Assembly (NCBI RefSeq): GCF_964204865.1
Contig: NC_135252.1
Coordinates: forward strand, 11,718,001 to 11,782,000
DNA length: 64,000 nt
Direction of reading: 5' to 3'
Source of the DNA: Styela clava
Taxonomy: Eukaryota
Below are positions 1 through 64,000 of this stretch, piece after piece. Each line of letters begins with the position of its first letter. Positions within the stretch are counted from its first letter, which is position 1. A model generated the notes under the pieces. The model did no database searches, was not told the origin of the DNA, and was given only the letters and a program-made list of their open reading frames with translations. Position numbers and translations under genes: made by a program.

Positions 1-1214
1 CTACCGTTACTGTATATCAAAAGGCTGAATTTGAAGCTGAAAACTGGCTACGCTCTACTTACCGTACCTAACGCTATCTACCTACCTTTCAATATATGGC
101 GTAAAACAGCATTAAAAAGCGGACTGGCTTACGGTATTAATTTCCCTAGTTATATCGATATTACCGATATTCCGATATCGATACTATGTAACTATTACCT
201 AATTAGGGGTGCTGTGTAGAGTAGACGGGTTAAAACAATGGTCTTTGAGCGTTGTTCTTAGTGCACATTATTTCAGATCGAAAAAAAAGATATATCACAT
301 AATATGAAATAAATGTTTGGTGTTTGCTTTAACTGATTAAGATACATTGTACAGTAACGCTAGTGATCTCGGTGTTCAATTAGAAAACTCATAAACCGGG
401 ATGTCCAATTTGAATTTAATGTTAATATCGCGACCTTCGAATATCGGTATTCGTGTTTAAAAGAATATCGAATATCACCCACACATTCTAGCGCCGCCGT
501 CCTATACGTTCAAATAAAAAGCATTTTACAAATGTTTTATTTCGTGGCTAATCTTAATCGTCGACGCAATAAGTCAAAGCCAACATGAAAGAATATCAAT
601 CAGCACCGACAAAGAGAAGGCCTACCTGTAACCGTCGAGGATGTTTTTTTACTTTACTATTTTATAATATTTTACAATTGCTATCATATATTTTGAGACA
701 GTCTAAGCCAGGGCTAGGCGGTCCTGTCAATGTATATATCTATAAAGTAATTGTGTAGTTAAACAAAATTAAAATTAATACCTGCGTAGAGGAATAATTG
801 TGTCGGAATTTAGTTTATCGATGTCGACGGACTAAATGACACTCGTACTTGACGACAAACAGTCAGAATTTATACCCGTGCCAAAAGTCTATGTGCCGTT
901 GATAAGGACCCCAATTCCACTGTATGATTTAAAATTGGGCGCCTAGTTGCTTTTTGTTATGTGCTGCGTTAATATATTTATTCATTATTTCTATGTAATA
1001 TTAAAAATGTCTATATAAAAATTTGACAACGAAAATAGCCAAATTAGTTGAGCTAGTTTGGCTGATAAATAGCTAAAAACACGTGAATCCTATTCTCTCG
1101 CGGGGGTGGGGACATGTATGGCTCATAGCTCACGATCTCTTCAGACAAAAAACAAATTAAAAAGTAGTGTTCCATTTAATCTTTTGAAACATTCTGGGCC
1201 CTATCAAAAAGGTA

Positions 1215-1323
1215 AATATATCGGAAATATCGGCCTTAATCTAACCGATACCGATACATGACTGATACCGAAAAAATGGCCAATATTGCCGATACCGATA
1301 CCCGATACATCGGTACATCTCTA
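1215..1323. mobile_element. Right end of a MITE with (A)CCGAT subterminal repeats
   Basis: Dense ACCGATA/TATCGG repeats ending in ...GTACATCTCTA. Similar repeats occur at ~150-185. The left end was not resolved. Confidence 0.45.
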
Positions 1324-1334
1324 CTGCTTATAAC

Positions 1335-1856
1335 CAGGGCTGCCATAACGTCCTTGTTTCTAAGATTTGTCCTTATGTTGAAGGTCTTTGTCTTAAAAAA
1401 TAATTTTGTCCTTATTTCTAACAAACGTCCTTATTTTGTCACGTGTCCTTATTTTTGTCCTTAATTTATAGGTGAAGGTTCTTATACCAGGCACTTAGAT
1501 TGGTCAATTCGAATGATTGATTTGCTAAAAATTCTATTTTACAACCTCATTGATTTCTACGCGCTCTCATTACATAATAACAGCAAATTAATTGACACAA
1601 TGACAAAACAATAGCCTACAGGCCAAAATCAGTCCATGTAACTTGAATCAAAATATAACTTAAAATTGGGATGGAACAGAAAGTTTCTGAGAATAAAGAA
1701 CTGCTAGAGCAAATCCTGTCTAGTGCAAAATATGATTAGACACGAGTCGCACTGACATGAATATATATTGTTTATAACATTTCGTTCTTTAGTATTCTAT
1801 TAATATGTTTTTCTGGTGTCCTTATTTTTGGGTTCACATCATACCTCGGCAGTCAG
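1335..1856. mobile_element. Degenerate hAT-like MITE
   Basis: Starts CAGGGCTGCCA with multiple subterminal GTCCTTA repeats. The motif recurs near 1818 before a degraded GGCAG end. No clear TSD. Confidence 0.45.
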
Positions 1857-3206
1857 TTAGCTTGTAATGGCATCAATTGAACTTTATCTCTGATATCACA
1901 GGCTCACAGATCTGTGGCGCCGCAATGGGGCATCGTGTTCGAAACAGAAAGTGGGGAATCAGTGTCCCCAGCAGTGATTGCAATTGCCAAAAATGTGTAT
2001 TTGCAAATTTAAGCACTCAATACTTATATTATCAAACTGTATGTCCTATACCAGATTTCTTTAGCGGACCACAGCTTGGGAATAGCATAACACGTCGTAG
2101 AGTTCTAATAAAACGACTGCTTGTATAAAAGTATAGCTTGTCCTCTATCTGCATAAACAACCCATTCATTCAATAACATTTGGTAATATGTTAACAACAT
2201 GCACGATGTTAAATATCCCCTGATATATGTTTAATATCACTCAATATAAGACTAATTACACTTGCTTTGCCGTTTTATTAGAAAGGTGTTCTTATAGGAA
2301 TTTTAAAAGTTGAGTTTCGTTTAAAAGTTCAAAAGTTTAAATACAGCATCTTCATTTGTTTGATATTCATCAATTACTTCAATTCTTTGAAAATAACTTT
2401 GGTTTTGTTCTAACAATTCGAATAGAATGAAATTTTCTTTTTGGCCAACGTTCTTTGTGAAATTATCAAAATAGTGCTGTTCTGAATTCTCATACGTTGC
2501 AACAAAATCACGTTTAAAATACTGTTCCTATTGACTTACATCATGATAACTGACTCATATTGCAAGCTGGAGTAAAATATCTTTCAAAGTTGGATCTAAT
2601 TGCTAACAGCAGAGTTATGTAAGCAATATATACGTAAGCAATTCGGAAACCTATGTATTTTATGTTTATAGGTTTCCGCTTAACGTGTTGTGAATTTCCT
2701 GCAGGTAACTGAGTCAATATTCAAAAATTTCGGTAATTTGATCAAGCAGTAATCTATCCACTTAAGGAGTAATCCAAAGCTCGATTTTATAACCCTCTTT
2801 GCATTGCCAGGCGTGGTGACGTTTTGTCAGACATGAGTGACAAACCCGCCTTCCCGCTTGGGGACAGTCCAAAAATGGATACTATAGCATACGTTCAGTA
2901 AATGCCAATCAGCTTTCTACAGGTATTATAACAAAACACAAACAATCATGTTTGTTTGATATATGATCCGTTATGATAGTTTTACAGACAGGGGAAAATG
3001 AGTCATCATCGAAACTTGGGCTGTTGATATGAAATCTAAGTTTCTGCAGTTGTTGTTTTCCGGCATCTTCAGAAATTCCTTTTTTTTCAAAAAAATTTGA
3101 GTTGAAATATCTATGTTGAAATTATTGACTGGTCAGCGGTTCATGTTGACAAATAGCTGACATAGACTATTATGGCAATTGACCAATAATCTTATTTTTT
3201 TTTTAG

Positions 3207-6200
3207 AAATTAAACTCTCAATGACAGACGATCCAGATTATGGTATTACAGATTCTCCAGACTATAGTCCCACAGAAGTGAGTATGTCACTTTCGAGTGT
3301 TAGTTCTGCTTTATACTTCATTTTGTAATTATTTTTTCAGTATTTTGCCAGTGTCATTGTACTAAGATATTTAGACAAACATTTCGAATCTATTGCCATT
3401 GCATCGCATGTCTAGCATTACTTGCACCCTGGTATCATTGCCTTGGGCTAAAAATTAGAGGTTTTACGCCCTTATTCTGGGGAAATAAATCAAGCTTATT
3501 GACCTCTTTTTGATTACTGCACTTGTTCTACATAGACTATAATCCTGGATATCGAAATTACATATGAATATGACAGTTCATCTACTGATTTGAGCGATAT
3601 CGATTCTGAAGATTTCAAGGCAGAAGCATTGACTGTTCAACAAGAGGTGATATGCTATTACATCAATAAGTTGTAATAAGTTCATTTACTGATCTTTAAA
3701 TCTTAATTAGGCCAGGAAGGCTTGATTAGGACGAGGTGACATTGTTTCAAAATGCCCACGTTCCACCCGGACAAGGCTTATACGAGAGTCACGGATAAGT
3801 AAAATGCTTCTATTTTGGGAAGAACAGAAATTTTCCGGATTCATTATTGCCTATTCTGGTTATAGCGCTGAGATCGGGCTGAAACGGGGGTCATTAACCT
3901 TTTACTCAAAGAGGGATCAAGCGCTCTGGGCCGTCTGGTTCTATGCTTCGAAAATAAAATTAAATCGTGTTATTAAATTATTGATTTGGTATATTTCCAG
4001 CTTATTATTGATGTTTACAGTTTGCCACACCAAGATCATCACCCAGCTTTTGCTTTATAGGCTACTTGATGCAATTTAACTTTTTAATATTTTGACACAA
4101 ACCTAGTCGAATACCCTGTAACAAATTAAATGGCTATATTCGAGTTATCACAATTGGATGTGTTGTATGTGATTACACAAATTTCTTGTATAATAATTAA
4201 GAACAGTGAATATGAAAAAATTCTACGTTGTTTTTAGAATATAGTATTCTGGAATAGTTCAGGCCAATGAACTAATATTATTTTAACGAAACCTCTTCAC
4301 TTGTTAATACAAATGCTGTTCTTATTTGCCGGTAATGCTTTTTTGCAACGATTCAAATTCAAATTTTCATGAAATCGATATAATTTTGTTCTATTCCAGC
4401 TTACTTTGCATCTTGTTGGTAAACTAGCATCACAAGGAATACTTGTTACTCCTCCAAACGAGGTATGTATGATTTTGTATTATCAATTCAAATTGTTGTT
4501 AATGACTAATCTGCCAAGCAAATCAGCTAGCTAGTTTGAAGTTGAATTCATGATATCACAACTAGAAACTCATTCAAACTGACCTTACTTTTTTATTTGA
4601 ACCTAAAACACAAGCATTCAAATACATCAATCATTGTTTTCAAAAATTTTTGTTTGTTAAAATTGTACTCAAGTCTCAACCCCACCCAAAAGACAGGCCC
4701 GACTTACATTCCGACGAATTGGACTTCGGACGTTGTGTTTGTTTTCACGTGAACAAGAAGTAAGAATTTTAATGTTTAGTCAAAATTTAATTCATGCCTA
4801 ATATGCTTAGTCTATGATTTCTGCGAAAATTTTTGATGCTGCTGTGATTAAATTTCTTCTTCGTTTGCAGTTAGACATTAAGATAAATAGTTTGCGTAGT
4901 GTGGGAAGTGAGACGCAAGTTGCTCTGACAATAGAAGCTCAAACTGTTTCAATTGAGCAACTCAATGGAGCATTGGAGTCATTGGTCACTGATGACGATG
5001 TTGGAATCAATGGAAGGGCAATCACGTCTATAGGTTAGTAGACCGAGGTTTTTATCCTATCTAATGTGCCTATGAAAAAGTGGACATTAGAATGGGTATA
5101 AATAGCATACTGACTTTTCTGTTTCAAATTCTATAAGATATAACTACTGCATAATCACATTTCATATCGTCACGCTAATAACCGAATTGCGTAAGTCATT
5201 TTTAGCAGTTTTGAGAAAAACGTAAAAAACTTCCTAATGATATTGTTATGCAATTGAGAGTCAATAATTTGCCATGGTTCAATTTTTTGATCGTGGCCGG
5301 ATTTAAGTTAATTTGTATGACGCAGTTAGGTGACGTCACAATGGCGCATTGTGACTTAGGCAGAAATGTGTCTATGACTTGGGGACATACGCAATTTTGC
5401 AACTTTACTATATGCACCAGTATGGTGGCCCATCGTTGTCACGCGTAAAATTGAAAATAAAAATAAAAAATAAAATTAAAAACCGAAAATAAAAAAATAG
5501 TTGTGAAAAAACATAAAAATNNNNNNNNNNNNNNNNNNNNNNNNNNNNNNNNNNNNNNNNNNNNNNNNNNNNNNNNNNNNNNNNNNNNNNNNNNNNNNNN
5601 NNNNNNNNNNNNNNNNNNNNNNNNNNNNNNNNNNNNNNNNNNNNNNNNNATAAAAAGGTTGACAACGATGGTTCGCCTCGTGGCCCATCGTTGTCACGCG
5701 TTTTTATTTTCAGAAAATTTGCTTCTGCTTGGGACCAACGTTGTCAGGCATAATCCTACGCGCACAAATGTGTTCCCTGGGTTTCCAACTCACTACTGAT
5801 TTTCTTGAGCAATATTCAATGTGAAAATGTTCTATAAATTCTCCATGCTACAAGTTCAACGAGAAGTAATATATTTATAATAATGATAAGAGAATATAGA
5901 ATTGAATACGAAAATTCGGAAAATTTGTTTTTACGTGTAGAAGGTAATTTTATTGGAGAATGCTGCTTAGCTATTCAGTTGTCTGGACACTCGCGATGCC
6001 GGTACCGTACCGTCTTACCAAATACCGATAGTCGGTTATAGTCGCTTTGCGTCTGACCGTACCGGTAGCCATGCAATCACTCATGAAAGAATGGGAGATA
6101 CGGATAGTCTCGTAGAATATAGACTACTGAAACACTCTCTTTCCGTACAGCCGTAACGTACCGATCCAGACAAATGATAAATCGCCCGTGCTCAACCATT

Positions 6201-9200
6201 TATTTCAATCCATACCTCGATCCTAGTAGAATATAGTGAGTCGAGGTATGGATTGAAATAAATGATTGAGCACGGGCGATTGATTTGTCATACGAGACTA
6301 TCCGTATCTCCCATTCTTTCATGAGTGATTGCATGGGTACCGGTACGGTCAGACGGTACCGTACCGGCATCGCACGAGTGTCCACAGACTCCAGACAACT
6401 GAGCAGTTAAGCAGCATTTTTCAATTCAATTACCTTCTACACGTAAAAACAAATTTTCGTATTCAATTCTATATTCTCTTATCATTATTATAAATATATT
6501 GCTTGTGGTTGAACTTGTAGCATGGAGAATTTATAGAACATTTTCGTTTTGAATTTATTGGATATTGCTCTTGAAAATCAGTAGTGAGTTAGAAACCCAG
6601 GAAACACATTTGTGCGTGTAGGATTAAGCCTAACAACGTTGGTCCCAAGCAGCATCAAATTTTCTAAAAATAAAAACGCGTGACAACGATGGGCCACGAG
6701 GCGGACCATCGTTGTCAACCTTTTTATTTTCTTTTTATCCAATTTTTTTTTTTTTTCAATTTTTTTTTTTTTTTTTTTTTTCGTTTATTTATTTTTTTTT
6801 TGTTTTTATTTTCAATTTTTTTTTTAATTTTAATTTTTTTTTCTTTTCTTTTTTTTCAATTATTTTTATGTTTTTTCACAACTATTTTTTTATTCTCGCT
6901 TTTTCATTTTATTTTTTCATTTTTTTTTTAATTTTACGCGTGACAACGATGGGCCACCATACACCAGTCCTGAAAACTAAACATTTCAAAAACGAATGTA
7001 ATTCTCACTATCTACAATGTATAATCCCCAAAATAGCTAATCAGTTTCAATTGCATTATTTTTTATGTTTAAAAATATATGTTTCATCAATATAACATGT
7101 TCTGCACACCCACCGAAATGAGAATGAGAATAAATATAAAGAATATAACAGCAATGCACCCAATATAAAAGCCAACCAAGGTGAATTGGACTCGGACAGT
7201 GAATATCACAAGTGCACGTCTTCCTATACTGTAGTATAAATTCAAATTAATACGCGCTAAGCTAGAATCCGAGATGCAAAAACTGGAAAATACTTCGCCG
7301 AGGTTATTTTGCCTTTGTGACGTCACAATAGTACTCCTGTAACCATGATAATTCATTATGACGAAACAATTGCACAAATGTGCATGTCATACTAAATCTG
7401 CATTTTTATAGGTTTCGGAATTCTTAAAATAAAATCTGAGTTAACAGACAGGTGCGCAGCCTTACATAAATACCTATTTTAATAAAAACTCAAAATCGCC
7501 AAAAATGACTTACGCAATTCGGTTATTAGCGTGACGATATTATAGATACAGTGGTGATAATAAGAAAATATTTTTACTACAGTTTAAAATCGATTCTAAT
7601 TTGCAAGACCTATATTCAAAAATAATTCACAATAAATAAGAAGAATAAAAGTGTAAATGAATACATTGCGTGGGTGATTTATGACGAATAATATCAATAT
7701 AAACGGTATTTTTCAGAGGAGGTGTCAAGATCAGTAGCCTATATTTATGATGACGGGGATGAGATGCCACCCATGGATATGGAAGGTACAAAAAATTTAT
7801 TTTTTTAAGAAATCAAGATAAAATACATTCTAATTAATCAATATTTATTCTTAAGCTTCTTAAATTCTTTATTTATTCTTCTTATTCCATAAGCGAATTA
7901 TTTTTGCAGTTATGGGGCCTCATGACTACGCAGACGACTTACTGAATGGAGAAAGAGTTCCTCCAGATGACAGTAGGTATTTTTATTCCTCGGCACAAGT
8001 AAGAAATAGGCAGCTATGTACGATAGCTGTACCTGAGTACGATTAAATTTTAGACGAATGCGTGTTTTAAAATCATACTCGACGGCGACAGTGAACGGGT
8101 ACATCCAAAATTAGAAGTTGGATCTCAGGTTAAATAAGATTTAAACTTCCTGGCTCACTTATTGGGCTTGCATACGAGGATCGTATAGGAACGTCAATAT
8201 AAGTCGTCTGATCTGATATTCAATAAAATTTTCACCGTTAATTTTTCTTGGTTCAAAAAATCATGTCTGTTATTTATTACTAGAATATACGCATCCATGA
8301 TACCAAAGTTAGAACTGATAAAGTTTGTATTCAGATACTCTCATTCCTCCAATTGACTCAGAAGTTATGTTCCCAAAAGATACAGACGATATTCTGAATG
8401 GTGGTGATTCATTGAATGGAAATGATTACGGTAAATTAATTTCATTACATTGATTTCCTAAAATGTTAATTCTCTCTCACACATAGTTTGTAAAATACCG
8501 TCACAAACGTGAATCATAACTTTTAAAAATGAATATGTATTTTTCATTGTTAGGTAATATTAAAAAAAGTTTCAAAATTGAAAAAGTGCAAATAGAGGTT
8601 TTTTATTATTTATCTAAATCAAAAAAGCAACTATTCGGATATGTGGACACCAATTTTTGTATGGGTAGTATGTCTTTAAGTAGTCAGGGTGACGCGTCAT
8701 AGGTTTGCGAGCTAGAAGCAGATTTGGTACAAGCCTCATTCAAGACATTGTAAATATGGGATTGTGAAAGCAAAATCGTGAAAGAAACCCCACTTTCCCA
8801 TATACTCACAGTTAGTCCGGCACCTTCACTCGCCGCCATTATCCTCCCAAGCTTTTAATTTCCAGGTGTTCAAAGTGTTCCAAGTTCCAATTGTTTAAAA
8901 TTTAGGAGGTAGTAGATTTTTTTGCGACTAGCGATAAATTTATTTATAACTTATAAAATGTGTTATGTGATTGACTGACCGTCTGTACTGGTATAAATGC
9001 CTCTTTCTGAATATCCGGATACAATTATATGCAGGTTAAGAATTAAACTGTGGTATCACACCTCAAAATCAACTTCGGGAGTACCTCATATTCATGTTAA
9101 AATACTGAAAATATAAAAAGCGGTCGATTGGAACACGGTTTTTATACTAACAGAAACATTTTGGCAACAAGGCCATTAAACCCACTCCCATATACAGGGT

Positions 9201-12200
9201 AGTAGAAGCAAGTTGAATTGTTGATAAACTTTTCTGCAAAATAAAAACAAATCAAAGGCTAATGCTAATTTAGATCATTATTTTATTTTAGAACCTGTAC
9301 CGGATTATGGCGATTATACAGCGCCATCTACTGGAGAAAGACTTCCTCCTGGTAAGACTTTGCTGTAACTTATCTACTGCTGTAATGCATATAAAAAGTA
9401 TGGACTACCGGTAGAATAACAGTTCCAACAGGGTGTATTAACAATTTTTGCTATCATTTCAAGAGTCAAGGTTGATAATTTATTCTATGATTTTATCAAT
9501 CATCATTGGTGTATGCTTTCAGTCCTTCAATTATTGGTTTAAAAGTTCACTTTCTGTAATCGCAAGCACCAAGTATATGATAGAATATTAATAAAAAGCC
9601 ATAACTTGAAATTATTGTGTTTTTCAAATATGTTCAGCTACTCCTACAACATTGTGTTTATTTAGATGCGTCAGTAACATGCCCATCCATCATTGCACCA
9701 GAGCGTGGCGTAATGGAATGTCTAAACGGGAATGGCATTGGATCTATTTGCCTCTTTACGTGTGATGAGGACACAAATATGGAGGGTAGTGATTCGATTA
9801 TATGTGACGCTGATGGAGCCTGGAGTGCAGATGTGCCATATTGCGTCCGTAAGTTAGATTTCCCTGAAACGTAATTCTAACATATGGGGAACTTAATATA
9901 TACTTATGAACTTTCGTATACAGTGTTTTATTTCATTCAGTAATTGAAGATGTCATAATCACAGTTTGTGAATAGTATATCAGTAAAATTTTTCTCACTA
10001 CACAAAAATATAAATTAATTAAACAAAATTTATTCGGAATTTATTTTTGAATCAACTAAATATATAGTCGGAATAAAACTGTTAATCATTTGATATTACG
10101 CAACCATTTAATACAGGAATATATTGTCAACCTCACCACATTACTCTTGACAACGGAGGTGTAGATTGCACCGACAGTAATACTTTTCAATCGGTTTGCA
10201 TGTTTACATGCAACGATAGACACACGATGACTGGAAGTAAATCTGTTATTTGCCAGAAAAATGAATCCTGGTCAGATCCAGCACCTATGTGTGAACCAGG
10301 TAAAATCAAGACATTTGGTTTAATTTTTGTAATATAGGTTTTGTTTCGGAAACTTGGAATCCCAATGTACATGAAGCGCTAACTTAACAGTTGAAGTGAA
10401 ATATGTATATATATCCACACAATTGTCGTAACGCAATGAACTGAAACCTAAAGTATGTCACGCCGCGGCCAGAAAAGATCTAATTGATCGACTATCAAGA
10501 AAGTATATGAAAGAAGCAAAAGCTTGAAGTTGTAGGTATAACCGTGTCACACACACATTTGAAGAGAGAATATATATATATATATAACTATTTTATCTTC
10601 ATATTTGATGTACTTCATTTGAATTACTTTTTCATTAGATCCCGTAAACTGCGAAGAAGAGTATGGTGATTGGTCTGCTTGTGAAAACGGAAAACGTATT
10701 AAAGAAAGTGTCATGATTTCGTCGTCATCAACATCAGTCGTGTGCCCTGAAATTGTGGAAGGTCTGTTTCAAGCAATACAAAAACGTGTTAGAAAATAAC
10801 GGCGTTTTCAGATGCGATTCTTCCAATTGCCTCGAGTTTTTCTTTTTGCTGCAATTACTTTTAACTTTCTACTTCGTTCATTTGTTTATTGTTTGTTTTG
10901 AATCTCTAGATTGCATCAACTGTGAACTTGACTGGGGTCCCTGGGAAGAATGTGATGATGGAGTGAGATCACGCACTCAGTACGTACTGAAGGAGAAAGT
11001 AGGGGCTGGAGAGGACTGCCCGGAACCAAAAGTGTCACAGCAACGTATGTTGCTATACCTCATGGTTTTATGTATAATTTAAAATGAGAATATATTCATA
11101 TAAACAAGTAGATGCCACTTTGGTATGTGATTTCAGCTGTTGTGTGATTTCAGTGATTTTAGTATCAACCTAACTCTAGCCCAACGATGGCAGGGTTGGT
11201 GCCACATTGGTATGTGTTTAATATTCTAAAGACATTACCATAGATTTCATTTCCCAGCCATAATTCGAACTAAAATCCCTGAGATCACACACCCGCAGAG
11301 ATTGCATACCGAAGTAGCAACAATAAATATACTCAGCAATTATATGTATATTGTGGAATGCTATTCTTGTTTCAAATTTCAAAGAGGGAAAGTTCACCTG
11401 ATTGATCTGCCAATTCTACTCGCATCTTCGACGAAAATTTTATATGACCCTTAGTTTATGTCACATGATAAACTAGATCTGTTTTGTTGAATTTGCATAT
11501 ATGTTGTTCTGTAATTTATTATTACAGAATGCTTCGATTGTGTTATTGAGTGGGGAGAGTGGTCAACATGTTCAGGAGGGACTAGAACTCGATCACAGTA
11601 TGTGAAAGTGACACCTGTAGGAGGTTCTGAATGTCCACCTCGAGAGACGGAAACACAAGGCAAGTTAATATTTATATTTCAAGAGTTACTCAGTTCAGTC
11701 GCAAAATTCTATTTTAGTTTGTTAATTACTAAGATCTGATTGCTTAATGATATTTTGTAAATGTTTGTTTATCCTCGATTTTCTGCAGATTGTGTCGATT
11801 GTGTCGTTGAATGGTCTGAATGGTCCGATTGCTACAAGGGTGAAGCGGCGAGAACGCAATACATAACACAAGCTGCGGCCAACGGAGGAAAAGAATGTCC
11901 GTTATTAGAACTTGAAAAAGAGAGTATGTGTATTCTTATTGCTTATATTTCATTCATTAGGACGTGAACATATCTACAGTCATTCTTATTGAAATTCTTA
12001 TAATTTTTTTAATTTTTATTTAACATTAAAAAGTGTACAATAAAGTAGAAGTTCCTTTTAAAATACATGTGCGCACCGGTTATATGTTTTATAATTACCA
12101 ATATTTACTTACAGATCATGGTAGATTGTCTTACATTGTCACACATTCACATTTGTTAAGATGCAACAATATTTAAAACTTGTATCAAATTAAATGTTCA

Positions 12201-15200
12201 TAATATTTTGTATGTGTACAGAATGTACAGACTGTGTTGAGGGATGGGGTGAATGGAGCACATGTACAGATAACGTCAGCATAAGACAAGAGATTATTCT
12301 TGTTGAACCTGAAGGAAGAGGAAAACAATGTACTGAACTTCTTCAGTCGGAAGAACAAGGTATGTGGCCACGATGATACAGAAATAATAATGCTTAGTCT
12401 GAATCATTAAAACAAATCGTGAAACAATTTAGCAAGCTTTTATAACGTTGATATACTTGGATGATATAAAAAGAAGAGGCAAAGCGAAAAATCAGGATGG
12501 TTTTACATATATCTTACTTTTGTTCCACTTTGTGATTCGTTAAATCAATCCTTCAAATTTAACAGGACAATCTTTATACTTTAGTTTATCAACATTAAAA
12601 ATTAATCATAATAAAAATAATTTAAAATTATAGTGTTTTATTTTTATACAGCATCTAAAGTAAGAAAATATGAGTTCTTCCTATTACAGAATGCAGGAAT
12701 TGTGAAGTTGCTTGGTCTGACTGGGGCGAATGTGAGGCAGGTGCGAGAAGCCGACAACTTGAAATTATATCTCCGGCGATTGGAAACGGAGCTCAGTGTC
12801 CTCCTGGATTAGACGAAGAAACTGAAGGTATGGCCCAAAAGACATTGAATATCCTTTTTTTTCGTTTTTTTCATTGATCGATTATTCAATCGCGGGTTAC
12901 ACGTTCAATGAAACTTTGTCATTCCAAAAATCCAGTTTGTCAAATGGTATCTTGCCCTAACTTATTTTACCGCATTGTATTTTAACAAATGAACAGAATG
13001 CGTACATTGCGAAATGGAGTGGGGAGATTGGGGAGAATGCATAGAAGGTCAACGTCAGAGAACTGAAGTTATAGTTGTTGAACCAAGAGGAGCAGGAGAT
13101 CCCTGTCGTTCACCAAATTCTGATTCTAAGAGTAAATATTACAATTTTTTATAGCAAAAATTTACCTGAGTGGTGCAACAAAATTATAAATAACAATAAT
13201 ATTTTATTTGTTTAAATCACTGTGAATACTTCTGTTTTATTGGTTTTCAATTAAACTTTCAAACTCAGTAGCTTTAGTATCAAAGTATAATACGTGTGAA
13301 TAACACCACCAATATTCAGATACCCTATACGGTACCCTAATTTGAAAGTCACTTTAGGCAAAATGCGTATAGTAAAAATATCTCAATATATTTTGAGCCA
13401 AAAATTATAATCATATAGTTATGGTATCGTTTTTTAAATACATTGAAATAACAGACATTGTTTTCAAAATCGTTTAAAACCTACCACGATGTCATACAGG
13501 TTGTGCCAAATGCGAGATATCATGGGGAGATTGGACAGTATGTGAGAATCAAAAGAGGGAAAGAAAACAGTTCATCAGTCAAGCACCTTTTGAAGTTGAA
13601 GAACCATGCCCCGAACTTGATACTGAAGAAGAAGGTGTGTCAGGCCGTTGGCTGAGTGTTCACACTCATTAATGGATATGTTTCATCAATACTTTTCTAA
13701 ATAAAAAGAGTCATTTGTCAGAATTGTATTTTAAAAATAGGGCTACAATACGAAAAATTGAGGAACTCGCCTCGAATCTCAGCGAACGAGAAAATAACAA
13801 TATGGCGGCCATTCGAAATCTTTGTCTGAACCGATTCGAATAATTTACTATTCGACGCGAATATTTGTTTCAAAATGCCCAGCCCTATCACGAACACAGT
13901 CGATTGTAGTTGATGTCATCAGCTAAAAATCAATGTCAGTGGGACTTTATCGACTCTTTGATTTGTAATAATTTAGGGAAAACACCAAATCACATCAGTA
14001 TTAATGCACATTTTACAGCTTGTATTGACTGTGTATCGTCCTGGGGTCCGTGGGGCGAATGCTTGAATGGACTACAAGAGAGAACTTTGATTATTGAAGA
14101 AGATCCAGTAGGTGCAGGAGAAGCTTGCCCAGAAGAGAATTATGAAGTTCAAGGTGAAACTTTTACGTTGGCAATTGACACTAGGATAGGGTTGAATTTA
14201 CAATTATAATATTTATCTCGAGGGAGAGGAAATCCGATGGACAGCTTAATCATATGACGAACCACGGCCTCCAGTCCGGTTATACCAGTCCATGTCGGAT
14301 ATGAGATTAGTTAGCCGATTATTTGTTTTCCGAAGCATGGCATGGCACTGAAAATTTAAATAACGACTTCAAATTCTGCAGAGTTTTCCTCGACTATTGT
14401 TTTGCAGTTTTACATTAGTTGGGTGTTCATAGCAACTTTGTATGTATTTATTTATAAATTAGTAATTTTGCATTTTACATAGAGTGCTGCTTCTATGAGT
14501 GGGGTGAATGGAGCGAGTGCGAAAACGGCGATAGAACTCGAAATGAACAAATTGTTGTCCAACCACAAGGGGAAACTTGTCCACCAGGGAAACAGGAATT
14601 TGAATGTAAGTTAAACCAGGAAGATAGTAAGTTTCGAAAAAAATTGTGACGATATTATGAGAGTTTTTGCTGCATGTATTTTTGTAGTTTTTTTTCGCAT
14701 TTTCCGCTGTACAGATCATTTTTCCTATTCATTATATTATATTCTGATAATTTGTTTTTAAGGGATACAAGCCTATTTTAAATTTTTTATACGAAAGCTT
14801 TTTCAATGAGAATTGTTTTTTACAATTCAATTACAATTTTGATTATTATGGCGTAAGCGTGATAGTTGAATACTCATTTAATTTACCAGTAGTTTATTCG
14901 CCCTACATTTTTGGTACACCTGTATATAATAGTTGCTATGATTATACCGTCCTAATATTGATTTACCAGCACCCAGGGTAAATAATGCAAAAACGCTGCA
15001 GCCGATATCATATTACATTACGTGAAGGATTGGAAATTATGAAATGAGTATTTTTTGAAGATACATTTCACAATTCCTTTAGCATGCGTTGACTGCATTG
15101 TGGAATGGGGACCTTGGGGTGAAGAATGTATAGATAACACCGTGTTTAGATACCAATTCATAAAGCAAGCCCCAGTTGGAGCCGGAGATATTTGCCCTGA

Positions 15201-18200
15201 GCTGCAAATTGAAGCTGACTGTAAGTGATTATTTTGCTCTATATCGAGGGAAATTTTAAAATGGCTGTTGAAATTTGATAACTTTTTAGGTCAACTAATT
15301 CAAATATGATCAATAAGGGTTAAAATGGGCGGATTCGAGCTGCGGTTCATGATGAAATTTCAGTTCAATCCAGAATTCGTATAAATGTTTAGATTCAGCT
15401 AGAGTTCATAAATTTCAATTCAATTTATTGGACTGTTTGCGCTCGCTTGACAAATTCACAATCTCCCATTTAGAATTCAATTACTAAGAAATAAAGATAA
15501 CTAAAGTCGTGTTCTATTCATACATCAAGTCTTTGCTATAATTATTAGTGTGCGCCAATTGTGAGGTAGAGTGGGAGCAATGGAGTGAGTGCGTTGATAA
15601 TTACAGAGAGCGATCTCAAGTCATACTTGTGGAACAAGTAGGAGCAGGAAGCCCATGTCCAGACTTGGAATTTGAAACCCAAGGTAAATCACTTTATAAT
15701 CGTTTGTTTCGCATTTGGCGTTCATAAATGAACATTATGGTTGTTTTTTCTGCATACATCTAATCAAAAATCATACATATCTGTTGAATATAGAGACATG
15801 CGCCACCAACGAATTTTTCAGTACTCTCCAAGTCTTCAAATATACTGATTTCTTCAATTCTGTCATGATATTTTGGTCTTTATCTCCGATGAAATTTCAT
15901 TGAATATAGTGGAAATAATAGTCGATCTATCTCCGATTGTTTGATAGAAAACGCATACTCCAAAATTTATATATATGCGTACATTTGCAGAATGCGCTAA
16001 CTGCGAAGTCGAATGGTCAGAGTGGAGCGAATGTGGAAATGGAAAAAGAAGTCGAACACAGAATATTGTTGTATCAGGGTACGGAGGAGGAAATCCATGC
16101 CCAGTTTTGCAGGATGAAGAGGAAGGTGGGTACAAAGTTTTATTAACCTGGGGCTCGTACTAATGTCACTAATAGAAAAATAACAGAATTTTAATTCGTC
16201 GTATATTTTTTTGAAATAAAGATTTCACCATGATCACTTTCACTTCAAATGAAAATATATTTATTGTAATTTCAGACTGTGTCGACTGCGTTGTGGATTG
16301 GAGAGAATGGTCAAAATGCGAAAGTGGTTCACGAATACGGGAAATGTACATCAAAGTAGCCCACGTTGGCTACGGAGCGGAATGTCCACCCTTGGACGCA
16401 CAACAGGAAGGTACATAATTTCACAATCATATAAAAACTGATGGTTTTAGGAAAAGTTTAGGTTGTGTACTTAAGAACTTCATCACTTCACTAAATTATG
16501 AATAAGCATTTTCGATCGAAAAATATTCGACATATTCCATCATTTTTGCAATTCTTATTGCAGTTTGTGCAAATTGCGAAGTTGATTGGTGGGAATGGAG
16601 TGAATGTAGCAACAACATGAGATCGAGAAGACAATATGTTGCTGTTGAGGCATTCGGTGGGGGAGAATCATGTCCTGAATTAGAAACGGAAGAGGAAGGT
16701 TTGTTCGATATTTATTGGTAATGGTAACCCTCAAAATTTGGACTTTTAATCAATATAATCTTTGCTATTTTTAACAATTTTAAGAGTGATATCTTTAGAT
16801 CTACAGCCAAAGAAACCAAGTTCAAATATAGCTTGTTCACCCAAATATTTATTACACAAATTTTATTAGCTTGCATTGACTGTGTTGTTGAATGGGGACC
16901 ATGGACTGATTGCTTCGGTGAATTAAGGACAAGGAGGCAGGAAATAGTTGTTCCTCTTGTTGGAGCTGGAAGAGAATGTCCACCACTAGAATCTGAGACT
17001 GAAGGTATTCATGTGGTTTCGTATTCAAGAAATAAGTGTTCGGCAGTTGTAAATCAATACCTGCTGAGCAAAAATCTAATTTTTAATTGCGGTATGATAG
17101 CTTCTTCAATTGAATGTTGCTTTGTTTCATCAACGACATGAATTTTATTCGGATAATGGAGCTTCATTGCTTATATTCCTAAGCATGGGTTTCCAAGCTA
17201 ATATAAGTTAATTTTTACTTAATATCTCCAATAACCGACTCGCAGCCATTAAAAGTTTATTATTATGATGCAATAAACTAAATGGTATTTAGCGAGTGAT
17301 GAGAGTACACAGTCTAAAAATCTTCAATTGACTAACTTCTGGCTGAACGTATGTCCTTTGCTATCCGATTCCCCAGATCTCGAAGTTCCAACAATGGGAA
17401 CGCGAATAAGGGTTTTTTACGTTTCATACGTTCAGGTTCGAAAACAAGATATCGTCTGTTTCTGTTTGATTTTTTTTTTAAACGCTCGAATTTGTACATA
17501 TTATATTTAGTACAAATCTTTAATTTCTCGTGTTTATGTCAGTCATTCCATTATGGCGTGTAGGATTTATTCATATAATTTATGTAGTAACATTCGTTTG
17601 ATATAATACGCTAGCTTGCATCGTTCCTGGATCCAAAAAAGCACTGGAGAAAACTATTTGCAGATTTACTGAAGAAGTTCTTGGTTACAAGAAAAATCAT
17701 CGAAAGCGTGATCTTCTTCTGATTGGAGATGAATCAGGAAGTATTGGTTGGGTGAACTTTGCCAAGATCAAAGAAAACTTCAAAGTAAGTTAAATTGGAA
17801 GTAAGTTAAAGTAAGTAATTTGTGCTGACGTTTCATGACAGTGATCAAACTTGAAAATGTAATAGGGTTTGGCGCTGGAGCCCGGCTCTCCGGGGCCACT
17901 AGCTTACCATTCCTGATAAAGACTGTGAATTGAACGTTTGGTTCAGTTTATCAAACTTCTTTAGCTTTGTTGGAATTAAAAATGTATTTTATAATATTGT
18001 CACCAAGAATCTGCGATATGTTATCTATGATTGATTTCGACAAAAAATGTGAAGATAATAAATTCCTAGATTTTTTATTCCGTGAAATTTCGGCATGAGA
18101 TCCAAATCAAAATTAAGCAGTGCCAAGTCCCAAGGCGACTTTCCATGAATCGACTTTAGTGAATAACCTTGGTAGTTTACGAATCCAGCTTATTCAAAAA

Positions 18201-20221
18201 TGAAAGTGATTATTATTTTTATAAAGTGTAGATAATGCTTTTTTATTTTTCATTCGTGGTGAAAAATGTAAATGCAAAAATTAAAACATAAAGACCCATT
18301 TTAAACAACTTTTTGGGCCTAAAATGACTTGAAATTAATTTAAAAGAGACTTTTTTCCTAAATTTCATACTATGGTTCAAGTCGATTTTACAAGTAGGCC
18401 CCCACCAAGTAACGAAAACGTCATCAAAACGGACTTTCTTTACCAAAAATAATGAACGTTGCTTCTGTCACATTCTAAATATCTACGATAGTAGATACAC
18501 ACAGTTTCACACTACAACAGGCCCAAATGACTAGCACTAAATTTTTCTGTAGTAAAGACGGCATCAAATGGTGTCCTAGCAAAATATTGATATCAATGTT
18601 TCATTTGAAATTTTTCATTTCTAGACTTTATCGCCACCTAACTGAATTTTTCAACGTCCGTTACCAATGACAGTACAACGTTGGTGACCACATATGGAGG
18701 CCTATTTGTAAAATCGTTTTCAACAATAGATCGAAATTTAGAAAAAAAAAAAAAAATTGTTGTTAGGGTGTATCTTATTGCTACCGGAAAATAGCCTTTC
18801 TCCACAGCGAATGCATCAATTGTTTTCAAATTTGCAGTACTTTGCTAGAAAGCTATTGTTCCATATTACCTAAATTCACTTTCACTCGCAATTCTGCGGT
18901 ACGACTGGGTCCTTTTACTTTGTGTGTTTTGAAGGAGGGGTGCCACGTTCAGAAAAGTATGAAAAGGATTTTTGCGTTTCTATATTTTAACAATTTCCCC
19001 CACGTACTTACAGGCGATCGCCCGAAATATTAGAGGTGGAATTGGATCGGAAGAAACTCAGTTGGCAATGACTTCATTTGCTCGTTTTAGTCGCACTTTA
19101 TTTGATTTTGACGATTTTGATAATGCTATTGATGTCGTTGCTGCAATTGATGAAGCTTATTTCCTCGGTGGATATAGATCCAGAATAGGAGATGCACTAG
19201 AAGATGCCAACCGTTGGCTTTTCCAGCAGACTGGAGGTTTGTCGAAGGCATTGATAAAATCATTTTTAACATTACTCAATAGGTCTTAACAATTACAATA
19301 AAAACAATTTAATTATACTGCCCGGCATGCTTTACGTCGTAATATGTCTTTTCCTAGTGAAAAAATTGTTTCCACAATCAGAAATAACGGTTTATCCAAT
19401 AAAAACTATATTCTAATTATGCTTGTACATACTAGTAATTGAAATCACGGGCAAGACAAATTCATCAAAACAAACGCAGTGACTTGCACGTGATAAAATA
19501 AGGTCACGTGAACAGTTGCAGCTTCACTCTGCAAACCCTGCACACGACACCCAGACAATATATATAAAAAAAAAACTATAAAACAGCAAAGCAGTCCCAT
19601 CCCAATATAATTAATTTCTCCAAGTTATTTTGTAATTGTATTTTTACCTTCAAGGAATGCGAAGCTTTCCCAATATTGACGACAGCATCGAACACGAGCT
19701 TCTGATTGCAACTGACGGATGTCGTACCGCTGATAAGTATATGCTGCAAGAGGGACTGAAAACAATCAAAAAACGTGGAATAAAGGTATTTTAAAGTAGT
19801 TGCAACTAAGCAAAATATTTGTAAATATACCCACTGCAACGTTAGATTTGTTTGAACAGAAATATGGCCTAATCATATTGGGGTAAACGATAACGCATTG
19901 CTTTCTTCAACATAGCTGTACGTATTGGGAATTGAGTCGAAGGATAAGCGTTGTGCCGAAACAGTAGAGTCAATGGTGGAAGACAAAAATAACCTGTTTC
20001 AATTGGGAAGCTGGGAGCAACTAGACGAATTGAACAAAAGATTAGAAGAAAAGGTTTGTATCACCAGCGAAGTTCGTGTAGATGATAGTGACCGTCGGGG
20101 AGATGAAGGAACATCTGAAGGAGACGCAGAATCATCTTTCATAGGCGACGAATTACCACCCGATGACGGAGTTGAACCCAGTCCGCTGAACGATGGATCT
20201 CGTCGTGGAGACGGAGTCTAA
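3207..20221 (+). CDS. Large multi-exon extracellular mosaic protein: SEA-like + acidic DY linker + 2x CCP/Sushi + 16x TSP1-like + vWA + RGD tail (>=1344 aa; 5' end not resolved)
   Basis: Phase-consistent exons read by hand: 3207-3277, 3536-3646, 4400-4462, 4871-5033 (SEA-like: DLSDIDSEDFKAEALTVQQE..SLRSVGS), 7717-7785, 7910-7972, 8335-8430, 9292-9351 (acidic, DY/PP), 9666-9848, 10117-10299 (CCP: C..C.F.C..C...W....P.C), 16 phase-1 exons 10639-17004 (CxxC...WxxWxxC...RxR...G..CP), 17615-17784 (DESGS MIDAS), 19014-19236, 19655-19785 (IATDG), 19916-20221 (stop TAA). AATAAA at 20241. No start codon or signal peptide exon identified with confidence; 2672-2704 is a candidate upstream exon. Confidence 0.9.
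5421..6961. mobile_element. ~1.5-kb foldback (almost fully palindromic) element nested in the TA-flanked element
   Basis: Termini TATGGTGGCCCATCGTTGTCACGCG / CGCGTGACAACGATGGGCCACCATA with a 6-bp TSD CACCAG (5415-5420, 6962-6967). The arms pair up to a ~20-nt loop at ~6221-6240 and include A-rich and T-rich tracts. Confidence 0.88.
5521..5649. other. Assembly gap (N run)
   Basis: 129 Ns inside the A-rich arm of the foldback element. Confidence 1.
13738..13887. mobile_element. Small degenerate MITE
   Basis: TAGGGCT...AGCCCTA termini and internal TTCGAA repeats; no TSD. Confidence 0.4.
14225..14345 (-). mobile_element. SINE 3' fragment
   Basis: Reverse complement of the CCATGCTTCxGAAAACAAATAA...GGTTCGxCATATG core seen at ~23020-23110. 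Confidence 0.8.
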
Positions 20222-22229
20222 CTGAATAGCACAAAACTTGAATAAAAATCAACATTTGAACAAACTCTCCACGAACATCGAAAAATTGCTTTTTCTTGAC
20301 CCATATTATGGAAACCAGGGTTAATACTTTTTATTAATTTCATATAATATACCCACAGAGTGTTCAAACACCTGACATTTTTCACTTGTCTACATGGTAT
20401 ATGTTTCTTTAATTTTTCTCCATATATCAATCCTTACTATCTGCTCCAAAGCTAGTTGATCATGTACCTGAAAAAATGATTTTAGTTTGAAGTATGTATC
20501 ATCATCTTCCAACTATCTGCCTGGTAAGCTGAAATTTTAAGAGATTATTTGGCAAAAAATAATAAAATTAAAATGTAAAGCCTGACTAACAATAGTATTT
20601 CAATAAATTAATTTTCATACACAGCTCTTGGTTTCTGTGTAACGATTGTTGCCAAAAACGGACGACTAGAAAGATTAACAATTTATGGATGATATATCAT
20701 TTGTTAAAGTTAATTTTTTCCTGTATTTGGCAACCAGGTTCATGTTGTAGGCAATTATTGGGATTTATTGATACGCATATACATTCGTGAAGAATACCTT
20801 GGACTTAAAATGATTGTTTCCATATGTGCGTTGATCGTGCATTTGAACCGATCACACCAGCCGACTTGGTGAAAAATATGCTTCCAACACCCATGAATAG
20901 TCTTTTATTATTTGTAATATATAACAAATAAATCTTGATTGTGACTTTGTAATAACGTTTGGCAATAACTTGTCTATGAAAATTATGGACCAGACTGCAG
21001 TGGAGTAGTCTGAAAGTTATGCGCTGCATTTTGACTGGAGATATACCGGTGGACGAAATCTTTTTTGTTCGACAACGATCAAATTCAATCCACCAATTTT
21101 GAATATATATATGTTATGTATGATTCAACTATCACAACCATCCGGCTTCACACTTTGCAAAATTTGTATTTGTTTTTGTCATATTGAACAGTTTGTTACT
21201 AATGTGTTTGTTTTCACAATATCCGTCTCATCAGTGTAAATTTCACCATCTTCAATAAACTGCTTTGCTGTATGTATATTCTATCGTGTCCGTGGCAAGC
21301 TCATGAATAGTAGAAAAGTAGAAAGTAGAAGAAGTTGAAGTTAGGTTGCATGCGGAATGATGACTGTCAACTACTTTACCTGATACTATAAATGGAAAGC
21401 TGAAGTTCAGTTTGGAGACGAAAATATGCGTCAGGTGGTGAACTCGTGGACATAACTGTAAAATATTTTATTTTGCTTTACTATATTTCTTTTTGCATAT
21501 ACAAAATGTATTTTCCAAAAAAAATCATTTAATCATTGTTTATTTATTATCGTTTGACAAAAATATTTTAATTACATATCGCATACATACAAACTAAAAG
21601 TACAAAAAACAACAGATTCAACATTTTTAGAAAATTACATAATACTTTAAGCCGCCGTTTTATGGTATGATCTATTAGACTGAGGTTTTCAAAAGCTGAT
21701 TATCGTTTAAAAATATTAAACAAATGAAATATATCTGAATATTTCGTTTTTTTGTGGTAATTCACGTACATGCTTTACACGTTATCACGCATATTTGTCA
21801 CATTTCTGACGCACACAATTGTTATTTTTCTGCAGTGATGTCAATATTGATAAATTGAACAATGGAAGCATTTAATAGTGTGATAAACATTCTTTACTAA
21901 TGCACTTATTGAACTAGAGACGCGTATAAAACTAAAAAATCATTGCGCAAGAAAGTTGTATTCCTACTGACTTCTATCTAAGTGTACATCTGCCAAATGT
22001 TTTAAAAACTACCGTCGATTCGTACACTTCTCAATATAAAATTCATCCTACGACACCCTCTGCACTTTGAAGTGATGATTATTCGACCAACGTGTTAAAA
22101 GTTGGAATACATTAGCTCAAATATTCAAGATTATTCCACCATTAGAAATGACGAGTTTTTGCATTGTTCGAAGCCTTACACGTGTACGAATTTTGATGTC
22201 AAAGTTTCAGTAATATATACAAGATTTTC

Positions 22230-22339
22230 GGACCTCCAGAAGTATGTGCACCAAGATGACGCACAACCTGAACACAGTATGTGTACCAGGTTAGGATTCA
22301 GGTTGTGCGCCATCTTGGTGCACATACTTCTGGAGCGCC
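22230..22339. mobile_element. 110-bp hairpin MITE with 8-bp TSD (GG..CC termini, Merlin-like)
   Basis: Arms CTCCAGAAGTATGTGCACCAAGATGACGCACAACCTGAA / TTCAGGTTGTGCGCCATCTTGGTGCACATACTTCTGGAG. Perfect TSD AGATTTTC at 22222-22229 and 22340-22347. Confidence 0.85.
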
Positions 22340-22401
22340 AGATTTTCACTCTTACCGTGCCCATTTTTGTGCTACACATTTTGTTACAATATACTATATG
22401 A

Positions 22402-23569
22402 CAGGGGTGGGCAACCCCTGGCACGAGTGCCAAACTTGGCACGCGTGCCCATTTATTCGGCACGGGAGCGAGGCCTCAGAAACGAGATTATTCTCCTTCA
22501 GATAAAAAATTTCAAGACTTTGAATTACCTGATGAAAGGTGTTCGTTCATTTATTATCGTTTTTTTAACAATCCGCTATTTATTTGAACCCTTTTTGTCC
22601 TTTCGTGACATATGGCTACAAAGAAATATATTACGACGTAACAAATGAGAGAAGTTTTGAGAAGAAATTTTGTTGAGAAGAGCGCAGCATTCTTTTGGCT
22701 ACATTCTTAGTTGGTCTGTGACACCCTTTTTCTTCATTTCTGCTTGATTTATGAAATTGTACAGCTGATGTTGGTTAGACTTACTTGATAACTTACTGTT
22801 ATAAATTGATTACGAAAGAAATATAAGCGATTGTGCGCGGCAGTGTGGCCCATCGTGCTAAGCGTTAGGAATACGCTTGCCCCCGAACCTCTGATTACTC
22901 TGCGTGGGTTCGCAGGTTTGAATCCCATGATAGTTATGTGCAAGAGGATTGCTGGACTCCTCGCTGCCGTATGGTGGTTCACGTAACCGCTGGTCGGTTA
23001 CGGCTTCTTCCATAATTAAGTCCATGCTTCCGAAAACAAATAACTAACTAATCCCATACCCGACATGGAATAGTAACCGGACGAGAGGCCATGGTTCGCC
23101 ATATGGTTAAGCCGTTTTATCGGATAAATATGTAAATCCTATCCTATCGATTAAGGAAGGGGATACAAGAGAAAAGTGCAGAAAACGAACTATCGCGTGA
23201 TTGGAATGCCATTCTCTTATTTCGTGTCCTAAAATCTTTGCAACTGCATTACTCTTCATGTTTTCATGTACATAATGCTTGTGAATCTTTGTTCTCAGTT
23301 ATGAACTTTAGTAGGACTCGTAACAGGTGTAGCCTGAAAGATGAAACCTGTAGTTTTTCTCACTCATATAGAATAAGAAAAATAATCAAATCTATTTGTC
23401 AGACTGATATAGTGAATCTGACTATACGTATTTAAAAGGTTTATTATTGTGTATTTTTGCTTTAAAAATAGCAAAGCATTGTTTTTAATTTTGGTCAGCA
23501 CGCGTAAGAATTTCTTCGTTAAATTTACACGATTTTGACTCGCGATACGAAAAAGGTTGCCCACCCCTG
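22402..23569. mobile_element. Non-autonomous hAT element containing a SINE
   Basis: TIR CAGGGGTGGGCAACC / GGTTGCCCACCCCTG, a degenerate 8-bp TSD CTATATGA / CAATAGGA, and subterminal GGCACG repeats. Confidence 0.85.
22838..23148 (+). mobile_element. tRNA-derived SINE, full-length copy
   Basis: A-box-like TGGCCCATCGTG and B-box-like GGTTTGAATCCC. The body is shared with three other copies in the window, and the tail is (TCCTA)n. Confidence 0.82.
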
Positions 23570-23607
23570 CAATAGGATAAATGATAGGATAGTGTAGACG
23601 AACACTC

Positions 23608-23916
23608 GGTGGCGTGGCGCACCGTGTTACATGTTGGAAATTACGGTTGCCATCGTACATAAGGTTACTCTGCGTGGGTTCCAATACCGTTAGGGATAAT
23701 CATGTGAGATAGATGGATGGTGTCGTCGCACCCTAATGGCTCACCTCACCGCTGGTCGGTTAGGCTTCCTCTACTATCATATCCATGCTTCTAAAAACAA
23801 ATAACTGGCTAAGTATTTTCCATAACCGACATCGACTGGTGCCCGGACGAGAGGCCTGGGTTCGCCATATAATTAAGCCGTCTTAGTGGCTTTCTCTCTC
23901 TTAAAATCCTATCCTA
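23608..23916 (+). mobile_element. tRNA-derived SINE, second diverged copy
   Basis: Same order of blocks: TGGCGCACCGTG, TTACTCTGCGTGGGTTC, ACCGCTGGTCGGTTA, CCATGCTTCTAAAAACAAATAACT, GGACGAGAGGCC, and tail AAATCCTATCCTA. Confidence 0.8.
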
Positions 23917-26900
23917 ATTCCCAAAATTTTAAATTCTAACCTTTTCACTCATTTCACACTTCGATACACATTTCACTTTTCCGCGTTTATGATTCATTTC
24001 AGATATGTTGTTTTAGATTAGATAAAAATTTTGAGCAGTGAATCTCATTGTCAATGAACTTATGTAAATTCAGATAAGATACAAAATCAACGAAGTTTTT
24101 CAAGTATTTCGCAACATTTTAAAAATCTTTATTTTAGACTATTTTTCGCTTTGCTGGCGCAAAGTCAAAGAAGACCTTCGTTCTGTGTAACGTTTACATA
24201 GCCCTGGAAATTCTACGCATTTATAATATATATATATATTACAGTACAGTACATAAAATTTGAATTCGATGTGTTATTCAAATGTTATACAGAAAATGTT
24301 CTTTGGTTGCTCTAACAAATAAAAGAAATTCTAAATATTCAGCAGAATATAAAAACGTAAACTTTCATCGAGCTCGCCATTTTGTTTTTGTCACCTCTCA
24401 ATGAATTTTCATTTTTCTCGTATATAAATATATATACATCCAAACAACATCATAAACATTTATAACCTATTCAATACATAGTATTCATACTATTTACATT
24501 CGTTTGGATTATCGTACGACCAAAGGCTTCAGACACTCTCAAAAAGTTAATGAGATTTCAGCCTGAACTTTGTTTGGCTCTTCAATGTTTTGAGAAATTA
24601 TGAACATTAATTCGCTAAAACAGATGTAATGATGAGCGGCAAATGCTTTAAACATTCCAGATAAAAAGATAAAGATGAATAAGATTCAAATACCAAATGA
24701 TAAGTGCAAATCAGTGTTCGATTGTGCTATATGCGTGCGAACGAGTGATTCGCGGGGTATCTTACATTTCACGCTTCATTATGTAGAATCAGAAACATCA
24801 GTAATAAAAAGCACAATTTTCATAGTCATCTATCTATTAATATTTTAAAAAATCTTCAAAACAACAATTTGTTACCATATAGTTGAGTACTTGAAGTTCT
24901 TGGTCAAGAACATTGTTAAATCGTTGCATTATTTTCCGTGGTGTTTTGCTAAATGTAAGTTTCATATTTCCTTGTACCACTTCCATTTCCAAATTTGAAA
25001 AATGAATCGTTAATTAAATAATTGTTTACGGCTGTGATATATATTCAAATACAATATAAGCTAAAGAAACTTCTTTTGTTGCTAAATTCCATATGCAAGT
25101 TATTTCAAACTTTTCAGGTGAATTTCAAGGGTCTACCTATCGCATTAATAGAATGGCATTCATCCGTCCGGATTGTATGAAAACCCATTTTATCGAGTGT
25201 TGGTTGTTTTATATGTTGTTTATTGTAAATTGATAATATCGGCTGCTCTTTTTTTACAAAACGACATTGTTAGTTTCCGGTCGAAAACAGGTGCTCGAAT
25301 TATGGTGAAAAAAAAATATCTAAGCATCTAAATATAGCTGTAACAATAAACTTGATTAACATCATGGCACCAGAAAAAAATGTATAATCAATAATATTTG
25401 CGATTTCTTAAATGTCAGGTATCAAATAATAGAATGTGATGCATACCACGAAATATTTCATTGCTTTTGATTATTTCCATACCCACCCAGATTACGTTAG
25501 ACTAAGAAAGGACTGAAAATGAAATAAACAACTTTCGGAAAAAATTTAGCATTTATAAAGATGTCCTTCTACAGACTTAGATTAGAATACACACATATAT
25601 ATATAGCGTGAGATATATAGAAGTTAGCAAAAAATTTTAATTGGATTCTACTTTGATCAGATTGTTACTCGACAAATATGCAGAATTATGCACGTAAAAT
25701 TACAGAGTTTTTAAACTGTCTGCCATACTAACCACATATTTGATTTCGATAAAAATACATCTTTGGTAATCTCAATACTTATATAGGTGACGTAGACGTT
25801 CTTATAGAAATTTGTCATGATATACAAAATGTGGTCCTCCAACATAAACTAACACATTTTCTCTTAACTGCCATTTAATTTGCCGTTTTCAATAAACAAA
25901 ATATTACGTTGTAAAAACATCCTCTCAAGTTTCTCAATCAATCAATAGTGTTGTCAAACAGGCTGTTAAATCCAGTTCTGCGTCTAGCAGTATCAATCAC
26001 TAAGCGGGCGTACGGCCTATTCAAATAGCAACCACCAGGCGGCGTTTACACAATGACTATTTGCCCCGTAACGCGCAGAATCAATACAATTTTTTTAATT
26101 TCATTCGTTTGGAGTTGTTTCTGATAAAGCCTCAGTATATTTGACATTTTTTTTCATTCCTGAAAGATGTTCTGTGAAACAAAAAATGTAATAACAAAAA
26201 ATTAGGTTTTGTGGTTAACTGAAGAAAAAAATGTAAAGAATTTATTCAAAACTCATTGAAATGTGAAGGACGGTGAAAAAAATATGCAATTAATATTGGA
26301 AAATATGACTTTCTATAATATCTAATTTTTTGTGATTTATTGGTAATGAATTCATTTATTTTTTGATGCAAAACGAAAGAATTTTAACAAAAAAGGTTGG
26401 AGGTTGAAAAAATTGAATGATTATGTTCTGTGTGTATTAGTTACATCGAAATGTTGTAAAGCGCTAAACAAAACTAGGATGAAAAATAAAAAGGTCTCCA
26501 TGCTAGTACGGCGACGAACTAACCAATAATTTATAAGTAATATGGTATTCAATCATTTAATTAATCGATTTCGAAGTTTCGGTGTGACTTTGATCAACTT
26601 CGATCTGTGAAGTAAGTTTCGAATCAACAACTTTACATCATCGCGGTTGTAGTTTCGGGTTAGGGTTATTTTGATGATTTACAAATTTCACAACAATGTA
26701 TAATTAGCTATGATTCTCGTTAGAAAGAGTTATGTAATGGGCAACCAAATTTGTTTGCTGATTTCCAGAAGATCTTATACAACAAACATAAATATAGGTT
26801 AATACATGTATTATTTGTCGTATGGAAACTGGAACATTTGAAATCCCGAAGTCAAGGATGAATCAAAACGATTTTTATGTAAAATCCAAGTAATCCAAAG

Positions 26901-29900
26901 AATAATTATTTAATTATGCAATCGGTAATCGATGCATGTACACAAGATTAGGAAGTATTAATAGGAGCTTCCATTGAAAACAATTCTGATTCCGCCAGTA
27001 AATGCACAAATGTGTCCGGTCAAGCATATGATTTGAGACTAGAAAAATACAATATTTTATGGTACGTTAGACTAAGTATATATTCTGTACTCGTCATTGT
27101 ATCATGACGTCAATGAACTTTGCTTTAAATGTGAATAAAATTCATGATTGCCGTAATTGCGTATGCGTGAGGCTATCGTTAAGGATATTTTGGGACCATA
27201 AACGCGTTGATTTGGATAAACAGAGATCAATATCTTGTACAGATCAAAGTCATATTACAATGAGAATTTATCGAATAAAACGTCGTGAAAAGTCAGAGAA
27301 ATCTTCCCACAATCTATAATTAAACACATGCATTAGGCATTTTAGCTTGTTGTGATTCTTGACGCTTCCAATATGTTTGCAAAATTTACCAGGGTAACTA
27401 AATATACTGTAACAAAACATATTTCCAGTAATTTTTTTGTCAGTACAGTAAACTTTACGAATCTTAAAGAATTTGATAGCACCATGTGACAATGTTTACC
27501 AATTTTTGTTTTAATAAATGATAGATGTCACAATTTAATATCAACACAATAGCCCGATTTTCATTTTTTCCTCGTTCATGAATTCTGCGAAAATTGGTAA
27601 AAATGAAATAGTTCTCAAGTCACGTTTGAAATATAAACACTACTGTTGGTGACAACAAGTCTCACGTATTTGTATACAATATTTTATAAAAGAAAAACCA
27701 TACGGACGATGGATATGAGCAAGGTTTAAATTTAGCTACTTTATGTTTTCACTTGAAAATATTTGGACGCTTTTACCTATAGTTGTTCATAAATGCACAG
27801 TAACCACTTTCGTTGTTTTTACAAAAGATGAATACATCATATCAAGAAAATTTTCGAAATAGTTCGGGCGGAGGAATTTGTGATAAAATCAATTTCAGTG
27901 GCAAAAGGCAAGCGACATCGCAGTTGAAGGCAAACTTTACATTCCTTTTATTTCAAAAAGTATCTTTCAAATGTTTAACGTGATGATAGTGATAAAGTAG
28001 CATAGACAAGTTTTAATATGTTAATAGTATATTTGTTACGCATCTCACGATACAGCAAACTTCCACGCCATAACTTGCTGAAAAAAAAACTACTCAATTT
28101 CGAATTGAGGATATAATCAATTGCAAAGATAGGCTTAAAAGGGATCAAGTTATTCAAATTTGTCGTGGCATTAAATAACCTAACGTCCGATGAACTGTAA
28201 CTAGGAGCTTCAGTAAGCTTATATACGTGATTGCGTACAATATGATTATTATTGGTACTTGCACGAATCCTTAGGAATGAAGGAATAGAAGAAGAACCCA
28301 CAATAAAATTTTATAGTTATATTCTTTGGACTATAATGGAATTAACCTTTAAACCGTTATGATATTTCACCACTCAATTGTTATTTCAGCATAGAGAGTA
28401 CGTGATTCTATGACGTAAATGTTTTCGATTTTGCTTCGACCAAACCCAAAATAATTACGAAACAAGTCATGAATTAGAAATAGAATGAAACAAACAAACA
28501 TAGGAAGTTTTGCTAAATCATTTTCCAGCTAACCACTCCACCCGATGCAAATTAGAAATAAAAAAAAAAGGTGCAATGGCGTTTTATTTATTATTTTTGT
28601 ATTAGTTCAATTACATGGTAGGAGTGTTATTAAATCCTACACATGAACAGAAAAATACAACAAATTTACCAAAATATTAATGTAAATTGAATGTACCGTC
28701 TATTAACATGGTGCCTACATTACGCTGAAGATCAGGTCGGGCAATGTCGTATCAACCGATGTTGTAAGTCATCATGATGAATCTTGCCATTACTTGATAA
28801 ACATATACAATTAGGAAAATTCTTATAGGTTGATCGAATCATTGCAATATCAATCCGGATAATGATTCAATTATCTCTCAACCGACCGGGAGTTATTTTT
28901 TCAGAGACCTTTCTTGGAAAATGAAATCCGGTAAATCAAAGCTAAAAACCCATTAGTCGTCGTACGAAGATTCGTTACGCTTTTCTAATAGTCACGTATA
29001 CATGAGCTATTTTCTCCCGCCGAAAATCCCTGACACCAAACTAAATGCGACCACCGAGTTTATATTCCGTTTGTAATAGACGAAATTCACGACAACAAGA
29101 ACCTAATTGTAAAACTCCGGAGGTGCCTCAAAATTTAGTCATAATCAACAAATGTTGGAAGATATCAAAACGTAACAAAATGGGGAATATTTTTGAAAAT
29201 CATAATCATGTGTTGTTTACCTTAATTTTTCCAATAAAATGCCTAATGTAATATAAACATAAATGCTATCATATTAGAACGATCTATTGTATCCGGTAGC
29301 TGATGGATAAATGATGTCGAGTTAATATGTGTGCGATGTAAACAACTTTATCAAAATGAGTTTGAATTTATCATCGGCGTGTAATCGCTTGTAGATCAAA
29401 GAAACTCAAGACACCCGGTCGAATTTGCCTTTCTCGGCAGTTATTGGACACCAAATTAATACCGAATTCGTGCGATCTAGTCCTCTTATGTCCTGTTTGT
29501 TTATTATTTCCCGTATTAATGTTCATGGCGGGGCGAATCGAGTCATGCGTTAGATTTTATCTTTTGTTGAGGTGTTTGTGGTTCGGTCTCGTTTCTACAG
29601 CTGATAACAGCAGTGTCTATAAATAGCAAGATGCCTGGATTAATCACAAACTCCGTGTCAAGCCCATTATAAGACGACAAGATAAAGACGTCCCGCGCAT
29701 GCCAATGTGACATCTTGTACAATCAACAAAACCTATCAAATAGAAGTTTTGAAGAATAGGAGAAAAAGTTATTCAACGAAAAACAACTTTCAATTAGAGT
29801 TTTTCTAAGAATTTCCCAAATTTTTTTATAATTATTCATATTTCGGTTGGGTTGTTCATTTATTTATTTATTTATTTATATTATGTTCAATATTCTCTGT

Positions 29901-32900
29901 TGACGCCTTCACTCCACCAATTTCCACTTGCTTTGCTTAATTCTTTACGATAAGTTACGTAGATTGAATTCCGAAAATAGCTCATTTCGACGTCAATTAT
30001 AACCATAAAAATGGCTAACAAAACAATTTTTACGGTTTTTGTACTCAGGAAAAATTAGCGGAGTATTCTAACTGAAAACGCTATATTTTCTATCAAGTTA
30101 TATTGGGTATTGCTCAATCATTCTGAATCTTTTTTCTTCCACAGACAAAATTTTGCGCATCATATCAAATTCTCTCTTTTTTTCAATACGCGCTGTGCAA
30201 AAATGTTACTATATTTAGAATCAATAAATATGCTTCAAAATTTTATAGCATTATAAATTTTTTCGAAAAATATCAATTTTTTTCAAAAATTATAATTTTT
30301 TTTTCATTCAAAAACAAAAATAATCACCACGCGGTTTTCCTGTCGCATGACAGCAAATATAATTAGAATGGGTGAAATTTGCGATAAAAGCTTCTGCGAA
30401 GCTGATACGATTATCACGTATTCGAAACACCCTCGCGCGTTGGTTTGAAACCTGATCGTTCATATGAATTATTCTTCCATCTGAAAACAAATTGAATCCA
30501 TGATTCCAAAATTTATGATATGGCAAAATTATGATTTTTTTCTGTAAAATGTATGCTATGTAACCACTAGAAATTGCAATGTAACTAATTTTATCTTTAA
30601 AAAAAAATCGCATTTTAAGAGGGAGGACATGATCTAAAAACATCACATGATGATGATTGAACGTTTTCCCGTCTTTTACAAGTGAAGAAGTGTCAACATT
30701 TTGTCTATCATTCTGGATGTATATCTTACAAAACCTTTTCTTACTTTTCATCGTGTAACCGCTGATAGGAATTTACCTCGAAAAAAAGCGGGCTTCTTGT
30801 TTATTTTTCTAACCGTAACTTTTATTTCTCCTTTCCGAATAGAGTAAGATTATTCAATATCTTGATATGCTAATAGTTCTCAGAAGACCAATATTTCAAT
30901 GATAAGCCTAATATGCAACCCCGTTGACTTCCAGTGTAGCTATTTCGATGCTGTCATGAGAAAAGTCTATTTTTGTCTTTCATTGAGTATAATTGTATAC
31001 GTGCCGCGCCGAGTAGTCTACCTATAATTCGACTATTTATTTTATTTTTGTTACCATTTCTGGTAATTGTTTAAACAATTACGGCATAAAATATTTGTCA
31101 CCACGAAACGCACGTTCTCACTTCTTGAATAAAAATATACTTTTAAGAAGAAAAACTATACTTTAAAGAAAAACTAATTTAACTGGTGTTTTTGAAGATA
31201 AATTAGTTCACTTTCAATATTTATTCAAACGCTTAATGCTATTCGAGTAACGAAAACTTCGTCTGAAACGCAATTTCGCTTAAACATATCATGCAGGAAT
31301 TACTGAGGAAAATTTTATTTCAAAATATTTGATCAATAACTAACTATACATTCAACGCTGAATTTTTTTAAGTCGGGTTAGATCGATTCTTTGGGGGTAT
31401 TTTTGGATGAAATGTTACTTCATATACCAATAACGCTTTTTGAGAACTACTTTAGTTGGAAATGGGTTTACGCATGCCGGTAGTAACTTCAACATTACAA
31501 ACTAAACTTGAAAACAAATAGTAATTTAGACACAAAATTTCAGAAGTTTCTGTTCGGGATTTTACATGCGATTTTTGAGGCCAATTTTATATATAAATGC
31601 GCTGACTCTTCAGAATACCTTGGTAAAATGACAACATTGTATGGATGCGGTGTGTGAGTGATCCATCAAATTCGCATTTATTTCTATGGTACCGAATTGT
31701 TCGAAGAATAGAGCATTACGTTACTATGTATCATGAGCCTTTTATAATGTTGATATAAAGTGGTGTTAAGCATTCTATTGTTTATGTAAGTTATGACATT
31801 GATGACACCTTTTACATTTACTAAGAAATCAGATACAACAATGGACTGCATTACCTCGCCTGATGTATCAATTATTTCATGCAAGAAAATCACGTAGGCT
31901 TACTTGTCCTTTGATGTATGATGTCATGGTGTATGAATCAACAATGTACTTCTGAGCAGGTTATTGTTATAAAAAACTAAAAAAAAACTCCATGAGCAAG
32001 ACGAGGAACTACTTCAGTTTCTATTATTAATTTTATTTGTGGAGATGTAAATAAAATGAATATATAAATAAAAATAGTAGAATCCCTTACTGAACATTAA
32101 TTCTATATGTTATGCTAGCTAATGTATGTTAAGTAATTCAAGAGCCTTGCAACGCACTAACACGATGTATTTCTGTTAAGTTTCGTTTACCAAAGTCAGA
32201 CTTTCTCAGACAAACATAAGTCTAAGTTCTTCGGAAACACAGTTGATAGCATAATGTATTCTATACTGAATATCGACCTCATATAGTACATATGAATTTC
32301 CTGCTGAATTTTTGTGTTTTTAATATCCTTTTGGTAGTTATTGTTGAAAAAAAATCGCTTTCTTCGCAATTTGAAAATTCTCAGTAATTAAAGATGTAAG
32401 GGGTCGTTGGAAAACTACTACTTTTTTCAGATTTCTTTTTAGTCTTTTAGGATCCAAGATTCCACCCCAAAATTCTCTGTTCTAATAAAAAGGACGAAAA
32501 CACTTTTAACGATGTGTGGGAACACTTTGTTTGATCACGCTAGTCTACAGATCTTCTTTCAAGCAAACTCAATGCTCAGCTAATGTATTACCGATGTTAG
32601 TACGCAACCTTCATGTCCATCCAATATATTTGAGTGTCTGAGGTATTATGTTGTGTTGACAACTCCTATTAAATGAATTTCAATACCGGAATTATATGAT
32701 TGATTTTTTTCTTTCGTTGTCAATTTCTCGGTTGTCAAGTTGCGAGACAGAATTGAATGAATCTACTCCACTAACGAATGAAAAAAAAAACATGACGTCT
32801 TTTTATTCCTTTTAAAAGTGAACAAGTTTGTTCAAGTATTACAAGAATACAAATCAAGATGATTTGTTCTAATCAAAGATGTTTCAATGATTTCTGTAAC

Positions 32901-34710
32901 AGTGGAACAATGTTCTCGAATATTAAAGGATCATATATAGGATTATATATAGGATTATATATTGTCCTAAACGAAAATGTTTTTATTTGAAACAATTTCG
33001 GGTCGTGTTTTTTGCATTCAACATAATTTACAATTACGACTTTTGGGGATCTTTCGAATTTCAGTATCACAACACAAGTCTGTTAACATCTACTATGAAA
33101 GCTAGCTACAACGGACAATGTCGTGTTTTATGCTTTAGTATGTCTTAATTAACTATTTTTGACAGTATACTAATCCTTTTCCTAGTCTACAAGTATGTGG
33201 TTTTGCTGTTACTAGATGATACATCACAATATTTGAAACTGTTTATAAATCAAAAAAAGAACAAATGAAATAATCACATCCGTTGATGTCATCGAAATGA
33301 TTTTTACGGTCATTTTAGGTGTAATTAAAATCGATTCAAAATATGTTAAACATATAAATAAATATTGTAATGTTTCTCTGGAGAAAAGGAGTATATGTAC
33401 AAAACGGTTTAAATTAACTAATATGTGCGTTTCTATATATAATATATTCGTTTGGTTTTTCAACTTTTTTTTTATCAAAGCATAACAATGTCAATTTAGT
33501 ATTTACCAACAAACACCACGGCTTATATTAAGCAAAAGAGAAACGAAACAAATTATTGTACAATGTTAAAAATTGAGTAACCATCACCATCAGTAGTTGT
33601 ATCAAATTTTGTTCAATTGTAATTAGAAATAGAGGTCGTTTTATGGTATTACACAGAGTCGTTAAATACATTAATTAAAACATACTGCTCCATTGTATTT
33701 TGTGACTTTCTTTTCGAAAGTTGGAATAGTGCTGATATAGCAAAACCTAAAATTTATTGTTTATATATAAATATTTACTGAAAAATAATAATAGCGTGGC
33801 TGCTTTTTTGAGTATAATAAAAAAAATGACGCAAAAATAGTAACACAGATGATTTATATTTCTTTGACATAGTCATATCAGCAACCCCTTATTATGGACA
33901 CATATTTACAGTATAGTCCAAGTTTGAAAGTGAGACGATTTTTTTAATAATTAAGTGGGCGGGAGTTATAAGAGAATAGGGGAATTTTGCGACACGTAAA
34001 TTAAATATTCATTACAACCACGCATCGTTTATGAAAAGTTTCGAAATTCTTTTCCTAATTCGTATTTTAATTTGGAATTACTGATTTTTATCTACAATAA
34101 TGAAAATTTCAATTTTAGCCTCCACCAAAGAAATTGCAGCAGTTGCACAGCGTAAGTTTTTGTCTCAAATTACTAATAATAGTTATGTAATTACTAATCG
34201 TACTATTCATATAGTTGTCTCTTCCGGTATGCTTCACAGGCGAAATAAATAACCAGAAAAAAGCTGTATTCATTCAGTTTCACGTATACTATATGGCAAA
34301 GTGGCACGCGGGGTAAAGTCGAACTTCAAACGAGCGCGTAATATTTGAATCGATGATTGGCAAATTTTAACTATACCTAAATAAATTGTAACGACGACCC
34401 GAACGAACCCCCAAAACTGAAAAACTATAGGTTATTTATGGCGACTGTAAAAGTCATTCCCTAGTAGTTGGCCATATTTTTACACATTGGACCCAAAATT
34501 AGTTTATTTTGTATATATCTTATGGTTTATTTTCAGTTAACGTCATAATTTATACACGCTTGATTCGTTCTATTGTTTTTGTTTGGTGATCCCACCCACC
34601 ATGCCAACAACTTAATTTATATGGGCTAATTGTTATTGCGTTCAATTTTCGGCCTGAAGACATCGCCATGCAAAAAGTGTCAGGTTGAAGACGCACGTCT
34701 TGGTCTCCCT

Positions 34711-34797
34711 TGACGTCGCAACTATTCACGACGTGTTGCGACGAGGGAAAAACTGTTGTCTATTATCATCTCGCGAGGAAAATTGGTGCATATAAAA
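34711..34797 (+). promoter_or_regulatory. Candidate core promoter of precursor 1: CRE-like site + TATA box
   Basis: TGACGTCG at 34711 and TATAAAA at 34791-34797, in a locally GC/CpG-richer patch ~390 bp upstream of the ATG. Confidence 0.55.
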
Positions 34798-35181
34798 AGC
34801 CACCGCCAATATTTTCGCATAATATAACGTTCAACAAGACTCGAAGAAGCTAACTAGCCTGATTCGCTCTGCCCATTCTAATAAGCCGAGCGAAGCAGTA
34901 ATAAACAATATTATTTAAGAGTGCTGCCAAGTTTCAATTGTGTAGTAATTCATCGCAGCTGCGACTTCGGAAGGATTCTTTGGCAAAGTTACGTTCAAGT
35001 GATATCTCTCGCAAGGTATCAAGTAGGAGAGTAGAATCTCGTTTGAAAAAGAAGAGACGCCGCTCCCAACAGCAACTTCACGCCGACGCGCGAACTTTTC
35101 GTTCCCGCCACATTCTACGTAGTATGCGACATAGTCATTAAAAGCTCATTAATCACTGTCAAACTAAAGGATACTTACGTT

Positions 35182-36281
35182 ATGGATATCACGATATTTA
35201 TAAGGATTATTATAATTGCGATTACGTTCACATTCGTCACTTCAAGCCCGGTTCTTCAAGTAAGTTTTTTTTAATTATTTTTGGTGTTTTGTGTTTAATT
35301 AGTTACGATCATTAAAACAAATGTTTACAAAGCATTATGCAGTACAATGACATAAGGTTTTAATTACGTTAAAAATACCAAATGATGAGTTACTAAAACA
35401 AAACTAGTCGACTGAAGATATTTCACATTGCATACCTAATAAAAACATTGTTCTAATGACACACCTCTTTTTCAGCATAAATCTTCAGGGATGCCACATT
35501 TATTGCGCCGACTCCTTCACAGCTATAATACTATGCCAAAATCTGGGGAAGTGAGTCCGGAATATTATGTATCGCCTCCAAACGTTATGAGAAGATACCG
35601 AAATTACGATTGGCAATATTACGATGGCAGAAGACAACACAAAAGGCAATCGGGATTAACACCCAGCCGATCAGGAAAAAGGTGAATACATTTTTATTGC
35701 CTTATTCCAAATTTGTTTTATAAATTGTTTATCGCACGAATTGTAAATCCATTGAGTTTATTTGGGAAACTGTAATAATAGAAGTCAAAAGACCTGCGGT
35801 CTAGTATCCACGCCCTCTAACTTACTTACATTATACATTTTACGACTACACACTTTGTGAGCACCCTAGTAAATGGATATAAAATATTATGAGTTGACAT
35901 CTATTACTGAATTATACGATCCAAATTTATTTCCACAAAATATCTGTTTAATTGATTTATTTCCAACGAGCGAAACTATATTTTCTAAAATCACTAAAAT
36001 GCGCGAAGTATAGCTTTAAATGTTATATGAAATCTTATGCAGAATTATGATTTTCACTAACCCTAGCAAAAATATTAGAAATAATCTCAAACTTTCAAAT
36101 ACCTTTCACTATTACAGTATTCATTAAATTTTATTTTTTGTTTAGAACGGTAATATGTGCAAAGAACAAGCGCGGTCGATGTGTCGCAAAGTGTGGATTC
36201 GGAGCACCTTTGGATCAAATATCGAAGAATATGTTTTTTGGTTGCAGACCAACGTTAACATTCCGGCATCAGCGAATATAA
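35182..36281 (+). CDS. Secreted peptide precursor 1, natriuretic-peptide/osteocrin-like (139 aa, 3 exons)
   Basis: Exons 35182-35259 (MDITIFIRIIIIAITFTFVTSSPVLQ, signal peptide; donor GTAAGT), 35476-35681 (pro-region with RR/GRR/KR/GKR sites; phase-2 donor GTGAAT) and 36146-36281 (RTVICAKNKRGRCVAKCGFGAPLDQISKNMFFGCRPTLTFRHQRI*). TATA box upstream and AATAAA at 36959. Confidence 0.85.
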
Positions 36282-39212
36282 TTATGGAAATAACATATTT
36301 TAGCCTTGCTAAAGACGAAAAATTATATTTGCACAATTGGGCGTATGACATGCACAATACACCCCAATCTTTATACATTTCTTACATTTTCTGTGCCGGA
36401 ATACTGTGAACCAACGAAACTGTTCATTAATACATATCAACATCGTCGTTACTACGGTGAATATAATATGTACTGTGCCCACGAATGTTTTAAACTTTAC
36501 TGAAAGCTACAAGAAATCCTGAAAGTACTTTTGATGAAAATTTGTGGAGTGCATCTGGTCAATCACAGATTATCGTCGGTTTGAACCAGAAAATACCGAA
36601 TTGTAATAACATCAATGTGAAGTTTTTGCATATTTGTTGCAGTAATATTATTTATGCGGTAGTAATATCGATGCAATGCAATATACGGTTTTATTTTCAC
36701 TGTTACATTGTATTTTTCCTATCTTAAACGATACAAATTTTTTTTATTATTTATTGAAATCATCAACGATTTCGCAAAGCCTTAAGTGCTTATACATTCG
36801 TGCTTTTGAATGCTGTTAGAAAGGCATCATAAAAATTCATAATAAGCTATATATTATAGTTAAAGAACGAAAATCGTTTGGTGATAAGTTTGCTTGCTTG
36901 CGTATTGTCTTCAACATTACACTGTAAATTTATAAACAATTAACGTTATTTGTTAAACAATAAATATATATGAAACAATACAAAATGGTGACTTTCATGT
37001 TTTATAATTGATCATCCGCGACTGAAGTAAGTGAGGGAGGCACTGGCATAGTCGGTGTATAGGGGTAGTAGATATATGGGGGGTAAAAGCATTTCAATCC
37101 AAGAAAGATGCCAGCCTAATACATCTGCGATAAAAAGAATTCGAAACCCAATTCTTTTCTCCCAAGCGGATGTAGCGTCTTGCTTAATGGCATTGCGGCT
37201 TCACATCAAATCATTTTACGTTATGAAAATAAATTCAATCATTTTAATGCCCCGGAGGTTGCCATTCACTGTCTGCCAGCAAATGCGGATTCTATTAATA
37301 GTTATCGGTAAAACATACAACCGAAATTCGATGCCATTGCATTTCACATAAAACAACTGTCCACATTCAAAAGCATTCAACAGCCTACCTATATTGAAAT
37401 GAAAGGTGATAGTTTTGTTGATACAGAGAGACGTGCGTGCACCTTGATATAGTATGAAACAACGTTGTTGTAGACGCGAACCCAAACAATAGTGAGGCGA
37501 GAGTAGGACTGTTCAATTATTAAGCGAACCTCAAATATTCGTACGTGATCTCCCACGCAAATGTTGCAGATGCCCCACTTCTTCAAACTTTTTTAAGACA
37601 ACTAAAGATCAAATGTATACTGCGGACAAGGAGATGGACAAGTCGAGCACTCTATTTTTAGGCTTAAGCGTTACCTGATACGTAATAAACAAAATCTTTT
37701 TTGATAACTTTTTATTAACTAACTACAACCTGTACACCAATGGACTTGGAATTCAATTACAATATCCCATATTGCTAAAGGTAAACTGCCTACGTGCAAG
37801 TTAGCCGAGTGAAAATGGCTACTTTTTTCGTGCATTCTGAAAGCAAAACGGTGCATCTTGGTATTTACAATAACTGTAAACATATAGGTCAACGATTAGT
37901 ATTACGTTGGATGTTTATAAAAACGATATTTTGATATATTTATATCTTGTATTTACATATTTTGAATGTCTCATTGTGTTTACAGGTTTCAATGTGCACG
38001 AATAAAAGTTCTTCAACGTATGTCCCACTACGCGTTATTGAGTAAATTCATACGTATAGCGTCTCATTATCTCCGTCCTCGGGACACACTGAAGTTTTTC
38101 TTTCAACAGGTCATTTTTTAATTCGAAACGCTTAGCACCATGGAGTAAAAAAAGAAGACCATCCCAACACTTCATTTGTATCATCAAATAAAATGTTAAG
38201 AAAACGCTTCTAGTGAAGTCATTGAAGAAACAGTGACTTTTCGGTTGTTGGGGCAACCTATGCGCACTAAATACGTTGTCCGCTAATGTGTCGCTATAAG
38301 GATTCTACAACTATGTGGTCGCATATTATAATGAATAAAAACTATAATATACTAAACAACACTCAAGTCGAAAACAAAAGCTAGCGTGACACGGCATTTG
38401 TACATCGATTCATAAAATGTAGTAATTAGCTTCTTATCGCTAAGAAATCTAGTGAAAAATTCGAATTTGCTTGGCATTGAGCGAAATTGTGTTCTATTGT
38501 GTTTATGAAACAAATAAATTGGTGGAGAACAGGGCGTAGCATAACCATCGTAAATATTTTCTTCTTGGAAATTCTGCATACTTGCGCAACCGTGGAATCG
38601 GTCATTTTGTCATGAAACTAATCCTTTAAACTGCCAAACTGCCTAGACTGAAAACATCTATAATTTCTTAAATATTTTTATTGAAAATGATAAAACAAAA
38701 AATGAAGAAAATTATGTAGCGAATGCGCGGATACATAGGCATTAAATGAGAGCATAATTACAAACCATCGAGAAACTGGAATATCATAAGCGGAAGGTAA
38801 GAAACCGTTTTTGCCTGAACTAAGTCCTGCCATGGGGGCCAGGGACTGAGAAAATGTGAATACTTGGATTAACTACCAAGATCGGTGCATTTAAGTTAGC
38901 GAATCATTGCCATGGTTTAGCAAAAGTGTTTTTATTTGTAAAATAAAAAATAAATATATCTATAAATAAACAGATAAATATCACAGAAGGAATACAATAT
39001 TTCGAATGAATAGAATAAGATTACAATTAAATATTTAGTAGGATGTAATTTTCATACAAGTACTAAAAATAAATCCAAAGAACAGTGCCTGTTTTATACG
39101 CAAGCTGATACGCATCTTTTTTATTGTGCATTATTTGATGCATGTATGTAAATCAGCCTGGGCTAACGCGTTACAGTGAAGTTTATTTGCGGACGTTTCT
39201 CGTTTTCCTCTT

Positions 39213-41722
39213 CTAAACATGAGGCAGTTTCCTCGTTCTACATCCAAATCCAGTGCTGAATGAGATGCGATCAAGAGGCACATTAAATGGACACGTCGTG
39301 ATGCGACATTTTCCTTTCCTCTGACATGAAAGTCGAGCCATCTTTCGACCACTGTAAATAGAATATCGGCATTTAGAAACTCAAATTTTTTTTTTCTGGT
39401 ACCTACAAAAAGCAATGTAAACAAAAGCATCCATTTGTTTCCTCGACTATTTTCAATTTTTGTTACTCGTGTCGATACGAGAAAAACAAGCGGTTATATG
39501 GTATATCGGTGCATAGCAAAAACAGCTTATGTGTGATGATAGATTATAAAAGTCATGTTATAAACAGACTTTGTTCAATCTCTAATGAACTGGACCTCTA
39601 ATCACCCAGCAAAACCCTTCAGGGCAATTAAAAATTGTCTCGACATATTTGGAGTAAAAATGACAAGCGTCCAACATTACAGCACGCGATGACCTGGTTG
39701 ACAGCAAACGTGTTTTTCGATGATCGTCGATTAGATCTATCAAGTGTATTTTCTTGTCTTGTTTATCGCATAAACGATTTGTGGCATTATGTCTCTTTAG
39801 ACAAAATTCAAAAATTGAAATTTTATGGATGAAATGTGCAGATTGCGTGCGATTGCCCACACGCTTACCACTTATGTCACAAAGATCAATTGCGGGATAA
39901 TTAGTCACAAAAATAGGTCCATGAAATCGCGTAATGATGATTATTAAAATTGGTTGCATTTTTCAAAAAACGGATCATAAACTAGGCGATTAATGCGCTT
40001 GTCGTATATAGACTTTTCCAAGTGGCTCGGAAAACTTTTCACTTTCTATATAAACAGACAAATTTGAAAGCAATGGAAGATAATTGGAATCGCAGATGTA
40101 ATAAAAAAAATGATCAAGAAACAATAAGTAATGCTCCATCAGAATGCATGTCCAGCGAATCAGTTACACGAGAGATTTTCAATTTGAATATATGGAAACT
40201 AGACTATTAGTTTTAAAAATAATTCTAAATGTATGAAATAAGCGAGTAATACGAGCGAAGGAAAGCACAAAAGTATTAGTACAACGATATATTAAAGTAA
40301 CACAAAACTGAATTTAAATTCAATAGAACCTCCATCTTACTTTCTCAATCCTCTCTTTACGTGATGTTTGCTCTTAAGTCTTCGACTTTCTTCTGAAGTT
40401 ATGGACTTATCTTCGAAAATACTTCTGAAAAACTCTGGAAAAAAAAATACATTGAAGAAAATGTCGATGATAAGCAAACCGTAAACTGGAACATTATTTT
40501 TATATATGTTTTTTCGTTTAAATTATAAATTTAATTTTATAGGTAATCAGACCATTCAGATGATCATACCATTCTTGGTAAATTATATTACGAACGAAAG
40601 AACGAACTTATGGTTACTGTTGAACATCATCAATTTAAAGCAAATTAAGTTCGTGAATAATATAGGACTCTTATTGTCTTGAAAAATCCATTTAGTAGTT
40701 GTCCATTCAGTTCATTCCATTTAGTCCATTTAGTATAGTTGTATCAACAAATATGCAGTTGCAGCTTATAGAGGAGAAAACGCTGCAATGATTGGATTCG
40801 AGTGAAATCGTCGGGATTTCCTCGTTTAGAATGAAATTATAACTGGATTAAATTCTAAATATATATAAATATTTACCTTTGTGAGGTACAAGAGCTTCGA
40901 GCATTTTTAAATCTGATAAAAATCCTTGAAATATTATGATGTATTCATCTGGATCCCCAGAATGTTCATTAATTTCAAATTTTCGTAAATTTTCAAATTC
41001 TTCTGGCAAAGTTGAAGCAAGATGGCGACTGCTTGTTGGTAACGAACTCACGAGTGTTGAAATCTGACAAAAATTTAGAATAATTCTCAACAATTCATTC
41101 TTAATGGCTAAAGTATTAAATCGATTTGGAAACTTAGTTGTAAACAGTGCGATTGGCATTAGTAAAAAAGCGAAATTTTTCTCTGTGTTTTCAACGACCC
41201 GTCATCTTTCTGTATTTTCGATGGAAAGGGAGAATGGCATATGAATTTGATTAATGACTTTTCTATAAAACATGGTTTCCACTATTTATAGAAAAATATG
41301 GTATATAATAATAACCGAATTTTAACTCATTAAGCACTAACGAGCTTTCGCGGTGTATCAGCATTCTCTCATATCACCAAATGTAAAGACAGTCATTTTA
41401 CTCATGTCCAGCAAAATCTACTTGGTACACCAAACTACAATGTACTTAGTTTCAAAAATATACATCGAGCCGTGTGTATAGTTATCTACTGAAGAGTATT
41501 GTACGTCAAAACTCTTCACGTTTGCTGTTATTCTCGTCCCGTCTTTCAGAAATATATTTAATTGTGGATATAAAATATCTCCTCTTTCTTATATTTATCA
41601 ATATATATACATGTATTATCCAGTATTCCTCTCACCTGAAGTATTAGAACGAAGTATATTGATGAAATCATACAAGAGTATGATATAGTTGCTCGAAAAC
41701 ATATAACGCTTGATATCTTCAT
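39213..41722 (-). CDS. Secreted peptide precursor 2, natriuretic-peptide-like (168 aa, 4 exons)
   Basis: Exons 41722-41636 (MKISSVICFRATISYSCMISSIYFVLILQ; donor GTGAGA), 41063-40877 (ISTLVSSLPTSSRH...VPHK; donor GTAAAT), 40434-40341 (EFFRS...KHHVKRGLR; phase-2 donor GTAAGA) and 39351-39213 (NGRKMARLSCQRKGKCRITTCPFNVPLDRISFSTGFGCRTRKLPHV*). All phases are compatible. Minus-strand AATAAA at ~39120-39125. Confidence 0.87.
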
Positions 41723-42217
41723 TTTGAAAACGTTGTTAACTAAATATGCGTTTTACTTAAAAACTGAATAATAAGATAAAATAGGTATATATCATAAATA
41801 GTGTAAAAACATAATTGGTGTATGTAACAGAAATTGCACACATGGCGTCTCTGAGAATATATAGCTCTTTCCATCAGTAGTTCTTGCAGATACAATTTTC
41901 TCGTCAATGATCATCCGAAATTACTCTCCATCACCAAGGATTACGGAGTTTTGGCGCCTCAAATCTCATTCACAACGTCGCGCGCTTCAGATGTTAATCC
42001 CGACCACGAAACCATTTAAGCATGCACAATTCTGTAATAACTTGGCATTTATCATTCTGCTGAAGCTGAGCATAGATATATACTATCTTCGACGGTTTAA
42101 ATTTGAAGTTGTTTTAGTCATATTTATACATTTAAACAATATCAGTATTTCAAGATTCCAATATCTTCCATTCATATATTTTCGTTCCGAGCTGATCACC
42201 AATTGAAGGAACGAAGC

Positions 42218-42292
42218 TTTTATAGAGAAGAAACTCAATATCAATTGCTTTTATATTCCGATTTGTACCCGTAAGAAAAAAATTTACGTGAT
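42218..42292 (-). promoter_or_regulatory. Candidate TATA boxes for precursor 2
   Basis: Two minus-strand TATAAAA (42218-42224, 42249-42255) with an ATF/CRE-like TTACGTGA just upstream, ~500 bp from the ATG. The AT-rich background makes this weak. Confidence 0.3.
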
Positions 42293-43937
42293 GAATCAAA
42301 GTCATTAGGGAAGACTTATTTTCTCTCTATGGCATTTCGATACCATTTCGATGTCGCATGCGTCAGAGGGTTAAGGTTGAAATTGTCGTAATCTTTATTT
42401 TATAAATAACGTTTGCATGCTTTTACCAAGAACATAGTTTATCAAAGATGTGATTTGAAAGGAACTGAAAATCGAAATTTTAGATAGATGTGTTGCTCAA
42501 AAAATTTTACCGCTCTATACTAACTTCAAAATTAAAACTTAGAAAGAACTTTCGAACAATTGTATTTGTTTGAGAATAGAAGAGATCGCTAGTGTTATTA
42601 CATTGTAAAATTAAACATAGAAGATTTGTTGTGTTCAACAATTATTATATTATAATTAATATATTTACATCAATTCATATAAAATCAAACTCACTATGTG
42701 ACTAAATTTATAAGACTGATAATTAATATTTAGTACCGCTGGAAAATGAAAAATATATTCGGAAGAATTATAAATTGCAGACGTACTTTTTCAGGCCAGT
42801 GAGCTTCAGTTATATATATCCCCTATTTTTAGTCTGAAGAATCCATCAAGACGTGAAACTAGGACGATAGAAGGATTATATTCATTGGATAAACAGGAAT
42901 TGGAAAATCAATGCTGTTTTGATTTAATTATTTAGTATGATTGAGTCACAGACAAATTTAAAAAAAAAAGTATTATAGATGATAAATATTATTAAACATT
43001 CTCTATGAGCCCCAGTCAAAGTACTGACACAAATAATAATTATACATATTGCTAGAAAGATTAAATTCGTTTAATGATTAACGGATTCCCTTGCTATTCG
43101 CTATATCAAATATGAATATTCCAATGATATTGTGGAAGCATGTACACTTCATTAATATGCGTATATTTGTGATGTTCTGCGATTACATTACTCAATCCCT
43201 TCCGCAGAGCATATACGGTGTATTATATTTTATATAATGAATCGAGGAATCGCAAATGTAGGCCATTCATTTTAAGCTGAGAGTATGTGTATCATAGTAC
43301 ACTAGATGTACTGGAAAGTATTATATACATGCTTTCCAAGCGCGGCGTTTTACTAAGATTTTCTGTGTCGGTATGTTGCAAGTAGTGGAAAATAAATTTC
43401 AACTCGGTAGTATGAGTACGGATATACCTAACAACAATTAATTAGACCTCGATGGACGGGCTCGGAATAATTGGACACAAAATTGACCTATGGACCTTGT
43501 TATTTTTCTTCTTGTTGTCGTGAAAAAATCTCTTTTTCCAGTAACTTAACTCAGTGATTAAAAATTGTTGTTGTTTTTAGCGGGATGTTACTTTTATTTA
43601 TTTCCAAATGTGTTCTTTAAGGGATTCGTTTTTCTGTTTGACGTTTTGTGTGGTGACGTCAACGAAATTAAAAGTTTATTGTAGCGGTTCCGCGACCGCA
43701 TGGCAGCGGATCTCGTGCTTAGCGAAAGTCGGAAGTTTTTCGGAAGCACGGTCGACTACGTTACAACTTACAAAAACTGTTGAATATTCGATAATACAGT
43801 TGTGACTTGGATCATTTGGTATTTTAATACACGTTGAGACTGGAAGCATGAATCATCATCGTCACAGGACACGGGAAACCTAGGGCAGTACGGTACGGTA
43901 ACGTTAACGATACCCTGATACAGGTACTGGTACGTTA

Positions 43938-45547
43938 TAGGCTTGCACGTAATTTACAAATTTACGGAATTACGGAATTATTTCGAATTACGCAAGCGAA
44001 ATCACGAATTACGTAAAGTCGTAATTATTGGTCGAGCGCTTTCGCGATTGAAACGAGCTCTCTTCAGAGTAGTCAATTCCGTCGATTGTAAAAAATTAAA
44101 GTTTATGTAAAAGAAGTTAGAGTTCCGGTATTCGCAGCCGTTTTTCTCTCTCTTGTTAGGCAGATGGGGAGGGCATAACGCGTCATTTACTAACCTATTA
44201 TCAACTTATCTAAGATGGCCAATGTACATATTAACCGTAAATAAGGAATAGAATTGTGTCGAGACCGATGGACGCCAACACACCTGGTTTCAACTTCTTC
44301 GGGTGAAATGAGTGAAGAATGTAAGAGATCAACTTATAAAACATGGTCTATTTGTAAATGTCGTTATAATTAATGTCGCGCTTATCAAACAGCAAGAGAC
44401 GGAAGAGAAATTGCGTAATGAACCAACGCAACTTAGTGCTTTCGGCATCGGTAAAGCGATTGAGACGGCAGAGAAACAACATTACGACGGGATTTCCCGT
44501 GTTTATTCTGCGCGAAATCCATTTTCTATTACAAAATCTTGATGTTCTGTTACCGGTTTTATCGTTATATATCTGTCCGGACTTGGCATTGCTCAATATG
44601 TTTTTCATAATGCCTCGCAAATCGCAATATGTCGGCCAAATATGATTACCAAATGCGGCAACTTATTTTGATTTATCGTCGACCTGAATACCACCGGCAC
44701 TCGACCAAACTTGTGTCAATCTTGGCAAATAGGATTGTCGACTTGAGTTAGAAAAATAAATTAATATTTTCATGAGTGCAAAATAAATGTCACAAAATGC
44801 ATTGTTTTGCGATATAACTTTGTATTTTCGGAGAAGGCATGTCATATAAGTACGGTATTTTAAATAATGCGCAAATAAATAATATTTGATCTAAATTTAT
44901 CGTAAATAATGTTATAACATTTAGGCCGCGAAATGATTTAATGTAAAATGAAGCATGGAATTCGGAATATCGTCAATAAGTCGGCATCAATAATTATTAT
45001 AAAATGGTAACTAAGTAGTAAAGTCGGATATTGTAAAAAACGGTGAAATAACTTCGTAAAAGTCTTCGTCGCGAGGCAAGCGAAAGTATAATCAAACGAG
45101 AGAATACGCTTGTAGTTGATTAATATATTAGCAACCCGGAATTTTTATTCAATGCGAAAGTCGTATTAATACGTCAATACGATTTTAAAAAAGTGAACTA
45201 TCGTTTCTTAAATATATTACCAGTGTTGGTAATGATAAAATTGATCGCATAAAATTTGGTGATAAAGTTGATAAAGGAAAATCAAAGCTAATACAAAAGA
45301 TAAAAATCAGAATAAAATTATTTTGAATTCACTCCTTGATATTTGTCTTTAACATCTGTCTCCGGCGTGTGGTACTGCCGGGAATATGAAAACCAAACTT
45401 CGATGTCCCATTCGGAATAGAAGTGGATTAAATTGGTTGGTATGCTAGGTTTAAATGTGTGAAAAAAATATCGCAATTACGGGGTCATTACGTAATCGAT
45501 TTGGCCGTAATTACGGAATTGATTTTTGTCAATTACGTGCAAGCCTA
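43938..45547. mobile_element. Non-autonomous hAT element (1.6 kb)
   Basis: TIR TAGGCTTGCACGTAATT / AATTACGTGCAAGCCTA, a perfect 8-bp TSD GTACGTTA (43930-43937, 45548-45555), and subterminal AATTACG repeats. Confidence 0.92.
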
Positions 45548-46418
45548 GTACGTTACCGTACAGGTTCCACAGTTTCAGCTTCGTTCAGGATATCTTTTTG
45601 GGGGATCTGTTGATAAAAAAGGGTTTTAGCCTTATATTTGTGTCCATATTATATTTCACCATTACACTCTTGTTTTTATCTTTGTAGACATAATCTACAA
45701 CTCTTGTTGCAACTCTTAACTCCAACTTACGACGACACCTCTGCTCATGGCTTCTCTTCAAGGACCATTGGGTATTTCGCAAATTAATGAATAAATACAA
45801 TATTATATGTGATCATCGTGTTTATTTTGTGCCAAATGCATTTGAGACAAGCTGTATAATTTGAACATGGACGCTACCGGTAGCCTACATATAAGCGTTT
45901 TTTTTTTGTGTATAACGAACAGTTTATATAAATATACATTATCTACAAACATCATCACACTAGAATGAAAATTCATTGGTTTAACCTGTTTTATATATTA
46001 GATAAATACATCTTGATACCTACTTATAAAGTAGAGAACGGCATGATAGCATTCGTTATCCTGTATATAATAGCAAATTTATTTTTAGTAGGAGAGTTGC
46101 TGAGAAATGCAATCCTTCTGGATTTTGGATACCTTTGATGGATTAGAATATTCGCATTCATTTTCTTGTCTCCACTGCTATTCGTGCTTAGCATTCATAC
46201 ATGTCAAATGAAAATAACAGTAAGTACGGTATATTGTGCTTATATCCAGGAGCTAATATGCAAGTGCTTCAGGCTTGATCTAGAACTCAGCGTGTCTTGT
46301 TGTGAAACGCCGACGAAATATATAGAATATGCACTGAAATGAAATGGGACTATATATGTCGTCGAATAGGCATACTTCAACTGAAAACATGGTATAGTTT
46401 TTTTAAGTCTATTGATGG

Positions 46419-47791
46419 CAGGGTTACCAAATGTTCAGCGATAAAATAATCTGGAATCTCATTAAAAAATAATCTATATTTAAAAAAAATAATAATTCAA
46501 ATATATCAAAGTTACATTTTCAATAAAAATTCGAAAATTATAATATGAAGAAAAATAATTACTTATATCAATACGTCTTTTGGAACATAACTAGGATAAC
46601 TTAAGTATTTATCAAATATCATAGGGAAAATAGAAAGTTTGTTGCCTCCTGGCATGTGTGTATGTATTTTTCAATTAAATTATTTTCCAACTTATAGCTG
46701 CTGTTTATAAGTGGAGGCTTGAACGTTAGTAAAAAGTACCAAATTATTATGGATGTAATTTTCTCTCTCTGCAATCTACGAATATCGAATACACTAATAT
46801 CGAATAATGCAAAGATACGATATTCATTAAAGATCCTGTAAGTAAATAGAACATTGAATACGCGAAACATTTTTTATTTTATATAATTCTATAAAATTAA
46901 ATAAATTCTCGCGGCCTTCTGACTTCTCACGGAAAGGGAAGTGTGGCAGACGTCAGATATTAAAATATTATTTACGATTAATTCAGAACAAATTGAATTT
47001 GTTTTTAGTATTTCAATCAAGACTTTATGAGATCAGCGAACCGGGCACGCCGTTTCCGAAAATACATAATTATAAAACTCCCGATAAAATACATATTTTT
47101 CGGAATTTAAATCTCCGATGAAGCCATTCCTATCGTCCAAGCTCGACGCAAGTTTGGTCGAGTGTCGGGCGGTATTTTAGTCAACAATAAATTAAAATAG
47201 TTGCCAAACGTGGCGAAGGCAGTTCTTCCACCCGGCATTCTACTATTGAAGGACATTATGCAATACTATTATATAATGATAATAACTGAAAACTAAGATT
47301 TTAGTACTAAACGCGATTTGTTTTAACATAGTATTTAGCGATCAACAATTCAAGGCAAAGGGCATTTGTTAAAGTTCTTATAGGCTATTCCATTGTCCTA
47401 TTTGGTAACCAATATAACCCAATCAATTTTACATTTTTAAATTATAATCCATGAATAGGATGGAAGAATTCCCAAATTTGAATAAATTTTAAATATATTC
47501 GGATTCGGTATTCTGGATGCGATTTGAGTATTTTAGAATAGCAAATTATTCAATATTGCCCCCCCCCCCCTCCTTATAGGGCGAAAATTAGTGAACAACA
47601 GTATTTTCTGATTTAAGCTGCACTTCCCTACTTCTGTACTTTGCCACTACTGCAAAATAAGTAAATAACATTTGTCAAAATAATCTAAATGAATACTAAA
47701 GTAATCTAACATCGAAATGGGTATGTCTTACATCTGAATTATACGAAAATAATCTAACCCTAGATTGAAATAATTCAAGTTGGCAACACTG
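46419..47791. mobile_element. Non-autonomous hAT element with internal sequence related to the 43938-45547 element
   Basis: TIR CAGGGTTACCAA / TTGGCAACACTG with TSD ATTGATGG / GTTGATGG (7/8). ~47040-47195 is a diverged reverse complement of ~44670-44845. Confidence 0.75.
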
Positions 47792-48417
47792 GTTGATGGG
47801 CGATAGATTTATTCAATTACTGTTTTCTGTTTTTTTGGCCTTTGTCTCTGTCTGTCCAAGAGGGGGATAAAGCTTGAACGCTTCAACAAACATTGGTTTG
47901 CTTGGGATAAGTCTGACCAAAGCTGCGTCACCAGATTTTAAATTTTTTTTAATCAGCTTTCAGTATCTTATGTCCATCCTTTCTTTCAAATCAGCAAACT
48001 TGAACGCAATTTGAGCTGCATGCCAATAAAGCGCACGGGGTACATAGCCACGACAAATTTGTCCAGCACAGTTCAAGACTGTGACTTGAAATTTGAAATC
48101 CGAAACTTCCTGAGCGGGAATTCATTTTGTTAATGCCATCTACATTCCCTCTACGGATATCCTTTACAAATACATTTTTGACAATAAATCCGACACTATC
48201 ACCACGCACAGACTTGTGATGCATTTCCACAGATTCACCTTCGATACTGATGTTGATCGGGGCGAACGACACGTATCACAGTTCCAATACCTCAATCTTA
48301 AAAACATCTTGAAGAGCCAGACAAAGAGGCTTGTCAGTCGGCCGAAATGGTGCTCAATATTGTCCAAGGCTTCGGAAAGACATTTTGCTTTATCATAACC
48401 ACTTGAGCATTCATATA

Positions 48418-49710
48418 TAGGACTTGCAGGGGTCACGTGACTTTGTTTACTGGACGGTAAAAAAAACAAAAACGTCCATTTGGCTCCTGTCAGTTGCAAG
48501 TCGGATTATACGTTTCCGTTTTGTTTGGCTGTTGAAAATGGGTATTTCGTATTGTTTCGTTGGCTGTACGTATAGTATACTCTAGAGTCTAGACAACGAA
48601 ATTGATCTTCAGTTATATTCCACTGTTTTCAAAAGATCCGGAACGTCGCGCAATGTGGATATCATCTATTGTCGGGACTGCTTGGTGTCAAGTCCAGAAT
48701 TCATCTCGCTTGTGTTTCACTATTTGCGGACAGCACTTCGTTGATGGTGAGTGATAATGTGCCGTTATCAATTTTCTTTAAATATTCATAAGCTCCCTCA
48801 TTTCAATTGAAAGCAGACGACAAACTACTGTTATTGGTAGGCCTAGGCGTAGGCCTACTTGCAGACTTGAACCACTGAGGGTGGTTCACACGACCGCTGA
48901 TCGGTTACGACCATCCCCCACCATCCAAGTCCATGCTTCTGAAAACAAATAACTGGCCAACTAATCCCAACATAGAATGGTAATCGAGAGACGAGAGACT
49001 GTGGTTCGCTATATGATTTAGTTAATGCAATAGTCACTTGATTCGCACAGTACATCAATTTGTCTAATGTTTTGATTCCATAGGCAGGAGGTTGCGGATC
49101 GGTGCTGCTCAGATGGGATATTTTTTCTTATAAATGCACGTGTTCCACATGAATCCATCGTGCTCAGATTCGACTGTTTTCAAGGTCTGAAGGCTCCAAC
49201 TGCTTAATTTTATCGGTACACAAGAGAATTTTCAGTCAGTTGGAGTCCCTAACATCAAAATATCTATATGCAAGGATAAGGGTGCAAGGTGCAACATCGC
49301 CTACCAATAACAGTAGTTTGTCATCTGCTTTCCATTGGAATGAGGGAGCTTATGAATGTTCAAAGAAATCGATAACGGCACATTATCATTCACCATCAAC
49401 GAAGTGCTGTCCGCAAACAATGAAACACAAGCGAGATGACTTCTAGACTTGAAACCAAGCAGTCCTGCCCATAGATGATATCCACATTGCGCGACGGATC
49501 CGGATCTTTTGAAAACAGTGGAATATAACTGAAGATCCATTTCGTTGTCTATAATATACGTACAGCCAACGTAACAATACGAAATAACCATTTTCAACAG
49601 CCAAACAAAACGGAAACCTATAATCCGACTTGCAACTGACAGGAGCCAAATGGACGATTTTGTTTTTTTGCCGTCCAGTAAACAAAGTCACGTGACCCGT
49701 GCGAGTCCTC
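48418..49710. mobile_element. Non-autonomous DNA element with ~420-bp terminal inverted repeats carrying a decayed THAP domain
   Basis: 48418-48840 is the reverse complement of ~49300-49710. It is TA-flanked, and EF1A homology resumes on both sides. The arms translate, with frameshifts, to YCFVGCT...SVIFHCF.KDPERRAMWISS...SRLC. Confidence 0.85.
48878..49022 (+). mobile_element. SINE fragment inside the long-TIR element
   Basis: GGTGGTTCAC..ACCGCTG.TCGGTTACG..CCATGCTTCTGAAAACAAATAACT..GGTTCGCTATATG. Confidence 0.78.
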
Positions 49711-51149
49711 TATTCGGCCCATTTAAACCAAGGTCAGATTGCTCAGGCATTTTGTCTCCAAGCCACCAAGAGTTTGTCACAAAAGTAATGTTTTTGTGGT
49801 TATGAGGGCGACAGATGTGTTTTTCCTTACCGAAACCTCTAAAAATAACGTTAAATTGTTATACTATAAGTGTCATCAAAAATGAAATCTTGTTTTATAA
49901 TTAACGTTCATCTAACTGTGTATTTGTTGTTGAGGCACGCTAAATCGCCGATTGGAAGTTCGGAGCCGGATACTGGCACATTTGGTCAGTGATTGTGTAT
50001 TCGCCTAGTCAATGAGAATATATATAATTGATTTGCGTTCTGTAGCGCCAGGAGCATATCATGACGTGCTGACAAAGTGAGTGAACATCAGTTCTGTCCA
50101 TTGTTGTCATGAAGCTTGATTATGTCTCAATATTTCTTGCCTGTCCGGTTTTTCTTAGTCACAGCACCAATGCAACTAAATTAAGGTTGTCATGTGGTTC
50201 AATTTAAATTCCTAATGCTACGTTTCTTTTATATGTGGTCAGTACAGTTATTGTGTATGAAACCCTAATCAAACATAGTATAGCGTTTATCTTTGAAATT
50301 AGGTTCATGGAAAATACAGTACCGGTACAAAGGTTTTAGGCTAGCTTGGTTTATTACAGTAGGCTACTTTCAGTGAAATTTTATCTGGTCTTTGTGAATA
50401 TTGTGCGCGCTAAACTCGAAATATGTGGAAAAATCAAAACAAACTGTTTATTATGGCTTTTCGTCAACTGTTGGTAGAGCCTTGCTTCTTTATTGAAAAA
50501 CAAAATCATAGTGGATTCGAAGGGCGAATATAGTTATATTTGAAATTATACCTTAAGTTAAGGGAGCTTGATATTTATGACTGAACGCCGTATACATCAT
50601 GTTGTATAGAAAGTACAGTTACGCAATGATTACCGAAAGCATCCAGTGAGAAATTCATGTAAGGTTTTTTCTAGGTGTGGCATGATTAAGATTTGACAGC
50701 GACATATTTGTTTGGTTTTTCAAGTCATTTTGGTATATGATATGCTGTAAATAAAATTTTGTAAATTTGTCTTGAAAAAATATGATATTCGATGAACATC
50801 TATGTTCCGGTCGAACCTAAGATGATATTACAAATAAGGTGATATAATGAATTGTGAGCTTGAAAATAATTTATTAGTCGTGATATGATGAAGTCGGATC
50901 AGGTCACTGTGTTTCACAAACAACGAAACGCTTTTGCGCCACAGAACACCCTTGACTTGGCTCGCAACTCAGGGTTTAGTTCAGAGAGTTCTACCCAACA
51001 ATGCTTACACGTGAGAAATCTGCCTCGATGACGAGTCTAGCTTGATGAGAATGTCCTCATTATTTTTTTTGTAGAGGAGTCAAGATTCCGGATTGATGAT
51101 TTGTTGATATGGCAACTCTCGCACGTGTAATGGGTGGTTGGAGTCTTAT

Positions 51150-51217
51150 AATACAAATTCGGATGTTACCACAATACTCAGACAATACAAATTCGGATGC
51201 TACCACAATAATCAAAC
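51150..51217. repeat. 34-bp tandem duplication
   Basis: AATACAAATTCGGATG(T/C)TACCACAATA.TCA.AC present twice. Confidence 0.8.
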
Positions 51218-53832
51218 CCGACATAACAGAATTAAATTAACATAAAAAATATACACACAACATGAACACGGACATTATGTGACAATATCTAAACTTTAGA
51301 TTCTAAAGGCTATCTAGGATTTAATACTGAAATTTGCCCTTAAAATTAAAATAGGGCTGAAGGGCGATCCTTTGATAAATCATTTTTTCAATAAAGAGAT
51401 TCATAACTTTTCAATTCGTTGAATGACGTCGTCATTTTTTTGGTTCACTGGAATAATTTATACAACCATTAAATAAATTTTATCCAGTTACAGCACTTTG
51501 GTCTCGGAACTGAAAAGTGATGACGCAGTTTATCACAGTAACATGTATACTCTTACACTTACATCAAGTAGAAATATATCAACTCTAAGTATATTGCGCA
51601 GAGAATATTCGTCGTTATCTCCATTGCCCAGTATATACTATAATTTTCTGTTTGTATTTATCTATCCAATTTTAAATTGAAAAATATGTCAACGGTAGGC
51701 TTACATGCACCCAAAGGTGGAATGAAATGATAGATTGTGTCACAAATTATGAATTTCATTTGCTGTTTTCATTTATGATTTAGGTCTAAATTTAGTTTAG
51801 TTTTAATATTTGATGCTGGTGTAAATATGCAAAAATATCTCACTTGCATAAAAATATAGCCGGTGCTCCGAATGCAAGTCTCTTTTACTTTGATTTAATT
51901 GGATTGTATGCTTCTCTGCTAAAAACGATACGACCGCATTGAAGTCATTAAAATCTTGTTACCATTTTCAGATGATTCATTTTATATGTACTTATTATCA
52001 CGTTAATAACAAGTAATGTACAATGCCAATAATATCCGTAAAACTAATTTTTTATGCGTTTTAATCCCAGCAATCATTGTTAAAGAGTTTGTAGTGGTTT
52101 TTGGAATCAGATGAAAAAGGCTCCGATACAAGCATTTTATAGACATTTTAAACTGGAATCGCTCAGAAAAGATTATGGCGAGAGTAATGTTTCTCCTCAT
52201 ATAGGATGTGGTTCGATTTAAAAATCATTGCGTGATGCCAAGTGAGTTTTGGGTGTTTTTCTAGCATTTTACCTGTAGTGATTAATATCCTTCGAGCGTA
52301 GCACGTTTCAAAAATTTTCGCGACATTTCTATGAGATCATTCAAATATTAATACAAAGTTTATTTTCTTTGCCAGAGATAAGTGCTAAAATAACATCTAT
52401 TTACTAGAAAAGTTGCCTTCCGCATACGATAGGGGAGAAAATCGACGGGTTTGTTTTTGAGGTTGAAGGGCATGCGGATTGGCACAATGCTTGGTTTCGG
52501 CGTTCAGCATTTGAAATCTGATATAAATTGAAATCTGTGATAAAAAAGATAGATTCGATCACGTTTTCTTGTCAGGTTGAAATTCTGAGAAATCTCATCC
52601 TCTCGCCTTAAAAACGTGATGAGAACTAGTACAACAATGTTCGTTCGTGCTTGGTTGGACACAAGTGTTCAATTTGTACATAACTGTGAAATATTGGCAG
52701 TAAACTACTAGGCCTTATTCCTACCAACATTCAATATTCTAATTAGATCAATAGTCAATATTCCAAATATTGTTCTTGATTATTACGGTTAGTTCCGTTT
52801 ATAAGCGTTTCACAACTACTCTCCATTTAGTGCATTACCCGCTGTTCGTAGGGTTGGGTAAGAGATATGCGCTATCTCCAGCACTGGCCAGCATAGTTTG
52901 TATGAAATGGCATGAGTTATGAAGTTAGGTAATTATGGCAGATTTCAATCAGGTTTACTCGTAAACGGTTGATTTCAAACAAATTAATTCGGTTCGATAC
53001 TGGTAGCGGATCATAAAATGAGGCAATTATTTCACTCGGACAACCGAACGGCGTTATAACGGATACAAAAAGGATATCTAAGCGCGTGCTAATATTTGAA
53101 TCTAAATATAGTTTTAGCGTAAACAAAGATACGATAATCCAGCTTATGAGGCCAATAATAATGTCAAGTTTTTACACCTGCCCGCAGCTTAACAGCTTTA
53201 TACCTGGAAAACGTTCATCTTGTTTACAAACGTATTAGAATGTTTGAAAAGAATAGTTTCATTCACAAACAATCATTGTTGGTTACTGCCACAAGGATGG
53301 TTTATTCATGTTGTTTTCAATCCCCAGGTGTTAGATTTATATTCAGTTTATTGTATACCCAGAGTGAAGACAAGAATCTGCAAAACATGCGCATTTTTTA
53401 ACATGATTCAAAGATTAGATTTGATATGATAATAGCATTAATTAATAACTCACTGCATTGTGGCGGTTATTGCTGTCATGTCTTCGACATTTGTTGAACC
53501 CAGCGGCTACGTACCAAAAATTTCCAAAAAAATTGCATTTAAGCGACAATTTCGTGTAGGTAAACTAATTAAATTCTTCATAAATTACGACACAATATGA
53601 CCTCCGTGGCATTTGAAAAACAGCTTCCCCGCGTAGTGGTTTTACTTTATTCAAAACAGTTACACGCGATCACATAATAAACTTTTTGTTGTACTTTATA
53701 AAGTAAGAGCGTGAAATCTGTTGTATGTACAAAAGTATGGAGAAATCCTCACAAGAAATTGTTCGTCTGGCCACAAAATACGCCATTTTTGAAAAAAGAG
53801 AGAAATATATAAAAGACATGCTTTGAGTTTTA

Positions 53833-54244
53833 TTATGCTGCTTCCTGCGGCACAGCACCTGGAATGGGCAAAGCTCCTTCTATTAACTTTGCTGGACTTT
53901 TTTGCTTTGCGATGTCTACATCATCATCCGCCAGAATGTCGTCTACATCTTGAGCTGTCGTATCTTTTACTTTGTTTTCTTCCGCAACTTCATCAAGATT
54001 TTCTCTGCGAGGAGAAGCAACACCAGCAATTTTAGGAGATGCACGAACGCTGTCGTTAGCAGAAAGGCGTTGGCGATGTAGCATACTCCCCGTTACGCTG
54101 TTCGGGATGCGCTCTGCAACTGCTGTCGGCGTCCCCACTCCATTAGGCGACCAAATTTGCTTTGGTCTGTCCACTTGACCAGAATTCGGCAAGGTTGCAT
54201 TTCGTGTCCACAAATCTGAGCTGGGTTTATCTGGCTGCACATAT
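53833..54244 (-). CDS. Terminal coding exon for a low-complexity, probably disordered tail; likely exon 9 of the IFI44-like gene
   Basis: Open frame of ~136 codons with coding-like composition in AT-rich DNA. Acceptor TTTTCTTTCATAG (AG at 54246-54245) enters in phase 2, and the stop overlaps AATAAA. Phase-2 donors exist at the end of IFI44 exon 8 (TC|GTGATT after 55580; GG|GTTAGA a few nt earlier). Confidence 0.6.
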
Positions 54245-55575
54245 CTATGAAAGAAAATGTCTTAATGGACATCTAAGAACATAAAAAAAAATATATTGAA
54301 ATCATTTCAAGTTTCAATTCCCATACATTGCAAAATAAATAGTATAATTCAAATATTGATTGAAATTTCAAATGACCCAAACACGAATAAACATAAAAGT
54401 TCAGTCTCATTCTGTAGAATGAATATTTTATGTTCCTTCACCTTTGAGTATTACAGTACATCTCGGGTGTCATAATTTCCAATGCTGCTATTGGTGTCTC
54501 AACATCAAATATTTATCATCAGAGAAACTCAACATTTTTAAGTACTTGGCCAAACAAAGAATGAATTTCAAATAATACTTGCAAATGAAAATTTATTAAT
54601 AGCAACAGAGACGCTAGTTTATTACAAAGACGCTAGTTAAAACAATATACACATTATGTATTATATGGACTTATCGAAACTTTAAGAAAAATCCAAAATA
54701 TTTACGAATGACAGCTATTGCGCAAATCAGCCACTGCATATATAAACGAACAACACAGCCCTTTTTTAGAGTCAACAAACCTATATTATATTTTTGTACC
54801 CAATATTTTCAAACGGTTCTATTGCTCTACACAAAACAGTTTAATAGAATTAACATGTAGATATTACTATAAACTATCAAGACTATATTTTATAAACGCT
54901 TAAATTCTAATCACGAATTAATCATTCGTAAATATTGAACAAAGTTCAGGGCAAACATAGAAAGTCCGAGACATGCAAGTAACGATAATACCAGACTGTT
55001 GAACATCAGAAAACTTTTAGTGACAATACACAGTACTCACAGTACACAAGTTACTCAGTTTAAAAATTGAATATTGAATAAAATCGCGTAATTCAAGTAT
55101 AAAGTAATATTTTTAAATATACTTTATATATACGTATTTTCATATTATTCTTGTTATTACTTTGTGTACATATCGCCATCGAATAAATATAAAATTCTTA
55201 AAATAGGTGGATTTTGATTTATGATTTTAATTAGCAAACTACTGTGAACGTTGAGAGTAATCTAATTATAATATAGATATAATTAAAATAACTGAATGAT
55301 TAAATATAACAAAATACTGCTGAAAGTAACCCATTCAAAATATTCATTTGTTCATTTGTCTTCACTGGTTGTATAAATAATTCAACAGTTTTTATTTTTG
55401 AAATGAATGCTTGAGTTTAACTATACCAACATAAAAATATCACTCATTCCATGAATATATCTCATATAGTACATGCAATAATTCACTGGTATACAAGCAG
55501 TTCAACTGAAAATTCTTCAAATTGACCAAATGCTACAATATCGATCCATGCAACAGTTCGCATATCACAAATTAA

Positions 55576-58500
55576 TCACGATGCATCTAACCCAGTTTCT
55601 GAGGTCGAAAGACACTCATCAAAATAATTGTCCGTAAATCTCAGCATTTGTTGTAGTGCGCTCAGTGCCAGAGCATCTACCCAAGGATCAAGTTCGATTT
55701 CATGAGTGTAGTTTTTCACCGGCAAAATAAAACTCACGGGAACACCAATTTTTATGCTTGTCTGCAGTAATAAAATAAATACAAATTCTTTTGTTATTAC
55801 AAGAAGTAATGTAATCTGGTATGAGTAAAGATCAAGCATTCGCTCATTTACAATGTAGAATTGAAAAGACAAAAAGTCCGTTTCAAGATACCACCAAGTT
55901 CGGATATCTACAAAATATTCATAATCACCAAGCGTCAAATTTACCTCTATAAACCAGACACGTTTTATCACCTTGCTGGGATTGAAAAGATATGATCACT
56001 CGAATAAAAAAAAATTATTTCATTTTTTCAATTCATAAACTGTATTTATTAACTACTTGGAATCTCATATTGCTGAAAAAATACTACATTTTTCGGTAAA
56101 GTATAAAATGTTGTTAGATCAGAATATTTAGAAATAAATTAGGACTAAATACTCACCTGGGCTACAATATTTTGTATAACCGAACTTCGATATACCATCG
56201 AAACATTGGATGCTGTTTGGCTGCATGCCTTATCAATTTTAGTCAGCAGAATAATCATTGGTATACCTTGAAGTTTAATTATATATATAAGAAGCGAGAA
56301 TAGGTACGATCTACGATTGTTCCGTCCCTACTAACTTATTATGGTAAGGGACGTGGGATATCTGCGTGCGAAAAAGTGGCGTATGTTTCTAACACATTCA
56401 ATGCATTTTTAACATTACCGTACATTTTTACTCGTGTCAATGGTCAATGATAACTTGCAATTATAGTTGAAATAAGATATTCCAGGCGCTGTCGTCTTTG
56501 TTGCCATTAAAAAACAGGTATTACCTGATTTGACGTGATGTTTACGAAACACAAAATAATAAATACTAGATAAATTTGTGTTAGTCGTTGCAGGGCAATT
56601 ATATCAGTTTCGGAGATCAAAACGGTAATATAGTAGTAGTTAAAAATAGTACATCCAATAAGGAATGATATTGAAACATCACATATATATGTGTTTTAAA
56701 ACTTAATTCAAAAACTCATTTAGTCAATATGTTAGAGTGATTGGTATTGAAAAAAACGTTTTGATAAAATAAGCATAAATTCGTATTTATAATTTCATAA
56801 AATAATCAACATCCATTATAACGCAAAAATAATCACAAAATACTTCTTAATTTAGCTATAATCAAAAAGCGTACAATCTTTGCAAGGATACCGAAATTTG
56901 AAAAATCCTTTTTTACCTCTAGAGGTTATTTTCCCCCTCATGTCCGAAATTTTATGCAAAAGCCCTTCTCCCATGTTGGATATAGAATTTGCGTCCAGAA
57001 CAATAACGCAGCAATGTATCTTGTCTGATAACTTGGGCAATTTTATATAACCGTGCATTTCTTGAGAAATATTCCCTTTGTTGTCAAACTGTAATGAAAG
57101 ACAGATCTTGAAAATGTAATTTTCTAATTTTCATCACCCAGCTTTTCCAGCAAATGTCTACAAATGATAAACGCATTTCTTAATTTTAATACAAATCACG
57201 AAGTAAAGAAAAGTAGAGTAACTAGATGTAAATTCTTGTGCGCATTAGTGGATAATTCCCTTTTCGAAGCAGAGATTCAGACTGGCTACTGCAGGAATTT
57301 TTCTGGCATCTTATTACTGGGCAGTATACATGTCAACTTAATGATGTATTCACGTACTAAGCAAAATGTCAAAGAGCTTTTAAAATAAGCTTGTATTTAC
57401 ACAAAATATCAATTATTTATCGAGTTTGAAATTACGGCAATTTGAGTATAATTCAGAAGTGTGGATGCATATTTTTACCTCACGCACATCATAAATATTG
57501 CAAGAATGCCAATAACGCATATCCTGGGTAAAAATACATTGCAAAAATTTTTTAATTCCCTATCATTTCATGGGTCACACAAAATATTCATAAGAATATT
57601 ATAACATATATCAAATTACTGCCAATGTCAGCATATTACTGATTGCTGAAATGATCAAATTAAAAGCTGTGAGTTTTGCATAGAAAATGAAACATTATAA
57701 TAGGCCTACTACATGTACTATTTGTAGTGATCATAAAATGAGTATTATGCTCAGTAGAAGAGATTAGTATTTCGAGAAATAAAATGGAAAATGTGGAAAC
57801 TCCCATCATTGCCAAAGTTTGTGATTGCATCACAACAAAGTTATATCACAAAATGAGTTTGACTCATATATACCCGGCTAGGTTTTGACTCAATTCAGAA
57901 TAGCCCGAGGTCGGGTTATAAACATATACTCATTGCGGACTGCGTCTTAGTAAAAAAAAATGGCCAGGCTACGTTCACATTGTAAATCTTCCACCATTAG
58001 CGTCATATTGTTTTTTACAGTCAAAAGGAAAGTTTCTTGCAAACTTTTTGAAATGTCACCAAGAACGTTTTCTTTTGCAAATGTGATGTCTTCACCCAAC
58101 AGTTCGGTATTTATTACCAGGTGCCCACTAAGAATGAGGTCCATCGGCAAAAGATTGCATAGCTCAGCTTATGTTATAGACGCTACCACAGGTTATGGCT
58201 ATAAAAAATCTTATATATTGCATGGGATATTGTGGAATTCCGTTCAACCGAACTTTTCCTGATTGCGTTGAATTTGATCAGCATACCTACCCCAAATGAA
58301 AAACAAACGATACAAACTTGGTGATTTTCGGGTACGTGTCCATCCAGGATGTATGGCAATTCCGATGGATCGAATCCTTGTTTTCTTTCTTCTTCAAGAC
58401 CCATTGTGTCGACAATACGAAAATTAAGGACTTTTCCCTCTCTACCGTTACGAATTTGGTATGCTCGTAACTACAAGTAAATAACAATATTGATATCTTT

Positions 58501-61071
58501 CAAATCACGATTAAATCTTATATTGCGTTTTTAAAAAAATAGAATCGTTGTTTTGTCGAACACAATGACTCAAGCCTTTATGGAGGGACCACACGCACAG
58601 GTAAATTAAAAATATCATCAAAGCCATAAAATGGTGTGAAATGCTATTCCAAATATGACCTTCAAAAAACGTTTTGATACGGGTGTATAAGAAATCTGAT
58701 GTTGCGAATAAAGACAAGCGACCAAGTCTTCTTCTAATATTAACTAGGCGGTGCGTTCCGGGAAAACATTTTTAACTGTCAATTTACAAACCTTCATTTT
58801 ATGTATCTTATTGTATAAATTTGTGGATACACCAACGTTCCTACGCATACAATGTATTCGACTCAGACTTTTAGTCCTGAGGAGTTAACGCCAATTTGAA
58901 GCAGCATTCCAACATGCTTATTAAAGCATTCTTATACGCTTTGCATATGGAAGAGCTAGTTTCTATTAGCTATGATATACCAATCAACAACTTATATAAT
59001 CAATAAAATCAATACAAAACACCACCAGTTACGGTTTACCTTGGTAGTTATAGACGCCTCATCTAATGGACTTCCGACCGCAGCTTGCGCAGTCACGTGA
59101 TTGCGAAAAATTGAGTTGATCGTGTTGAAATATGACGACTTCCCGACATTGACTGGACCAAGCAACAATATACGGGCAGCCGACACGCCCACTTGATTCA
59201 GGGGTTTATACTCTCGAATCGATTCAATCAACGTAGATCTCGTCCTGAAGGATTATTACAATAAAAACTTTGTATTTATATAATTTTGAACGTAGCCACT
59301 GCTCATACTTCGTCACATATGAAAGTAAAAGACAAACCAGCCCTAGTATTCCAACAGCGAATAGAATACGATTGTCATTTTATATGTGTGTCAATTTCAT
59401 ACGGGCTATAGCTTAGTCGTAACGGTTAGGTCAGCTCTATCAATTCGGTTTTGGTCTGAGAATCCTATTCTATACTACCCCAAATCCAATGACTAACATT
59501 GAGCTTTTAATCATGGATTGCCTGAGCCACCACGCGGTAGCAAGCGCACTCGTCATTTTGCAGCACATACACGATTCACAGTTTAGTGAATGAAACTCAT
59601 GATCATGACATTCTGCTGCAGTAATTGAAAGGTATTCGGTTGGTTAATTTGATAATCCTAGTTCTTATAAATTTTATAGATCTAATCTCAGATATCATTG
59701 TTGCCACGTTTCAACATGCATGATAAAGTTTATCAAATTAAAACAACATACTGTTCATCCCAGGATAAAGTTCTCCATTCTGTCTTCATCAATGATCCTT
59801 GAGAAAGCACTAAAAATAAATATTTCTTGTTTGACAATGCATTAATCATTCAATCAATTATATCACTAACATTTTTAGCTGGTGAGAAAGAAGCAAAGCT
59901 AACATTTTTATAACATAAACCACAAATAGCACAGTTATTTATGTCTCAAATTCCCTTTTTATTATAATACCTCATGGCGACATAAACAGAATAATCTTAG
60001 GCCTGCGTGGGGGAAGTACATAACATGCTATTTGACTTGATGCAGACGATAGTGTACAGTTTGGACGGTACTTACTCGTGTTCATTTTGGCATTGATAGC
60101 TGCACTTGCTGCTGAAACAATAAGCTTTCAATTACAAACAAGCAAATGTATATAGCATTTTAAGCACATTAAACGACGAGAGCCAGCCGTGCATCATAGC
60201 GATCTGGTTGCTTTCTCAGCAGAACATTGTTTGATCACAACACAAAAGGTGTTTTATTCTTAGCATAGTTTGCCAAATTGATAGCATATTAATTTAACAA
60301 TTTATAGGCTCTGCAGCGTTCTGATGTCGATCCGAACTAATAGAATTAAAGATAATTTTTTTTTAAACTAGAACATGTGGAGTACATATTTAAGGATGTT
60401 AAAGCTATTAGAGTCAGCAAATGTTGACATATCATGACTCTGAAGTTAAATGACACTTTATGTTCGTTTACGCAAAATTGATATGCAGTGCAAAGCAAAC
60501 AAAACAAGAATATTCGATATTACAAATGATTAAACAAATCGCGCATATATGTATCATGATATTAAATGAAAAAGTGATTTCAATTACCATAATATTATAT
60601 AAGTCATGTAATATATAAGTCAGCTAGTCAATTATGGCAATAAAATGTATCGTTATGTCATACAGTGCTAGTCCGCATTTGATTTGGGTTATCGTATTCT
60701 AGAAATTGCTATTCAGATATAAACTACTACACGGAAAGAAATAATACGGCTTGATTTTCAGAAGGAATGATTTCTAATTTCAACCCTAAAAATGACTAAT
60801 GATTTCGATGTGATGAACAACGTCATAAGTCAACTTGATATAGTTCGAATATATATATTTACGAATAAGCGCATAGTGCATGCATAATATGAAATAATAC
60901 AGCAAGCAATTTATGATGCAAAAAAGAATACATCTCCAGTACTAATAATGTTATCTAAATTCATAAATCTTGTTTAGTTTTCTCCAAAAAAATTAATACT
61001 TATACATATTCATATGTGCTTGCGTGTAGAAAATAAACGTAATACGTACCTTTACTTGCACCAGCACCCAT
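55576..61071 (-). CDS. IFI44-like: Interferon-induced protein 44 (IFI44/IFI44L)-like P-loop NTPase, 8 exons, 313 aa if it stops at 55576
   Basis: Exons 61071-61050 (MGAGASK), 60111-60076, 59809-59752 (EWRTLSW), 59244-59040 (RILLLGPVNVGKSSYFNTINSIF, P-loop), 58470-58318 (IVDTMGLEE..ILDGHVP), 57088-56917 (DKIHCCVIVLDA), 56266-56157 (GIPMIILLTKID) and 55761-55576 (PVKNYTHE). These are hallmark IFI44-family motifs and the phases are consistent. Confidence 0.92.
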
Positions 61072-61172
61072 TTTTATTTACTGTCGCGTTAGATGAGCAC
61101 CAGAACAATCCCGTAATAAAATCTTCGCTTTATCTCTGCACAGTACTTCAAGTTAATAAGAATGTACCAATA

Positions 61173-61230
61173 TGACTCGTTTCAGTTTCAGTATCCCAGT
61201 ACAATGTATATTCTGAAAACGAGAAAGTGG
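61173..61230 (-). promoter_or_regulatory. ISRE/IRF-binding element upstream of the IFI44-like gene
   Basis: GTTTCAGTTTC at 61179-61189 (= GAAACTGAAAC; consensus GAAANNGAAA), with adjacent TGACTC and a second imperfect GAAAACGAGAAAGT at ~61215. It lies ~110 bp upstream of the ATG. Confidence 0.65.
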
Positions 61231-64000
61231 TTCAAATTATGCAATTCTTTTTCTTTTCACAGAATATGAAATAAACCGGATATTTTATTGCATATACTCA
61301 TCAGCGAGTGTCAAGAGTTATGTATAATGCATATTGTGTACTTAAATATTGATGAAGTCAAAACGAATTATCTCGGGGGCAAGAGGAGACTTTTGTCGAA
61401 CACATATATTGAAAAATTTATATCTGTACCTGGTCATCTTTGAACTAAACATAAAGCCTTATATTATTATAATTACGCGTCTGAGAACAATTACAGGTCA
61501 TATTAGTTCTTTCCAATTAACACTTACATACTCAATGGCCATACTTAACAAGAATATGATATGCAGATATATTTAACATTTAGTTGTGGTAAACTGAAAA
61601 TGATGGTTTGCTCTATTCACCCTGTAAAGGGTAGTTAAGCTGACTATAATCACAATCATAAATCTCGCTTTATAATGGTTTATAGTCATCTATTACCATT
61701 AGGCCCACTGTTATTATTCACATATATATTTATGGCCATTATTATACTTTGGTTAAATATAAATACGTATAAAATAACAATTTTTTCAAACTTATTATGA
61801 AGTGTTTTACATGTTTGCTCGCAGAAAACTCAAATACAAGCAGACTGCTTGTCTGTATCGTCGGCTACTATTTTAACCCAATAATCCTTCTTGTTCGGCA
61901 GAGCCTAGGAAATTGATTACATTATTTGGCAATGTAATGGAATTTGTGGTGTCTTACCCGAGACGTCGACATAGTCTGACCCAGCTCACTGACCTCAAAG
62001 TCATCCCGATTTTAGATAGAATCAGTTTCCGTCTACAGGAAGAGTGAAAATACCAGTAACCATGCACTCAGAATTTTGAAATTTCTTCCTTATCAATAAA
62101 ATATAATAGAAGCATGGAAAATTTTTCTATTTTGTAAGGACACCGTACGCATACTATTGCTACAGTAGATTTATTCATAAAATAAAATAGCTTACAACAC
62201 ATTATACTCTTATAATGTATTATATACTCATAATTATGTATAATGATAATCTGGTATTAACTTTTAACCACAATATGTTTCAATCGAAACTCTCTTCTAT
62301 ATACCCACTGAAGAATCAATCATTCTTAGTCGGTCATTACAAGTTTATAGCTGCAACACATTCAACTCATGATGGGCAAAATGTAGCATTGAAACGAATA
62401 TCGAATTGTTACATATAATTATGTAGATTAACATGGCAACAGATTTGGAAAGTGGAAACATATAATGATGTTTTGAAACCAAGTAGTTTCAAGTGGAGAA
62501 TAAGCACTCATGTATTTTACCTTAGTATTGTGTTCATTCGTTTTACCTATTTCTGAGAATTGTATTTATGTTTTTAACCGCTCGTTGGCGATCATGAGTT
62601 TCTAATATTGACGTCACTGGATTACCGAGTCAAAACTGACGCTAATGTGATCATTTTATGACGATATCTGCATTTTTTAAAAAGCGAATTCTAAAGTTGT
62701 ATTATATAGGGAAAAACATACTGCTAAATATGGCCCTTAGCAAACTAGTAATATTAATATATTACAAATGGTTGAAAAGGTATTACTGGCTAATTACACA
62801 TTATTACAATGAGGAAAACATCAATATACCGTAACTGAAGTAGATGTTGAATAATGTTGCTTGTTTGTTTGGGAATGGACTGCATCTTTGCTCTGTGTCC
62901 AGGTGTATGAAGATAAAATGAAATATGGGGGGGGGGGATCTATTTTCCACCGAGGCTGAATTCACCTCCAATCTCCTAAATATTGCAAAAACAATTATAC
63001 TTGTAACGTGTGGTAATGGCTAACCAAAGCTAATAAGCCTAAATTCTCCATTTAACATTCACACTGGATCAGTTTCAGGCTATGTGCGTAAATCGCGAGT
63101 GCTAACATTGAACAAATATGGGTTAGACTCGGCAAAAAAATAGTCGGTTTATTAAAATAATTTCTGCTGCACACTTAACTAGTAAACATCCATGAAAAAT
63201 ACTACAATTGTGTTAGCATTTTACCATGATTTCACTGCTAATAATATGTTGTACAACACATATGGGAGTTCATCTTAAGAGGATCAGTCGTGTCACGTAG
63301 TTTATACATGTTGTTTGACGATTTTTCCACATAGCTTTTTATGTGGTTCAAATTGCCTCTTTGACAAGAAGTTAGATATTGTCCACCGGGGCGGTGTCAC
63401 TGAATTTTCTTGACTTGTCGACAAGTATTCTGTGATTGTGTATTTATCTACAAGCTATAAGAAACTAACAATACGCCGTTACGTAGCGAGCGTTCATAAA
63501 AGACAAACTTTGTGCGTGCCGACGAAAGTTTACTCAACCATGGTTATTGTGTCGCCCCGGCTTGGTGTGAAGAGCGAACGAGAAAAGCGTTTTGTTATTT
63601 GGAGAGCGCTCGAGAGCGCTTAGTTACAGAGAATGGCTTCTTGGCAACGGTCCTACGCCATTGCACACGCGCTGTAAGGCTTTGATAGCGCAAAACCCGA
63701 TCAGAGAAGTATCGATTAGAGATATGTAAGGCATTGATTGCGTGTAGAGAATAGATTGTAACAAGACATATTTATTGTGAGGTTATCTGCCGGCTCAGTA
63801 AACAGTCCTTAGTGAGCCGATTAAGGACATAATTACAATTTATTGCCAAAAAGGCATTATAATGCAAATAGTTGATACCTACAAAGATAATTTGATTCGT
63901 TACTCCTTGTTTTGGGACTCACGGATTTTCGAAAAAAGTAACTTCTATGGTGCCCTTAAATAGTATTAATAAGCACAATGCTGAAATGATGTACCTATAG

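Follow-up and report, generated by a model that had tools for sequence, protein, structure and literature searches.

Organization of the gene pair

Within a window of 64,000 nucleotides of the Styela clava genome, we found two spliced genes in a convergent (tail to tail) orientation, each with a signal peptide followed by a pro-region that contains basic sites, and with a ring encoded in the last exon. Gene 1 (LOC120342433) lies on the plus strand. Its coding exon 1 (35182..35259, +) contains the start codon and the signal peptide, ends with ...VLQ at a phase-0 GT intron and is identical to XP_039267199.1. Coding exon 2 (35476..35681, +) encodes the pro-region, in which an LLRRLL motif, an acidic and aromatic NYDWQYYD motif and the basic sites RR, GRR, KR and GKR were observed, and it ends in phase 2. 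The last coding exon, including the stop codon (36146..36281, +), encodes a basic (+8) four-cysteine peptide of 44 residues with the arrangement C-x7-C-x3-C-x16-C and a tail of 11 residues. The ring of this peptide, CGFGAPLDQISKNMFFGC, consists of 18 residues (36192..36245, +), and the first AATAAA on the 3' side of the stop codon (36959..36964, +) is a possible polyadenylation signal. The hand-built model of gene 1 yielded a product of 139 residues, with all introns of the GT-AG type and in phases 0 and 2. This joined product (P0002) was identical in every letter to the RefSeq protein XP_039267199.1.

Gene 2 (LOC120343090) is encoded on the minus strand. Coding exon 1 (41636..41722, -) comprises the start codon and a hydrophobic signal region, ends with ...ILQ at a phase-0 GT intron and is identical to XP_039268131.1. 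The pro-region is distributed over coding exon 2 (40877..41063, -), which ends in phase 1, and coding exon 3 (40341..40434, -), which contains RR and KR sites and ends in phase 2 at a GTAAGA donor. The last coding exon, including the stop codon (39213..39351, -), encodes the C-terminal part of a basic (+11) four-cysteine peptide of approximately 49 residues, with the arrangement C-x5-C-x4-C-x16-C and a tail of eight residues. Its ring, CPFNVPLDRISFSTGFGC, also has 18 residues (39240..39293, -) and is the most similar of the family to natriuretic peptides (NPs). Three minus-strand AATAAA hexamers on the 3' side of the stop codon (38931..39187, -; read as TTTATT on the plus strand at 39182, 39120 and 38931) are possible polyadenylation signals. 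The hand-built product of 168 residues (P0001), with GT-AG introns in phases 0, 1 and 2, matched the RefSeq protein XP_039268131.1 in every letter.

The initial annotation, made from the DNA alone, had described two spliced genes with rings at 36192-36245 (+) and 39293-39240 (-), and this description was confirmed by the hand-built models, whose products equal the RefSeq proteins, themselves computational predictions. The source had been taken to be a tunicate, and the RefSeq matches name Styela clava. The two genes are true paralogues, as had been proposed. The phase-2 intron before the ring exon was likewise found in the same phase in both genes, whereas its position differed, at four residues ahead of the first cysteine in gene 1 and nine in gene 2. 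The two ring exons matched only each other in the 377-Mb genome, and the species has exactly two copies. In RefSeq, both products carry the label "uncharacterized protein [Styela clava]", and a literature search found no paper that describes this family or NPs of ascidians.

The nearest neighbors of the pair are a Sushi/TSP1 gene and an IFI44-like GTPase gene. The neighbors of NPPA and NPPB in vertebrates include MTHFR and mitofusin (locus MTHFR-CLCN6-NPPA-NPPB-PLOD1-MFN2). In S. clava, the pair is on contig C3, but MTHFR was located on C4 and mitofusin on C6; no NPPA-type synteny was found, which is weak evidence given that tunicate genomes are heavily rearranged. The analogy to the linked NPPA/NPPB pair that had been drawn is positional only.

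Conservation of the ring in ascidians

When 1.84 billion proteins were searched exhaustively with HMMER, two homologues were found. P0003 is a complete protein of 144 residues on a Logan contig (E 2e-10), and P0005 is Clavelina lepadiformis XP_076803533.1 (E 3.9e-4). The 1290-nt contig of P0003 is most simply interpreted as a spliced transcript, because the Styela orthologue has two introns. No member from Ciona or amphioxus was found in the 1.84 billion proteins at E <= 0.001. When the four-member alignment was used as the query, the same four proteins and no others were returned. The 45-residue ring exon retrieved no homologue in a search whose length window excludes full precursors. P0004, a bacterial-looking repeat protein of 1532 residues, was rejected as noise.

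Each of the four members begins with a hydrophobic N-terminus, contains putative basic cleavage sites and carries its ring 8-12 residues from the C-terminus. Four cysteines are present in each of them, in the pattern C-x5/7-C-x3/4-C-x16-C, with two of the four upstream of the ring, and C, C, F, D, S, F, G and C are the same in every member. The ring was the best-conserved part of the precursors, with identities of 44-78 % compared with 12-38 % in the pro-region, which is the pattern usual for a bioactive peptide. These comparisons also bear on an artefact reading, under which the genes would be products of annotation and the rings unexpressed open frames that arose by chance. The predicted nature of the RefSeq models would allow such a reading, but we consider it highly improbable: every intron is canonical and keeps the frame open, the independent RefSeq models coincide with the hand-built ones, a conserved ring is found in the paralogue as well as in the orthologues from Clavelina and from the Logan-contig species, and one orthologue is complete on a contig of transcript size. 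These genes belong to a real and conserved family of ascidian peptide hormones, which have predicted secreted pro-peptides and a ring like that of NPs.

The high positive charge of the putative mature peptides (net +8 to +11), together with their four cysteines, could also indicate cationic, cysteine-stabilized host-defence (antimicrobial) peptides rather than hormones. S. clava is known for the antimicrobial peptides of its haemocytes, and the IFI44-like GTPase gene is situated approximately 15 kb from the pair. However, the conserved part of the family is the weakly charged ring with its fixed motif, which is 44-56 % identical between two ascidian orders, while the basic loop and the tail vary. 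Rapid evolution and gene expansion are usual for antimicrobial peptides, in contrast to the two copies found here, and a Pfam search that included defence families returned no match for the exons or the four proteins. A host-defence role is therefore unlikely in our view, and we regard the products as candidate hormones.

Comparison with natriuretic peptides

To describe the resemblance of the ring to known peptides, we compared the family with NPs, which are defined by a disulfide loop of 17 residues (C-x15-C) (PMC12343078). From the phenylalanine to the last cysteine, the spacing proposed in the initial annotation was correct (F-x3-[LI]-D-x-[IL]-x6-G-C). The loop as a whole differs in size; the family ring is an 18-residue C-x16-C in all four members, with one extra residue between the cysteine and the phenylalanine. 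Of the NP consensus C-F-G-x3-D-R-I-x4-G-L-G-C, the F, D and G-C are invariant in the family, and both hydrophobic positions are occupied by [LI]. The glycine after the phenylalanine was retained in three of the four members and the arginine of D-R-I in two, while the L-G-C of NPs is replaced by F-G-C. In addition, the mature NPs contain two cysteines, whereas the family contains four, the extra pair lying upstream and putatively closing a basic loop. In both groups the ring is located at the C-terminal end of a secreted prepro-hormone, and a short basic tail follows the ring in BNP as it does in the family.

We then compared the profiles of the family with 177,635 PDB sequences. With the profile of the two ring exons, the three highest-ranking matches were BNP, BNP and the taipan snake-venom form TNP-c (E 0.02-0.041), and the next match had an E-value of 0.5. 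Across all of these PDB sequences, nothing matched the ring better than NPs, which agrees with the initial annotation, although the E-values were borderline. BNP was also first with the four-member profile (E 0.081). The gene 2 exon by itself matched BNP (E 0.5) and TNP-c (E 0.9), while no NP match was obtained when the gene 1 exon, P0003 and P0005 were each searched singly. The NP likeness is thus carried mostly by gene 2. The ring of gene 2 is equally similar to the BNP ring and to its own paralogue, since 10 of 17 aligned residues are identical in the former comparison and 10 of 18 in the latter.

Direct comparisons were made with three short NP pieces only, namely two from the PDB matches and the CNP ring. 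The C-terminal profile scored 21.2 bits against a BNP piece (E 0.0025 for that database size), and the ring-only profile matched the NP pieces with an E-value of 0.39; all of the NP E-values were within 0.0025-1. In 1000 column permutations of the ring profile, none reached the score observed against the NP pieces (maximum of 9.1 bits versus 14.3 bits observed). By hand count, 7-9 of the 16 residues from Phe to Cys were identical to the NP pieces in every member. This match extends through 16 residues without a gap and involves positions that both families conserve, namely F, [LMI]-D, I/L and G-C.

The Pfam ANP family (PF00212) did not match the four proteins or their exons (hmmscan, E <= 10; family threshold of 27 bits), so the check on both Styela proteins that had been suggested was negative. 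A six-frame search of the genome with the same model did not return the ring exons. The matches that it did return, at C2:14929914, C3:12707317 and C17:11602168, were rejected as chance, being half-motifs CFGxK[LM]D that lacked a closing ring or lay in an open frame of 17 residues. Structure prediction was uninformative, with a pLDDT of 51.5 for AlphaFold2 on the four-row alignment; the ESM Atlas provided no usable feature match, and its structure matches were meaningless at a pLDDT of 0.42. The assignment to the NP family in the initial annotation was consequently not supported by these tests, in view of the absent Pfam match, the 18-residue ring and the four cysteines in place of two.

These differences could also point to a tunicate-specific family of disulfide-loop hormones or neuropeptides of no NP ancestry. 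The resemblance would then be convergent or a chance similarity between short motifs, and the receptor might belong to another class. The borderline NP matches, driven by gene 2, point in the same direction, as do the missing synteny and the intron placement: the Styela genes have an intron directly ahead of the ring exon, whereas vertebrate NP genes encode the ring in the same exon as most of the pro-region. NP-like motifs outside vertebrates have been considered probably convergent (PMC6878697). On the other hand, NPs occupied the top three positions among the 177,635 PDB sequences, the ungapped match lies on residues conserved in both families, and the ring is placed at the prohormone C-terminus as in NPs. 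We consider an origin outside the NP lineage to be somewhat unlikely. The homology of the Styela family to NPs is plausible from these sequence comparisons, with the arguments in our judgment about evenly balanced.

Several other peptides share individual features with the family. Osteocrin/musclin, which binds NPR-C, has NP-like motifs as the Styela rings do but contains no disulfide ring. Guanylin and uroguanylin, the ligands of a membrane guanylyl cyclase, are likewise small secreted four-cysteine peptides at the C-terminus of a prohormone; their cysteines, however, are spaced very differently, forming tight loops inside 15 residues, and no sequence similarity was seen. NP-like peptides have also been reported in the venoms of scorpion, centipede, leech and box jellyfish (PMC12343078). 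Those reports concern canonical C-x15-C loops in venom transcriptomes, in contrast to the spliced four-cysteine prohormone of Styela, which is conserved across ascidian orders. Motif candidates for NP-like rings were described in 2019 from Ciona, Oikopleura and echinoderms (PMC6878697). Unlike the spliced and conserved Styela family, those candidates were single-exon proteins found with a loose C-x12-18-C pattern, and the authors judged them to be mutually unrelated.

Proposed function and implications

In the S. clava genome, an ANF_receptor domain and a Guanylate_cyc domain occur together in at least two genes, one at C9:5.80 Mb and one at C9:11.04 Mb, which are candidate receptors. For the gene at C9:5.80 Mb, the best PDB match of an ectodomain exon was NPR-C (E 0.034); for the receptor at C9:11.05 Mb, the N-terminal ectodomain exon had no PDB match. 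The presence of ANF_receptor-type guanylyl cyclases in a tunicate, a member of the sister group of vertebrates, is a further argument against a family unrelated to NPs.

In our proposed model, the signal peptide would be removed from each precursor, and the pro-region would be cut at basic sites, probably at GKR before T96 in gene 1 and at VKR before G120 in gene 2. A very basic C-terminal peptide of 44-49 residues with two putative disulfides would thereby be released, and amidated peptides are also predicted from the pro-region. Its last loop, C-x-F-[GN]-x-[PA]-[LI]-D-x-[IL]-S-x4-F-G-C, is the conserved and presumably receptor-binding part, and from Phe to Cys it mirrors the vertebrate NP ring F-G-x-x-[LM]-D-R-I-x4-G-L-G-C without gaps. 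The secreted hormone or neuropeptide may then bind a membrane guanylyl cyclase at its ANF_receptor-type ectodomain and raise cGMP. The most likely reading, to which we give about an even chance, is that the family represents a tunicate branch of the NP lineage or, failing that, a ligand with an NP-like mode of action. Somewhat more tentatively, the Styela genes could be the true tunicate orthologues of the gene ancestral to vertebrate ANP, BNP and CNP, and their products could serve the orphan NPR-type cyclases of tunicates as endogenous ligands.

NPs are held to be a vertebrate invention, while their receptor-type guanylyl cyclases go back much further, and no ligands are known for these cyclases in chordates other than vertebrates (PMC6878697). 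If the genes are orthologues, the NP system would be at least as old as the common ancestor of tunicates and vertebrates, and the ancestral ligand may have been a bicyclic four-cysteine peptide, of which the first loop and one residue of the ring would have been lost in vertebrates. Homology, if true, would mean that the NP system arose earlier than the genome duplications of vertebrates and would suggest a bicyclic ancestral form; if it is false, the genes still constitute an undescribed, conserved ascidian peptide-hormone family. The Styela peptides are concrete candidates for synthesis and for use with tunicate and human receptor cyclases, and the question of whether the ligand arose after its receptor thereby becomes testable at the bench.

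Gene structure and precursors of the convergent pair

The coding exons of both genes were joined from the sequence. Gene 1 (LOC120342433, + strand) has exons at 35182-35259, 35476-35681 and 36146-36281, with two introns of phases 0 and 2 and a product of 139 aa, and gene 2 (LOC120343090, - strand) has exons at 41722-41636, 41063-40877, 40434-40341 and 39351-39213, with three introns of phases 0, 1 and 2 and a product of 168 aa. All introns are GT-AG, and the stop codons lie ~2.9 kb apart. The joined models were the same in every letter as XP_039267199.1 (P0002; "uncharacterized protein LOC120342433 [Styela clava]") and XP_039268131.1 (P0001; "uncharacterized protein LOC120343090 [Styela clava]"); this places the window in the ascidian Styela clava, and both genes are already annotated in RefSeq, but without a name. 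The two convergent, spliced, ring-encoding genes of the initial annotation were thus borne out, the phase-0 first intron and the phase-2 intron before the ring exon were present in both, and the rings lay exactly where they had been placed. We accepted the splicing because the sites are canonical, the RefSeq models are independent and orthologues exist; an annotation artefact, third among the rival readings, is very improbable.

Both products have a hydrophobic N-terminus, followed by a pro-region with RR, KR and GKR sites. The last exon is strongly basic in each gene, and the putative mature peptides carry net charges of +8 (gene 1) and +11 (gene 2). That these products act as cationic host-defence peptides, the second-ranked rival, appears unlikely. 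In the gene 1 pro-region (35590-35681, exon 2), Gly precedes basic pairs (…YYDG-RR and …SRSG-KR), and short amidated peptides could be additional candidate products. A 126-aa open frame inside gene 2 intron 3 (39585-39962, - strand) was without a Pfam match and probably does not encode a protein.

A conserved ascidian peptide family

The two ring exons were aligned (A1), and the resulting profile was compared with 1.84 billion representative proteins in an exhaustive HMMER search, which returned five proteins. Besides the products of genes 1 and 2, these were P0003 (144 aa, encoded on a 1290-nt Logan contig; E 2e-10), P0005 (151 aa, XP_076803533.1 / CAK8695089.1, "uncharacterized protein"; E 3.9e-4) from Clavelina lepadiformis, an ascidian of a different order from Styela clava, and P0004, a long repeat protein of bacterial look that was rejected as noise. 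The P0003 open frame is complete on its 1.3-kb contig, which is most simply read as a spliced transcript, given the two introns of the Styela orthologue. A word-indexed protein search with the four-member alignment revealed no additional members, and the S. clava genome contains only these two ring-gene copies.

All four members share the plan C-x5/7-C-x3/4-C-x16-C, with an 8-12-residue tail after it, and the ring pattern C-x-F-[GN]-x-[PA]-[LI]-D-x-[IL]-S-x4-F-G-C. Pairwise identity was 44-78 % across the ring, compared with 12-38 % across the pro-region, as is characteristic of precursors in which the ring is the active part. Outside the ring, P0003 residues about 85-101 (…YRG-RR and …RPG-SRR) have a layout comparable to that of the gene 1 pro-region. 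Gene 1 and P0003 also have in common an LLRRLL-type helix and the acidic/aromatic motif N-Y-[DE]-W-x-Y-x-D, features that the Clavelina protein shares in part. Structure prediction for the ring family was uninformative.

Natriuretic peptides (NPs) are known only from vertebrates according to Grandchamp et al. 2019 (PMC6878697), whose non-vertebrate candidates were single-exon proteins that fitted a loose pattern and were judged mutually unrelated; in contrast, the S. clava genes are spliced, with three and four coding exons. Martinez-Morales et al. 2007 (PMC1868935) counted Nppc and the ANP domain among the novelties of vertebrates. Mendel et al. 2025 (PMC12343078) described canonical C-x15-C peptides in jellyfish, leech and centipede venom transcriptomes, whereas the ascidian ring is C-x16-C. 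No description of the ascidian family came up in full-text literature searches on natriuretic peptides in tunicates, Ciona, amphioxus, ascidians and Styela clava. The family is real, conserved and undescribed, and its ring is NP-like yet non-canonical.

Resemblance of the ring to natriuretic peptides

The family ring and the NP ring aligned without gaps from Phe through the closing Cys, confirming the spacing that had been proposed for this span, and each of the four members was identical to at least one NP at 7-9 of these 16 positions. The gene 2 ring was identical to the BNP ring at 10/17 positions and to its gene 1 paralogue at 10/18. We searched all 177,635 distinct PDB sequences. The gene 2 exon alone gave six matches, two of them to BNP and one to the taipan peptide TNP-c (E 0.5-0.9); with the two-exon profile, the three best matches were two BNP sequences followed by TNP-c (E 0.02, 0.038 and 0.041; fourth match, E 0.5), and BNP ranked first with the four-member full-length profile (E 0.081). 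Scored against three short NP pieces, taken from the PDB matches and from the initial annotation, the four-member C-terminal profile gave 21.2 bits for the BNP piece (E 0.0025 at the same database size) and the ring-only profile gave E 0.39; none of 1000 ring-column permutations reached the ring-only score (highest 9.1 bits, compared with 14.3 observed).

The Pfam ANP model, named as a check in the initial annotation, matched neither the exons nor any of the four proteins, and the gene 1 exon, P0003 and P0005 searched singly gave no NP match. A six-frame Pfam ANP scan of the genome lacked the ring exons and returned three other chance-level half-motifs. The best of these matches (L001, contig C2:14929914-14929952, + strand; 19.6 bits, E 0.65) reads CFGDKLDRLAC and then stop, inside a 17-aa open frame; it was judged to be chance and rejected as an NP gene. 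Compared with vertebrate NPs, the ascidian family has a ring of 18 residues in place of 17, two additional Cys residues and an intron directly upstream of the ring exon; to our knowledge, vertebrate NP genes have no intron just before the ring. A tunicate-specific loop peptide unrelated to NPs is the foremost rival, and we regard it as possible though doubtful. The observation of the initial annotation was confirmed and its NP-type ligand interpretation partly supported: NPs were the top three PDB matches of the two-exon profile, but Pfam ANP was unmatched, two Cys are extra and three members had no single-query NP match.

Pure chance is an unlikely source of the resemblance: the one small hormone family that is matched, at a borderline level, is a family for which exactly this type of gene would be expected, encoding a secreted prohormone whose ring is C-terminal, present as a duplicate pair and conserved between ascidian orders. 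The residues that match between ascidian rings and NPs are those conserved in both families; in sequences this short, common ancestry cannot be separated from convergence on a receptor-binding motif.

Genomic neighbourhood and candidate receptors

MTHFR and mitofusin flank NPPA/NPPB in vertebrates. In S. clava, both were located on contigs other than that of the gene pair, and the suggested analogy with the linked NPPA/NPPB pair is only positional. The nearest neighbours are a multi-exon Sushi/TSP1 gene upstream (9605-17138, + strand; Sushi (CCP) repeats, Pfam E 4.5e-7 and 7.5e-9), which also has spondin-like TSP1 repeats under the Pfam cut-off, and P-loop GTPase exons (about 56855-59252, - strand; GPVNVGKSS motif, weak MMR_HSR1 match, E 0.0028) consistent with an IFI44-like gene. 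Elsewhere, 129 consecutive N at 5521-5649 mark an assembly gap or masked sequence, and GC peaks at 22000-24000 and 48000-50000 (0.40 and 0.41, compared with about 0.33 elsewhere), where open frames overlap on both strands, may be repeat elements.

An NP-related ligand would act through a receptor guanylyl cyclase with an ANF_receptor-type ectodomain. The S. clava genome contains at least two genes that combine ANF_receptor and Guanylate_cyc exons, at C9:5804133-5810256 (+ strand) and C9:11039125-11049485 (- strand) (loci L006-L008), which are candidate receptors for the ring peptides. One ectodomain exon of the former had NPR-C as its best, weak PDB match (E 0.034). In the latter, the N-terminal exon encodes a signal peptide and had no match in the PDB search. 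Given the position of tunicates as sister group to vertebrates, the presence of ANF_receptor-type cyclases and the weak match of one of them to NPR-C, we consider it the single most likely reading that the peptides are NP-related ligands of such a cyclase, with roughly an even chance of being correct. The ascidian ring family is a candidate tunicate counterpart of the natriuretic peptides that is worth experimental testing.

Follow-up and report, generated by a model that had tools for sequence, protein, structure and literature searches.

A pair of Styela clava genes for four-cysteine prohormone-type peptides with a natriuretic peptide-like loop

The ascidian Styela clava expresses a correctly spliced gene whose terminal coding exon encodes a conserved, strongly basic peptide of 44 residues, lying after a ...GKR sequence at the C-terminus of a precursor with a poorly conserved pro-region. 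The exon is part of the 64,000-nucleotide stretch of genomic DNA that was analysed (hereafter the window). An earlier note, made from the letters of the window, had drawn attention to this exon, and the observation is confirmed: the exon is real. The gene (gene 1) and a neighbouring paralogue (gene 2) belong to a small ascidian family of peptides with four cysteines, in which the loop bounded by the last two resembles the ring of natriuretic peptides (NPs). The best overall explanation of the locus, that of a genuine gene of an ascidian family encoding an NP-related secreted peptide, is one to which we give an even chance. The proteins are already predicted in public databases, where they stand as uncharacterised.

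The gene pair and its transcripts

Gene 1 consists of three exons (Table 1), and its product of 139 amino acids has an identical counterpart in the public protein library (P0002). The third exon, which encodes ...SGKR|TVICAKNKRGRCVAKCGFGAPLDQISKNMFFGCRPTLTFRHQRI*, is immediately preceded by a pyrimidine-rich tract and an AG acceptor, and the phase-2 intron after exon 2 splits an Arg codon. Both exon joins (35259|35476 and 35681|36146, GT..AG) are present in RNA-type contigs from runs X6, X7 and X10, which come from two studies, and the contigs stop at 36976-36980, that is 17-21 nt past the AATAAA at 36959. These runs are available as contigs whose assignment to RNA is a guess, and neither expression levels nor strand can be read from them. 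Individuals differ at three coding sites in the contigs (N, R, Y), each time synonymously. Across the runs the ring exon carries no variant, and the 3′UTR carries at least seven SNPs or indels, a pattern that fits purifying selection in a small sample.

Gene 2 is a convergent (tail to tail) paralogue about 3 kb from gene 1, with the C-terminus CPFNVPLDRISFSTGFGC. It was the one similar string returned by a six-frame search of the window (39351-39213, minus strand, reading ...CQRKGKCRITTCPFNVPLDRISFSTGFGCRTRKLPHV*). Its product of 168 amino acids is assembled from four exons and is identical to the library protein P0001. The last exon is covered by X6 and X7 contigs and the join of exons 1 and 2 appears as a loose end in X7, whereas the joins of exons 2-3 and 3-4 are based on the splice consensus and on P0001. 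In both genes the N-terminus of the precursor is hydrophobic (the signal peptide being judged by eye), the pro-region has dibasic sites and the C-terminal module sits behind a basic site (GKR or VKR); sites of the GKR, SRR or VKR type are found in the family.

One X6 contig spans the last exon of gene 2 together with 125 nt of the preceding intron in unspliced form (39352-39476, minus strand), where it differs by four SNPs and one deleted nucleotide. Pre-mRNA, carry-over of DNA or an alternative start could account for it; a product begun at the in-frame Met of this stretch (MARLSC...) would have no signal peptide. In run X5, labelled as another organism (B), many 151-nt contigs are 99-100% identical to intronic or intergenic parts of 35508-39907, and the sample seems to contain S. 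clava DNA.

Table 1. Positions of the gene pair in the window, and of candidate receptor loci and weak ANP-model matches on other contigs (prefixed C)
Feature	Position	Strand	Details
Gene 1, exon 1	35182..35259	+	Start codon; hydrophobic, signal-peptide-like N-terminus MDITIFIRIIIIAITFTFVTSSPVLQ; phase-0 donor; from sequence and gene model
Gene 1, exon 2	35476..35681	+	Pro-region with several dibasic sites; end ...SRSGK(R)
Gene 1, exon 3	36146..36281	+	44-residue four-Cys C-terminal peptide, net charge +8, plus stop codon
Gene 1, ring 1	36192..36245	+	CGFGAPLDQISKNMFFGC; 18 residues including Cys3 and Cys4; C-x16-C
Gene 1, 3′UTR	36282..36980	+	AATAAA at 36959; SNPs and indels among RNA runs
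Gene 2, exons 1-3	41722-41636, 41063-40877, 40434-40341	-	Signal-like N-terminus; pro-region end ...HHVKRGLR(N)
Gene 2, last exon	39213..39351	-	Phase-2 start as in gene 1 exon 3; GRKMARLSCQRKGKCRITTCPFNVPLDRISFSTGFGCRTRKLPHV*; net charge +10
Gene 2, ring	39240-39293	-	Within last exon
Candidate receptor cyclase locus	C9:5798000-5810300	+	ANF-receptor-type ectodomain exons (loci L007-L009)
Candidate receptor cyclase locus	C9:11039000-11049500	-	ANF-receptor-type ectodomain exons (loci L007-L009)
Weak ANP-model matches	C2:14929914-14929952, C3:12707317-12707349, C17:11602168-11602200		16-20 bits, e.g. GCFGDKLDRLAC, GCFGLKLQRI

The surroundings of the pair hold several other coding-like stretches. 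Upstream, the open frames at 10717-20218 (plus strand) encode a number of thrombospondin type-1-like repeats (CIxCxxxWGPWxxC...GAGExCP), after which come a VWA-like stretch and an acidic tail; together they probably represent one multi-exon gene of an extracellular-matrix or immune type. About 17 kb from gene 2, an exon-like open frame ...FRIVDTMGLEEERKQGFDPSELPYILDGHVPENHQ (58186-58470, minus strand) looks IFI44-like by eye, and a Ser/Pro/Asp-rich open frame of 142 amino acids (53836-54261, minus strand) lies near it. The window also has a run of 129 N at 5521-5649 and an adjoining T-rich low-complexity tract (6634-7092) that translates as a Phe-rich open frame. On another contig, a ClC-3/4/5-type H+/Cl- exchanger occupies a single uninterrupted frame of 773 codons and is thus intronless (C4:17462622-17464943; L014 1123-3444). 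Its product is 100% identical to a Styela clava protein at NCBI, and the next named matches, in Ciona, Phallusia and Clavelina, stand at 69-71%.

A four-cysteine peptide family of ascidians

A HMMER scan of 1.84e9 representative proteins with a profile of both last exons recovered a family comprising P0001, P0002, P0003 and P0005 only; a fifth match, P0004, is a bacterial repeat protein and was taken as chance. P0003 (144 amino acids, from a transcript contig, E 2e-10) is the orthologue of gene 1. It reads CGFGAPLDTIS in the ring and ends in ...SRRAICARTRSGRCVAKCGFGAPLDTISNNILFGCSPVRRQKYQRI. P0005 (151 amino acids, E 4e-4) comes from Clavelina lepadiformis, where it carries no annotation beyond 'uncharacterized protein LOC143447357'; it reads CNFGTAIDRLS and ends in ...RYRCQKNKEGKCKIVKCNFGTAIDRLSYNPRFGCPILQRLGEQRKW. 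Styela belongs to the Stolidobranchia and Clavelina to the Aplousobranchia. As these are separate ascidian orders, the family is old within ascidians.

All four members have the arrangement C-x5-7-C-x3-4-C-x16-C near the C-terminus, downstream of a basic cleavage site, with the consensus C-x5-7-C-x3-4-C-x-F-[GN]-x-[PA]-[LI]-D-x-[IL]-S-x4-F-G-C. The four cysteines, one Gly of the first loop and the ring residues F, D, S and F-G are invariant among the members. Identity between members is 39-63% in the Cys module versus 20-39% in the pro-regions. For a relaxed form of the motif, defined after the fact, a six-frame reading of the whole genome should contain about 0.07 occurrences. Two were observed within 3 kb, both on terminal coding exons of genes for secreted precursors. 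The motif in the gene pair is more than chance and is conserved in two further species.

No further copies of the two peptides were found by a search of the genome. In Ciona, Phallusia, amphioxus and vertebrates no member was found at E<=0.001, a threshold to be read with the 36 bits of the Clavelina protein, which lie near the limit of the search, so that members there may have escaped it. The query sequences were single exons, or database proteins of other species, and did not include P0001 and P0002 themselves. The C-terminal regions of P0003 and P0005, used in word-based searches of proteins, retrieved nothing but themselves, and a search of the ESM Atlas with P0005 gave assorted chordate prohormones at scores all below 0.9, with no NP among them. 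Neither the products of the individual exons nor the homologues had a relevant match in Pfam.

Likeness to natriuretic peptides and the osteocrin question

When the gene 2 peptide alone was compared with the sequences of the PDB, BNP (E 0.5) and taipan TNP-c (E 0.9) were among six matches. The four-sequence family profile placed BNP at E 0.003 (20.9 bits), a BNP fragment at 0.024 and TNP-c at 0.11, and a profile of the ring only again gave BNP as the top match (E 0.0038); the ANP and CNP chains in the PDB gave no score with either profile. The database is small (177,635 sequences) and the motif is a short, Cys-bounded one picked by eye in a very large scan, so that a look-elsewhere effect is real for the E-value of 0.003.

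No gap interrupts the alignments with BNP and TNP-c between Phe and the closing Cys, or where they continue into the basic tail. Since the spacing from Phe to the closing Cys is that of classical NPs, the extra residue of the ascidian loop (G, P or N) falls between the Cys and Phe, and these alignments bear out the 18-residue ring with an extra residue at this place that had been described earlier. The C-x16-C spacing is found in all four members, in contrast to the C-x15-C of the 17-residue NP ring; 15 residues between the cysteines is the figure given for the NPs treated in PMC6878697, where Phe and Arg are named as receptor-contact residues. The family-invariant F, D, [IL] and G-C fall on NP-invariant positions, in register. 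Gly follows Phe in three of the four members, the ring Arg is present in two of them (gene 1 has Q) and the Leu of NPs is replaced by Phe.

Vertebrate NPs (ANP/BNP/CNP, PF00212), and BNP in particular, are likewise made as secreted precursors in which the active peptide forms the C-terminus, behind a basic cleavage site. They also have a Cys-closed loop, as is presumed for the family, and the register F-G-x3-D-R-I-S ... G-C from Phe to the closing Cys; BNP in addition has a short basic tail, as do the ascidian peptides. The ascidian peptides differ from NPs in their loop of 18 and not 17 residues, with an additional G, P or N behind the first Cys, in an added N-terminal Cys pair (C-x5-7-C), in F-G-C in place of L-G-C and, for gene 1 and its orthologue, in lacking the ring Arg. 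The N-terminal pair had been overlooked; the peptide has four cysteines and not two, and we infer an NP-type closure by the last two. An AlphaFold2 model of the mature gene 2 peptide from the four-sequence alignment reached a pLDDT of 65.8 and a pTM of 0.39, too weak for a fold search. Its predicted N-terminal hairpin (residues 3-10 and 14-21) would put C1 opposite C2 and leave a C3-C4 loop, which is at most compatible with such a closure.

Guanylin, uroguanylin and the echinoderm egg peptides (resact) are also short Cys-bridged peptides at the C-terminus of precursors, and they act on membrane guanylyl cyclase. The guanylins have four cysteines as well, with a spacing different from that of the ascidian peptides, and we know of no sequence similarity between ligands of this type and the ascidian family.

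The Pfam ANP model (PF00212, gathering score 27 bits) matched none of the four family members in hmmscan at E<=10, nor did a genome-wide scan with it give a match at the exons of gene 1 or gene 2. Three weak matches to the model elsewhere in the genome (L004-L006; Table 1) are strings of 11-13 residues in tiny open frames, with no closing ring or precursor context. They look like chance, half an NP motif arising easily in 377 Mb. Matches of TIMP-2 to the N-terminal Cys hairpin (E 0.7-3) were also taken as chance. Neither MTHFR nor CLCN genes are syntenic with the pair, the MTHFR and CLC genes sitting on other contigs, which says little because synteny between tunicates and vertebrates is poorly kept. 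On the sequence comparisons, the general likeness to NPs has statistical support of a borderline kind, and kinship of the peptide family to the NP superfamily appears plausible, yet it is unproven and could fall either way.

The earlier note had proposed a more specific link, in which ring 1 matches osteocrin (musclin, OSTN) almost residue for residue and may resemble the common ancestor of OSTN and the NPP genes. The residues it read, CGFGAPLDQIS in gene 1 and CPFNVPLDRIS in the paralogue, are correct and in frame, and the osteocrin motif SGFGSPLDRLS was quoted as printed in PMC10220261. According to that paper, the osteocrin peptide carries a second such motif, RRFGIPMDRIG, and the synthetic peptide is printed as C-terminally amidated. 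Over GFGxPLDx[IL]S, seven of ten residues of ring 1 are identical to the first osteocrin motif; the likeness ends there, with no similarity past Ser, and it does not extend to the paralogue or to Clavelina. The orthologue P0003 keeps GFGAPLD exactly, so that within the gene 1 lineage the loss of the GFGxPLD residues in orthologues, which the earlier note had named as refuting its idea, is not seen; gene 2 has PFNVPLD and Clavelina NFGTAID. Ring 1 matches taipan TNP-c (PDB 8s9y) at 8 of 16 positions; with osteocrin it shares 7 of 11 positions and none of the 7 that follow. TNP-c has a Cys-closed ring with FG-x-PLDRI, and differs from ring 1 in its 17-residue ring, its two cysteines and its G-L-G-C closure, and in coming from reptile venom, as a derivative of a vertebrate NP gene and not an endogenous hormone of an invertebrate. 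As this Cys-closed peptide carries CFGFPLDRIG, FG-x-PLD is no osteocrin signature. Osteocrin itself is Cys-free and has two tandem NP-like motifs parted by basic sites, in contrast to the single Cys-enclosed motif and four cysteines of the ascidian peptides. The Pfam Musclin model (PF11037) matched none of the four family peptides at E<=10 and nothing in a genome-wide scan, control genomes being likewise matchless.

That ring 1 specifically retains the state of the OSTN/NPP ancestor, as a Cys-closed version of the osteocrin-type GFGxPLDx[IL]S core, is improbable. It can draw on the seven identical residues, on the GFGAPLD kept in P0003 and on the Pro before L/M-D that three of the four ascidian peptides share with both osteocrin motifs. 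Against it stand the PFN of the paralogue and the NFG and A-I-D (not P-L-D) of Clavelina, the lack of osteocrin similarity after Ser and the silence of the Musclin model. The presence of FG-x-PLDRI in a classical Cys-closed venom NP makes the Pro homoplastic, and a character of one or two residues is no basis for polarising a relationship that predates the vertebrate duplications. On these alignments a specific osteocrin bridge is not supported. Apart from the general NP motif, the ascidian peptides have essentially a single Pro in common with osteocrin, and it arose independently at least once (in snake venom). The most parsimonious ancestral ring of the ascidian family would be C-x-F-G-x-P-L-D-R-I-S-x4-F-G-C, equally close to osteocrin motif 1, TNP-c and BNP, and any kinship of the tunicate family would be equal to all vertebrate NP paralogues. 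The osteocrin-like GFGxPLDxIS is best read as part of a motif common to the NP superfamily, with a recurrent Pro.

A different possibility, which deserves serious attention and on which we are nonetheless doubtful, is that the family consists of ascidian-specific cationic peptides with two disulfides, secreted for host defence or as an unrelated hormone; the NP likeness would then be convergence or chance, and no NPR-type cyclase would be acted upon. Net charges of +8 and +10 would suit a host-defence peptide too, and NP-like motifs in non-vertebrates were judged incidental in PMC6878697, which dismissed ten such matches; the Ciona one sits inside an enzyme and is not of the ascidian four-Cys family. 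The same possibility is favoured by the failure of the Pfam ANP model to match, by the wrong ring size and the extra Cys pair, by a similarity that reaches just E 0.003 in a small database and concerns BNP and TNP-c alone, by a family undetected outside ascidians at E<=0.001 and by short CFGxKLDR-like strings that occur by chance in the genome. It is weakened by the roughly 150-fold better E-value once family members are added, and by the coincidence of the invariant positions with those that are invariant or contact the receptor in NPs, the register being exact from Phe to Cys. The precursor, moreover, has the architecture of a prohormone, and a pre-vertebrate NP would be expected in tunicates, which are sister to the vertebrates. 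A further reading of the locus, as a chance open frame or an annotation artefact with no functional feature, drew no evidence in its favour and is scarcely credible: RNA contigs from two studies show exact splicing together with polyadenylation, the coding variants are synonymous without exception and homologues are conserved in other species.

Candidate receptors and implications

The signal peptide is probably removed and the precursor secreted, with a prohormone convertase cutting at the basic site to release a peptide of about 44 residues with two disulfides. One disulfide would join the last two cysteines to close the 18-residue loop, and the other would join the first two in a short basic hairpin. 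That loop would be a divergent relative of the NP ring CFGxxxDRIxxxSGLGC, and the peptide would signal through a receptor guanylyl cyclase with an ANF-receptor-type ectodomain, raising cGMP.

The genome holds about 14 loci with a cyclase domain, and in at least two of them, both on contig C9 (Table 1), ANF_receptor exons lie upstream of Guanylate_cyc exons on the same strand. One of these loci has transmembrane, kinase-homology and cyclase exons, the cyclase exon having human NPR1 as its best match (E 7e-24). In the other, an ectodomain exon has a weak best PDB match to NPR-C (E 0.15). The first ectodomain exon of the receptor at C9:11.04 Mb gave no match in the PDB. These cyclases are candidates for the receptors on which the two peptides would act.

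It had been remarked that the R-to-Q change in gene 1 might shift receptor preference relative to gene 2, and the remark is sound: the sequence is D-R in gene 2 and Clavelina, D-Q in gene 1 and D-T in its orthologue, at a known contact position. With the ring Arg lost in gene 1 and its orthologue (Q or T), the paralogues probably differ in receptor preference or potency.

NPs are regarded as known in vertebrates only, with the peptides arising after their receptors (PMC6878697), and Nppc and the ANP domain are listed as vertebrate-specific (PMC1868935). Full-text searches of the literature found no tunicate or amphioxus NP and no paper with the peptide strings of gene 1 or gene 2. We propose tentatively, at somewhat less than even confidence, that the ascidian four-Cys peptides may be true pre-vertebrate members of the NP superfamily and ligands of tunicate receptor guanylyl cyclases, with an ancestral core F-G-x-P-L-D-R-I-S that both osteocrin motifs and some classical NPs would still display. 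If this is true, the NP hormone system predates vertebrates, against the view that the peptides followed the receptors, and the ligand missing before vertebrates would be provided by a tunicate prohormone that is conserved, expressed and equipped with an NP-type loop. Two short synthetic peptides and a few receptor cyclases would then allow a direct test of how the NP system originated, and the natural variation between Arg, Gln and Thr, together with the 18-residue loop, would inform the requirements of NPR-type receptors for ring size and contacts. If the likeness is convergent, the genes still represent an undescribed family of ascidian secreted peptides.

Follow-up and report, generated by a model that had tools for sequence, protein, structure and literature searches.

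A conserved four-cysteine peptide precursor family in ascidians with likeness to natriuretic peptides and osteocrin

The window analysed here (the whole stretch of 64,000 nucleotides from Styela clava contig NC_135252.1, positions 11,718,001 to 11,782,000) holds two small paralogous genes that lie tail-to-tail, ~3 kb apart. Once translated, their GT-AG exon models are identical to two database entries, P0001 (LOC120343090, 168 aa) and P0002 (LOC120342433, 139 aa), both labelled "uncharacterized". In each gene a phase-0 intron follows the signal exon and a phase-2 intron immediately precedes the mature peptide. No third copy turned up in protein-level searches of the genome. Gene 1, on the plus strand, is built from a first coding exon with a predicted signal peptide (35182-35259), a prosegment exon with RR and KR sites (35476-35681) and a last exon (36146-36281) which encodes the predicted mature four-cysteine peptide and the stop codon, reading TVI-CAKNKRGRC-VAK-CGFGAPLDQISKNMFFGC-RPTLTFRHQRI-stop. 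In this exon the small loop Cys1-AKNKRGR-Cys2 occupies 36156-36182 and an 18-residue ring similar to that of natriuretic peptides (NPs) occupies 36192-36245. Gene 2, on the minus strand, has a hydrophobic first coding exon with a predicted signal peptide (41636-41722, ATG at 41722 and a second ATG at 41671), an acidic prosegment exon (40877-41063), a third exon with the end of the prosegment and a KR site, HVKR-GLR (40341-40434), and a last coding exon (39213-39351) which again encodes the predicted mature four-cysteine peptide and the stop codon, ...ARLS-CQRKGKC-RITT-CPFNVPLDRISFSTGFGC-RTRKLPHV-stop. Its small loop Cys1-QRKGK-Cys2 lies at 39306-39326, and its NP-like ring of 18 residues, Cys3-x16-Cys4 with F-x4-DRI-x4-GFGC, at 39240-39293. 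The window contains the four-cysteine spacing twice, where 60 shuffles gave 0.08 on average; the ring pattern, itself derived from these sequences, matched twice, and not once in 100 shuffles. A sequence-only reading of this DNA had described four cysteines in each mature region, with CQRKGKC (gene 2) and CAKNKRGRC (gene 1) standing just ahead of the ring and a dibasic pair in each small loop; all of this holds in both genes, the linkers to the ring being 4 and 3 residues long and the pairs RK and KR, respectively.

Expression was checked in eight runs presumed to be RNA, although none of the runs listed is recorded as such. The splicing of gene 1 matches its model, with both joints, one at each end of exon 2, recovered in five of the eight runs from two studies. 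For gene 2, the joint between exons 1 and 2 (41636-41063) was seen in one run of eight (X2), which also partially covered exon 2, exon 3 was covered in none of the eight, and the last exon was covered in three; the later joints, including that from exon 3 into the last exon, were recovered in 0/8 runs, and in two of the three covered runs (X1 and X3) the contigs continue unspliced past the acceptor at 39351. The exon 3-4 joint is taken from the database gene model, and the last exon as modelled is plausible since the acceptor at 39351 is the only AG in the right phase downstream of an in-frame stop at 39381-39383. A second in-phase acceptor lies upstream at 39402 (minus strand); splicing to it would extend the frame by a few residues to a stop ahead of the peptide, so that the gene 2 precursor would lack the peptide. 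Runs X10-X12 had no real cover, and all four coding differences seen in the runs were synonymous. Elsewhere in the window, a gene of several exons at ~10700-20200 (plus strand) encodes a VWA domain and several thrombospondin type 1 repeats, and a short piece similar to elongation factor 1-alpha (E 0.039 to Pfam EF-Tu domain 2), perhaps a decayed copy, lies at 47994-48275 (minus strand). Exons at ~55500-58500 (minus strand) appear to resemble interferon-induced protein 44-like genes; three frames scanned there gave no Pfam match.

Relatives were sought among 1.84 billion representative sequences with a profile built from both mature regions. Of its six matches two were the queries themselves, three were relatives and one, a bacterial repeat protein of 1532 aa (P0005), was dropped as a chance match. 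The relatives are Clavelina lepadiformis LOC143447357, Ciona savignyi H2ZIK8 (P0006) and a Logan record, P0003, which is close to gene 1. Styela clava, Clavelina lepadiformis and Ciona savignyi together span the three ascidian orders. Word-based protein searches returned the two S. clava proteins alone, a profile that included the prosegments matched designed armadillo repeats and was discarded as chance, and a degenerate ring pattern run over metagenome contigs hit four loci, none with an upstream cysteine pair or a precursor-like frame. All four cysteines are kept in 5/5 sequences with the spacing C-x5/7-C-x3-5-C-x16-C, and the glycine before [KRE]-Cys2, F, D, S and FGC likewise never vary. 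Compared pair by pair, the mature region proves conserved in all ten cases (z 10-30), the prosegment in only two. All five precursors have a hydrophobic stretch at the N-terminus, as judged by a hydropathy scan rather than a signal-peptide predictor, and a dibasic site ahead of Cys1, at 2, 3, 5, 6 and 22 residues before it; the peptides carry a predicted net charge of +7 to +11. Judged from these comparisons, the gene 1 and gene 2 peptides are a real, conserved ascidian peptide family. The sequence-only reading would have given up the extra, N-terminal cysteine pair had it proved unconserved, and the pair is instead invariant in all five sequences. Its upstream HVKR|GLRN in gene 2 stands in the gene model, although the Asn codon spans the exon 3-4 joint found in 0/8 runs; the likeness it drew between GLRN and the GLSK start of CNP-22 looks coincidental, GLRN lying 13 residues before Cys1 and being found in none of the other four sequences.

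How the four cysteines pair is suggested by their spacing. The small loop holds 5, 7, 7, 7 and 7 residues over the five sequences (gene 2, 5; gene 1, 7) and the linker between Cys2 and Cys3 holds 4, 3, 3, 4 and 5 (gene 2, 4; gene 1, 3), whilst the spacing between Cys3 and Cys4 is 16 throughout. A fixed Cys3-Cys4 spacing next to a Cys2-Cys3 linker that varies, as the connection between two modules would, points to two rings arranged one after the other, and on this pattern the peptide is likely a single bicyclic chain. In two AlphaFold models short strands flank the small loop, and in that of gene 2 they fall at residues 2-5 and 9-12, which at low confidence would put Cys1 opposite Cys2; mean pLDDT values of 57 and 47 make this weak evidence for a small-loop hairpin, and the models do not give a disulfide map. 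Were the cysteines instead paired crosswise or nested (1-3/2-4 or 1-4/2-3), no NP-type ring would form and the peptide would be a compact fold, tied by its disulfides and exposing an osteocrin-like motif, an arrangement consistent with a large-ring spacing that differs from that of NPs and with osteocrin, which binds NPR-C through NP-like motifs (PMC11291853, as far as its accessible text goes) and has no cysteine in the sequence printed in the available part of PMC10220261. We consider such pairing unlikely, as the Cys3-Cys4 spacing is invariant while the linker before it varies, the register from Phe to the last Cys is identical to that of BNP, and the hairpin predicted in both low-confidence models would bracket Cys1 and Cys2.

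The sequence-only reading had offered either two rings or a cut inside the small loop; the spacing favours the two separate rings, whereas the cut fares poorly against the relatives. A loop dibasic pair is present in two of the five sequences, both from S. clava, when 1.3 of five would be expected by chance (the sum of the shuffle chances, which are 0.20-0.31 per peptide in peptides that are 21-24% Lys+Arg). P0003, the closest relative of gene 1, has RS at the position of gene 1's KR and an RxxR ending just before Cys2, the Clavelina loop is without a dibasic pair and that of C. savignyi, VMNQSGE, is without any basic residue. A conserved convertase site between bonded cysteines, as in insulin-like two-chain processing, was thus present in the loops of only 2/5 sequences, a lack of conservation which leaves a two-chain or latent form unsupported; loop cleavage is thus no conserved mechanism, though it may occur in S. 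clava alone. A small loop cut at its basic site to give a disulfide-tethered two-chain hormone or latent pro-form would account for RK and KR occurring in both S. clava loops (joint chance ~0.06, 0.20 × 0.29), for some convertase-like motif in three of five loops once the RxxR of P0003 is counted, and for the RK of gene 2 sitting in what the model predicts to be a turn. We nevertheless hold it to be most improbable: besides the count of two against 1.3 expected and the Clavelina and Ciona loops, the pair is not the same in the two paralogues, and with Cys1 bonded to Cys2 a cut would leave a "second chain" of no more than a few residues. Convertases also need an extended substrate, which a disulfide loop of 7-9 residues hinders. 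The linker between the rings might be cut instead, which would split the product into an NP-like hormone with the usual single ring and an independent small cyclic peptide; every one of the five linkers has a basic residue, and in C. savignyi P0006 an RR at residues 130-131 directly follows Cys2, where a cut would separate the rings. This too is very unlikely, with a dibasic pair in one linker of five only, and the invariant G-[KRE]-C together with dibasic sites upstream of Cys1 in 5/5 suggests that the small loop belongs to the mature product.

We then asked what the large ring resembles. A profile of all five sequences searched against 177,635 PDB sequences placed BNP first, a modest match (E 0.008, ungapped over 21 columns), and natriuretic peptides made up three of the top four rows, with TIMP-2 at E 0.032 as background; among the nine PDB matches no chain was named ANP or CNP. 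NPs are defined by a 17-residue ring, C-x15-C, with the consensus CFGxxxDRIxxxxGLGC (PMC9502559, in its accessible part). The ascidian ring is C-x16-C, 18 residues, in 5/5 sequences, and four cysteines, not those of a single disulfide, lie in the predicted mature peptide of all five. The form of the precursor agrees with that of NPs in 5/5, a predicted secreted prepro-precursor (by the hydropathy scan) with a C-terminal peptide behind basic sites. At the internal positions of the ring consensus (PMC9502559, same portion) gene 2 matches 6/8 and the other four 5/8 each, the DRI position reading DQI in gene 1 and DTI in P0003; per 1e7 residues, ~0.01 matches of 6/8 and 0.33 of 5/8 would be expected by chance, figures computed from general amino-acid frequencies and allowing, post hoc, a ring of either size. 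Pfam scans of the five precursors and the two mature regions gave no ANP (PF00212), no Musclin (PF11037) and no other relevant family, and the Pfam ANP model run over the genome did not find the locus of the two genes. The best genome match to that model was a frame reading CFGDKLDRLAC-stop on another contig (L003, ~1500-1550; G000:C2:14929914), which at E 0.65 is below the cut-off and probably chance. The Musclin model matched nothing anywhere, and the known controls were equally silent. With an 18- rather than 17-residue ring and no Pfam match, the peptide is not an NP by the strict definition; it does look, and probably works, like one.

Candidate receptors are present in the same genome. 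P0009 (contig C13, locus L009) is an NPR-C orthologue, with E 3e-63 to NPR-C vs. 1e-36 to NPR-A, and contig C9 carries at least one NPR-A/B-type receptor, in which ANF, kinase-like and cyclase exons follow one another in that order, as well as a second, more divergent receptor. P0009 also has a ~50-residue insertion in its ectodomain (residues ~144-195), absent from the NPR-C alignment, which holds an RRKR furin-type motif, so that this NPR-C-like receptor might itself be nicked. Modelling the gene 2 peptide together with two P0009 ectodomains gave a score of 0.00, which counts neither for nor against binding, as the controls did not fold, the alignment was unused and peptides fall outside the calibration. 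MTHFR and DIS3L2, neighbours of the vertebrate NP genes, lie on contigs C4 and C18 and the peptide locus on C3, so that neither of the two neighbours compared shares its contig. The absence of synteny support, of a Pfam ANP match and of any NP E-value better than 0.008 would all fit a tunicate-specific cationic cysteine peptide, acting in defence or on some other receptor, the NP likeness of which is chance or convergence. The net charge of +7 to +11 fits it as well, the sole ESM Atlas feature match is a beta-defensin-like cluster (0.75, below the noise level), and invertebrate look-alikes have been argued to be convergent (PMC6878697, in the section available). This explanation is improbable in our judgement, given only two copies in the genome, strong conservation across distant ascidians, an F, D-x-[IL]-S and terminal G-C that fall in the NP register, and the NPR-C orthologue. 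Defence peptide families evolve fast, unlike the conserved ascidian peptide.

The balance tips slightly towards a single-chain bicyclic ligand of natriuretic-type receptors that belongs to a conserved ascidian precursor family, a reading built from sequence comparison. The exon at 39213-39351 encodes the C-terminal four-cysteine peptide of a small, ascidian-conserved precursor, which we infer shares homology with NPs and osteocrin, is likely secreted and would be cut at basic sites upstream of Cys1 to give one chain of ~42-44 residues. Under Cys1-Cys2 pairing G-[KRE]-C would close a short beta-hairpin, most likely left uncut as a structured, cationic N-terminal cap, and Cys3-Cys4 pairing would make the receptor-binding ring; the two-ring peptide would then likely act on natriuretic-type receptors, through cGMP signalling or by binding NPR-C. 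A further step, to which we give an even chance, is that ascidians keep a pre-vertebrate member of the NP/osteocrin group, a bicyclic peptide whose 18-residue ring encloses an osteocrin-like core and which serves the orphan NPR-C and NPR-A/B-type receptors of tunicates as their endogenous ligand. If so, the ligand-receptor pair predates vertebrates, and the single 17-residue ring and the ring-less osteocrin would be later simplifications or variants. Receptor binding, if true, would mean that a ring of 18 residues can be accommodated and that a disulfide hairpin at the N-terminus belongs among the natural designs of NPs, one not found in the literature searched.

The significance of the locus rests on this possible pre-vertebrate NP/osteocrin ligand more than on the basic residues of the loop. 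NPs are treated as vertebrate in the accessible parts of PMC1868935, PMC10725132 and PMC13311285, and PMC6878697, as far as available, holds that NP homologues are confined to vertebrates and that the ligands of invertebrate NP receptors are different ones, as yet unknown. Of the 10 candidate peptides of that study, the one from Ciona is described as part of an enzyme and is probably not of the gene 1/gene 2 family. C-x15-C peptides have been reported from jellyfish, leech and centipede venom transcriptomes (PMC12343078, portion available), so that with these and the cobra venom peptide Nk-NP-I of the same source both invertebrate look-alikes and a second cysteine pair have precedent. The available parts of PMC3873703 and PMC8742412 added nothing on extra cysteines in NPs, and we found no description of a tunicate NP-like precursor in the full-text literature searched, a body outside which most subscription journals fall. 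A conserved precursor family and a clear NPR-C orthologue in the same genome make the question of an invertebrate NP ligand directly testable.

Set beside ANP, BNP and CNP, the ascidian peptides share the small prepro-precursor, the C-terminal cysteine ring after basic sites and the F-x4-D-R-I-x4-G-x-G-C register, with the distance from Phe to the last Cys equal to that of BNP without a gap, and with BNP they also share a short basic C-terminal tail. They differ in the 18-residue ring, in the second conserved cysteine pair N-terminal to it, in a ring end of FGC rather than LGC and in an intron directly before the mature peptide. Guanylin and uroguanylin are two-disulfide ligands of a receptor guanylyl cyclase, GC-C, with crosswise pairing; they differ from the ascidian peptides in sequence, cysteine spacing, pairing and receptor, and matched in none of the searches. 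The Thr and Pro positions of a Bowman-Birk-type inhibitor loop, C-x7-C, are absent, and that reading was rejected. The C-x7-C-x3-C of gene 1 (36156-36194, plus strand) and P0003 has the spacing of three endothelin cysteines, probably a coincidence, as no search supported a link. Nk-NP-I is an NP which likewise has a second cysteine pair outside the ring and a suggested second disulfide (PMC12343078, in the part available), but it is a venom peptide with a 17-residue ring, and its extra pair, C-x1-C, sits in the C-terminal tail instead of forming a C-x5/7-C loop at the N-terminus (same part of PMC12343078). Osteocrin (musclin, OSTN) binds NPR-C, not NPR-A or NPR-B (PMC11291853, in excerpt), and has two motifs and no cysteine, whereas the ascidian peptides have one motif and four cysteines. 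The stretch from Cys3 aligns without a gap on the first osteocrin motif (PMC10220261, in the portion seen), with 6-7 of 11 positions identical by a count made by eye and an osteocrin Ser opposite Cys3, and this ungapped alignment means that the extra ring residue after Cys3, which departs from NPs, fits osteocrin.
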